Assembly (NCBI GenBank): GCA_017860375.1 | Contig: JAGDMB010000002.1 | Location: 1 to 34,872 of the forward strand | DNA: 34,872 nt | DNA from: Bacteroidota bacterium | Lineage (GTDB): Bacteria > Bacteroidota > Bacteroidia > Bacteroidales > UBA10428 | Direction: 5' to 3' | Shown here: one piece after another, positions 1-34,872 of the stretch | Position numbering within the stretch: position 1 is the first letter of the stretch | Layout: every line of letters begins with the position of its first letter | The notes under the pieces: generated by a model | The model's input: only the letters and a program-made list of their open reading frames with translations | Told to the model about the DNA's origin: nothing | The model's database searches: none | Made by a program: the position numbers and the translations under genes

Positions 1-334
1 TATCAACAAACTGCAATATCCAAGCCTGAGCCGTAAACCCCTGAAACTGATTGACAGAAGGTGAGAAAAGAAGGGTCACTGTTTTGATATACATGCACAA
101 TGGTGGTTATAAACCATGCAGAGACAGATCGTATCGGTTACAGGCATGAAATAAGTACTGAAGTATTGGCCGGATGGAATTTTCGCATTGCGTTAAAGTG
201 TATGATTGCAGGTGTCTGTTTCATTTAACTTTACTAACAATTTCGTATCTTCGTATGGCAACGCATAAAACTTTGTTGAAATGAAAACGAGAACAATAGT
301 ATGAAGATCTGGTATTAACTTAAATTATAAGGCT

Positions 335-700
335 ATGAAAAAGTTATTTTTTCTTATTGGTACATTTCTTTTCTTTGTTTCTGCCGGATTGATGGCGAAC
401 AAAACCAGCGTGGAAATCAAAGCACCTGCGGAAATTAAAAAAGGAACTGAAGTCACTCTTGTGATCAATGTATTCCATAATGGCAACAGCAAATCACATC
501 ATACCGACTGGGTCTTTCTGAAGATCAACGGAAAAGAAGTAAAACGGTGGGAGTATAGCAGTGAAAATCTGCCTGCCGGCGGTGATTTTACACTTGAATT
601 CAAGTACGTAGTTACGGATGATATTACCATTGAAGCACAAGGAAATTGCAATCTTCATGGAAGTGCCGGAAGCAAAAGCGCCACAATAAAAGCCAAATAA
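335..700 (+). CDS. Secreted desulfoferrodoxin/superoxide-reductase (centre II)-like domain protein
   Basis: 121-aa ORF with a Sec-type signal peptide (MKKLFFLIGTFLFFVSAGLMA). The mature part aligns by eye to neelaredoxin/SOR: FHNGNSKSHH (two His ligand positions) and C-terminal GNCNLHG (Cys-x2-His). The first His of the canonical E-K-H-V-P motif is replaced (NKTSV). Confidence 0.6.
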   Translation: MKKLFFLIGTFLFFVSAGLMANKTSVEIKAPAEIKKGTEVTLVINVFHNGNSKSHHTDWVFLKINGKEVKRWEYSSENLPAGGDFTLEFKYVVTDDITIEAQGNCNLHGSAGSKSATIKAK

Positions 701-712
701 ATTACTTAGCCT

Positions 713-883
713 ATGTATGCACTTATTCTTCCCCTTGGGATTCTTAATTTTCTGCTGGTATTGTTTCAGATACTGGGCGGGCTCAAAGTCATAAAAGTAT
801 CCTTTAAGGTTCACAAAATCATGGGGATACTTTTGGGTATCTTTGCATTGATTCACGGAGCCATTGCTGTTTTCTTTGTTTAG
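713..883 (+). CDS. Small (56 aa) two-helix membrane protein, unannotated in the ORF track
   Basis: ATG at 713 and TAG at 881-883, 12 nt after the stop of 335..700 on the same strand. Hand translation: MYALILPLGILNFLLVLFQILGGLKVIKVSFKVHKIMGILLGIFALIHGAIAVFFV. It has two hydrophobic segments split by a Lys-rich loop, with one His in the loop just before helix 2 (H34) and one within helix 2 (H48). It is below the ~60-aa cut-off of the supplied track. Confidence 0.4.
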   Translation: MYALILPLGILNFLLVLFQILGGLKVIKVSFKVHKIMGILLGIFALIHGAIAVFFV

Positions 884-1091
884 GAAAAACAGGCTTTGTA
901 TCCGTTTTCTCCTGGCCCTGAATGGAACCTGATCGTTGCTTTCAGGTGCTGCTTTTCTATCATTGCACTAAGAATGAGGATTTTACTTCAGGGATAAGAA
1001 CAATTAAGAATAACGGCATACCCCGGATTCATTATTTTGATTATCTGCTTTTTTTAACCAGATTTGCGTAATTATTTTATGCGAAAATGGA

Positions 1092-1583
1092 ATGTCGCGC
1101 AAAGAGGACATAGATTTCGGGAAAACCAGCATGAAGAAGAGAGAGTTAATTACAAGAACAGTGATCCGTGTCCGGTTTAATGAAGTGGATTCCATGGGAG
1201 TTGTCTGGCATGGTAATTATATCCGATATTTTGAAGACGGCCGGGAGGATTTTGGAGACAGATTCAGCATTAATTATCTTGATTTTCGTAACCGCGGCAT
1301 TCTTATCCCGATTGTAAAGGTTGTCTGTGACTTTAAAAAACCACTTATTTACGGGGACACGGCCCTGGTTGAAACAAGATTTGTGGATTCTGAGGCTGCA
1401 AAGATCCTGTATGACTATACCCTTTTCAATAATAAAAGCCATGAAATTGTGGCCACAGGTTCCAGCATACAGGTTTTTCTGAGCCTTAATCGGGAACTGC
1501 TGCTTGATTTTCCTCCTTTTTTCCTCGACTGGAAGAAGCGTAACGGACTCTTGCCCCCGGATAATGACCCGGGATTAATTTGA
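1092..1583 (+). CDS. 4HBT/YbgC-family hotdog thioesterase (ApeK-like)
   Basis: VRFNEVDSMGVVWHGNY matches the 4-hydroxybenzoyl-CoA-thioesterase-type Asp/aromatic motif. About 150 aa, hotdog size. An alternative ATG at 1131 (MKKRELI) is possible. Confidence 0.8.
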   Translation: MSRKEDIDFGKTSMKKRELITRTVIRVRFNEVDSMGVVWHGNYIRYFEDGREDFGDRFSINYLDFRNRGILIPIVKVVCDFKKPLIYGDTALVETRFVDSEAAKILYDYTLFNNKSHEIVATGSSIQVFLSLNRELLLDFPPFFLDWKKRNGLLPPDNDPGLI

Positions 1584-1595
1584 ACCTTTTATGAA

Positions 1596-2735
1596 GTGAC
1601 AGACGTTTTCATAACTTCCGATAATATAATTACTCCGCTGGGTTTTTCAACACCTGAAAATGCCGGAAATATGCTGGCCGATAAGACCGGTATAAGGTTA
1701 ACCAGGGATGAAAAAATTGCTCCCGGACCTTTCTATGCATCCCTGCTGGATACTTCAATGCTTCAGGATCAATTCGCCACATTGGATGATCCCGGAAAAT
1801 TCACACGGTTTGAACAACTTGCCCTTCTTTCGGTTCACAGCGCCCTTTCCGGAGCAGGTATCGAACCTGCCGATCCCAAAACCCTTTTCATTCTTTCTAC
1901 CACAAAGGGAAACATTGATATACTGCAAAAGGAAAATGAACGTAAATTCGGTAAGGAAAGAGTGTATTTATGGCACACCGCCCGTCTCATTCAGCATTAT
2001 TTTGGATTCAGGAATGAACCGGTTGTTGTTTCCAATGCCTGTATTTCGGGCGTTCAGGCTATACTGACCGGTGCACGATTAATCCGGGCCGGCCTTTATG
2101 AAAATGTCATCATCAACGGAACCGACATTATCACGGAATTTGTCATGTCGGGTTTCAGTTCTTTTAAGTCACTCAGCAACGGACCCTGCCGTCCTTTCGA
2201 CAAAACGCGTGACGGACTGTCGCTGGGGGAAGGATCGGGAACCATTATTCTGTCAAAAAATCCTTCGCATATTGACAGCCATGTTATTGTTGGCGAAGGC
2301 TTTTCAAGCAATGATGCCAATCATATATCAGGTCCTTCCAGGACAGGAGAAGGATTGTTCATCGCCATTGAGGGTGTGATGAAAAGATCTCCTGTGACAG
2401 TCGATTTTATTTCCGCTCACGGTACGGCCACCTCCTACAACGATGAGATGGAATCCATGGCCATTACTCGAGCCGGACTGCAGACAGTGCCGGTTAACAG
2501 TTTTAAAGGTTACTGGGGACATACCCTGGGCGCTGCCGGAGTTATCGAATCCGTCATGTGCGTCTATAGCCTTCGTGAAAAGGTCTTGTTGCATACAAAA
2601 GGGTATCATGACCCTGGTGTTACAAATCCTGTTGCCGTGATAGACAAGGTGATTCATCGGGAAATCAGCCATTGCCTGAAAATAGCTTCAGGATTCGGCG
2701 GCTGTAATATTGCATTGTTATTTCATAAAAAATGA
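1596..2735 (+). CDS. Beta-ketoacyl-ACP synthase (KS, type II PKS/FAS-like)
   Basis: Cys-His-His triad motifs: SNACISGVQAI, SAHGTATSYND, GYWGHTLGAAG. C-terminal ASGFGGCN. GTG start at 1596; the only upstream ATG, at 1591, is out of frame and hits TGA after 2 codons. Confidence 0.9.
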   Translation: MTDVFITSDNIITPLGFSTPENAGNMLADKTGIRLTRDEKIAPGPFYASLLDTSMLQDQFATLDDPGKFTRFEQLALLSVHSALSGAGIEPADPKTLFILSTTKGNIDILQKENERKFGKERVYLWHTARLIQHYFGFRNEPVVVSNACISGVQAILTGARLIRAGLYENVIINGTDIITEFVMSGFSSFKSLSNGPCRPFDKTRDGLSLGEGSGTIILSKNPSHIDSHVIVGEGFSSNDANHISGPSRTGEGLFIAIEGVMKRSPVTVDFISAHGTATSYNDEMESMAITRAGLQTVPVNSFKGYWGHTLGAAGVIESVMCVYSLREKVLLHTKGYHDPGVTNPVAVIDKVIHREISHCLKIASGFGGCNIALLFHKK

Positions 2736-3373
2736 CGAATTCCGGTTTCATAAGCAGATTTTGTTCAATCCGTAACAACACGGTAGTTGTCAACAATAAA
2801 ACGGAATTTTTCCGGCCGGATGAAAAACCGGAGAAATTTCTGACCGGTGTTTACCAGCACTTCGCCATTCAATATCCGAAGTTCTATAAGATGGATATCC
2901 TGAGCAAGCTTGGCTTTTTATCTGTCGAGCTGCTCCTCAGGGATACCGGATTGCTTGAAAAATATGCGGGTCATAAAACGGGTATCATTCTCATGAATGC
3001 TTCCTCTTCTCTGGATACCGACAGGCGTCACCAGGAAAGTATACTGGACCGGGCAAACTATTTTCCCAGTCCGGCCGTTTTTGTTTATACCTTGCCCAAT
3101 ATCATGATCGGGGAGATAAGCATCAGGCATAAGATCACCGGGGAAGGCACTTTCTTTGTCCGGGAAAGATTCGATGCCTCTTTTCTGGTAAGCTATATCC
3201 GCCAGTTGTTTGATACGGGCATACTGCAGTGTTGTATTACAGGATGGACTGAGACGAACGGGGACGACTATGAATCGGTCATGTATTTTGTAGAGAAAAC
3301 CGACAGACCTATGGACGGAATTGCTAATTTTGACGCCGCTACGATACAAAAATTATACGATAAAGTGAAATAA
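2732..3373 (+). CDS. Short KS-like protein lacking the active-site Cys (chain-length-factor/ApeC-like partner)
   Basis: 213 aa. NASSSLDTD sits where a KS carries ...AC.S... . The ATGA overlap with the upstream KS stop (2732-2735) suggests translational coupling. Confidence 0.65.
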   Translation: MTNSGFISRFCSIRNNTVVVNNKTEFFRPDEKPEKFLTGVYQHFAIQYPKFYKMDILSKLGFLSVELLLRDTGLLEKYAGHKTGIILMNASSSLDTDRRHQESILDRANYFPSPAVFVYTLPNIMIGEISIRHKITGEGTFFVRERFDASFLVSYIRQLFDTGILQCCITGWTETNGDDYESVMYFVEKTDRPMDGIANFDAATIQKLYDKVK

Positions 3374-3376
3374 GGT

Positions 3377-3634
3377 ATGGAACAACTTATCCAGAAGCTG
3401 AAGGAAGAAATCATTGATGCCCTGAATTTATCGGAAATGAATCCGGAACAGATCGATGATAAAGCACCTCTTTTTATTGATGGTTTGGGCCTTGATTCGA
3501 TTGATGCACTGGAACTGACAGTTCTGCTGGAAAAAAAATACGGACTGAGAATCAGTACCGCTGAAGAGGGCAAAAAGGTGTTGTATTCGGTAAGGTCGAT
3601 GGCAGAGTTTATTACAGCCAACGGGAAAGCATGA
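3377..3634 (+). CDS. Acyl carrier protein
   Basis: 85 aa, acidic, with a DGLGLDSIDALEL phosphopantetheine-attachment Ser motif. Confidence 0.9.
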   Translation: MEQLIQKLKEEIIDALNLSEMNPEQIDDKAPLFIDGLGLDSIDALELTVLLEKKYGLRISTAEEGKKVLYSVRSMAEFITANGKA

Positions 3635-3705
3635 ATTATTTGTTCCATGCATCTTTTGCTCTTCGAAAAACAAGAAATTAACCATTACTCTTAAAATCTC
3701 AGGTT

Positions 3706-4911
3706 GTGTCAGACCGCGTTTTTGTTACCGGTATTGGTGTCATTTCCGCCCTCGGCTTTGACATCGACGAAACCGCTTCCGCATTGCAGAAATCAAAAAG
3801 CGGCATTGGCCGCATTTCGCTTTTTGACACTGTGTACAAAGAGGAAATACCGGTAGCGGAAGTTAAGGCTTCCAACATTGAACTTGCTGAAAGGGCACAG
3901 GTAAAACAGGATGGATTGTTTTCCCGGACTTCCCTGCTGGGGCTTATCGCTGCACGGCAGGCATTGTCACAGGCTCAGGTCAGGGATTTTGCCGGAACCA
4001 GGACCGGTTTGATTTCCGCCACCACCACAGGGGGCATGGACCGGAGTGAAAGATTTTTTAAGGAATATCTGAAAAACAACAGAAGAGGCCGTTTACGGGA
4101 TATTGTCACCCATGATTGCGGCAACAGTACAGAAATTATTGCAAAGCAAACCGGAATAAGGGATTACGTAACCACCATCAGTACCGCCTGTTCGTCATCG
4201 GCCAACGCTATATTGTTGGGTGCACGCCTGGTTCAGAACGGAATGCTGGACCGGGTTCTGGCAGGCGGGGTGGATGCCCTGACCCTCTTTACTCTGAATG
4301 GCTTCAACAGCCTGATGATTCTTGACCGAAACGGTTGCAAACCTTTTGATGAGGAAAGAAACGGACTTACTCTGGGCGAAGGAGCGGGATTTCTGATGAT
4401 CGAATCGGAAAGCTTGGCTAAAAAACAAGGCAAGACCATTCTGGGTGAAGTAAAAGGCTATGGGAATGCCTGTGATGCACATCATCAGACCGCCTCTTCA
4501 CCCGAGGGAAACGGAGCCTACCTTTCCATGGAAAAGGCTCTTATAACAGCCGGCCTGAAGCCTGCCATGATCGACTATATTAACGCCCATGGTACCGGTA
4601 CCAAAAACAATGATTTATCGGAAGGGATCGCAATAAAAAGACTCTTTCAGGATTCTGTTCCCGCTTTCAGTTCAACAAAGGCCTATACAGGGCATACGCT
4701 GGGTGCGGCCGGGGCCATTGAAGCGGTTTTCTGTATTATGGCCCTGCAGCATCAATGGCTCTATCCTAACCTTAATTTCAGACAGACCATGAAAGAACTT
4801 GGATTTTCACCCGTTGCAAGCTTTCAACATCACGTTCCGGTTCGATATATCATGTCCAATTCATTCGGATTCGGCGGTAATAATACGAGTATAATTTTTT
4901 CGGGATGCTGA
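3706..4911 (+). CDS. Beta-ketoacyl-ACP synthase II-like (KS)
   Basis: ISTACSSSANAI (Cys), NAHGTGTKNND (His), YTGHTLGAAG (His), SNSFGFGGNN. GTG start. Confidence 0.9.
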   Translation: MSDRVFVTGIGVISALGFDIDETASALQKSKSGIGRISLFDTVYKEEIPVAEVKASNIELAERAQVKQDGLFSRTSLLGLIAARQALSQAQVRDFAGTRTGLISATTTGGMDRSERFFKEYLKNNRRGRLRDIVTHDCGNSTEIIAKQTGIRDYVTTISTACSSSANAILLGARLVQNGMLDRVLAGGVDALTLFTLNGFNSLMILDRNGCKPFDEERNGLTLGEGAGFLMIESESLAKKQGKTILGEVKGYGNACDAHHQTASSPEGNGAYLSMEKALITAGLKPAMIDYINAHGTGTKNNDLSEGIAIKRLFQDSVPAFSSTKAYTGHTLGAAGAIEAVFCIMALQHQWLYPNLNFRQTMKELGFSPVASFQHHVPVRYIMSNSFGFGGNNTSIIFSGC

Positions 4912-4912
4912 T

Positions 4913-5980
4913 ATGGAAGCCTTTATTGATGGAATAAGCGCGATCTCACCGCAAAAGACCCTCGACGGATCGGTGTTTCTGCAGGAACTACAGGAATACA
5001 AAGGCGTTCATGCACTGAAATGCATAGAACCCCCTTATAGTGATTTTCTTGATCCAATGGCCTCACGGCGCATGAGCCGAATTGTCAAAATGGGAGCTTG
5101 TGCCGCCATGAAATGCCTGAAGGAGGCCTCCCTTGAAAACCCCGGTGCCATCATCACCGGAACCGGTCTGGGGTGCATTGAAGACACAGAGAAATTTCTC
5201 ACTTCCCTGTATACCAATGAAGAAAAACTTTTAAATCCCACTCCTTTTATTCAGTCGACGCACAATACCGTTGCTGCTGCCATTGCTCTGATGCTTAAAT
5301 GCAACAGTTACAACAACACTTACGTTCACCGGGGTTTCTCTTTTGAAAGCGCCCTGCTTGACGGCCTTATGCTGTTGCATGAGGGAACTGCGGAACGGGT
5401 CCTGGTCGGCGGTCTGGATGAACTGACAAACCACTCCTTCGCCATCACAAACCGCCTGGGATTCTGGAAGAGGCAACCCATAGACAGCCTCAGGCTGCTG
5501 GAGTATAAAAGTAAAGGGAGCCTGGCCGGAGAAGGAGTTGCATTCTTTGCACTAAACCGTGAGAAAAGTGAAAAAACCATTGCCATGATCCGTTCCATCG
5601 ATACTATTTTTAATCCCGGAACTCCTGCTGAAACAGAACGCCGGTTATCCGTTTTTGTTGAAAAAGCCGCAGGAGGGATGGGTAAGCTGGATCTTATCGT
5701 TTTGGGAATGAACGGAGATCCGGAAATGGATGAAGTCTACCGTCATCTGGTGAATACTCTGTTCGGTTTGGTACCCTGCGCTTATTTTAAGCATTTATGC
5801 GGTGAATACGATACCGCATCGTCCTTTGCCCTGTACCTGGCTGCTGCGATACTTAAAGAACAAAAGGTTCCGGAAGCAATCCGGCTCGACAAGAGATCCA
5901 TAGGACAGATAAAAAATATACTGGTATACAATCATGTGAGAAACAGTAACCACTCGATGTTTGTAGTTTCGGCATGCTGA
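4913..5980 (+). CDS. KS-like chain-length-factor (no catalytic Cys)
   Basis: 355 aa with thiolase-fold-like length and layout. The position equivalent to the KS Cys reads VHRGFSFES. It starts 1 nt after the stop of the preceding KS. Confidence 0.75.
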   Translation: MEAFIDGISAISPQKTLDGSVFLQELQEYKGVHALKCIEPPYSDFLDPMASRRMSRIVKMGACAAMKCLKEASLENPGAIITGTGLGCIEDTEKFLTSLYTNEEKLLNPTPFIQSTHNTVAAAIALMLKCNSYNNTYVHRGFSFESALLDGLMLLHEGTAERVLVGGLDELTNHSFAITNRLGFWKRQPIDSLRLLEYKSKGSLAGEGVAFFALNREKSEKTIAMIRSIDTIFNPGTPAETERRLSVFVEKAAGGMGKLDLIVLGMNGDPEMDEVYRHLVNTLFGLVPCAYFKHLCGEYDTASSFALYLAAAILKEQKVPEAIRLDKRSIGQIKNILVYNHVRNSNHSMFVVSAC

Positions 5981-6747
5981 AATATAAAAAAATACTGCTT
6001 GCTTTCGGCCTTTTGCTGATGGTAGTCTTGCTTATGGATTATTTTTATCCGGTAAGCATCGGGTGGTATATTGGCATTCTTATTGCAGCGGTCGGAATGC
6101 TGGCCTATGGTTCCATTTCCATCCGGTCAGGTTTTTACGGTCGGGTCATTTGCTCCTTTGATTCCGGTGATAAAGTCATGGCCCTGACTTTTGACGACGG
6201 TCCTGATGAGCTGGTTACCCCGCAGGTGCTTGACCTTTTGAAAAGAGAGCATATAAAGGCTGCCTTTTTTTGCGTCGGATCCCGGATATTAACGTATCCT
6301 GCATTGATTGAACGGATGGACAGGGAAGGACATATCATTGGGAATCACAGTTTTTCGCATCATTTCTTTTTTGATCTCTTTTCCGTTAAAAGGATGGAGG
6401 AAGAACTGATGAAAACGGAAAAACTGGTTGAACGCATTATCCATAAAAAGATTCAGCTTTTCAGACCTCCCTATGGTGTTACCAATCCGTTGCTGGCAAG
6501 AGCATTGCAAAAGATGAATTATTCCGTCATTGGCTGGACGGTGAAATCAAAAGATACGGTGATCAGGGATGAACAAAAGCTGTATGACAGACTAACCGGC
6601 AAAACCGGAAATGGAGGCATCATTCTTTTCCATGATACCCGTCCTCACCTGGTTCCTGTTCTCGACAAATTCATAAAATATGCACGTGAAAATGAGTACC
6701 GCTTTGAACGCCTCGACAAAATCCTGCAAATTGCAGCGTATGAATAG
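5974..6747 (+). CDS. Membrane-anchored NodB-family polysaccharide/carbohydrate de-N-acetylase
   Basis: N-terminal TM helices followed by all three core NodB motifs: TFDDGPDE, GNHSFSHH, FRPPYG. Overlaps the upstream gene by 7 nt. Confidence 0.85.
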   Translation: MLKYKKILLAFGLLLMVVLLMDYFYPVSIGWYIGILIAAVGMLAYGSISIRSGFYGRVICSFDSGDKVMALTFDDGPDELVTPQVLDLLKREHIKAAFFCVGSRILTYPALIERMDREGHIIGNHSFSHHFFFDLFSVKRMEEELMKTEKLVERIIHKKIQLFRPPYGVTNPLLARALQKMNYSVIGWTVKSKDTVIRDEQKLYDRLTGKTGNGGIILFHDTRPHLVPVLDKFIKYARENEYRFERLDKILQIAAYE

Positions 6748-7384
6748 AACGGTTGCTTTCTTTGCCTGTTTCTGCCTGATCTTCGTCATGCCGCACGCCG
6801 GCGCTCAGGAAACCTTTAAACCCATGAGCGACATCGCGACATTCAAAGAGAAACTGGCTGCTATGTCGGGGGCGACTCAAACGATTGTATGCAATTTCGT
6901 TCAGGAGAAAAATCTGAGTGTATTGTCGGAAAAGGTCATTTCAAAGGGGCAGTTCTATTTTAAAAAAGAAAACAATATCCGCTGGGAATATACGGATCCA
7001 TACAAATACCTGATCATCATCAGCAACAATCAGCTGTTTACCCGTGACGACAAAAACCAGAATCAATACGACATTCAATCCAGTGCGATGTTTCAGGAAA
7101 TGAACAAGTTTATCAGCGGTTGTATACAGGGGGATATCCTGAAAAATGACAGGGATTATGCCATAACGTATTTTGAAAGCAGCAGGTCATATTATGTTAC
7201 ACTGATTCCCCGTAATGAAAAGATGAAACAAATGTTGAATGAGGTACAGATCTTTTTTGACAGGAAGGATCTGACGGTTTCCAGTCTCAAAATGATTGAA
7301 TCGGGGGAAGATTATACGCGCATAAATTTCATTGACAAGAAACTGAATACAGAAATACCGGTTGAAAAATTTAATTTTAAGTAG
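6740..7384 (+). CDS. LolA-like outer-membrane lipoprotein carrier protein (ApeL-like)
   Basis: Preferred start is ATG 6740 (MNRTVAFFACFCLIFVMPHAGAQE, a signal peptide), overlapping the deacetylase stop. The track ORF starts at 6680. Size, beta-rich composition and position in the cluster fit the LolA-like genes of aryl-polyene loci. Confidence 0.65.
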   Translation: MNRTVAFFACFCLIFVMPHAGAQETFKPMSDIATFKEKLAAMSGATQTIVCNFVQEKNLSVLSEKVISKGQFYFKKENNIRWEYTDPYKYLIIISNNQLFTRDDKNQNQYDIQSSAMFQEMNKFISGCIQGDILKNDRDYAITYFESSRSYYVTLIPRNEKMKQMLNEVQIFFDRKDLTVSSLKMIESGEDYTRINFIDKKLNTEIPVEKFNFK

Positions 7385-8021
7385 CCTTTTATTATTGTTG
7401 CTGGGCGGGTGTTCCGGTTCCCGTTTTTACCGATTACAAAGGATGCCCGAAACAGCCATCAGCAAAAACCATATCCTCCCCTGGTTCCAGGGGGATACCA
7501 TTCGTTTCTTGTTCCGCGCCCATGTGGAGTTCCACAGGCATCATCTTGGCGGATTAATGCTCATAAAGCCCATGAATGGAGAGAGTTACAGGGTGCTTTT
7601 CATGACTGAGGTAGGAATAAAGATTTTTGATATGGAATTCTTCCGCAACGGCGATTTTAAGTTGCATTACTTGCTGGATGCAATGAAGCGCAAATCCCTT
7701 CTCGAGAGCTTAAAAAACGATATGGGTCTGATACTTTACCCTGTTGGCGGGGACACACAAATTGAAATGAGGAAAGACAGGGAAACCGGAAACGTTGTGA
7801 TCCAATCAATGAATAGGAACGGGGTGAACTATTTTTTCATCAATGAACAGAACAGGGTGAATAAAATCAAGCAGAGAGACGGATGTATACAAAGGATGAA
7901 TATGACCCTGTACAGCGCAGATTCAAGGGAAATCGATTCCATCCGAATTTGCCATTCTCCGGTGAAAATGAACATTTATTTGTCAAAACTTAATGAAAAC
8001 AGATCCGAAATTTCTGAATGA
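7362..8021 (+). CDS. Lipoprotein of unknown function (possibly DUF3261/ApeN-like)
   Basis: TTG start. Lipobox LLLLGGC|SG. 219 aa with no catalytic motif recognised. Overlaps both neighbours (23 nt and 29 nt). Confidence 0.55.
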   Translation: MKNLILSSLLLLLLGGCSGSRFYRLQRMPETAISKNHILPWFQGDTIRFLFRAHVEFHRHHLGGLMLIKPMNGESYRVLFMTEVGIKIFDMEFFRNGDFKLHYLLDAMKRKSLLESLKNDMGLILYPVGGDTQIEMRKDRETGNVVIQSMNRNGVNYFFINEQNRVNKIKQRDGCIQRMNMTLYSADSREIDSIRICHSPVKMNIYLSKLNENRSEISE

Positions 8022-8382
8022 TTTGTATGTCATAAAGGACATCAGGGAAGAATTGGCCAGCAATAAATTTACCGTTCTGATCGAATTGAATTCCAATCAT
8101 CCGATTTTCCGGGGTCATTTCCCGGGAAATCCGGTTTTACCGGGGGTATGTACCGTTCAGATCATAAAAGAGCTATTGGCAAATCTGTTGAAGAGAAACC
8201 TGAACCTCAAAAAGGCCGGCACCATAAAATACCTTTCCTTTATAAATCCTGAAATAAACCGGTTGGTAAGTTTTGACCTGCAGGTAAAGGAAGCTGAAGA
8301 AGGGCAGCTGATCTGCAATGTCTCCGTATTTCATGAGACGACAGTATTTTGCAGCTTCAGGGGGGAGTGGGCAGAAGAATAA
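7993..8382 (+). CDS. FabZ/FabA-like hotdog 3-hydroxyacyl-ACP dehydratase
   Basis: FRGHFPGNPVLPGV is the classical FabZ catalytic-His motif. 129 aa. Confidence 0.8.
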   Translation: MKTDPKFLNDLYVIKDIREELASNKFTVLIELNSNHPIFRGHFPGNPVLPGVCTVQIIKELLANLLKRNLNLKKAGTIKYLSFINPEINRLVSFDLQVKEAEEGQLICNVSVFHETTVFCSFRGEWAEE

Positions 8383-8405
8383 AAAATGGCAATGTAGACA
8401 TTCTT

Positions 8406-8825
8406 TTATATTTCCAGCAAAATCCTCATCTCGCATTCCGCAATAACGGAAGCGTTCCAGAAGATCTTTCCCGTTACAATCGTATAGCCAAGCAGTTCGT
8501 TTTCAACAACGATCTCGGAATGGATTTCAGTGTTGACAGCTGGCAGGGAATGAATGATCAGGTTCTTGATGGCTCCGATATACCCCCTGGATACCGCTTT
8601 CTTTGCAGACAATTGTTGATAACCCGTGTAAGCAGCTGCCGTCTGTGCGATGCATTCCATGAGACCCGATTCCTGCAGACAACCGTTATGGCACAAGACG
8701 TTGGAATCCAGAATAAAAAGGCGACCGCTGGCTGATTTCTCAGAACAACCGGTTAACGTGTCGACCATGACAAATGGCGGACGCTGGGGGATCAGATCGA
8801 GAATCGAATATTCTTCCAGTTTCAT
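8406..8825 (-). CDS. Hotdog-fold dehydratase (ApeI/ApeP-type partner)
   Basis: LIPQRPPFVMVD (FabZ N-terminal motif) and CHNGCLQESGLMECIAQTAA (His ... Glu-x-x-A-Q). 139 aa. Confidence 0.7.
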   Translation of the reverse strand: MKLEEYSILDLIPQRPPFVMVDTLTGCSEKSASGRLFILDSNVLCHNGCLQESGLMECIAQTAAAYTGYQQLSAKKAVSRGYIGAIKNLIIHSLPAVNTEIHSEIVVENELLGYTIVTGKIFWNASVIAECEMRILLEI

Positions 8826-8865
8826 GGGCCGTTGAAATGATTGTAAAGGGCTTGGTATTAAAATA

Positions 8866-10224
8866 TCATCTTACCAGGAATTCCCAGAGCGGGCCTTTTT
8901 TATTTCTTTTTCTCATCCTGAGCATGATCTCCGACAGGTCTTCGTCGGGAAATATCCATGGTTTTCCTGACTGCTTTGCCTTCGGTTTAAGGGTTGATGT
9001 GTCGATGTCTTTTGACACATAATAAACCGGTTCAAGAAGGGGATCTTCCTTTTGAACAATGCCTTCGCGGAGTGCAATGCTGTGAAGCCGGGTGCCTGGA
9101 TATATACGCATTCCGATGAAAGGAAAAAAGGCGGTGTGTTGTATCCTTTTTGAATTTTCAAAGGTTTCGTCAAGGGTCTGTTCGGTTTCGCCATATCCTC
9201 CAAGGATAAGAAAGTGGGCAAAATCGATCGCAAGCGTATTGCAGATCTCCGAAATGGCGAGAATATCCGCTACGGTAAAAGGTTTTCCATAGTTTCTGAG
9301 CATGGTGTCCGATAGCGATTCAGTGCCAAATTCAATATGCCGGAGACCGGCTTTTTTTAGCTTCTCAAGGAGGTTAAAGTCAATATTCGTGAAATTAAAA
9401 TATCCCCCCCATTGAATCTTTAATCTGGCGGCAATTAAGCGGTCCGCAAGGTCATGGTTAAAAGTATTGTGGATATTAAAGACAGAGTCCGTAAAAAAAA
9501 CATAATCAATTCCTTTATTGAAATACAGGTCCGACAGTGTTTTTACAATTTGTTCCGGATCGAGGGTACGCACGGTGTGACCTTCTATCAGGGGGTATGT
9601 GCAATAGATACATTTGTAAGGACAGCCACGTTTGGTTTGTATGTTCAGCATCCCGCTGTTTTGCCAGTAATAATCAACAAGCGCATTATCAAACGTCAAG
9701 ACCGGAGATTTGAAATGGTTTGTTCTGTTGTTTACCGTCACTTTCTCATTATGCCGGTAAAGCAAACCATCAATGCCTTTATAATCCTGCCCGCTTTCCA
9801 AGGCTTCGATTAACTGATGCAGGCTGATCTCTCCTTCACCGTAAATGCCAAAATCGGGATTCAGGGTTTCGTATAACTGCTTTGGATAAATGGAAAAACC
9901 GGCACCCCCGATAATAATTTTAGACCGGCTGTATTTCCGCGTGTGGACCATGATCTGATGATAATGCGCAATAAAGCTTTCCTGCCTGTATATATTGACA
10001 TCATCAATGTTCCGAAGGGATATCCCTACATAATCAGGCTGGACATCACAGAGCAGTGCTGCATATTCCTCAAAGGACCCTGTCATAAAGTCGAAGAGGC
10101 GGATCTCCAAATCCGGCATTTGTTCAGCCAGGTATGCTTTCAGATAAGAAATTCCAAGCGGATAAACGGGGTATGGCACGGAATACCTGTTTGCTGAAAC
10201 CAGAATCAGTTTTTTACGGCTCAT
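8866..10224 (-). CDS. B12-binding-domain radical SAM enzyme (class B rSAM)
   Basis: The N-terminal ~130 aa form a Rossmann-like B12-binding-type domain (KLILVSAN..., KIIIGGAG). CX3CX2C at Cys201/205/208 (RGCPYKCIYCTYP, nt 9601-9627 on the complement). The start overlaps the upstream acyltransferase gene by 11 nt. Confidence 0.85.
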   Translation of the reverse strand: MSRKKLILVSANRYSVPYPVYPLGISYLKAYLAEQMPDLEIRLFDFMTGSFEEYAALLCDVQPDYVGISLRNIDDVNIYRQESFIAHYHQIMVHTRKYSRSKIIIGGAGFSIYPKQLYETLNPDFGIYGEGEISLHQLIEALESGQDYKGIDGLLYRHNEKVTVNNRTNHFKSPVLTFDNALVDYYWQNSGMLNIQTKRGCPYKCIYCTYPLIEGHTVRTLDPEQIVKTLSDLYFNKGIDYVFFTDSVFNIHNTFNHDLADRLIAARLKIQWGGYFNFTNIDFNLLEKLKKAGLRHIEFGTESLSDTMLRNYGKPFTVADILAISEICNTLAIDFAHFLILGGYGETEQTLDETFENSKRIQHTAFFPFIGMRIYPGTRLHSIALREGIVQKEDPLLEPVYYVSKDIDTSTLKPKAKQSGKPWIFPDEDLSEIMLRMRKRNKKGPLWEFLVR

Positions 10225-11113
10225 TTGCTTCCCAGAAATTGTAATAATTAAACCACTGAGAGGGATACTTCCGCAGGGTACGTTCCAAAACGTAAATATA
10301 ATCTTTTATTATGGTTTGAATGGTCTGGTCTCTTTTCTGCTGTATGCCTTGCTGTTGATAAAGACGGGGAGGTGTGGCAAAGAAATGATAATGTGAAGCC
10401 GAATCTTTCATGGCAAAAACAAACGATACCGGCACATGGAATTTCATTGCCAGGTAAAAAGGACCTGTAGGAAAATTTGCTTTTTCGCCAAGGAATTCAA
10501 CAGACAGGGTTTTGCTTCCCTTTACAAATCTGTCGCCGTGAATACAGACCAGTTGTTTTTCACGGAAGGCTTTGTTGATCTCATAAATATGGGAATTGTC
10601 CTCTTTGATGGCAATGACATTGAATTTCCGGCGGGTAACCGAATCAAGATAGTACTTGATTTTTTCATGTTCTGCATCGAACATTATGATATTGACCTCG
10701 GTTTCCAGCCTTTCGAGCATATTGCCGGCCATTTCAAAATTGCCTATATGGGCACTTATCAGTAATCCTCCCGTTCTGTCTGCCACTATTTTTCTGAGGT
10801 GTTCTTCGCCTTCGTAGGTAAAGGAGAATTTTACCGGAAATCCGGCCATGACAGCAACTTTATCCAGCAATACCTGACCGAACACATAATAGTTCTTATA
10901 CACCATCTGCAGGGAATGGAAAAAGCCATATGCAAATCTTTTCCGGTAGAATGGATAGATCGCTTTAAATGCTTTTGGCAGGAACAGGAAAAAATAGAGG
11001 GCAACAAAACGCAAAAGAAAGTATGCAAAGGGCAGACCGGTGTATTTAAGCAGGGCAAAAAAAATCTTATAACCTGCTAAACCGCCGCGTGTTTTACCTT
11101 TCCAGGAAGCCAC
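10214..11113 (-). CDS. LpxL/HtrB-family (lipid A late-type / lysophospholipid) acyltransferase
   Basis: N-terminal TM anchor. SAHIGNFE (H-x4-E, compare LpxL HxxxxD/E). ~300 aa. GTG start 6 nt after the ACP stop. Confidence 0.7.
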   Translation of the reverse strand: MASWKGKTRGGLAGYKIFFALLKYTGLPFAYFLLRFVALYFFLFLPKAFKAIYPFYRKRFAYGFFHSLQMVYKNYYVFGQVLLDKVAVMAGFPVKFSFTYEGEEHLRKIVADRTGGLLISAHIGNFEMAGNMLERLETEVNIIMFDAEHEKIKYYLDSVTRRKFNVIAIKEDNSHIYEINKAFREKQLVCIHGDRFVKGSKTLSVEFLGEKANFPTGPFYLAMKFHVPVSFVFAMKDSASHYHFFATPPRLYQQQGIQQKRDQTIQTIIKDYIYVLERTLRKYPSQWFNYYNFWEANEP

Positions 11114-11119
11114 ATTGAA

Positions 11120-11368
11120 TTATTTCTTATGATAAAAGGTGTCGATATAATCGTAAAGATTTTGGAGGGTATGAATGGCAGTCATTTCTTCACCCTTCAG
11201 GGTCAATCCAAACTCTTTCTGGACAATTACTGCAATATCCACAAAATCGAGACTTTCAAGGCCAAGATCATTTTTCAGATGCGCACCGGGAGATATCTTT
11301 GATCCCTCAATCTCAAATTCCTCCACTAAAAAATCATTTATCTTATTCTCAATATCTTCCCTCTTCAT
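11120..11368 (-). CDS. Acyl carrier protein
   Basis: 82 aa, with a NDLGLESLDFVDI Ser attachment motif. Confidence 0.9.
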   Translation of the reverse strand: MKREDIENKINDFLVEEFEIEGSKISPGAHLKNDLGLESLDFVDIAVIVQKEFGLTLKGEEMTAIHTLQNLYDYIDTFYHKK

Positions 11369-11389
11369 AGGATAAAAATAAACGCAAAG

Positions 11390-12610
11390 TTAATGATACT
11401 TTTTAATAATCAAACATGAATTGGTTCCGCCGAATCCAAAGGAATTCGATAAGAAGGTATTGATTTCTCTGGGAGTTGTTTCCCTGACAATGTTCAGTTT
11501 GGAGGTAAATTCATCCGTTTCCTCTAAATTGATGTTGGGTGCAATAAAGGAATGTTGCATCATCAGCATTGAGTACACGATCTCACTGGCACCGGCCATC
11601 CACATTTCATGACCCGTCATCGATTTGGTGGAGGAAACAAGGGGCTTTTGCCGGCCAAAGATATGATCAATGGCTTTCGCTTCATTTTGATCTCCTATGG
11701 GAGTTGAGGTGGCATGGGCATTTATATAGTCAATCTGAGAAGGGTCGATGGAAGCATTTTTTAGTGCCATGGTAATAGCACGGATCGGACCATCCACATC
11801 AGGAACGGAAATGTGAAGCCCGTCAGAGGAAAAGCCATAGCCGGTTACTTCGGCAAGAATGGTAGCTCCTCTTTTCATCGCATGTTCGAGGTCCTCGAGT
11901 ATTAAAGTAGCAGCTCCGCCACTGGGGACCAATCCATCCCTCTTTTTGTCAAAAGGCCTGGATGCTTTTTCGGGCTCTGATTCGAGTTTTGAAAAAGCGC
12001 CCAGTGCATCGAAACTGCCTACACAAAAATGATTGGTTTCCTGTGATCCTCCGCAAATAACAATATTCTGGTACCCGTGCCGGATCATCATATATCCCAG
12101 GCCAATGGCATGGGATCCACTGGCACACGCTCCGCTGACGGTGAAATTAATGCCTTTAAGGTGAAAAATTACGGATAAATTCATGGTCACCGATGAGTTC
12201 ATCGACTGAAAAACGGATCCTGAGCCAACCAATGAGGTGTCTTTTTTTTCACGGATGATGTCGGCACATTCAATTACCGCGGGTGTGGAACTGTCGTTGC
12301 CAAAAAGAATGCCCACTTCATTCTGATCAAGGTATTCTTTTGTGATGCCGGCCGATTTAAGCGCCTCAACGGTTGACATATAGGCGTATTCAGCGTGTTC
12401 GGGCATACAAACGCGGGACCGCCGGTCGAGGATACCCTTCAGGACAGGTCTCTCCACTTTGCCGGTTAATCCCGACTGGTAACCCATGGCCTTTCTCTCC
12501 GGATCGAGAACAACACCTGATCTTCCATTTATAAGAGAGTCTTTCACTTCACTGAGGTTCTTTCCAATGGAAGAATAAATGCCTGTACCCGTAATAACTA
12601 CCCTTTTCAT
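11390..12610 (-). CDS. Beta-ketoacyl-ACP synthase I/II-like (KS; ApeR/FabF-like)
   Basis: SGACASGSHAIG (Cys), NAHATSTPIGD (His), MTGHEMWMAG (His), SNSFGFGGTN. Confidence 0.92.
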   Translation of the reverse strand: MKRVVITGTGIYSSIGKNLSEVKDSLINGRSGVVLDPERKAMGYQSGLTGKVERPVLKGILDRRSRVCMPEHAEYAYMSTVEALKSAGITKEYLDQNEVGILFGNDSSTPAVIECADIIREKKDTSLVGSGSVFQSMNSSVTMNLSVIFHLKGINFTVSGACASGSHAIGLGYMMIRHGYQNIVICGGSQETNHFCVGSFDALGAFSKLESEPEKASRPFDKKRDGLVPSGGAATLILEDLEHAMKRGATILAEVTGYGFSSDGLHISVPDVDGPIRAITMALKNASIDPSQIDYINAHATSTPIGDQNEAKAIDHIFGRQKPLVSSTKSMTGHEMWMAGASEIVYSMLMMQHSFIAPNINLEETDEFTSKLNIVRETTPREINTFLSNSFGFGGTNSCLIIKKYH

Positions 12611-12634
12611 ACTGCCGCAAGATATTGGATATTA

Positions 12635-13369
12635 TTATGTATAAAGTCCACCATTGACTGAGATTACTTCCCCGGTTATATAGGATGCTTTTTCCGATGC
12701 CAGAAAACAGACTACTTCAGCCACTTCTTCCGGCAATCCGAAACGGTTAAGCGGAATCAGGTTTTTTAATTCGGCCTCGTTCAGGTCCTTTGTCATATCC
12801 GTCCTTATAAAGCCGGGCGCCACGGCATTCACCGTTACATTCTTTTTGCCGATCTCCTGGGCCAGTGCTTTGGTTGCTCCGATCAAGGCGGCTTTTGCCG
12901 CGGAATAATTTACCTGTCCCGGCAGACCTTTCAGGCCCGATAGCGATACAATATTCACGATGCGACCGTATTTATTGACCAGCATGTTTTTTATCAGGAA
13001 CCGTGTGACATAAAAAAAACTATTCAGATTGGTATGGATGACATCATTCCAGTGACTGTCCTCCATCCACATGAGAAGAATATCCTTACGGATTCCTGCA
13101 TTGTTAATCAAAACCTCAACAGTTGCCTCCCTGTTTTCATCCTGCCATTTGCCCAAAGCGTCGCTCACCTGAACGGGATCGGAAACGTCAAATGGCAAAA
13201 GTTCCCCGCTGCCTCCGGCTTCTTTTATCAGGGAAAGGGTTTGCATGGCTTCTGCCTCGTTTGACTTATAATTCACAAGAATAGGATATCCCAGCGAAAC
13301 CATTTTAACGGATATGGCCCTGCCTATGCCTCTTGAACCACCGGTAACTAATGCATATTTCATTATCAA
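12635..13369 (-). CDS. 3-oxoacyl-ACP reductase (SDR, FabG-like ketoreductase)
   Basis: TGGSRGIG cofactor motif, NNAG, and the Y-x3-K catalytic pair (NYSAAKAA). The start may be 13363 (MKYALV) rather than 13369. Confidence 0.92.
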   Translation of the reverse strand: MIMKYALVTGGSRGIGRAISVKMVSLGYPILVNYKSNEAEAMQTLSLIKEAGGSGELLPFDVSDPVQVSDALGKWQDENREATVEVLINNAGIRKDILLMWMEDSHWNDVIHTNLNSFFYVTRFLIKNMLVNKYGRIVNIVSLSGLKGLPGQVNYSAAKAALIGATKALAQEIGKKNVTVNAVAPGFIRTDMTKDLNEAELKNLIPLNRFGLPEEVAEVVCFLASEKASYITGEVISVNGGLYT

Positions 13370-13377
13370 TCAAAACA

Positions 13378-14925
13378 TTAATTATTCACTTCGTGAACAA
13401 AATGGGTGCAAAGGTAATCATTAATCTTCCGAATTTCAATATATTTCACTGTATCCTCCTCAAACCTGGGAACCAGGTTCCGGAATTGCATATAGGCATT
13501 TCTTGTTCGTGAGGACAAACGGTTTTCAACAGTGAGATAGTCAATGGCCTGGATAAGGCTAAGCATTTCAACAGAAAGTACCTGGTACGTATTTTCAATG
13601 ACTTTTTTTGCCAGCAGGGCGGAATTGGTTCCCATGCTGACCACATCCTGATTATCGTTGTTGTTGGGAATGCTGTGAATGTAATTGGGGTAAGACAAGG
13701 ACTGGTTTTCAGCCACGGTAGACACAGCCGTAAACTGGGCTCCCTGCATACCAAAGTTAACACCCAGTTTTCCAAGGTTTACAAAAGGCGGAAGCTTGCC
13801 ATTCAGTTTGTCATTCATCATGTAGTTGATCTGCCTTTCCATGAGTATGGAAAGCTTTGTCATGGCAATTTTCATTTTATCCATTTCAAAGGAGATATAA
13901 TCACCATGAAAGTTACCGCCGTGAAATATGTTCTGATTGGCGTCATCAATCATGGGATTGTCACAGGATGAATTGGCTTCATTCAGCAACACCTTTTCGG
14001 ATTGCTCAAGGGTTTCAAGGATGGGGCCCAAAATTTGGGGAACACAGCGTATGGAATAATATTCCTGCACCTTGTCCGCTATGATATATTTGTCGTCAAG
14101 TTTATGATTATAAAAATGATCTTCCCGCTTGCGGATTAATTTGCTGTCGGAAAGAATTTTGCGGATTGCCGCGGCGATGGTATTTTGCCCCTCATGCAGC
14201 TTGACCTGGTTGAGTTCTTTTGAAAAACTGTCGTCGAAAGACCGGACAATCTCATTGATTGTGGCACAAACCAGCAAAGACCAGGAGAGGATATTTTTTG
14301 CATGGATCAGGTTAACGATACCGGTACCGGTCATAAAACAGGTTCCATTGATCAGGGACAATCCTTCACGCAGGTGAACCGAAATGGGCTTAAGATTGTA
14401 TTGCCGGAAGGCTTTGCCGGTATCAACAAGGGCGCCGTCACAATATACTTCCCCTTCCCCTATTAAAGCAAGGGCAACATGAGCAAGCTGCACCAGATCT
14501 CCGCTGGCGCCGACTCCGCCATGTTCAGGAACCATGGGAGTAATCCCATGATTGATCATTGCGGCAATTAATTCCACTACCTCGGGATGAATTCCGGAAT
14601 GTCCCTGTAAAAAATTATTCAACAGCACAATCAGAACAGAACGAACGTACAACGGATCAACAGGCTGACCGCTTCCGGACGCATGGCTTCTTATGGCATT
14701 GTACTGTAGACGGATCCGGTCGGCTTCGTCAATTCTGTATTGAGCCATGGGACCGAGCCCTGTGTTAATCCCATAAATTATCTTATCCTGGTGAAAAGAT
14801 TGAAGAAAATTGAAATTCTTGATTATTCTGCTTTTAACCGAATCAGGGATCTCTATTTTGGAATCTCCGTATAAAATCTTTTGAAAATCATCCGCAGTTA
14901 TCCTGCGCTCACCTATATTCAGCAT
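13378..14925 (-). CDS. MIO-dependent aromatic amino acid ammonia-lyase (HAL/PAL/TAL family; FlxA-like)
   Basis: GGVGASGDLVQLAH (Ala-Ser-Gly MIO triad), YGINTGLG, NQDVVSMG. 515 aa. Confidence 0.9.
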   Translation of the reverse strand: MLNIGERRITADDFQKILYGDSKIEIPDSVKSRIIKNFNFLQSFHQDKIIYGINTGLGPMAQYRIDEADRIRLQYNAIRSHASGSGQPVDPLYVRSVLIVLLNNFLQGHSGIHPEVVELIAAMINHGITPMVPEHGGVGASGDLVQLAHVALALIGEGEVYCDGALVDTGKAFRQYNLKPISVHLREGLSLINGTCFMTGTGIVNLIHAKNILSWSLLVCATINEIVRSFDDSFSKELNQVKLHEGQNTIAAAIRKILSDSKLIRKREDHFYNHKLDDKYIIADKVQEYYSIRCVPQILGPILETLEQSEKVLLNEANSSCDNPMIDDANQNIFHGGNFHGDYISFEMDKMKIAMTKLSILMERQINYMMNDKLNGKLPPFVNLGKLGVNFGMQGAQFTAVSTVAENQSLSYPNYIHSIPNNNDNQDVVSMGTNSALLAKKVIENTYQVLSVEMLSLIQAIDYLTVENRLSSRTRNAYMQFRNLVPRFEEDTVKYIEIRKINDYLCTHFVHEVNN

Positions 14926-15114
14926 TTAGACAATATTTGTGTTAATGAGGTGTTGAAAATATATTCCCGTATTAAAGGTCAATAAATGCTGCAAAATAAT
15001 AAAAAAACAGCTTATTATGCTAATTGTTTGCAGAATTACCCTTCTTTTTTGGGTTTAAATTAATTTGTTAACTTGCACCCTCCATCATTACTGATAAACC
15101 GGGGACAAGCGGGA

Positions 15115-16266
15115 ATGAAAACCTGTGTAATAATTCCAACCTACAACAACGGAACAACGCTTGAAGGAGTAATATCAGAGGTCCTGAAAATATCAATGGA
15201 TATAATTGTGGTAAATGACGGTTCGACGGACAATACAGCCTTGATTTTACAGAAATTTAACTCCCTGAAAACCCTGTCCTATGCGGTCAACAAAGGCAAG
15301 GGATATGCCATCCGGAAAGGATTTGAGATCGCAATAGCAGAAGGATATACCTATGCCATTACAATCGATTCGGATGGACAGCATTATGCCGGTGATATCC
15401 CTCTTTTTATTCAAAAAGTACAGGAGGAGCCGCATTCGTTGATCGTGGGTGCACGAAACCTTGTCCGTACAACCATTTCCGAATCCAGCAGTTTTGCCAA
15501 CCGGTTTTCCAACTTCTGGTATCGCTTGATTACCGGGATATCGCTGCCGGATACCCAGTCGGGTTTCCGGTTATATCCGCTTGAATTGATAAAGGAAATG
15601 CGTTTTTATACGCGCAAATACGAATTTGAGCTTGAAGTACTTGTCAGGGCGGCGTGGAATGATATAAAAATCAGCAGTGTGCCCATTCGGGTTTATTATC
15701 CGCCAAAAAAGGAAAGGGTCAGTCATTTCAGACCTTTTAAGGATTTTACCCGGATAAGCTTGCTGAATACCCTGTTCGTTATCATTTCATTGCTGTATAT
15801 TAAACCCTTTTCTTTTTTAAAATACCTGACCAGGGAAAATATCCGGAATTTTGTCACTAAACATATCCTGCTGACCGATGAAACCAATTTTAATATTGCA
15901 ATGGCAGTGGCGTTTGGCGTATTTATGGGCATCATTCCGATATGGGGATTGCAGCTGATAACGGCCATTGCCCTGGCGCATCTGTTTAAACTTAGTAAAT
16001 TCATCGTGATTGTTGCAGCCAACATCAGCATTCCGCCCATGATACCGTTTATTTTGTACGCCAGTTATATAACGGGGGGAATTCTTATGGGAACCGGAAC
16101 CAATATGCGGTTTAGCAGGGACCTGACCGTCCCGTCCTTCGAAAACAATGTATTGCAATACATCCTGGGAAGTATTGTGTTTGCTGTTATTATGGGAATC
16201 GCGACGGGAATAGCCTCCTATATTTTCGTGTCAAACCTGCGAAAAAAGCATACGGTGAATAATTAA
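15115..16266 (+). CDS. Family 2 glycosyltransferase fused to a DUF2062-type polytopic membrane domain
   Basis: CVIIPTYNNG, VNDGSTD and DSDGQH (GT2 DxD region), then ~130 aa of TM helices. Preferred start is ATG 15115 (MKTCVII); the track ORF starts at TTG 15073. Confidence 0.85.
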   Translation: MKTCVIIPTYNNGTTLEGVISEVLKISMDIIVVNDGSTDNTALILQKFNSLKTLSYAVNKGKGYAIRKGFEIAIAEGYTYAITIDSDGQHYAGDIPLFIQKVQEEPHSLIVGARNLVRTTISESSSFANRFSNFWYRLITGISLPDTQSGFRLYPLELIKEMRFYTRKYEFELEVLVRAAWNDIKISSVPIRVYYPPKKERVSHFRPFKDFTRISLLNTLFVIISLLYIKPFSFLKYLTRENIRNFVTKHILLTDETNFNIAMAVAFGVFMGIIPIWGLQLITAIALAHLFKLSKFIVIVAANISIPPMIPFILYASYITGGILMGTGTNMRFSRDLTVPSFENNVLQYILGSIVFAVIMGIATGIASYIFVSNLRKKHTVNN

Positions 16267-16269
16267 CCT

Positions 16270-19200
16270 ATGGAAGGTCTGTTTCTATTCCTCTATGGCT
16301 TCTTTAAGAATAAGCGAATTTTATTCTTTATCCTCGTTTTGACCGTGGGTCTGATTGCCTTATTTCTGGCCAGCCGGATAAGCTTTGAAGAAGACATTAC
16401 CAAAATGATTTCAGGGGCTGATAACAAGGCGAAAATCACCCAGGCTATAGAAAAATCCGGATTCCTTGAAAAAATCATTATCACCGTATCCATGGCGGAT
16501 ACGGCACTACCACCTGATCCGGAAAGGCTGATACATCAGGCTGCAAAGCTTGCCGATACGCTGCAAAGCAAAACGTTTCGACCGTACGTCAGAGGGATCA
16601 CATTCAGGATATCCCCGACCGCAATAGAGGATGTATTGGATATTGTGTACAGAAATCTGCCTGTTTTTCTTGAAGAAAAGGATTATCTCAGCCTTGACAC
16701 CCTGTTGACTCCTGCAAGAATTGAGGAGAATCTCAGAAACAACTACAATACCCTTTTATCCCCTGCCAGTTTCGCCATGAAAAAGATGATCGTGCGTGAT
16801 CCGGCAGGACTAAGCAGTGTAGCCCTGAAAAAACTCAGCGCTTTTCAGCAGGATGAAAACTACCGGATCATCAGCGACTGCATTTTTTCCAAAGACAAAA
16901 AACATCTCCTGCTCTTCGTGACAACGGTTTTCCCTGCCAGTGCCACTTCGCAAAACGCGGTCTTTGTTAAAATGATGGATCGGCTTATTTCGTCAATCGT
17001 GGAGCAGAACAACAACGAACTGAACATTGAATATTTTGGCTCAGCTGTGGTTGCAGTGGGGAATGCCGAGCGTTTAAAAAAGGACATCCGGTTGACCCTG
17101 TCCATTACGCTGGTCCTGCTTCTTCTGATCATCAGTTTTTCCATCAAGAAAAAGAGATTGTTTCCTTTTATTTTCCTGCCGGCCATTTTCGGTGGCCTCG
17201 TTGCACTTGCCGTCATCTATCTGATCCAGGCAAAAATATCCATTATTTCTCTCAGCATCGGTACGGTTATCCTTGCCATTACGGTTGATTATTCGCTCCA
17301 TATTACGATGCATTTTAAGCACAGGCATGCCATCGTGGAAACCATTAAAGATGTATCTTTTCCTATTATTGTATGCGGATTTGCCACTGCTTTTGAATTT
17401 CTCAGCCTGGTATTTGTTTCATCAGAATCGTTGCATGAACTGGGTATATTGGCAGCCATAAGCGTCATTACCGCCTCTTTTTTCACGATGGTGGTGATGC
17501 CTCATATTCTTGATCTGACGCGGGGAAAAGAGGACAAAACGGAAGAAAAAAACTACCTGGAGCGTATCCTGGATAAAATTACCCGGTATGATTTCCATAA
17601 AAACAGACTGCTGCTGCTTTTCATGATAATTTTCACCGTCGTTTGCTGGATATTCATTGATAACGTCGGCTTTGAAAGCGATATGATGAAAATGAATTAC
17701 ATATCCGACAAATTATCACAGACAGAGGAAAACCTGAATAGGATCAACAATTACAAACTCAATTCGGTATATGTCATTGCCCACGGTGACAACATTCAGG
17801 AAGCCTTATCGCACAATGACAGGCTCGTGGAAAAGGGGAATGAATTCCTTCATGAAAAAAGAATACAGAACCTGAGTTCCCCGGGAACTTTGTTGCTTTC
17901 CGATTCCCTTCAGCAGAAGCGTATCGATCGATGGAATGCTTTTTGGACAGAAGGAAAAAAGAAAGATTTCCTGAACTGCTTTGATCAGACGGCCAGGCAG
18001 ACCGGGTTTAACTCAAGCTCCTTCGGTGGTTTCCATGATCTGGTCAACCGATCCTATTCCGTCCTGGATACCCAGGATTTCAACCGGTTGCAGACGCATT
18101 TCTTCAATGAGAACATACGCATAGGGCCCGGACTTTCCACGGTGGTATCCGTGATTAAAGTGGATGATGCGAACAAGGAACCTTTGATTGATCAGATAAA
18201 TACACTTGATGGACTCGTCGTGATGGACAGGAAATCCATTCTTTCCGGGATGGTAGAGACGTTGGGGAAAGATTTCAATTTTATTGCCAATGTAAGTTTA
18301 TCGCTTATCCTGGTCATCCTTATCCTTGCATTTGGCCGTTTTGAACTGGGTTTTATCACCTTTATTCCGATATTTCTCAGCTGGGTCTGGACTTTGGGAA
18401 TTATGGGGATGGCCGGAATTAAATTCAACATTTTCAATATTATAATTTCTTCCTTTATTACGGGCCTTGGCATTGATTATAGCATCTATATTATGCAGGG
18501 GCTGGTACAGGGGTATAAAAGCGACAACAAGAGCCTGTTGTCTTACAAAACCTGCATACTGATATCGGTTATGATCTCCATATCGGGTACCGGTGTTTTT
18601 ATCCTGGCAAAACATCCTGCCCTGAATTCCATAGCCGTTATTTCCATTATCGGTTTGTCATCTGTGGTGCTGATATCCTATACCTTTGAACCGGTTTTAT
18701 TTTACTGGCTGGTAGTAAAAAAGGGCAGGAATCGTCTGTTACCCATTACCTTATCCGATATCCTTTTCAACCTGGTAGCCGCACTCTTTTTTATTCTGGA
18801 GTTTGTTTTCCTTATGATGCTCCGCATCCTCTTATTCCCGTTACCGCTCAGGAAGGAAAGGAAAAAACGGATCCTGCATGTGGGTTTCAGCTGGAGCCTG
18901 AGAGTATTGGCCTACGTTCCGTTTCATATCCGGAAGAAAACGATCAATGAAAGCCATGAGGATTTTCAAAAACCTGCCATGATAATATGCAATCATAAAT
19001 CCCATCTTGAAGTTCCGTTTATCATGAAAATGAGCCCGAACATTATTGTTCTTACTGCCAGGTGGGTCTGGAACAATCCGTTCTTTGCACCCGTCATCCG
19101 GTATCTTGATTATTATCCTTTGAATGACGGGTTTGAAACCATTTACGAAAAGCTACAGAAAAAAGTGAAGGAAGGGTATTCCATTATGGTATTCCCGGAG

Positions 19201-20133
19201 GGAACCCGTTCACCGGATTCCTCAATAAAACGCTTTCATAAGGGTGCTTTCCTGCTGGCTGAAAAGATGAACCTGGATATTGTTCCGATCATCATTCATG
19301 GGACAAAAGATTGCATGAATAAGGGGGAAAATCATATTAAGGGCGGAAGCGTCACGGTTAAGGTTTTTCCACGCATCAAAGCACAGGATAGGAGTTTTGG
19401 CAATGATTACCACGAAAAGACCAAATCGTTTCAGCGGTTTTTCAGGGAGGAATACCGCCGGATGCAAATTGAACTGGAAACTCCGGCCTATTTCAGAAGG
19501 AAGCTCATCCGGAATTATATATACAAAGGGCCCATACTGGAATGGTACACGCGGATCAAGCTTTCGCTGGAAAGCAACTATGAATGGTTCCATAATCACA
19601 TTCCCCGCGATGCGACTATCGTTGATATCGGCTGCGGATATGGAATGATGGCGTACATGTTGAATTTTACATCGGACAGCAGGAATATCCTGGGTATTGA
19701 TTATGATAACGATAAGATTGAACTTGCCAACAATTGCCTGTCTAAGAACGACAGGATCCGGTTCATTGCCGCTGATGCGGTGACTTATGATTATGCACCT
19801 TCGGATGTGTTCCTGTTAAGTGATGTCTTGCATTATATGCCGGAAGAAAAACAGGTGCAATTGCTGACTCGATGCATCGAATGCCTGAAACCCGGAGGTC
19901 AGATCATTATCCGGGATGCCGATAAGGACCTGCAGAAAAGACACCTGGGAACCCGGTCCACGGAGTTTTTTTCGACGCGCTTTGGGTTCAATAAAGCAAT
20001 CCATAAAAAGCTTTACTTTTTCTCGGGGAAGAAAATCAGGGAAACAGCAGACAGGCAAAATATGGAACTGGAAATAATCGATCATACAAAGCTGACTTCA
20101 AACCTGCTTTATGTCATGAAGCATAAATCGTAG
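16270..20133 (+). CDS. Trifunctional fusion: MMPL/RND-type transporter + PlsC-type acyltransferase + class I SAM methyltransferase
   Basis: 1287 aa. Residues ~1-815 contain two 5-6-helix TM bundles with large loops (MMPL layout). ICNHKSHLEVP (His909) and VFPEGTRS (aa 975) are PlsC blocks I and III. IVDIGCGYGMM (aa ~1118), DVLHYMP and LKPGGQIIIRD are class I methyltransferase motifs. Confidence 0.85.
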   Translation: MEGLFLFLYGFFKNKRILFFILVLTVGLIALFLASRISFEEDITKMISGADNKAKITQAIEKSGFLEKIIITVSMADTALPPDPERLIHQAAKLADTLQSKTFRPYVRGITFRISPTAIEDVLDIVYRNLPVFLEEKDYLSLDTLLTPARIEENLRNNYNTLLSPASFAMKKMIVRDPAGLSSVALKKLSAFQQDENYRIISDCIFSKDKKHLLLFVTTVFPASATSQNAVFVKMMDRLISSIVEQNNNELNIEYFGSAVVAVGNAERLKKDIRLTLSITLVLLLLIISFSIKKKRLFPFIFLPAIFGGLVALAVIYLIQAKISIISLSIGTVILAITVDYSLHITMHFKHRHAIVETIKDVSFPIIVCGFATAFEFLSLVFVSSESLHELGILAAISVITASFFTMVVMPHILDLTRGKEDKTEEKNYLERILDKITRYDFHKNRLLLLFMIIFTVVCWIFIDNVGFESDMMKMNYISDKLSQTEENLNRINNYKLNSVYVIAHGDNIQEALSHNDRLVEKGNEFLHEKRIQNLSSPGTLLLSDSLQQKRIDRWNAFWTEGKKKDFLNCFDQTARQTGFNSSSFGGFHDLVNRSYSVLDTQDFNRLQTHFFNENIRIGPGLSTVVSVIKVDDANKEPLIDQINTLDGLVVMDRKSILSGMVETLGKDFNFIANVSLSLILVILILAFGRFELGFITFIPIFLSWVWTLGIMGMAGIKFNIFNIIISSFITGLGIDYSIYIMQGLVQGYKSDNKSLLSYKTCILISVMISISGTGVFILAKHPALNSIAVISIIGLSSVVLISYTFEPVLFYWLVVKKGRNRLLPITLSDILFNLVAALFFILEFVFLMMLRILLFPLPLRKERKKRILHVGFSWSLRVLAYVPFHIRKKTINESHEDFQKPAMIICNHKSHLEVPFIMKMSPNIIVLTARWVWNNPFFAPVIRYLDYYPLNDGFETIYEKLQKKVKEGYSIMVFPEGTRSPDSSIKRFHKGAFLLAEKMNLDIVPIIIHGTKDCMNKGENHIKGGSVTVKVFPRIKAQDRSFGNDYHEKTKSFQRFFREEYRRMQIELETPAYFRRKLIRNYIYKGPILEWYTRIKLSLESNYEWFHNHIPRDATIVDIGCGYGMMAYMLNFTSDSRNILGIDYDNDKIELANNCLSKNDRIRFIAADAVTYDYAPSDVFLLSDVLHYMPEEKQVQLLTRCIECLKPGGQIIIRDADKDLQKRHLGTRSTEFFSTRFGFNKAIHKKLYFFSGKKIRETADRQNMELEIIDHTKLTSNLLYVMKHKS

Positions 20134-20169
20134 ACAGGATATCAGGCCGACACAAAAAGACGAAGGCAT

Positions 20170-22659
20170 TTAAAAACGGAATACGCCGCTGATTTTGAAA
20201 GCGAATTTATGGGTATCGGGATGATCAAGATACGTTAGGCGATGCACAAGATCGGCCCGGAAAAATTTGAAGATATTTTCAATTCCATAGGATAGTTCTG
20301 CATAAGGTTTGTCATAGGAAAGGGTATAGAAATCCGAATAATTGGACTCCGGATTAAACAATCCGTTTGCAGTATAATCGAAACTGCCAAAGGCCGTATG
20401 AGCGGTAACCACGGTTCGCCATTGAAGTTTTTTCAGTAACGGAATCCTGCCCAGAATAAGACCATCCATATGATAGGCCAGGAAGAGTTCCAATGCCTCA
20501 TCAAGGACGAATTCACCATAATTCATCAGGTTGTAAGTACGGTTCGTTCGAAAAAAGGACTGGTTTCCTGCAAGGGTGATTAAAAGCGGATAGGGCAACG
20601 GATCGTATGCTTTTGTGAAGCGTATGTCATATACAAAGGCACCGGCCCCGCCGGCCGTAAAACTATGATGAATTCCAACGACAAACTTTTGATAATCAAA
20701 ATCACCATTAAGAAAATCTTTAAAGCCTATAAAATAACCCAGGCTAAGTTCAGGATATTTATTGAAGTTTACCGGAAACCTTCTGTTCCCATCCAGAATA
20801 TAGGTTGCTTTGAGCTGATAGCGCAGGATACATCCGATCTCACTGGTGATATAATCCGTTGCCAGGCTCATGGTTGAGGTATCGGTGATCCATGCAAAAT
20901 TAAAATCAGGACTCACCGGTTCGAAGGTCTTTTGCGTATAAATAATTTTTCCCTGCATCCCTTTGAAAAGATCCGATTCTATCCAGGTTCTTATTACCCG
21001 TGACCAGGCCATTTTATCGGAACCACCGGAGGAGGTTGCAAAAGTCAGAAAACTGCTCTGGGAATAGAATTCGTCCAACGACCCGACATTTTCAATATCA
21101 TTCCTGTATTGGATTCCTGTTTTGAACCAATGTTTTTTGGACAGAAAATATTCAGTCTGAACCGATCCTTTAAAGCGGCCGTCACGTGTCCCGTAAGCAA
21201 GGTATCCTTCCAGGATCCATTTCCTGCTGAAGTTGATATTGGTCCTTCCACCCAGCCGGAATCGATTTCCTTCCACCGGATTACGGTTGTATAGCAAGAG
21301 GTAAGGTCCCGCTTCAAAACGGCCAAAATTGTAATACCCTGTAATGGAAGCTTCAATAAGGTTTGCGGTTATCTTTACCTTGGGCACGCTTTTCAGTGAA
21401 TCAATGCGTTGGAATGCAAGACTATCCGTACGTTCGAGGGAATTAAGGCGGTTGGATACCCAAAAGTCTTGATTATAGTCCTGTGCATCCAAGCTCATTT
21501 TCAGCTCAGAGCCATAAAAACCGGGATCCACGGGCTGATTCACAATAATGTGTGACTTTTTCGAGTAATTATTCACAAAAATATTGGCTGCATCCGCCAT
21601 GAAACGTGTTTCAATTGCAAACCAGGCCCCGGAATCAACAGGTTCGTAATCCTGCTGTATTTTAATACGCTGGATAAAGTTCAGTTCTGCCTTTTTGCCT
21701 ATTTCAACCGATATTCTCTTTAGCGCATACGTTGTATCATGTATCCAGAAGGTTCCATGAAATACCGGATCTTCTTCGCGTTTTGGCATGAAACGTACTT
21801 CATAACAAAAGTATTTATGGTCAAGGACCATGCTGTCGATGATATAGTATTTATAATACATGAGGCCAAAACGGGAGAGAGGGGAAATAAAACTCTTATC
21901 GATTATGGGAATATTGTTATCAAAGAAATAAAAATTTTCCTGCTTGCTGACCAGCTGAGCCACCATATCGGTATTCTCAAATGCTATTCCCTCTGAATTA
22001 ACGGCTTTGATATGAATGTATTCGCGTTTTGGTGATTTCAGGTAATAATTTTCGCTAAGCGATTCATTAATATAGGAAGGGAGCGCCGGAATATCTTCCT
22101 CACCTGTTTTAACGGCAAATTCATCAAATTCCTTTGAAAAAGGATTAAAAAACCTTTCTTCATCCGGTTCATAACTGAATTTTCTGAGGAAAACAGTGGA
22201 ACGGGAGTAATTCTCATACTGATAAGCCGATAGTTTATCAATGGTATTGGACTCATTATTTTTCCAGACTTTCCTGAGCAGGATGTGGGCCGGATTTTCA
22301 CCCGGGGTCACGGTGATTTCTTCCAGGGTAAACATCGAAGGATGAAGTTGAATATCCATTACCTGGACGGTATCCGGTTTTATTCCAACCGTTTTGGATT
22401 CATATCCGATCAATAGGACGATCATCGAATCACTTTTTGTTTTTCCGGTAAGGGTATAACTTCCGTCAAATTCCGTGACCGCACCATAGGTTGCACCTTT
22501 GAACACCACGTTGGCAAAAGCGATTGGTTCAAGGGTTTGTGCATCGGTAACTTTTCCGGTTACGGTAGTTTGCCCGAGCACCAGAACAGGAGAAAGGAAA
22601 ATCAGCATAAAAACTAAAAAGACCATTTTTCGATGGTTTGATAAAAAGGGATCCTGCAA
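20170..22659 (-). CDS. CarboxypepD_reg-like domain protein with a large C-terminal beta-rich region (DUF5686-like outer-membrane protein)
   Basis: The likely start is ATG 22626 (MVFLVFMLIFLSPVLVLGQ, a signal peptide). TVTGKVTDAQTLEPIAFANVVFKG..DGSYTL is the carboxypeptidase-regulatory-like fold signature. The C-terminus ...ISGVFRF ends in an aromatic residue, as in beta-barrel OMPs. Confidence 0.6.
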   Translation of the reverse strand: MQDPFLSNHRKMVFLVFMLIFLSPVLVLGQTTVTGKVTDAQTLEPIAFANVVFKGATYGAVTEFDGSYTLTGKTKSDSMIVLLIGYESKTVGIKPDTVQVMDIQLHPSMFTLEEITVTPGENPAHILLRKVWKNNESNTIDKLSAYQYENYSRSTVFLRKFSYEPDEERFFNPFSKEFDEFAVKTGEEDIPALPSYINESLSENYYLKSPKREYIHIKAVNSEGIAFENTDMVAQLVSKQENFYFFDNNIPIIDKSFISPLSRFGLMYYKYYIIDSMVLDHKYFCYEVRFMPKREEDPVFHGTFWIHDTTYALKRISVEIGKKAELNFIQRIKIQQDYEPVDSGAWFAIETRFMADAANIFVNNYSKKSHIIVNQPVDPGFYGSELKMSLDAQDYNQDFWVSNRLNSLERTDSLAFQRIDSLKSVPKVKITANLIEASITGYYNFGRFEAGPYLLLYNRNPVEGNRFRLGGRTNINFSRKWILEGYLAYGTRDGRFKGSVQTEYFLSKKHWFKTGIQYRNDIENVGSLDEFYSQSSFLTFATSSGGSDKMAWSRVIRTWIESDLFKGMQGKIIYTQKTFEPVSPDFNFAWITDTSTMSLATDYITSEIGCILRYQLKATYILDGNRRFPVNFNKYPELSLGYFIGFKDFLNGDFDYQKFVVGIHHSFTAGGAGAFVYDIRFTKAYDPLPYPLLITLAGNQSFFRTNRTYNLMNYGEFVLDEALELFLAYHMDGLILGRIPLLKKLQWRTVVTAHTAFGSFDYTANGLFNPESNYSDFYTLSYDKPYAELSYGIENIFKFFRADLVHRLTYLDHPDTHKFAFKISGVFRF

Positions 22660-22783
22660 TGAAAATAAATGAGGATGTATTTTGTTATTTTTCAGACATC
22701 AAATATTCCTGCAGAAATCTTTTGTACTGGATGAAAATAATTATCTGAACTAAGGTAAAAGCTATGGATCTGATATGCAAATT

Positions 22784-22791
22784 TAAATTTG
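22784..22791 (+). promoter_or_regulatory. Putative Bacteroidota -7 promoter element (TAAATTTG)
   Basis: Exact match to TAnnTTTG about 50 nt upstream of ATG 22842, in an AT-rich divergent intergenic region. Confidence 0.3.
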
Positions 22792-22841
22792 AATAATTCA
22801 GCAGAAAATGGTATTTTCGGTACAAATTAAAACTTACAAAC

Positions 22842-23447
22842 ATGAAAAAATTATTTGTATTGGTTCTGCTTCTCGCCATGGTGCCCGGAGCAATGCTTAA
22901 TGCCCAAAAGATCAAGATGAAATCTGGAACCCTTGATTTTTTAAAAGGACAGACAAGCCTGCTGGTGAAGTACGATTACAGCAATATGGCAGTTGGGAAA
23001 TTTACGGATGAGGCAGAATATATCGCCAAGAAAAAGGCTGAATACAATGAAAAGGAAGCAGGTAAAGGAGACAAATGGGCAGAGGCCTGGGTTGCTGACA
23101 AGTCAGCAAAATATGAGCCGAAATTTGAAGAACTTTTTAACGAGTATTGTTCAAAAAAAGGACTTACATGCAGTCAGACCGCCGATGCTGCCGAATATGA
23201 AATGCTTGTGCACACGTTGTTCACAGAGCCCGGATATAATGTAGGTGTGTCGCGGCAAAACGCCTATATCGATGTGGAAATTTCTTTCAAAAAGATAGCC
23301 GATGGTGAAGAAGTAGCCGTAATGAGTGTAGACAATTGTCCCGGAATGGGTGCCATGGGATATGATTTTGACACCGCCTTCAGAATTGGGGAATCCTATG
23401 CGAAGCTCGGTAAATCATTGGCCGGACTGGTGCTGAAAGTTCTTTAA
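22842..23447 (+). CDS. Secreted hypothetical protein
   Basis: 201 aa with signal peptide MKKLFVLVLLLAMVPGAMLNAQ. Lys/Glu-rich, no recognisable motif. Followed by a strong terminator hairpin. Confidence 0.5.
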   Translation: MKKLFVLVLLLAMVPGAMLNAQKIKMKSGTLDFLKGQTSLLVKYDYSNMAVGKFTDEAEYIAKKKAEYNEKEAGKGDKWAEAWVADKSAKYEPKFEELFNEYCSKKGLTCSQTADAAEYEMLVHTLFTEPGYNVGVSRQNAYIDVEISFKKIADGEEVAVMSVDNCPGMGAMGYDFDTAFRIGESYAKLGKSLAGLVLKVL

Positions 23448-23468
23448 CAGAAAAATATTGCAGGAGGT

Positions 23469-23509
23469 AAGCCGGTTCTGTCGGATCATTCCGATGAAAC
23501 CGGCTTTTT
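23469..23509 (+). terminator. Rho-independent terminator hairpin between convergent genes
   Basis: AAGCCGGTT (23469-23477) pairs with AACCGGCTT (23498-23506). An inner TCGGA/TCCGA pair sits at 23481-23485 and 23490-23494. The hairpin runs into a 5-nt T tract (23505-23509) whose first two Ts are the end of the 3' stem arm. Confidence 0.6.
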
Positions 23510-24654
23510 CATTGGCTGCGATTCAGATTGATGACGGGATTGGCGTACATTTTCAGGAATATTTCCCGTGCTGAATTTCCATCCTTATCCAGTTCCTTCA
23601 ATTCACTCTCCCGGTATTCACGGAATGTTTCCTCTTCCGCTTTTGTATAAAAGGATTCATATTCACGGGTATTCATTAAAATATCATACGCTATATAATT
23701 GTTTGGCCAGCATTTATAATGACTGTATATTTCCGCATCGATCCGGTTCGTTAAATGGTTCAATTTTTTGCCAGGGGTATCCTCAGAATCTGCCAGTTTG
23801 AGGTACTCATTTACAGGTTTCCCTATGGAGAGGTGTATTCTGCCTTTAGGCTGCATGATGCCCCTTATGATACTGATTAAATCTTCGTCGGATTTTTTCT
23901 CGTATGTACCCATCCGGGAAAGCATGATTTCTTTAATTTTCAAAGCACAACAGGGTTCATATTCATATGAAATCGCAAGAGGGACTATATTGAGTTCATG
24001 GAATGCAGGGTAAAAATCTGCCCCGGTACTCATGTTGAACATTTTAAGCAAACCCGTTTCTGTTTTATCGTCCCCGTCTTTCGTGCGCCCGGGACGCTGG
24101 GCAATCCAGATGGAGGATTTTTTATCACGGATGGAATGCCGGATGTAGGCTGACAACCGCTGCGAGTTTCGGAAAAGTTCCATTTTATTTCCTCCACGGA
24201 TTACCTTGAGCATACGGTTCACTTTTCCCAGGTCGGTAGCCAGTTGGCTGAACAAAAGATTATTCCCATAGGTGATTTCGGAGACAGAAAGCCCGTTGTC
24301 CACCAGCAGTATTTGAAAAATGGCGGAATCCAGCACAATATCCCGATGGTTTGATACAAAGAGATAAGGCATGCCGGGAGTTAATTGTTCAAAACCATCG
24401 AATGTCAGTCCCTTTGATGTTTTATTAAGGATCGAATACACCAGGGGATGCATGAAGGAAAGCTGAAAGTCATCGATGGAAAAAGTATCGGCCAGTTTCT
24501 GCTTGATCTGATTTTTATCCTGACCGGAGAAAAGAAAGTCAAGGATTTTATCAAATGCAGGGTCCGAGATTATTCTTTTCAGCGCCGGATTGATCTCGTA
24601 GTCGAAATAAGGACGAATATCCTCAAAATCATCTTCCATGATCATTTCTGACAT
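23509..24654 (-). CDS. PlsC-superfamily acyltransferase (glycerolipid/lyso-lipid acyltransferase-like)
   Basis: FVSNHRDIVLDSA resembles acyltransferase block I, but the His-Asp spacing is one residue longer than a strict HX4D. RPGRTKDG is a block III-like element. 381 aa. Lies 12 nt downstream of dus on the same strand. Confidence 0.6.
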   Translation of the reverse strand: MSEMIMEDDFEDIRPYFDYEINPALKRIISDPAFDKILDFLFSGQDKNQIKQKLADTFSIDDFQLSFMHPLVYSILNKTSKGLTFDGFEQLTPGMPYLFVSNHRDIVLDSAIFQILLVDNGLSVSEITYGNNLLFSQLATDLGKVNRMLKVIRGGNKMELFRNSQRLSAYIRHSIRDKKSSIWIAQRPGRTKDGDDKTETGLLKMFNMSTGADFYPAFHELNIVPLAISYEYEPCCALKIKEIMLSRMGTYEKKSDEDLISIIRGIMQPKGRIHLSIGKPVNEYLKLADSEDTPGKKLNHLTNRIDAEIYSHYKCWPNNYIAYDILMNTREYESFYTKAEEETFREYRESELKELDKDGNSAREIFLKMYANPVINLNRSQ

Positions 24655-24666
24655 ATTTATACAAAT

Positions 24667-25644
24667 TTAATTGTAAATTTCGATAATACGATCCAGCAAC
24701 GTATGAATCTCTTCCTGATCCATACTGGTGACCAGCTTTAAGCGGATCTCCCTGAAATTTGGCAGGCCCTTGAAATAATTGCTGAGATGACGCCGCATTT
24801 CGTAAATACCGGCCGGGATTCCTTTCCATTCAATGGATTTGACAAACTGTCCACGGGCCAGTTCCACCTTTTCAGCAAGGGTCAGTTCAGGCAGAAGTTC
24901 TCCTGTATCCAGAAAGTGCCGGATTTCTTTAAATATCCAGGGACGGCCAACCGCACCTCGTCCAATCATGATCCCGTCGATGCCGTAACGGTCAAATGCG
25001 GAGGCAGCACCCTGGGGTGAAATAATATCCCCATTTCCGATTACGGGAATTTTCAGACGCGGATTTGCTTTCACTTCTCCGATCAGGGACCAGTCTGCAG
25101 AGCCTTTGTAAAGCTGTGCCCTTGTCCGGCCATGAATGGTGATGGCTTTTATTCCCGCATCCTGCAAGCGTTCCGCAATTTCAACTATATTTCTGTTGTT
25201 TTCATCCCAGCCCAAACGGGTTTTAACCGTCACAGGCAACCGGACTGCCTTAACAACGGCCGCTGTAATTTCGGTCATCAGGGGTATGTTGCAGAGCATT
25301 CCGGCCCCGGCTCCCCTGTTGGCTATTTTTCTTACGGGGCAACCAAAATTCAGATCGATCAGATCGGGACCTGCAGTCTCGGCTATTCTGGCTGCTTCTA
25401 CCATACTGTTCAGCTGGTGACCGTACAGCTGAATACCAATGGGACGCTCATATTCAAATAGTTCCAGTTTCTTAAGGCTTTTTCTGGCATCCCGGATCAG
25501 ACCATCCGATGCAATAAACTCAGTATACATGACATCGGCTCCGTAATGCTTGCACACATACCGGAAAGATGGATCCGTTACATCTTCCATTGGGGCAAGA
25601 AACAGGGGCTTGTCACGCAGAAATATGGGACCTATTGTAACCAC
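24667..25644 (-). CDS. dusB: tRNA-dihydrouridine synthase
   Basis: LAPMEDVTDPSFR, NFGCPV (catalytic Cys), HGRTR. TIM-barrel length of 325 aa. GTG start. Confidence 0.9.
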   Translation of the reverse strand: MVTIGPIFLRDKPLFLAPMEDVTDPSFRYVCKHYGADVMYTEFIASDGLIRDARKSLKKLELFEYERPIGIQLYGHQLNSMVEAARIAETAGPDLIDLNFGCPVRKIANRGAGAGMLCNIPLMTEITAAVVKAVRLPVTVKTRLGWDENNRNIVEIAERLQDAGIKAITIHGRTRAQLYKGSADWSLIGEVKANPRLKIPVIGNGDIISPQGAASAFDRYGIDGIMIGRGAVGRPWIFKEIRHFLDTGELLPELTLAEKVELARGQFVKSIEWKGIPAGIYEMRRHLSNYFKGLPNFREIRLKLVTSMDQEEIHTLLDRIIEIYN

Positions 25645-25732
25645 AAGCTGAGAATAATAGCGGCAAAATTACAAAAAAAGTCTGCGCGAAAGGCGGTTCT
25701 TGGGATGACTTGGGCAAATGGTTAAAATACTT

Positions 25733-25740
25733 TACTTTTG
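25733..25740 (+). promoter_or_regulatory. Putative Bacteroidota -7 promoter element (TACTTTTG)
   Basis: Exact TAnnTTTG match about 33 nt upstream of ATG 25774. Confidence 0.3.
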
Positions 25741-25773
25741 CTGCCTGGCATAACCAAGGGATTCCATCATTAA

Positions 25774-26715
25774 ATGAACCTTTACCTGTCAAAATTCAGG
25801 GATTTTGTTTCCGGCTCATCCGCCTGGTATAAATTGCTTTTTGTATGCTTTCTTGTACTGGTGTTTTTTATGCTGACCGGCATTTTGGGTCTGGTCACCA
25901 TAATGATTAGCCATGGCCTCACACTGCAGGATGCTGCCTCCCTTCTGAATAATCCCGGTCCTGCTGATATTCCCGCGTTAAAGCTGTCCCAGGCCCTTCA
26001 GACAATCGGTCTTTTCATTGGCACGGCCTGGCTGGCTGCTTTTTTTCTCAGCCCGGCGGCCGGTACTTATCTTACGATTAAGAGCAAGCCTTCCTTTTTC
26101 AGCCTTTTCCTTGTTGTGTTGTCCATGATCATCTGGATTCCCACCGTTAACTTTTCCGCTGCTATAAATGCACGCCTCAATTTGCCGGAATCAATGGATT
26201 TCGTTGAGAATGAAATGGAAGCATTGCGGAATAGTTATAATCAGCTTACGGAATTGTTTTTAAATACCGGATCGGTCACCGGTTTTATGGTCAACATTAT
26301 TGTAATGGCTATCTTACCAGCTGTAGGAGAAGAATTGCTTTTTCGCGGAGTATTTCAGCGACTGCTGACAGAATGGACCCGAAATATTCATTGGGGTATT
26401 GTTCTGGCAGCTTTGCTTTTCAGCTTCTTTCACTTTGAATTTTTTGGATTCCTGCCGCGTTTTCTTCTGGGAATCTTTTTTGGTTATCTTTTCGCATGGA
26501 CGTCCTCGATCTGGGTTCCCATACTGGCTCATTTTACCAACAATTTTATCATCGTGTGTTATTCGTTTTACAGTCAACCGACAACCGGTCCTTCACCGAT
26601 TGAGGAACTTGGAACACATGCAGACCTGTTTTTGTGGATCAGCCTTGCCGGAGGAATACTGGTATCTGCCCTCTTGTTCTACTATGAAAAATCACGCCGG
26701 TTCTCCGGCAAATGA
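25774..26715 (+). CDS. CPBP-family (CAAX protease-like) intramembrane glutamic endopeptidase
   Basis: Polytopic membrane protein with the three CPBP motifs: GEELLFRG, FSFFHFE, LAHFTNNF. Confidence 0.85.
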   Translation: MNLYLSKFRDFVSGSSAWYKLLFVCFLVLVFFMLTGILGLVTIMISHGLTLQDAASLLNNPGPADIPALKLSQALQTIGLFIGTAWLAAFFLSPAAGTYLTIKSKPSFFSLFLVVLSMIIWIPTVNFSAAINARLNLPESMDFVENEMEALRNSYNQLTELFLNTGSVTGFMVNIIVMAILPAVGEELLFRGVFQRLLTEWTRNIHWGIVLAALLFSFFHFEFFGFLPRFLLGIFFGYLFAWTSSIWVPILAHFTNNFIIVCYSFYSQPTTGPSPIEELGTHADLFLWISLAGGILVSALLFYYEKSRRFSGK

Positions 26716-27426
26716 GCCGGCCGGGATTTCTGTCCTTTTCTTTTCATTTTTGCGCAGTACATATACCAGTCCGTAAAGTTTTGAATATTCCCTTTTTTTA
26801 TCTTCGGGATAGGAAGAGAAATAGTGTTCCACCTCGTTCCAGAGGACCAGAATTATTTCATCTGCCTGTGTGCGCAAAAAGGTAAGTTTTTCCTGGGAAC
26901 GTGCGGAGTTCTTCTGAAGAATTTTCTGGTATTTGAAGGATTCCATAAACCTCTCATACCAGACTTTCACCACGGCCATCGTTGGATTGGTTATGGGACT
27001 ATGCCCTTTGGCTATCCGTAAGTTCTCACCTGCAATAAGTTTTTCCCCCCAGCTGATCAGTTCGGCTTCCGTGTTAAAGAGGGGAACTTTTTTCTGATCG
27101 CCTGGCAAACCAAAAAAATTTCTTTCAGATGAGGGCAAATCTCCGCGGATAATGGCCATATTAACCACCTGAATGAAATGGGAAATATAGATTTTGGCCT
27201 TACGCAAAACCTTACTATATTCCTTGCTTTTTAAAGTCTGTAAATTATATGCCTGCCTTGTTTCCATCATGGTTTTTTCAAACAGGGGGAGAAACTCGTG
27301 AATTTTCTGCAGGGTGTTTTGGGAATAGGCGAGCTGAAAGGGAGGCAATTCCTTCCCTTTTTCAAAGGCAATCCTTAGGGCTCTCAGCCTGGCAAGATCA
27401 GTATTTGGTAAACGGCGATACGGCAT
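26692..27426 (-). CDS. Hypothetical protein
   Basis: 244-aa ORF, soluble, predicted helical, no motif recognised. Its 3' end overlaps the convergent CPBP gene by 24 nt. Confidence 0.5.
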   Translation of the reverse strand: MPYRRLPNTDLARLRALRIAFEKGKELPPFQLAYSQNTLQKIHEFLPLFEKTMMETRQAYNLQTLKSKEYSKVLRKAKIYISHFIQVVNMAIIRGDLPSSERNFFGLPGDQKKVPLFNTEAELISWGEKLIAGENLRIAKGHSPITNPTMAVVKVWYERFMESFKYQKILQKNSARSQEKLTFLRTQADEIILVLWNEVEHYFSSYPEDKKREYSKLYGLVYVLRKNEKKRTEIPAGSFAGEPA

Positions 27427-27580
27427 TTGCTGGTAACATGTTGTTTACGAAGGTATGAAAAATCAATAAGGCAACAAGGCATTCGCATTGAATTTTGCCT
27501 GGAAGTGCAAATAATGATAAAACTATTGGTACAGGTTGTAAAATGATTATAATTTTAGTACGAAAAAGTACTTAAAACGA

Positions 27581-28978
27581 ATGATCATGTTTTCTGCAGA
27601 AGTATACACGCAGCGTAGAAAGAAACTCATGCAACGGGTTGAAAATGGCCTTATTGTCTTTTTTGGGAATAAGGAATCTTCCATGAACTATAGTGCAAAC
27701 ACTTATCCCTTCCGGCAAGACAGTAATTTTTTGTATTATTTTGGCCATGATGTGCCTGACCTGGCTGCGGTTCTGGATATCCAGTCAGGTGATGAGATCC
27801 TTTACGGGGATGACCTTGGAGTGGAAGACATCATATGGATGGGATACCAGGAAAAGGTGAACGAGAAAGCCGCCCGGATTGGCATACGCATGGTAAGGTC
27901 CATGGATAAACTGGCGGGCGATATCTGTAAAGCGATGGCAAAGAACAGGAAAATACATTTCTTACCTCCTTACCGGGAAGACCGAAAAGCCCAGCTTTCT
28001 TATTATCTTGAAGTAGATTATGCAAAAGCAAAGAATCCTTATTCGGAAGAATTGATAAAAGCGATTGTTGCGCAACGTTCGGTCAAGGATGAAGCTGAAA
28101 CCCTTGAAATTGAATCAACGCTGACTTCCGTGACGCGTCCCATGTATTTAAGTGCCATGAAAATGGCAAAACCCGACCTTTTTGAATATGAAATATCAGG
28201 GATGATCGAAGGCCTGGCTCTTCAGCAGGGATATTCCATGGCATATCCGACTATCTGTTCCGTCAACGGCGAAATTCTGCATAATCATTTCCACGGCAAC
28301 AAAATGAAGAATGGCAATCTGCTCATCGTTGATGCAGGTGCCGAAAGCAGGATGCATTATGCCACCGACATAACAAGGACAATTCCTGTGGGCGGAAAGT
28401 TTTCTGCCCGGCAGAAGGAAATATACAACCTGGTATTAAAGGCGGAGACAGAATGTATTTCAAGGATTCACCCCCTTATCCCATACAAAGACATTCATAT
28501 GCATGCCTCTTCCATCATTGCCGAAGGATTGAGAGACCTTGGCCTAATGAAAGGCAGTGTAACCGATATCGTCTCGGTTGGCGCACATGCGCTTTTTTTC
28601 CCGCATGGAATAGGGCACATGATGGGACTTGACGTGCATGACATGGAAGACCTCGGAGAACATTTTGTGGGATACGGCGATGAGTTTACACGCAGCGAAC
28701 AGTTTGGACTTGCCAGTTTACGGATGGCCCGCAGACTTGAACCGGGATTTGTTGTGACCGTGGAGCCGGGTATTTATTTTATTCCACCCCTTATTGAAAA
28801 ATGGGAAGCCGAAAAGCAGTTTACCGAGTTTATTAATTATACAAAAGTCAGATCGTACCTCGATTTTGGAGGTATCCGTATTGAAGATGACGTGCTCGTG
28901 ACCGAAAACGGATACCGTGTCTTGGGAGATCCGATACCCAAGACATTGAATGAGGTGGAACAGGTCTGTACGATTTAG
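27581..28978 (+). CDS. Xaa-Pro aminopeptidase (M24B, aminopeptidase P family)
   Basis: N-terminal AMP_N-like region (YPFRQDSNFLYYFG) and metal-ligand blocks (VDAGAE..YATDITRT, HGIGHMMGLDVHD, VEPGIY, IRIEDDV). Confidence 0.9.
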   Translation: MIMFSAEVYTQRRKKLMQRVENGLIVFFGNKESSMNYSANTYPFRQDSNFLYYFGHDVPDLAAVLDIQSGDEILYGDDLGVEDIIWMGYQEKVNEKAARIGIRMVRSMDKLAGDICKAMAKNRKIHFLPPYREDRKAQLSYYLEVDYAKAKNPYSEELIKAIVAQRSVKDEAETLEIESTLTSVTRPMYLSAMKMAKPDLFEYEISGMIEGLALQQGYSMAYPTICSVNGEILHNHFHGNKMKNGNLLIVDAGAESRMHYATDITRTIPVGGKFSARQKEIYNLVLKAETECISRIHPLIPYKDIHMHASSIIAEGLRDLGLMKGSVTDIVSVGAHALFFPHGIGHMMGLDVHDMEDLGEHFVGYGDEFTRSEQFGLASLRMARRLEPGFVVTVEPGIYFIPPLIEKWEAEKQFTEFINYTKVRSYLDFGGIRIEDDVLVTENGYRVLGDPIPKTLNEVEQVCTI

Positions 28979-28987
28979 CTATCCAGG

Positions 28988-29875
28988 TTACCTTAGCATT
29001 TTCAGGGCTTCGCAGATTAACCGGATATGTTCCGGAGTGGTACCACAGCAACCCCCGATAATATTGGCTCCGGCACTAATCAGTGAAGGCACAAATGAGG
29101 CCATTTCTTCAGGAGATTCAGGAAATACAGTTTTCCCATCTTCATACCGCGGCCTGCCTGCGTTGGCATGCACAAGAACGGGAATATCACGGTCAACAGC
29201 CCGAATTTCACGAACGATATCGATCATCCCTTCGATTCCGTTACCGCAGTTGGCACCGATGATATCTGCGCCGGCCTCTTTCATGACCGGAACCATTTCT
29301 GCGGGAGAAACTCCCATCATGGTCCGGTATTCACCGGTAAGGATTTTTTCAAATGTCATAGTACAGATTACTTCACAGGATGTGTTTTCATGCGCTGCCC
29401 TAACGGCTATCCGGGCCTCGTCGAGGTCGCTCATCGTTTCCACCACAATGGCATCGGATCCTCCACTGGCCAGCGCAATGCTTTGCTCTTTAAAAGCTTC
29501 GTAGAGTTCTTTTTCACTCACTTCGCCCATCATAAGAATTTTGCCAGTCGGCCCCACGGAACCCAGCACGATCTTTTCCGTGCCGGCTGCATTGCGCGAT
29601 AATTCAGCTGCACGGCGATTAATTTCCGTTACCTTTTTTTCCAGCCCGTAATGCGAAAGTTTAAATAAATTTCCGCCAAAACTGTTGGTTTCGGTCATAT
29701 CGGCACCGGCGTTGATATATTGTGCTGCAATATCCATTATTTCGGCAGGATGATCTATATTCCAGGATTCAGGGCATTCACCGGGCTTCAGACCTTTGGC
29801 ATGCAACAGGGTTCCCCATGCACCATCGGATGCAAGTACTTTTAAGATTTTCAATTTTTCAAGGATTTTTCCCAT
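28988..29875 (-). CDS. Stand-alone homocysteine S-methyltransferase domain protein (MetH N-terminal/BHMT type)
   Basis: ASDGAWGT, TETNSF, IGANCGNG and IIGGCCGTTPEHI (Zn-binding Cys triad). 295 aa, with no pterin or B12 domain attached. Confidence 0.85.
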   Translation of the reverse strand: MGKILEKLKILKVLASDGAWGTLLHAKGLKPGECPESWNIDHPAEIMDIAAQYINAGADMTETNSFGGNLFKLSHYGLEKKVTEINRRAAELSRNAAGTEKIVLGSVGPTGKILMMGEVSEKELYEAFKEQSIALASGGSDAIVVETMSDLDEARIAVRAAHENTSCEVICTMTFEKILTGEYRTMMGVSPAEMVPVMKEAGADIIGANCGNGIEGMIDIVREIRAVDRDIPVLVHANAGRPRYEDGKTVFPESPEEMASFVPSLISAGANIIGGCCGTTPEHIRLICEALKMLR

Positions 29876-29911
29876 TTTCTGTTTTTTAATGACGTATCAG
29901 TTTGCAGCGAT

Positions 29912-30583
29912 TCAGACGATCCATTGCTTCAGATATTCCACAGCCCCCTGTGGATCAGGCGAGTAAAAGTCAGCTCCAATTTTTTTCCGGAATTCATCCG
30001 TCACAGGTGCACCTCCAATGATTATTTGGGTTCCGGGTGCCTGCTCGTGGATCTGCTTTACAATCGATTCCATATTTACCATAGTGGTGGTAAGCAATGC
30101 GGATAAACCGACAATGCAGCCGGGGTGGTCTTTAACAGCCGCGATGAATTTTTCCGCTTTTACATCAATACCCAGATCGATCACTTCCCAACCGTTACCC
30201 TCAACCATCATGGAAACCAGGTTTTTACCAATATCATGCAAATCGCCGACCACGGTTCCAATAATGAAGGTTCCCTTTCTTTTTACCTCCCCTGAACGGA
30301 AAAAGGGTTTCAGATGTTGCATGGCCGTATTCATGGCTTTGGCCGACATCAACACCTGCGGCACAAATACTTTGTTTTCCCTGAATTTAATACCGACTTT
30401 TTCCATTCCGACAACCAGCCCACGGATTAATACATCCGAAGGAGGCACTCCTTTATCAAGGGCCATTTTAGTCAGTTCATCGGCTCCATCCAGCCCTTTC
30501 ATATCAGGAGGATACGGGGAAGCCTTGTCGGTTTTTCCAAATTCAATGCAGTGTGCAATTTGCTGAAGTAATTCTTCCATCAT
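29912..30583 (-). CDS. Corrinoid (cobalamin-binding) methyl-carrier protein
   Basis: Helical cap followed by a Rossmann B12-binding domain: GTVVGDLHDIGKNLV (DxHxxG), SALLTTT (SxL), IIIGGAPV (GG). 223 aa. Confidence 0.9.
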   Translation of the reverse strand: MMEELLQQIAHCIEFGKTDKASPYPPDMKGLDGADELTKMALDKGVPPSDVLIRGLVVGMEKVGIKFRENKVFVPQVLMSAKAMNTAMQHLKPFFRSGEVKRKGTFIIGTVVGDLHDIGKNLVSMMVEGNGWEVIDLGIDVKAEKFIAAVKDHPGCIVGLSALLTTTMVNMESIVKQIHEQAPGTQIIIGGAPVTDEFRKKIGADFYSPDPQGAVEYLKQWIV

Positions 30584-30638
30584 TCAAATCGTTTAGTTTG
30601 TTTCTCTCCTACAGGGTATTTTATCATCCCGTTCGGAT

Positions 30639-31883
30639 TTACCGGTTAAACTCCCGGAGTGCCTGTATCATCGAAATAACATTCTCAACGGGAACATTGG
30701 CCTGAATATTATGAACGGTAGTGAACACAAATCCTCCGTTTTTGGAAAGTATTTCACATTGGCGCAATACCTGGTTTCTTACATCATGGATGGTACCAAA
30801 ACTAAGGACATGCTGTGTATCAATCCCGCCACCCCAGAAGACAACCTGATTACCATATTTTTCTTTCAGCCTCACCGGATCCATGCCTTTTGCTGTAATC
30901 TGAACGGGATTAAGGATATCAAATCCCGCTTCTATGAAATGACTGATTAATGTTTCAACTGCACCGCAGGAATGTTTAAAGGTTTTCCAGGTAGTATTGG
31001 CATGCACCCAGTCATTAATCTTCCGGTAGTATGGCAGCCAGAGATCATCAAAAGTTTCCGGTGAACAGAATGTAGAATCCTGCGTGCCGAAATCGGTACC
31101 GCAAACATACAGAACATCAATGGTATTCCCGGCAATGGCTGCCAACTTTTTCAGATTGCCGACTGCAATGTCCGATTGTTTGTCAAAAACGGTCCGGATA
31201 TAGTCCGGACGCAATACCAATGACATATACCATTCCGTAATATCCCGTATTCCTTTCGGATGTTTTAAAAAGGGTGCCGGTACGAGGGCGATATCGCCGA
31301 TTCCTGTGCCGCCAAAATTGGCTACAATGGCTTTATCGCTTCCTCTTATGGAATTAATCTGGTCTTTCCAGTAATTCAGGTCCTGTTCAGAAACCGGTCT
31401 GAACTCTTCCAGATTATCTTTCGGATCCAGCAAGGACTCCACAATGATGGCATCAAAGAAAAATCCTGTTTTAGGCATTTTGGCGCTGGGATGGGCTTTC
31501 ATGTCACCCTCAGGATAAATCAGCAAATCACCATTTTCATCCAGACGGGTATTGAATAATTCAGGCACAAGGATTTCCTGCCCCCAGAATGTCTGGAATT
31601 CTTTCCATCCGGTTGACGAGAATCCAAACATATTGTCCGGCGGCGATAACCCTATCGCATCGATGCCCATCAGCTGCTGTAATTCAGCATCGATCTCTCC
31701 CAGCATCTGATAAGGCTCGGTGAGTTTAACAGGGCGTTTTTCCAGTCCATAATGATCCCTGAGCTTTTCAACCATCCGGATATGAATTCCGGTTACGGTC
31801 GTGCTTCCAAAGTCAACAGGAACCTTATCGGGTAACTGATGCCCAAGGGATTGCTGTACCCGTTGTTTTGAATTCATACCCAT
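30639..31883 (-). CDS. URO-D-superfamily (MtaA/MtbA/MtsA-like) putative Zn-dependent corrinoid methyltransferase
   Basis: 414 aa. KHSCGAV (His-x-Cys), with a further Cys 70 residues downstream (LRQCEIL), echoes the MtaA Zn site H-x-C...C. TIM-barrel-length protein directly upstream of the corrinoid protein gene. Confidence 0.7.
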   Translation of the reverse strand: MGMNSKQRVQQSLGHQLPDKVPVDFGSTTVTGIHIRMVEKLRDHYGLEKRPVKLTEPYQMLGEIDAELQQLMGIDAIGLSPPDNMFGFSSTGWKEFQTFWGQEILVPELFNTRLDENGDLLIYPEGDMKAHPSAKMPKTGFFFDAIIVESLLDPKDNLEEFRPVSEQDLNYWKDQINSIRGSDKAIVANFGGTGIGDIALVPAPFLKHPKGIRDITEWYMSLVLRPDYIRTVFDKQSDIAVGNLKKLAAIAGNTIDVLYVCGTDFGTQDSTFCSPETFDDLWLPYYRKINDWVHANTTWKTFKHSCGAVETLISHFIEAGFDILNPVQITAKGMDPVRLKEKYGNQVVFWGGGIDTQHVLSFGTIHDVRNQVLRQCEILSKNGGFVFTTVHNIQANVPVENVISMIQALREFNR

Positions 31884-31936
31884 TGATTTACAGTATGCAG
31901 GTTAATCCGATCCGTCCGCAGACCACAGTTTCAGTT

Positions 31937-32734
31937 CTATTGCTCTTGTCTGATAAAGGAAATCAGGTGTTCTGCACAGGTTTCCTTTTCCTCGACAAAA
32001 CCCATATGTCCGGAATTCTTCAATAACAATATCCTCCCCCTTTCATTTAGTGGGATCCGATCCTTTGTTGCCTGAAAGTTAATATAATTATCTTTTTCGC
32101 CCAACATACAGAGCAATGGAATAGTGCTTTCCTTCATTACAGCAGTGGTGTCGTGCCTTTTTTTCATTCCCTCCAGGGCAGAAATAATACCTTCTTCAGG
32201 CGTTTCATGTGCGATCAATTTTGCTTTCTCAATTTCGATCCTGAATTTTTCCAGGTTGTCATCGGCAAATCCTTTCGGTATGTTGACATTGATGATCCGG
32301 TCTTTTTTTCCCTGCCGCACCAGTTCAATTTCCCGGTCACGGTTTGTTTTCTTTTCCTCCGTATCCGAAAAGGGTGTCGAGTGCAACAGACATAAACCCC
32401 GAAGCCTTTTTATATTGGATTCGGCTGCCGCAAGGGCGACATAACCTCCCATCGAATGGCCTGCCAGGAAAAAAGTATCCACGGAAAGTGCATCCAGCAT
32501 GGCAAAAACAGATTCTGCCATATTGTGCATGGTATGCACTCCTGCAACAATTCCCGATTTCCCGTGTCCCGGAAGGTCCATGCGAATAACCCTGCAATGA
32601 TTTTGCATCAGGGCTGCAAAATCATCCCAGATATGCAAGGATTCAAGGTATCCGTGCAACAATACAAGGGGAATCCCTTTCCCTTCCGAAACTGCATAAA
32701 GTTGTGCCTGACGAAATCCGATCCGGTGCATCAT
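31937..32734 (-). CDS. Alpha/beta-fold hydrolase
   Basis: LLHGY oxyanion region, GHSMGG nucleophile elbow, C-terminal SGHM (His). 265 aa. Lies 53 nt upstream of the URO-D-like gene on the same strand. Confidence 0.8.
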   Translation of the reverse strand: MMHRIGFRQAQLYAVSEGKGIPLVLLHGYLESLHIWDDFAALMQNHCRVIRMDLPGHGKSGIVAGVHTMHNMAESVFAMLDALSVDTFFLAGHSMGGYVALAAAESNIKRLRGLCLLHSTPFSDTEEKKTNRDREIELVRQGKKDRIINVNIPKGFADDNLEKFRIEIEKAKLIAHETPEEGIISALEGMKKRHDTTAVMKESTIPLLCMLGEKDNYINFQATKDRIPLNERGRILLLKNSGHMGFVEEKETCAEHLISFIRQEQ

Positions 32735-32858
32735 ACGATTCTGTTTTTAATGGATTGACAAACCTGCACGCCTAAAGATACTAAAAAAACATTTATTTAA
32801 ATTGGTTCTAAATTACAGGTTTATGCTAAAAGCATTTTAATAAATGAAGCACAGGAGA

Positions 32859-32866
32859 TATATTTG
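32859..32866 (+). promoter_or_regulatory. Putative Bacteroidota -7 promoter element (TATATTTG)
   Basis: Exact TAnnTTTG match about 48 nt upstream of ATG 32915 (sdhC). Confidence 0.35.
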
Positions 32867-32914
32867 TATAAGGCATAGATTTTTCGTTTTCATCACTCCT
32901 TTAAATACCATTCT

Positions 32915-33586
32915 ATGAGCAATATATTCGCTTCCTCCATTGGAAAAAAGCTGATCATGTCGCTGGCCGGTTTGTTTTTGATCCTATTCCTTATCGTTCA
33001 CCTGAGTATTAATCTGTCGCTTATTTTTTCGGATTCCCGGGAAATCTTTAACAAGGCCGCACATTTCATGTCTTCCAATATCCTCATAAAAATTTTTGAG
33101 GTTATCCTTTTCGGAGGATTCATTCTGCATATGTTTTATGGCCTTTACCTGCAAATTAAAAACTGGTTTGCAAGGGGCAGGAGATACAGGATTGAAAATT
33201 TTTCGCAGACCTCCTTCTTTTCAAAATTCATGATTCATACCGCTGTTATTATTGCGGTTTTTCTTGTTTTGCATCTGATGGATTTCTATTTCAAGGTTAA
33301 AATCGTTGGCGATATACCCGAGGTGTTCTATAATGGGAAATCTTATCATGACCTGGGTTTACTGGTCATTGAAAAATTCAAAATACCGGGATTCGTCCTT
33401 TTCTATCTTGCCTGTTTTGTATTTCTCGCTTTTCATTTGCTGCATGGATTCTGGTCGGCTTTTCAGACCCTGGGACTGGATCACAAAGTGTATACCCCCA
33501 TCATTAAGGCAGCCGGGATCCTGTACACTTTCCTGGTAGTTGCCGGTTTTATGCTTATACCGGTTTATATTTATTTCTATATGTAA
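32915..33586 (+). CDS. sdhC: Succinate dehydrogenase/fumarate reductase cytochrome b subunit (Bacteroides type)
   Basis: 223 aa with five hydrophobic helices and conserved His residues (IVHLSINL, LHMF, LHLMDF, FHLLHGFW). Sits immediately upstream of the flavoprotein subunit. Confidence 0.8.
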   Translation: MSNIFASSIGKKLIMSLAGLFLILFLIVHLSINLSLIFSDSREIFNKAAHFMSSNILIKIFEVILFGGFILHMFYGLYLQIKNWFARGRRYRIENFSQTSFFSKFMIHTAVIIAVFLVLHLMDFYFKVKIVGDIPEVFYNGKSYHDLGLLVIEKFKIPGFVLFYLACFVFLAFHLLHGFWSAFQTLGLDHKVYTPIIKAAGILYTFLVVAGFMLIPVYIYFYM

Positions 33587-33607
33587 GAACTAGAACAACG
33601 ATTGGCT

Positions 33608-34872
33608 ATGGCAAATCTCAATGCTCGAATTCCGGATGGTCCGCTGGCTGAAAAATGGACCCATTTCAAGGCAACGCAAAAACTGGTCAATCCTGCCAAC
33701 AAGCGTAAGCTGGATATCATTGTGGTAGGAACGGGGCTCGCAGGTGCATCTGCAGCGGCAAGCCTTGGGGAACTGGGTTTTAATGTTAAAGTATTTTGTT
33801 ACCAGGATAGTCCCCGAAGGGCTCACAGCATTGCTGCCCAGGGAGGGATCAATGCGGCCAAGAATTATCCGAATGATGGAGATAGTGTGTACAGGCTGTT
33901 CTATGATACCATTAAAGGCGGTGATTACCGCGCCCGTGAGGCCAATGTATACCGGCTTGCTGAAGTCAGCGGATCGATCGTTGACCAGTGTGTTGCACAA
34001 GGTGTTCCTTTTGCACGGGAGTATGGCGGATTGCTGGATAACCGGTCATTCGGAGGCGCACAGGTTTCACGCACCTTTTATGCACGGGGGCAAACGGGCC
34101 AGCAACTTTTACTGGGTGCATACGGGGCCATGATGCGACAGGTAAATGCCGGTACTGTAACCCTGTATCCGCGCACCGAAATGCTGGATCTGGTAACGGT
34201 GGACGGGAAGGCCAGGGGCATCATAACACGGAACCTGGTCACGGGTCAGATAAGCAGGCATTTTGGCCATGCGGTTGTACTCGCTACTGGTGGTTACGCA
34301 AGAACTTTCTTCCTTTCGACTATGGCTATGGGAGCGAACGGAAGCGCGGCATGGCAGGCTTATAAAAAAGGCGCTTTATTTGCAAATCCGTCTTTTGTTC
34401 AGATCCATCCAACCTGTATTCCCGTGCACGGCAATTATCAGTCGAAGCTCACACTGATGAGCGAAAGCCTCAGAAATGACGGTCGTATATGGGTGCCAAA
34501 GAAAAAAGAAGACGCAGAGGCTTTACGGAAAAAAACAAAGCAGCCCTCCGACCTGGCCGAAGATGACCGGGATTACTATCTTGAAAGGAGGTACCCTGCA
34601 TTCGGTAACCTGGTGCCCCGCGATGTTGCCTCAAGAGCTGCCAAGGAACGATGCGATGCCGGATTTGGTGTAGGATCAGGTCTTGCAGTTTATCTTGATT
34701 TTGCAGACTCCATAAAACGGCTTGGTAAGAAAACCATTGAGGAACGTTACGGTAATCTGTTCCAGATGTACGAAAAGATCGTGGATGAAGATCCTTACCG
34801 GACGCCCATGATGATTTACCCTGCCATTCATTATTGCATGGGTGGATTATGGGTTGATTACCATATGATGAC
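33608..34872 (+). CDS. sdhA: Succinate dehydrogenase/fumarate reductase flavoprotein subunit (partial, runs off the window)
   Basis: Hand translation from ATG 33608: [17 protein letters not shown]...[15 protein letters not shown] (FAD dinucleotide fold), [14 protein letters not shown] (FAD-attachment His), and ...[15 protein letters not shown] near the end. Not in the ORF track because it has no stop inside the window. Confidence 0.92.

Follow-up and report, generated by a model that had tools for sequence, protein, structure and literature searches.

Our analysis shows that a gene for a B12-dependent radical SAM protein (hereafter rSAM) recurs at a fixed position, as an accessory gene, in the flexirubin-type (flx) clusters of anaerobes from several phyla. 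The gene was studied in a window of 34,872 nucleotides, the whole stretch of DNA analysed, from an organism that is probably an uncultured, anaerobic Bacteroidales bacterium. Motifs, domains and relatives give good support to the view that its product is a functional class B radical SAM enzyme, dependent on cobalamin and belonging to family TIGR04072, and its surroundings make it a well-supported candidate for an accessory tailoring enzyme in a flexirubin-type aryl-polyene lipid pathway of the type II PKS/FAS-like kind. Few biosynthetic gene clusters in bacteria are as widespread as those for aryl polyenes and flexirubins, and the published pathways have no radical SAM step; the claim of the earlier note that current models omit such an enzyme fits the published clusters, which lack an rSAM gene.

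The gene lies on the minus strand (8866..10224) and consists of an ATG-initiated open reading frame of 452 amino acids, with plentiful homologues of equal length from 92% identity downward. Pfam recognizes a B12-binding domain (PF02310) between residues 15 and 137 (42.8 bits with a cut-off of 32.1, E 5e-11) and a Radical_SAM domain (PF04055) at residues 197-356 (E 6.7e-20, 72.4 bits against a cut-off of 29.5). These correspond to a predicted N-terminal Rossmann-type cobalamin-binding domain (9814..10182, minus strand) and to the radical SAM core (9157..9636, minus strand). The CX3CX2C motif (CPYKCIYC, 9601..9624, minus strand) would provide the [4Fe-4S] ligands Cys201, Cys205 and Cys208, and the only other cysteines of the protein are C59 and C328. 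The ORF call and Pfam thus bear out the domain and motif that had been read directly from the sequence. By these motifs, its domains and its predicted fold (AF2 model, pLDDT 94.8), the protein is a class B radical SAM enzyme.

All the predicted cobalamin-binding motifs, whose definitions (GG, Gly-X-Ser-Leu and GE) follow PMC9204698, are conserved, including the arginine expected under the cobalt. All 80 homologues retain GG (G106, G107) and GE (G131, E132), and the three cysteines do not vary, either among these 80 or in a 40-sequence alignment of the family. In the latter, which spans 29-52% identity, the GxSL+R, GG, GE and cysteine motifs are all invariant or nearly so. The downstream cobalamin motif G67-I68-S69-L70-R71 (10012..10026, minus strand) was recognized by alignment to TsrM and by its conservation among homologues; R71 is kept in 79 of the 80 and falls, in the profile alignment, on Arg69 of TsrM, the arginine under the cobalt. 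The model also superposes on the cobalamin-bound structures of TsrM, OxsB and TokK. Taken together, sequence and model suggest that the cluster is held by Cys201, Cys205 and Cys208, and that cobalamin would be bound base-off, His-off in the N-terminal domain with Arg71 beneath the cobalt, as in TsrM. At the "GGE" position, D246-S247-V248 (9481..9489, minus strand) aligns with Asp271-Ser272-Glu273 of TsrM, and residue 248 varies among V, I and L in the 80 homologues, none of which has Glu. The unique iron is therefore probably open for SAM, because Val248 stands where TsrM has a blocking glutamate.

The position of the gene ties it closely to its neighbours. Its ATG (10222-10224) lies inside the end of flxE, the gene of an LpxL-like acyltransferase (10214..11113, minus strand; Pfam Lip_A_acyltrans, E 4e-17), whose stop codon is at 10214-10216, giving an overlap of 11 nt with the sequence ATGAGCCGTAA. 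On the other side, 40 nt separate the rSAM stop from the next ORF (8406..8825, minus strand), a putative ApeP-like hotdog dehydratase subunit, FlxF. This ORF has no Pfam match of its own, even at E 5, and was assigned by its position and by pairwise comparison with the Pfam-recognized ApeP-like protein of a related locus, L087 (29% identity, E 2e-19). Upstream, on the same strand, lie the genes of the acyl carrier protein FlxD (11120..11368; Pfam PP-binding), the ketosynthase FlxC (11390..12610; N- and C-terminal ketoacyl-synt domains), the ketoreductase FlxB (12635..13369; NF053542, 399 bits against a cut-off of 340) and the tyrosine ammonia-lyase FlxA (13378..14925; NF053541, 791 bits against 700). 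The coordinates and the Pfam and NCBIfam hits agree with the 11-nt overlap, the 40-nt spacing and the operon order previously proposed, from ammonia-lyase through ketoreductase, ketosynthase, carrier protein, acyltransferase and rSAM to dehydratase.

A second arm on the plus strand (1092..8382), annotated with Pfam and NCBIfam, encodes the thioesterase FlxH, the ketosynthase FlxI, FlxL, the carrier protein FlxM, the ketosynthase FlxN, the chain-length factor FlxO, the deacetylase FlxP, LolA2, LolB2 and the ApeI-like dehydratase FlxS. It is followed, further along the same strand (15073..20133), by FlxT (GT2 and DUF2062) and FlxU, which joins an MMPL exporter, a PlsC-type acyltransferase and a class I methyltransferase. 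Pfam confirms the methyltransferase domain that had been noticed at the C-terminal end of 16270..20133 (Methyltransf_25, residues 1117-1210). The four flexirubin markers FlxA, FlxB, LolA2 (NF053544, 220 bits against 125) and LolB2 (NF053540, 109 bits against 60) all score above the cut-offs of their models in the window. Genes for a desulfoferrodoxin-like protein and a corrinoid methyltransferase are also present there.

The protein matches TIGR04072 (rSAM_ladder_B12, "lipid biosynthesis B12-binding/radical SAM protein") with 409.6 bits (curated equivalog cut-off 360) almost from end to end, residues 5-451 aligning with positions 1-442 of the 443 in the model, and a 67%-identical homologue (P0074) carries the same name at NCBI. 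This match, which is above the cut-off, agrees with the kinship that had been suggested with the B12-rSAM genes of proposed ladderane loci. Family membership tells nothing of the mechanism, because no member has an assigned function. The best NCBIfam matches outside the family are BzaD (180 bits), TsrM (104 bits) and PhpK (103 bits), all named or known as methyl-transfer enzymes; BchE and HpnJ match with 74-96 bits. In the PDB, the best match by both sequence and fold is TsrM (6WTE/6WTF; E 3e-59, TM 0.78-0.87), the others being MgmA, OxsB, TokK and CysS, together with AprD4, and methylases make up four of the six nearest solved structures. The hopanoid methylases HpnP and HpnR, which the earlier note had named as an example of class B enzymes, proved distant, and the analogy was dropped: HpnR (TIGR04367) reaches 54 bits where 650 are needed, HpnP gives no match at E 1e-3 or better, there are no hopanoid genes in the window, and the nearest characterised relatives are TsrM and BzaD instead.

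None of these relatives is close. TsrM, a tryptophan 2-C-methyltransferase, shares the GxS/TxR motif with its arginine under the cobalt and the GG and GE motifs, but identity is around 20%, its family profile (TIGR04428) gives 104 bits where 500 are required, and our protein is some 120 residues shorter. Furthermore, Glu273 of TsrM ligates the cluster and blocks SAM cleavage, whereas rSAM and its 80 homologues have Val, Ile or Leu there; a non-radical mechanism of the TsrM type was not adopted, since the cluster-ligating glutamate is missing. BzaD (TIGR04385) has a similar size and matches nearly from end to end (E 8.5e-53, residues 20-408 on positions 18-418 of 438), but its 180 bits lie below the cut-off of 450, and its usual context is cobamide biosynthesis whereas no bza genes are found near the gene studied here. 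BzaD is reportedly an aromatic C-methylase, a finding credited to Hazra et al. in 2015. Indirect support for that role comes from PMC6461909. TokK and CysS share the fold (TM ~0.7), but they resemble the protein only remotely in sequence (E 5.5e-6 and 3e-10), they are some 200 residues longer with an extra C-terminal domain, and they have Trp or Tyr, not Arg, under the cobalt. Both were crystallised with pantetheinylated substrates, which gives a precedent for class B methylation of a chain tethered as a thioester.

The place of AprD4 (6FD2) among these matches raises the question of whether the protein uses cobalamin at all. AprD4 is the second-best sequence match in the PDB (E 2e-30), also a top fold match, and its profile (NF033070) scores 69 bits; the protein could then be a cobalamin-independent dehydratase or reductase whose N-terminal domain is a mere structural relic. 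Yet, the AprD4 sequence match covers residues 187-397 only, whereas TsrM matches both domains, and all three cobalamin-binding sequence features are conserved across the family together with the TsrM-type arginine, which makes this explanation very improbable.

A genome scan was made with an alignment of 12 sequences, and in most of 80 species genomes the acyltransferase is followed by rSAM and then by the ApeP-like dehydratase. FlxE is encoded directly upstream of rSAM in 57 of 72 loci and FlxF directly downstream in 67 of 77, and across these loci the rSAM start abuts or overlaps the acyltransferase gene. An order of carrier protein, acyltransferase (when present), rSAM and ApeP-like dehydratase still holds at 37% identity in Elusimicrobia. 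In addition, there are fusions of rSAM with the acyltransferase (P0133) and with a hotdog protein (P0132, in a cluster of three members from two sources). One homologue, P0129, is on a contig of 1.5 kb whose context is uninformative. The loci with rSAM stem from anaerobic lineages and habitats.

About 75 of the 80 close homologues are found within flx-type loci at this fixed position, in agreement with the expectation that orthologues are not placed at random relative to pigment loci. The other five (49-54% identity) stand alone among housekeeping genes, for instance miaA or moxR/DUF58. These orphans might suggest a general lipid modifier, such as an enzyme that C-methylates fatty acyl-ACP at mid-chain or at the chain end, that is merely co-located with the pigment locus. 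More distant members (L082-L089) sit among FAS/PKS-like lipid genes: L083 has only a KS/CLF pair, L088 only a KS, L084 a carrier protein and a glycosyltransferase, and L082, from Thermodesulfobacteriota, three B12-rSAM paralogues in tandem without any polyene KS/CLF. In Xenorhabdus, moreover, aryl-polyene lipids carry a conjugated C26:5 fatty acyl that the LpxL-like ApeD is proposed to transfer. However, the orphans are nested among the embedded copies in the tree, and the predominance of embedded copies, the overlap with the acyltransferase gene and the fusions with cluster neighbours all argue against mere co-location. We give this explanation a small chance of being right.

When loci were sought with FlxE instead, 28 of the 62 found had rSAM, and in 31 flxE was followed directly by flxF. 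All 14 loci with an FlxE identity of at least 68.8% have rSAM; below this value the two states are interleaved. We conclude that rSAM is accessory and not core, because closely related loci of the same architecture do without it (31/62). The earlier view of the gene as a coupled member of the core operon was therefore right on its location inside the operon and on the overlapping start, and wrong on core membership. In one locus (L155), the gap of 1.8 kb between flxE and flxF holds a 537-aa ORF with no Pfam match; we had expected darA and darB there. The flxE/flxF slot is thus variable, and rSAM is one accessory gene that repeatedly fills it. Replacement of an O2-dependent core step, such as those of the halogenase FlxK or the FAD oxidoreductase FlxV, was not adopted as its role, because genes like FlxV and FlxW accompany rSAM in two loci (L086 and L087) and because sister loci do without rSAM.

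We tentatively propose, with somewhat less than even confidence, that rSAM is a cobalamin-dependent C-methyltransferase decorating a carrier-protein-bound aryl-polyene intermediate. The substrate would most likely be a phosphopantetheine-tethered intermediate on the carrier protein FlxD, modified while the KS/KR/DH cycles run or once they are over, but ahead of the transfer of the chain by the LpxL-like FlxE. Most likely, a methyl group would pass from SAM to cobalamin, and from methylcobalamin to a carbon of the tethered intermediate. The closest characterised relatives by profile and structure, which are mostly methyl-transfer enzymes, support methylation. A possible target is the aromatic carbon in ortho position to the phenol in the head group derived from tyrosine, which would yield the ring-A methyl that derives from methionine in flexirubins (PMC3992019). 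TsrM, and reportedly BzaD, methylate aromatic sp2 carbons. The other possible target lies in the polyene or acyl chain, at one of its carbons. Flexirubins are known to vary among species in ring methylation and chlorination (PMC3992019). We found no stand-alone ring methyltransferase of the FlxJ/ApeB type among the annotated ORFs of the window or in the clusters of recurrent extra genes of the 80 related loci, so rSAM could be the sole C-methylase. The modification that the earlier note had described as the second thus need not be second, even if the methyltransferase domain of FlxU, on which that count relied, exists.

Several observations complicate the matter. The ammonia-lyase is absent from 18 of the 50 rSAM loci with enough upstream sequence, and the clusters of distant members have no sign of an aryl starter; because of both, a ring target cannot be general. 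A class I methyltransferase such as ApeB is able to methylate a phenol ring, which counts against the need for a radical SAM enzyme. Class B enzymes include non-methylating ones (OxsB, BchE and HpnJ), and AprD4, so high among the sequence matches, works as a dehydratase without cobalamin. The arginine under the cobalt hints at polar chemistry like that of TsrM, but the glutamate that ligates the cluster is missing.

The variable slot itself suggests another function. In the flexirubin cluster of Flavobacterium johnsoniae (Fjoh_1074-1110), darA and darB lie between the homologues of flxE and flxF (Fjoh_1101-1104), with no rSAM, that is, in the same slot. The enzyme might then be a radical carbon-carbon bond former and not a methylase, cyclising or coupling ACP-bound polyene or acyl chains, an unlikely function but one with enough of a chance to be weighed. 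It could be an O2-independent stand-in for the dialkylresorcinol enzymes DarA/DarB, in the way of BchE relative to AcsF, or it could perform the chemistry postulated for its ladderane homologue. In favor of such a role, between 30 and 37 of the 80 rSAM loci hold dar-associated genes beside rSAM-flxF without DarA or DarB, the retained genes being those of a BtrH-like DarH, the ABC pair DarI/DarJ and a small protein in the position of DarG. The loci stem from anaerobic lineages and habitats, the window has desulfoferrodoxin-like and corrinoid methyltransferase genes, TIGR04072 is the family proposed for ladderane cyclisation, and the relatives that profiles detect include BchE and HpnJ. A tblastn search with E. 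coli FabH gave no KAS III-like gene in 89 loci, the window or 80 FlxE-derived loci, a soft negative given that the query was approximate and had no positive control.

Yet, shared position is weak evidence of shared function, because the flxE/flxF junction is a variable slot, which is also empty in Chitinophaga pinensis and 31 metagenomic loci and filled by the unrelated ORF in L155. The window itself has no DarG-J genes. Although darA and darB, the dialkylresorcinol genes that turn the product into a true flexirubin ester, were not found within its 34.9 kb, DarA/DarB may be encoded elsewhere in such genomes, as in C. pinensis, which has both in a separate cluster. The nearest characterised relatives are, besides, methylases. 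The most specific form of this idea, in which TIGR04072 enzymes form a C-C bond on a carrier-bound conjugated polyene, replacing DarA/DarB in anaerobic Bacteroidales with ladderane-like chemistry, seems rather improbable to us.

Methylation and bond formation have different consequences. If rSAM is a simple C-methylase, then the idea of a ladderane cyclase is weakened; if it is a cyclase or a coupler, the locus would hold new polyketide chemistry. In the latter case pigmented Bacteroidales, given cultured carriers, could become an experimental proxy for ladderanes. The anammox homologue of the ladderane cluster has resisted expression, and its hosts are without genetics (PMC10139942). Near-identical pairs of sister loci, with and without rSAM, provide a direct comparative route to the difference in product. 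Other members of the family probably explain the puzzling "ladderane" clusters mined from non-anammox bacteria. A 2026 review of lipid-modifying radical SAM enzymes lists ladderanes and the Jaw5 product alone as ketoacyl lipids for which such a modification has been suggested, and our literature search found nothing joining flexirubin with radical SAM and nothing on TIGR04072. A preprint on flavoaffinin, which describes aryl polyenes from an anaerobe, was set aside because the pathway uses a type I PKS and no rSAM.

With the anammox B12-rSAM (Kuste2803 type) the protein shares its two-domain architecture and the match by family profile, and with the proposed ladderane cluster the gene shares the company of ACP, KS/CLF and hotdog dehydratase genes. 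The name-giver of TIGR04072 comes from an anammox planctomycete, whereas here we find a Bacteroidales flexirubin-type locus with a tyrosine ammonia-lyase; every close homologue comes from Bacteroidales or related MAGs, and the markers of the locus are of flexirubin type.

The locus resembles the flxA-flxY cluster of C. pinensis (Table S4 of PMC3992019). The window matches its content for flxA-F, flxH-I and flxL-U, with the order within each arm kept, 1092..8382 being collinear with flxH-flxS, and with the flxA-F arm on the strand opposite to the rest; several related loci have the entire flx series on one strand. The window differs by the absence of flxG, the class I methyltransferase flxJ, the halogenase flxK, flxV, flxW, flxX and darA/B, whereas C. 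pinensis differs by an flxE that adjoins flxF, with no radical SAM gene. The ape clusters of E. coli and Xenorhabdus have in common with the window the KS/CLF, two ACPs, KR, ApeI and ApeP dehydratases and the LpxL-like ApeD, as well as the GT2, the MMPL exporter and the LolA/LolB-like proteins. They have no rSAM and methylate the ring with the class I enzyme ApeB, and they start from 4-hydroxybenzoate where the window would start from a tyrosine-derived coumarate.

The gene under study encodes a conserved class B radical SAM protein (rSAM) of family TIGR04072. Its ORF (8866..10224, minus strand, ATG start, 452 aa) carries a B12-binding domain (residues 15-137) and a Radical_SAM core (residues 197-356), both above the Pfam gathering score, and a CX3CX2C-type motif, CPYKCIYC, at Cys201, Cys205 and Cys208. 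It shares 11 nt with the gene of the LpxL-like acyltransferase FlxE (10214..11113, minus strand; Pfam Lip_A_acyltrans), which ends at 10214-10216, with the rSAM ATG at 10222-10224. The gene of the hotdog dehydratase FlxF (8406..8825, minus strand) starts 40 nt past the rSAM stop; this FlxF has no Pfam match of its own and shows 29% identity (E 2e-19) to a Pfam ApeP-like dehydratase in the equivalent slot of an Elusimicrobia locus. The minus-strand operon thus runs flxA (TAL), flxB (KR), flxC (KS), flxD (ACP), flxE, rSAM, flxF, in the order ammonia-lyase > KR > KS > ACP > acyltransferase > rSAM > DH proposed by the earlier note, whose other sequence-level statements (ORF, cysteine motif, B12 domain, overlap with the acyltransferase, gap to the dehydratase) also hold in the ORF call, the motif location, the Pfam matches and the coordinates.

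The profile search against radical SAM subfamilies that the same note had proposed gave an end-to-end match to TIGR04072 (rSAM_ladder_B12, 'lipid biosynthesis B12-binding/radical SAM protein') at 409.6 bits, for a cut-off of 360, and some close homologues bear this name at NCBI, such as the protein P0074 (67% identity). The NCBIfam families that come next all score far under their cut-offs: BzaD, the best of them, reaches 180 bits, followed by TsrM (104), PhpK (103), slr0320 (102), HpnJ (96), the MgmA type (79), BchE (74), AprD4 (69) and HpnR (54). The family is large, with 725 clusters at 50% identity (E <=1e-30) in a representative library of 1.84 billion proteins.

The surrounding locus is of the flexirubin type. 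The flexirubin-curated NCBIfam model of the FlxA tyrosine ammonia-lyase scores 791 bits (cut-off 700), and the NCBIfam models of the FlxB reductase, LolA2 and LolB2 score 399 (340), 220 (125) and 109 (60). On the plus strand lie flxH, I, L, M, N, O, P, Q, R and S (1092..8382) and flxT and flxU (15073..20133); several related loci have the entire flx series on one strand. FlxU (16270..20133, plus strand; 1287 aa) joins three parts, an exporter of the MMPL/RND kind, an acyltransferase of the PlsC type and a class I SAM methyltransferase, a fusion also found in the Elusimicrobia locus L087 and, without the acyltransferase, in the distant locus L089. The deacetylase ORF (5974..6747) and the LolA2 ORF (6680..7384), both on the plus strand, overlap by 68 nt as listed, and since residue 28 is where the match to the LolA2 model begins, the true start is probably further downstream. 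At the left edge, positions 2..61 (plus strand) are the 3' end, 20 codons long, of a gene for a FlxY-type CoA ligase (phenylacetate/coumarate CoA ligase-like, AMP-binding), with 85% identity over 20 aa to the ligase adjoining flxH in a related locus (L002); the gene of the enzyme that activates the starter thus probably continues just outside the window.

The flanking genes suggest a corrinoid-using anaerobe. Between the ligase remnant and flxH, a 121-aa ORF with a desulfoferrodoxin domain (335..700, plus strand; superoxide reductase-like) suggests an anaerobic host; a weak desulfoferrodoxin match also lies at the edge of L089. A corrinoid-dependent methyl-transfer set (28988..31883, minus strand) has among its members a protein like homocysteine S-methyltransferase, a corrinoid protein of the MtgC/MtbC kind (196 bits) and a weak match to MtaA/CmuA-like methyltransferases, so the host evidently uses corrinoids, in keeping with a B12-dependent rSAM. 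The same locus occurs in three JGI metagenome contigs (Ga0316629_10002725, Ga0316616_100007046 and Ga0113563_10009018; our L090, L091 and L092) with FlxE at 99-100% and rSAM at 99.8-100% identity, so that several samples contain this organism.

The rSAM keeps a fixed place, with the LpxL-like acyltransferase (or the ACP) on one side and the ApeP-like dehydratase on the other. Scanning one genome for each GTDB species, we found a relative in at least 590 genomes, and we mapped the window's proteins onto the loci of the best 80 (49-80% identity), nearly all from uncultured Bacteroidales, Rikenellaceae, Prolixibacteraceae, Marinilabiliales, Tannerellaceae and Dysgonomonadaceae MAGs, with a few labelled Cloacimonadota or SAR324. 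Among these best 80 of at least 590, the acyltransferase lies directly upstream in 57 of the 72 loci with room, a FlxF-type dehydratase directly downstream in 67/77, and both in 50/69; several loci lacking the acyltransferase have the ACP and then the rSAM directly. An ammonia-lyase is present in 32 of the 50 rSAM loci with enough upstream sequence. Distant members keep similar company. An Elusimicrobia contig (rSAM at 37% identity) reads KR, KS, ACP, acyltransferase, rSAM, ApeP-like DH, ACP, KS, CLF, LolA, ApeI-like DH; others lie in acyltransferase, KS~CLF, rSAM or KS, CLF, rSAM operons, and one belongs to a Thermodesulfobacteriota cluster (L082) where three B12-rSAM paralogues stand in tandem. 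The rSAM also occurs fused to a FlxE homologue (P0133; 2-3 contigs, clustered with genes of the FlxV and FlxW kind) and to a FlxF homologue (P0132; three cluster members, two sources). Orphans among housekeeping genes make up 5 of the best 80 and would fit a general lipid methylase; they are nested among locus-embedded copies in a neighbour-joining tree, and we regard this explanation as quite unlikely.

The orphans (loci L040, L067, L071, L074 and L077; 49-54% identity) lie outside any flx locus, that of L071 adjoining miaA and a poly(A) polymerase-like gene and that of L067 moxR/DUF58 genes. The clusters of L017 (copy at 621..1895, minus strand; just 20% identity to the window rSAM) and five other loci contain additional B12-binding radical SAM genes, as do those of the distant L082, L084, L085 and L086; the L085 protein P0134 fuses a SPASM rSAM to the B12-rSAM. 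In eight loci (L012, L015-L017, L023, L024, L034, L042) a divergent unit by the ammonia-lyase gene, on the opposite strand upstream of flxA, encodes an ACP, a second BtrH-like protein and a sulfotransferase (Sulfotransfer_3), which hints at a sulfated product.

The distribution of the rSAM is patchy. When metagenome contigs were searched with FlxE and the next gene was scored in the 62 loci with downstream room, this gene was the rSAM in 28, usually overlapping or abutting, flxF without rSAM in 31, and something else in 3. At FlxE identities of at least 68.8% the rSAM was present in 14/14 loci; below this value, rSAM-plus and rSAM-minus loci are interleaved, including ones with the window's divergent layout. 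These counts make the rSAM an accessory gene, not a core step: the internal operon position given in the earlier note stands, its membership of the core does not. The slot between flxE and flxF varies, and we observed it in four states: empty in Chitinophaga pinensis, rSAM, darA-darB in F. johnsoniae (Fjoh_1101-1104), and an unrelated 537-aa ORF without Pfam match (4908..6521, plus strand) in L155, a soil-type flx locus without rSAM.

The third state raises the possibility of a radical cyclisation or coupling, including replacement of the dialkylresorcinol-forming pair DarA/DarB. A four-gene block lies directly after rSAM-flxF and before flxH in 30-37 loci of the best 80 (of at least 590), encoding a BtrH_N/DUF4872 protein, an ABC ATPase, an ABC-2 permease and a 140-aa protein without Pfam match; these correspond to DarH, DarI, DarJ and, by position, DarG of the C. 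pinensis dar cluster. F. johnsoniae Fjoh_1094-1104 is collinear with this arrangement, but has darA-darB where the rSAM stands. No DarA/DarB was found beside the block in these loci, nor a KAS III-like gene in any locus with an approximate FabH query run without positive control; Pfam/NCBIfam annotation and the KAS III-like search found no darA/darB-type genes in the window. The arrangement is thus a lead towards a Dar-replacing role, weakened by the variability of the slot and by the lack of DarG-J genes in the window, and we consider cyclisation or coupling unlikely. Block-bearing loci include L004-L006, L015-L017, L019, L023 and L024; the window lacks the block.

The predicted structure gives further clues to the chemistry. 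The confident AF2 model computed from an alignment of 40 sequences (mean pLDDT 94.8, pTM 0.92) matched TsrM first in the PDB (Foldseek, TM 0.78-0.87), then MgmA, AprD4, OxsB, TokK and CysS, and a profile search of PDB sequences concurs (TsrM, E 3e-59). TsrM G65-x-T67-x-R69 aligns by profile with G67-I-S69-L-R71 of the rSAM; in TsrM, Arg69 lies under the cobalt, blocks the lower ligand and favours methyl-cation transfer (PMC9204698, PMC13331322). In the same best 80 homologues (of at least 590 genomes), R71 is retained in 79, and the GG (G106, G107) and GE (G131, E132) cobalamin motifs and the three cysteines in all. Cobalamin binding is well supported by these residues, and we conclude that the predicted cobalt environment is like that of TsrM; a cobalamin-independent enzyme akin to AprD4, itself among the fold matches, seems very improbable. 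TsrM Asp271-Ser272-Glu273 aligns with D246-S247-V248; Glu273 is a ligand to TsrM's unique iron instead of SAM (PMC9204698), and its position is V, I or L in 80/80 homologues. Judging from this alignment, the rSAM would lack TsrM's blocked cluster, its [4Fe-4S] cluster being probably free for normal SAM binding and cleavage.

That the rSAM would act on an ACP-tethered intermediate is suggested by gene order, by the fusions and by the pantetheinylated ligands with which TokK and CysS were crystallised. The most likely reaction would be methyl transfer to carbon, because methylases are its closest characterised relatives, the gene comes and goes as an optional decoration would, no other dedicated C-methylase was seen among the window's annotated ORFs or the recurrent extra genes of the 80 loci, and the ring methyl of flexirubin derives from methionine. 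C-methylation of an ACP-tethered intermediate is thus the reading that we favour, though tentatively, with some probability left unassigned among the readings considered. Flexirubin ring methylation and chlorination differ among species, the methyl coming from methionine (PMC3992019). In the Xenorhabdus aryl-polyene lipid, ring methylation is due to the class I enzyme ApeB, and the LpxL-like ApeD is proposed to move the ACP-bound conjugated fatty acid onto a lysophospholipid.

Our literature search found no paper pairing flexirubin with 'radical SAM'. The ladderane B12-rSAM is treated as uncharacterised in a 2026 review of lipid-modifying radical SAM enzymes, heterologous expression of the ladderane-cluster rSAM has so far failed (Dietl et al. 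2023, PMC10139942), and antiSMASH 'ladderane' clusters in non-anammox phyla are acknowledged as unexplained. The loci described here provide a defined, widespread context and natural plus/minus pairs for the rSAM and, if cultured carriers exist, a way to learn what a family linked to ladderane synthesis does. The protein belongs to a known yet uncharacterised family, and in its locus the flexirubin/aryl-polyene cluster type takes a new form: compared with the C. pinensis flx cluster (Table S4, Schöner et al. 2014, PMC3992019), the locus has the same gene content, with order kept within each arm, but lacks flxG, the class I methyltransferase flxJ, the halogenase flxK, flxV, flxW and flxX, and has the rSAM in addition.

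Follow-up and report, generated by a model that had tools for sequence, protein, structure and literature searches.

The short T. maritima type of B12-dependent methionine synthase (MetH) holds a homocysteine (Hcy) module, a pterin (CH3-THF) module and a B12 module made of a cap and a Rossmann domain with DxHxxG, and it uses a separate activation protein. In the window analysed here (a 34,872-nt stretch of a Bacteroidota contig), three genes on the minus strand look, from their sequences, like this enzyme in pieces. Separate polypeptides provide an Hcy protein homologous at the 40% level with all Zn and Hcy motifs (HcyMT) and a 223-aa protein with the same cap and Rossmann arrangement (Corr), whereas the pterin module is missing and a 414-aa protein of the UroD superfamily (UROD414) stands in its place; the cassettes of relatives also contain a stand-alone Met_synt_B12 domain. 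For a split MetH, the MtgBCDE of roseobacters, a 2018 work by Price is reportedly the one to name. The likeness of MtgBCDE to our locus lies in its modular, in-trans architecture (Mausz et al. 2025, PMC12478193), with the stand-alone PF02574 protein MtgE and the corrinoid protein MtgC shared by methionine synthesis and non-folate demethylation (PMC12478193). However, its donor-side methyltransferase (MT1) is an MttB-superfamily protein acting on glycine betaine and not UroD-type, its pterin protein MtgD is essential whereas no pterin gene is linked here, and re-activation is RamA-type there but MetH-type in the relatives of the window's cassette (PMC12478193). A further system, published in 2022 as a hypothesis only, would make methionine from an unknown non-folate methyl donor with the same three accessory modules, its donor-side enzyme belonging to the MttB/MtgB superfamily rather than UroD (PMC9324843). 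An earlier note on this DNA knew of no characterised system of the same make-up in Bacteroidota; indeed, the databases and literature searched assign no function to the UROD414-Corr-HcyMT composition and database names are generic, but the split, non-folate concept itself has precedent in MttB-family MT1s (PMC9324843, PMC12478193). Split MetH-like systems with other MT1s are already known, whereas the UROD414 MT1 family and its link to sugars are uncharacterised.

Three-component systems with UroD-type MT1s resemble this locus in that an MT1 of about 415-430 aa, a UroD TIM barrel bearing N-terminal insertions, precedes a small corrinoid protein and a methyl-accepting methyltransferase (MT2). 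Their known MT1s act on aryl methyl ethers or halomethanes, and we know of no characterised precedent in which Co(I) cleaves an aliphatic methyl ether on a sugar. Unlike the window, these systems, which include the O-demethylases OdmB, VdmB, MtvB and MtoB and the chloromethane system CdmBCA (PMC13222342), use a pterin/THF methyltransferase as MT2 and an ATP-dependent activating enzyme. The coenzyme M methyltransferases MtaA, MtbA and MtsA and the Mlp proteins encoded in type 1 mlp clusters have an HxCG motif in common with UROD414, and both the window and the mlp clusters are without a linked folate methyltransferase (PMC10418091). UROD414 differs from these proteins in being ~75 aa longer, in a beta-rich insertion and in a His as third ligand, and the window differs from MtaA/Mlp systems in having no Ram/RACE gene and sugar rather than sulfur or selenium neighbours. 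Possibly the same job, the removal of sugar methyl ethers within a glycan-degradation locus, is done in aerobic marine bacteria by a cytochrome P450 that O-demethylates 6-O-methyl-galactose, but this is an unrelated protein working by O2-dependent oxidation with formaldehyde as product (PMC6292453).

Our reading is that 28988-31883 is a reduced three-gene modular corrinoid methyl-transfer cassette that moves the methyl of a donor, probably a methylated carbohydrate, through UROD414 and Co-corrinoid to homocysteine, a reading in which we place about as much belief as doubt. If true, it would, unlike the P450 route, be O2-independent and retain the methyl group. The ORF map shows four co-directional minus-strand genes with gaps of 53, 55 and 36 nt, as the earlier note had described: an alpha/beta-fold serine hydrolase (265 aa, 31937-32734), UROD414 (30639-31883), Corr (29912-30583) and HcyMT (295 aa, 28988-29875). 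Downstream, the cassette is bordered by a convergent M24 aminopeptidase gene (27581-28978, plus strand; PF05195 and PF00557), a flank also present at loci L004, L170 and L171. Only 9 nt separate its stop codon from that of HcyMT, leaving no room for the CobW and activation genes of relatives. The sole sizeable non-coding stretch upstream is the divergent intergenic region (32735-32914) between the hydrolase gene and an sdhC-like gene (32915-33586, plus strand). It gave promoter- and terminator-like matches at chance level only and no TAnnTTTG motif on the minus strand, and no Rfam family was found across the whole window. The reported absence of a RamA-type activase or AdoMet-reactivation domain was borne out, since activation-domain and CobW HMMs found nothing at E <= 1 among the segments of 40 aa or more in all six frames of the window.

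The last gene encodes a free-standing MetH-type homocysteine domain (PF02574, E 2e-69), as previously proposed. Over its full length it can be aligned with the whole Hcy module of T. maritima MetH (1Q7M, E 5e-52), matching DGAxGT, TNxFG, ET, NC and GGCCGTTPEH, and its motif residues (DGAWGT at 17, TNSFG at 63, ETM at 146, NCG at 209 and GGCCG at 274) are invariant in nine orthologues. Relatives of HcyMT number in the thousands, stand-alone, of ~294 aa and with generic names only. The 223-aa protein likewise matched the cobalamin carrier that had been described (PF02607, E 2e-16; PF02310, E 6e-26; DLHDIG at 114, SAL at 161, GG at 190). By these motifs it is a His-on corrinoid carrier with a cap helix bundle and a Rossmann domain; its orthologues in related cassettes are 65-84% identical, and its nearest NCBIfam models (MtgC, pyl_corrinoid, MtbC) each score below cutoff. 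We propose that HcyMT is an MtgE-like module serving as methyl-corrinoid:homocysteine methyltransferase (MT2). Its second-best NCBIfam match is the S. meliloti 'Bhmt'/MtgE-type PRK07534 (251 bits).

That match would suit a split folate-dependent methionine synthase, in which Corr and HcyMT are two modules of the organism's usual CH3-THF:homocysteine methyltransferase, the pterin module and activation protein are encoded elsewhere, and UROD414 either feeds in methyl groups as a dispensable addition or is unrelated, with MtgC/D/E of Phaeobacter and Ruegeria as precedent. The Ruegeria modules lie scattered, and a single corrinoid protein there works with CH3-THF as well as with glycine betaine (PMC12478193). 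Cassette content is modular among relatives, and L170 and L171 have hydrolase-Corr-HcyMT only; the pair is therefore independent of UROD414. The earlier description of a system in pieces without a folate module holds for the window, where no ORF scanned matched a Pfam pterin domain, but Corr-HcyMT might serve a pterin-binding protein encoded elsewhere. However, the cassette loci with gene calls (L001-L006 and L172; the others were screened with the nine cassette proteins only) showed no pterin-domain gene, neither the window nor eight related loci gave a SAM or B12 riboswitch, and the cassette regulators are of the sugar-sensor GntR/Peripla_BP_3 type. UROD414-Corr pairs also stand alone: a corrinoid gene directly follows a UROD414-type gene, with no other methyltransferase near, in L005, L010 and L087 (the last a 41% relative). 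We consider a split folate-dependent enzyme rather unlikely; it may also coexist with the carbohydrate-to-homocysteine cassette.

UROD414 belongs, as had been noted, to the UroD superfamily, of which it is a very divergent member, scoring 44 bits against PF01208 (cutoff 23.9) over its C-terminal half only, and the top PDB fold match of its AF2 model (pLDDT 95) is MtaA (4AY7/8, E 3e-13), followed by HemE. In a profile search against the PDB its HsCG aligned with HICG of MtaA, and CdmB gave a marginal match only (E 0.024). The MtaA-type His-Cys-Cys site claimed for it did not survive. The H304, C306 and C376 string is present, but C376 is no counterpart of the third MtaA ligand: just 5 of 52 family representatives have Cys there, and the rest mostly I, L or M. 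Profile-profile alignment (hhalign) pairs H391 (VHNIQ) with the third Cys of MtaA-like proteins. H304 is kept in 52/52 representatives and H391 in 47/52, C306 is Cys in 47/52 and Asp in the other five, and D264 is invariant. We therefore predict an H304/C306/H391 metal site, and UROD414 is likely the second catalytic partner, a proposed methyl-donor:corrinoid methyltransferase (MT1).

The earlier note's thiol/Zn argument for methylthiol donors is not supported by a predicted His-Cys-His site and mostly sugar-gene neighbours. Salvage on the model of MtsA/MtpA or type 1 mlp clusters, in which UROD414 would demethylate methanethiol, DMS, methylmercaptopropionate or a methylselenide and pass the methyl to homocysteine, would fit the thiol methyltransferase MtaA as best structural and profile match and the Mlp clusters' similar lack of a folate methyltransferase (PMC10418091). 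Fuller cassettes (L001, L006, L025, L058), ordered GntR/PBP - UROD418 - UROD334 - Corr - UROD539 - HcyMT - CobW - activation domain, also carry the MtaA-like paralogues UROD334 (conserved His-Cys-Cys) and UROD539 (both Cys kept, Phe at the His position). Yet HCC-type paralogues are missing from this window, identity to MtaA is only 18%, and TIGR01463 scores 43.6 bits, far under its cutoff of 235. A His ligand and, in some members, Asp replacement of C306 follow a pattern described for O- and not S-methyltransferases (PMC10418091). Together with neighbours that are sugar and not sulfur or selenium genes, this makes methylthiol salvage improbable.

The hydrolase (Abhydrolase families, no NCBIfam model at cutoff) had been taken as a system component that frees the methyl donor of UROD414, for example from an ester. 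Its strand, the 53-nt gap, an intact GHSMG nucleophile elbow at 92 and its position upstream of the cassette in five related loci (window, L004, L170, L171, L172) are compatible with this. However, all five lie in one and the same surrounding synteny and thus go back to common descent, not to independent linkage, and the other UROD414 loci tabulated have no hydrolase orthologue within five genes of UROD414. Orthologues adjoin sdhCAB in L173 and L174 without any B12 genes, and those in L170, L171, L172 and L004 accompany cassettes of varying content. Between hydrolase and M24 peptidase genes, related Bacteroidales have nothing, Corr-HcyMT, or a UROD-containing cassette, either UROD-Corr-HcyMT(-activation domain), as in L172 with its Met_synt_B12 domain, or UROD-Corr-UROD539-HcyMT-CobW. 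The hydrolase gene is therefore a resident beside sdhCAB and no conserved part of the cassette, though it may be co-transcribed. The four-gene operon is largely refuted by synteny, and we consider it very improbable.

The UROD414 family is large and spread across several phyla, and the genes most often found near it encode sugar transporters, glycoside hydrolases and sugar kinases. Of 80 loci, 51 have a sugar-related gene (sugar-porter, GH2, GH29, GH120-like, hexokinase, ROK, GFO/IDH/MocA, DUF1080 or GntR/PBP) within five genes, and in 20 an MFS sugar porter directly adjoins UROD414 on the same strand. Sugar genes are interposed between UROD414 and B12 genes in L008, L058 and L071, and between UROD414 and UROD334 plus an activation-domain gene in L074, while in L175 a paralogue with the H-C-H motif is 9 nt from an HcyMT gene within a GH78/GH109/GH29 locus. 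A corrinoid protein gene occurs within five genes in 13 of 83 tabulated neighbourhoods. In about 65 of 80 loci neither a corrinoid nor an HcyMT gene is that close, so partnership there would be in trans. This company of sugar genes hints at an oxygen-free removal of methyl groups from sugars.

We infer that the three proteins of the methyl-transfer cassette cooperate as follows. UROD414 would bind the methylated substrate at its predicted metal site, where the Co(I) form of Corr would take the methyl group; HcyMT, holding homocysteine on a Cys3 zinc site, would accept it from methyl-Co(III), giving methionine and regenerating Co(I). A different donor-side enzyme would thus take over the role that the pterin module has in MetH. 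To judge from where members of this enzyme family lie elsewhere, an O-methylated sugar freed from a glycan is the most likely donor, and a methylthiol a less likely one. Reductive re-activation and zinc delivery would be supplied from elsewhere in the genome; relatives' cassettes encode a stand-alone MetH activation domain and a CobW GTPase, and we propose that these fill the two roles there from the same cassette. The flow could also run in reverse, the PF02574 protein moving the methyl of methionine or S-methylmethionine to the corrinoid and UROD414 methylating an acceptor, for example a sugar hydroxyl or a thiol. In MtsA/MtpA-type systems, methyl transfer between a thioether and Co(I) can run both ways, and PF02574 members also take S-methylmethionine or AdoMet as donors (PRK09485 is among the HcyMT matches). 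However, alkoxide methylation from methyl-Co(III) is chemically unfavourable, the Hcy/Zn site resembles MetH, and glycoside hydrolases, sugar importers and kinases nearby suggest catabolism and not methyl-sugar biosynthesis, which leaves reverse flow hardly credible.

Compared with the 99%-identical P0001 and P0003, UROD414 of the window has a 5-aa in-frame deletion (IRQDP). It loses an Arg-Gln pair kept in the 18 other aligned orthologues, and this copy may therefore be impaired.

All four open reading frames reported in the earlier note were recovered by ORF mapping on the minus strand. They encode an alpha/beta-fold serine hydrolase (31937-32734, 265 aa), the UroD-superfamily protein UROD414 (30639-31883, 414 aa), the corrinoid protein Corr (29912-30583, 223 aa) and the homocysteine module HcyMT (28988-29875, 295 aa), with intergenic gaps of 53, 55 and 36 nt. 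A convergent M24 aminopeptidase gene downstream ends 9 nt from the HcyMT stop, and 5′ of the hydrolase gene a 180-nt divergent region is followed by an sdhC-like gene, as placed by the ORF map and by synteny with the related locus L004. Neither the window nor any of eight related loci gave an Rfam hit, whether to a SAM or cobalamin riboswitch or to any other RNA family. In the window, matches to sigma-70 promoters and terminators came at chance level only, and the Bacteroidetes -7 motif TAnnTTTG was not found in the relevant minus-strand intergenic regions.

The two genes at the distal end encode MetH-like modules, and profile searches confirmed both domain assignments of the earlier note. HcyMT is a complete, stand-alone PF02574 domain (234.8 bits against a cutoff of 22, E 2e-69; residues 16-291 correspond to profile positions 3-283 of 283), and the homocysteine module of T. 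maritima MetH (1Q7M) aligns along its entire length (E 5e-52). Its three zinc-site cysteines, C210, C276 and C277, align to T. maritima MetH, which also matches the motifs DGAWGT (DGAxGT), TNSFG (TNxFG), ETM (ET) and GGCCGTTPEH; zinc-site cysteines and homocysteine-binding motifs are invariant across nine orthologues. Full-length MetH models (TIGR02082 / PRK09490) give this 295-aa protein 166.7 bits against a cutoff of 1010.85, with the match confined to the first ~310 profile positions. Close relatives are all stand-alone proteins of ~294 aa with generic names and, where the contig allows (L090, L091), sit after UROD539, a second UroD-type protein of related cassettes. A metagenome scan seeded with HcyMT mostly retrieved MetH of ~800 aa and YitJ-type proteins of ~620 aa, owing to the GGCCGTTP stretch they have in common; only about ten loci were informative. 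Corr exceeds the cutoffs of both PF02607 (B12-binding_2 cap) and PF02310 (B12-binding Rossmann) and carries the DxHxxG...SxL...GG signature as DLHDIG at 114, SAL at 161 and GG at 190. The closest carriers are of the MtgC/MtbC type; the best NCBIfam model, corrin_MtgC_2, scores 196 bits against a cutoff of 370, and none of the substrate-specific models (MtgC, MtbC, MtaC) reaches its cutoff.

UROD414 is more divergent. Its placement in the UroD superfamily is borne out by PF01208 (44 bits against a gathering score of 23.9, C-terminal half only) and by a TIM-barrel fold in a confident AlphaFold2 model (pLDDT 95, pTM 0.93), while the MtaA/CmuA model TIGR01463 reaches 43.6 bits against a cutoff of 235.4, again in the C-terminal half only. 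The closest PDB folds are MtaA 4AY7/4AY8 (E 3e-13, 18% identity), followed by uroporphyrinogen decarboxylases and, more weakly, MetE; against MtaA and HemE structures the model gives E 3e-13 to 1e-9 and TM 0.53-0.68. The single 414-aa sequence found no match in the PDB; a family profile was required, and this retrieved MtaA (E 4e-8) and HemE, with a marginal hit to CdmB (9RUI, E 0.024 over 58 C-terminal residues), a chloromethane MT1 (donor-side methyltransferase) and the member of the OdmB/VdmB/MtvB/MtoB/CdmB clade covered by the search. These weak family-profile scores, together with the fold and profile matches to MtaA, HemE and CdmB, indicate that UROD414 is a deep, separate branch within the superfamily. 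It exceeds MtaA in length by ~75 residues, and the model has a beta-rich insertion at about residues 76-136. Identity as HemE was rejected: no HemE model in NCBIfam matches, MtaA outranks HemE by profile and by fold, and 414 aa with a beta-rich insertion does not fit the ~350-aa HemE architecture.

The family is large, with more than 8000 database proteins scored (rank 120 is still 63% identical) and 732 clusters at 50% identity (E < 1e-30). In species-representative genomes its Bacteroidota carriers are Prolixibacteraceae, Rikenellaceae, Cyclobacteriaceae, Draconibacterium and Mariniphaga, and further members come from Planctomycetota, Lentisphaerae, Verrucomicrobia, Latescibacterota, Omnitrophota, Fibrobacteres, Gemmatimonas and Anaeromyxobacter (55-66% identity). 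Identity kept at this level across such distant phyla speaks for strong constraint and, probably, for horizontal spread.

The earlier note had read an H-x-C...C pattern as an MtaA-like zinc site. The proximal half of that claim stands, since the HSCG of UROD414 (H304, C306) aligns with the zinc-binding HICG of MtaA when the family profile is compared with the PDB; the distal cysteine, C376, is not the third ligand. It is Cys in only 5 of 52 family members (28-81% identity) and hydrophobic in the others, and was ruled out by this poor conservation and by the alignment. MtaA takes its third ligand from PGCG, whose Cys is kept in UROD539 (PGCD) and in UROD334 (AGCE), another UroD-type protein of related cassettes. 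Alignment of the UROD414 family with UROD334 by hhalign (probability 98.9) and alignments with MtaA both place H391 (VHNIQ) at this position. Across the 52 members H304 and D264 are invariant, H391 is present in 47, and C306 is likewise present in 47, with Asp in the remaining five. With H391 opposite the third Cys and these residues conserved, the predicted site is likely His-Cys-His rather than His-Cys-Cys, and the full His-Cys-Cys ligand set (HxCG ... PGCG) of the MtaA/CmuA family is not present. In this superfamily His-Cys-Cys marks S/Se-methyltransferases and loss of the Cys marks O-methyltransferases (Kountz and Balskus, PMC10418091). Methylthiols or methylselenides are possible donors, the former favored in the earlier note on the strength of a thiol-type zinc site, but they fit the His-Cys-His site and the sugar-gene context described below less well.

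The hydrolase was rejected as a component of the system on the basis of synteny. We traced its orthologues beside sdhCAB, compared the gene content that follows and confirmed identities. In L173 and L174 (hydrolase 49-52% identical) no B12 genes follow; in L170 and L171 only Corr-HcyMT; in the window UROD414-Corr-HcyMT; in L172 UROD417-Corr-HcyMT-Met_synt_B12; and in L004, the closest relative (UROD 80% identical), UROD417-Corr-UROD539/Trx-HcyMT-CobW. In the window, L004, L170 and L171 the hydrolase and M24 peptidase genes enclose the cargo. In L173 the M24 gene separates the hydrolase from sdh, and different genes lie downstream in L172 and L174. Because content beside sdhCAB differs among these syntenic loci, the hydrolase is linked to sdh and the cassette is an insert of varying content. 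In the other tabulated UROD414 loci the hydrolase does not occur within five genes. Thus the four-gene operon proposed earlier loses the hydrolase, which stays with sdhCAB throughout, and retains the order UROD-Corr-HcyMT, seen in the window and L172. The persistence of Corr-HcyMT without UROD414 in L170 and L171 leaves room for another reading, in which the pair would also or instead serve a pterin-binding protein encoded elsewhere, as a split, folate-dependent MetH. The pterin-binding module (PF00809) is absent from the window, and no pterin-domain gene was called in those cassette loci having gene calls. Reading the locus as a dismantled MetH that lacks a folate module is broadly right, with the pterin absence established for the window only.

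Related loci show what a larger version of the cassette looks like. In its fullest form (L001, L006, L025, L058) the order is GntR/Peripla_BP_3 regulator, UROD~418, UROD~334, Corr, UROD539, HcyMT, CobW and a stand-alone MetH activation domain. The best evidence that UROD414 itself partners a corrinoid protein comes from L005, L010 and L087 (a 41%-identical relative), where Corr comes directly after UROD414 without another methyltransferase. L005 and L010, which lack HcyMT and the activation domain, encode a 140-aa PNPOx_N (flavin-binding) protein right after the pair (L005:8950-9372, L010:10952-11374); this protein may serve as an alternative corrinoid reductase or as a factor on the acceptor side. 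UROD539 always lies directly upstream of HcyMT in the fuller cassettes (L001:11014-12633, L004:7110-8729, L006:10105-11724 and others). The N-terminal domain of this 539-aa protein resembles MtaA (E 1e-29 to 4AY7) and keeps both Cys, with the zinc His replaced (FVCGH); its C-terminal region is thioredoxin_3-like. In Cytophagales/Cyclobacteriaceae a PhyH-type Fe(II)/2-oxoglutarate dioxygenase, an O2-dependent enzyme sitting within a B12 methyl-transfer cluster, is encoded between the UROD414 and corrinoid genes (L011:10343-12026, L029:3870-4775), in L011 alongside a xylose-isomerase-like TIM barrel. In 13 of 16 Rikenellaceae/Bacteroidales loci the gene next to UROD414 on its upstream side is divergent and encodes a ~190-aa protein that matches no Pfam family (e.g. 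L076:8174-8746, minus strand).

Against this background the cassette of the window seems reduced and may be degenerate in part, since UROD539, CobW and the activation gene are absent from it and its UROD414 has an in-frame loss of 15 nt (window 31440-31455). Relative to the 99%-identical proteins P0001 and P0003, five residues (IRQDP) are missing at about residues 146-147, including an Arg-Gln pair that the 18 other aligned orthologues conserve. The deletion may impair the function of this copy, or may be an assembly or strain variant.

A survey of five genes on either side of UROD414, clustered over 80 loci with the top families annotated, points to carbohydrates. An MFS sugar porter occurs in 25 loci (immediately adjacent and on the same strand in 20), GH2 in 20, GFO/IDH/MocA oxidoreductases in 12, GH120-like enzymes in 10, hexokinase in nine, 3-keto-disaccharide hydrolase and ROK kinase in eight each, a GntR/PBP regulator in seven and GH29 fucosidase in six. 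At least one of the sugar-type families listed is present in 51 of the 80 loci; a B12-cassette gene lies within five genes in 15, and in six both are found. Sugar genes are physically interposed between UROD414 and B12 genes in L071 (UROD414-hexokinase-activation domain), L008 (UROD414-GH36-UROD334-Corr-...-HcyMT-activation domain) and L058 (GntR-DUF1080-GFO-UROD414-GH120-FKBP-Corr-...-activation domain). In L074 genes for a fucosidase, a hexokinase and a second GH2 stand between UROD414 and the UROD334 and activation-domain genes, with no Corr or HcyMT within the stretch fetched. A 29%-identical paralogue that shares the His/Cys/His motifs of the UROD414 family (LHCCG and TVHNI) abuts an HcyMT gene with a 9-nt gap (L175:8738-10885) in a GH78 rhamnosidase/GH109/GH29 fucosidase locus, and no corrinoid gene lies within 10 kb of it. 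This arrangement suggests paralogues specialized for different glycans, with the corrinoid carrier supplied in trans.

Methyl-etherified sugars are a block to glycan catabolism. Judged from sequence and gene context, the chances are about even that UROD414, Corr and HcyMT form a three-protein methyl relay to homocysteine. A methylated substrate would be activated at the UROD414 metal site and its methyl group taken by Corr Co(I); HcyMT would then pass it to zinc-bound homocysteine thiolate, giving methionine. Occasional Co(II) would be repaired with AdoMet by the MetH-type activation protein, encoded in the cassettes of relatives and not in the window, and CobW would load zinc. The most plausible single donor would be an O-methyl sugar freed by the neighboring glycosidases, imported by the porter and, once demethylated, phosphorylated by the linked kinases; candidates include 6-O-Me-galactose, 2-O-Me-fucose or -xylose, 3-O-Me-hexoses and 4-O-Me-glucuronate. 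That the donor is a methylated carbohydrate at all is a tentative suggestion, clearly less probable than the relay itself. We hold with similar reserve that the family could be the missing O2-independent carbohydrate O-demethylase, a UroD-type enzyme with a His-Cys-His metal site that would deliver methyl groups of O-methyl sugars to a corrinoid protein, from which a stand-alone MetH-type module would transfer them to homocysteine. Methyl esters or methyl glycosides are alternative donors and chemically easier ones, and reverse methyl flow is unlikely.

In principle, a design of MT1, corrinoid protein and stand-alone homocysteine module, with or without activation, has precedent. The MtgB/C/D/E system of roseobacters has a corrinoid hub common to glycine betaine demethylation and methionine synthesis (PMC12478193), and a cluster of an MttB homologue, HcyMT, corrinoid protein and activation protein has been proposed to yield methionine from an unknown donor (PMC9324843). 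Known UroD-type MT1s act on aryl methyl ethers and halomethanes and pass the methyl group to THF (PMC13222342). The type 1 mlp gene cluster (Kountz & Balskus) was rejected as a match, the window having one UroD protein, of 18% identity to MtaA, and no Ram/RACE-like gene among its scanned ORFs. The literature searched contained no homocysteine module partnered by a UroD-type donor enzyme, no characterization of the UROD414 clade and no corrinoid-dependent sugar demethylation or demethylase. Sugar demethylation is described by the O2-dependent P450 route only (PMC6292453), and a 2025 gut porphyran study states that anaerobic demethylation "has not been elucidated yet" (PMC12316285).

The main interest lies in an uncharacterized, sugar-associated UroD clade that makes anaerobic sugar demethylation directly testable: found in many phyla beside sugar porters, glycosidases and kinases, and with defined partner proteins, UROD414 is a concrete candidate. 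If the proposal is true, glycan-degrading Bacteroidota, Planctomycetota and their relatives could unblock methylated sugars without O2 and, in doing so, gain methyl groups for methionine without folate or O2. The split-MetH principle of one corrinoid/homocysteine hub with interchangeable donor enzymes would extend to the UroD superfamily, and the vitamin B12 demand of Bacteroidota would be tied to polysaccharide use. If the donor is instead CH3-THF, through an unseen module, or methylthiols, the locus would be a modest variant of known systems.

The remainder of the window consists of housekeeping genes and an unrelated flexirubin/aryl-polyene-like lipid biosynthesis cluster (1092-20133). This cluster encodes several ketoacyl synthases, a 4HBT thioesterase, a polysaccharide deacetylase, a LolA-like protein, an aromatic amino-acid ammonia-lyase, an SDR, a GT2/DUF2062 protein and a lipid A-type acyltransferase. 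It also contains a B12-binding radical SAM protein (8866-10224, minus strand) and a 1287-aa fusion of MMPL, acyltransferase and SAM-methyltransferase (16270-20133, plus strand).
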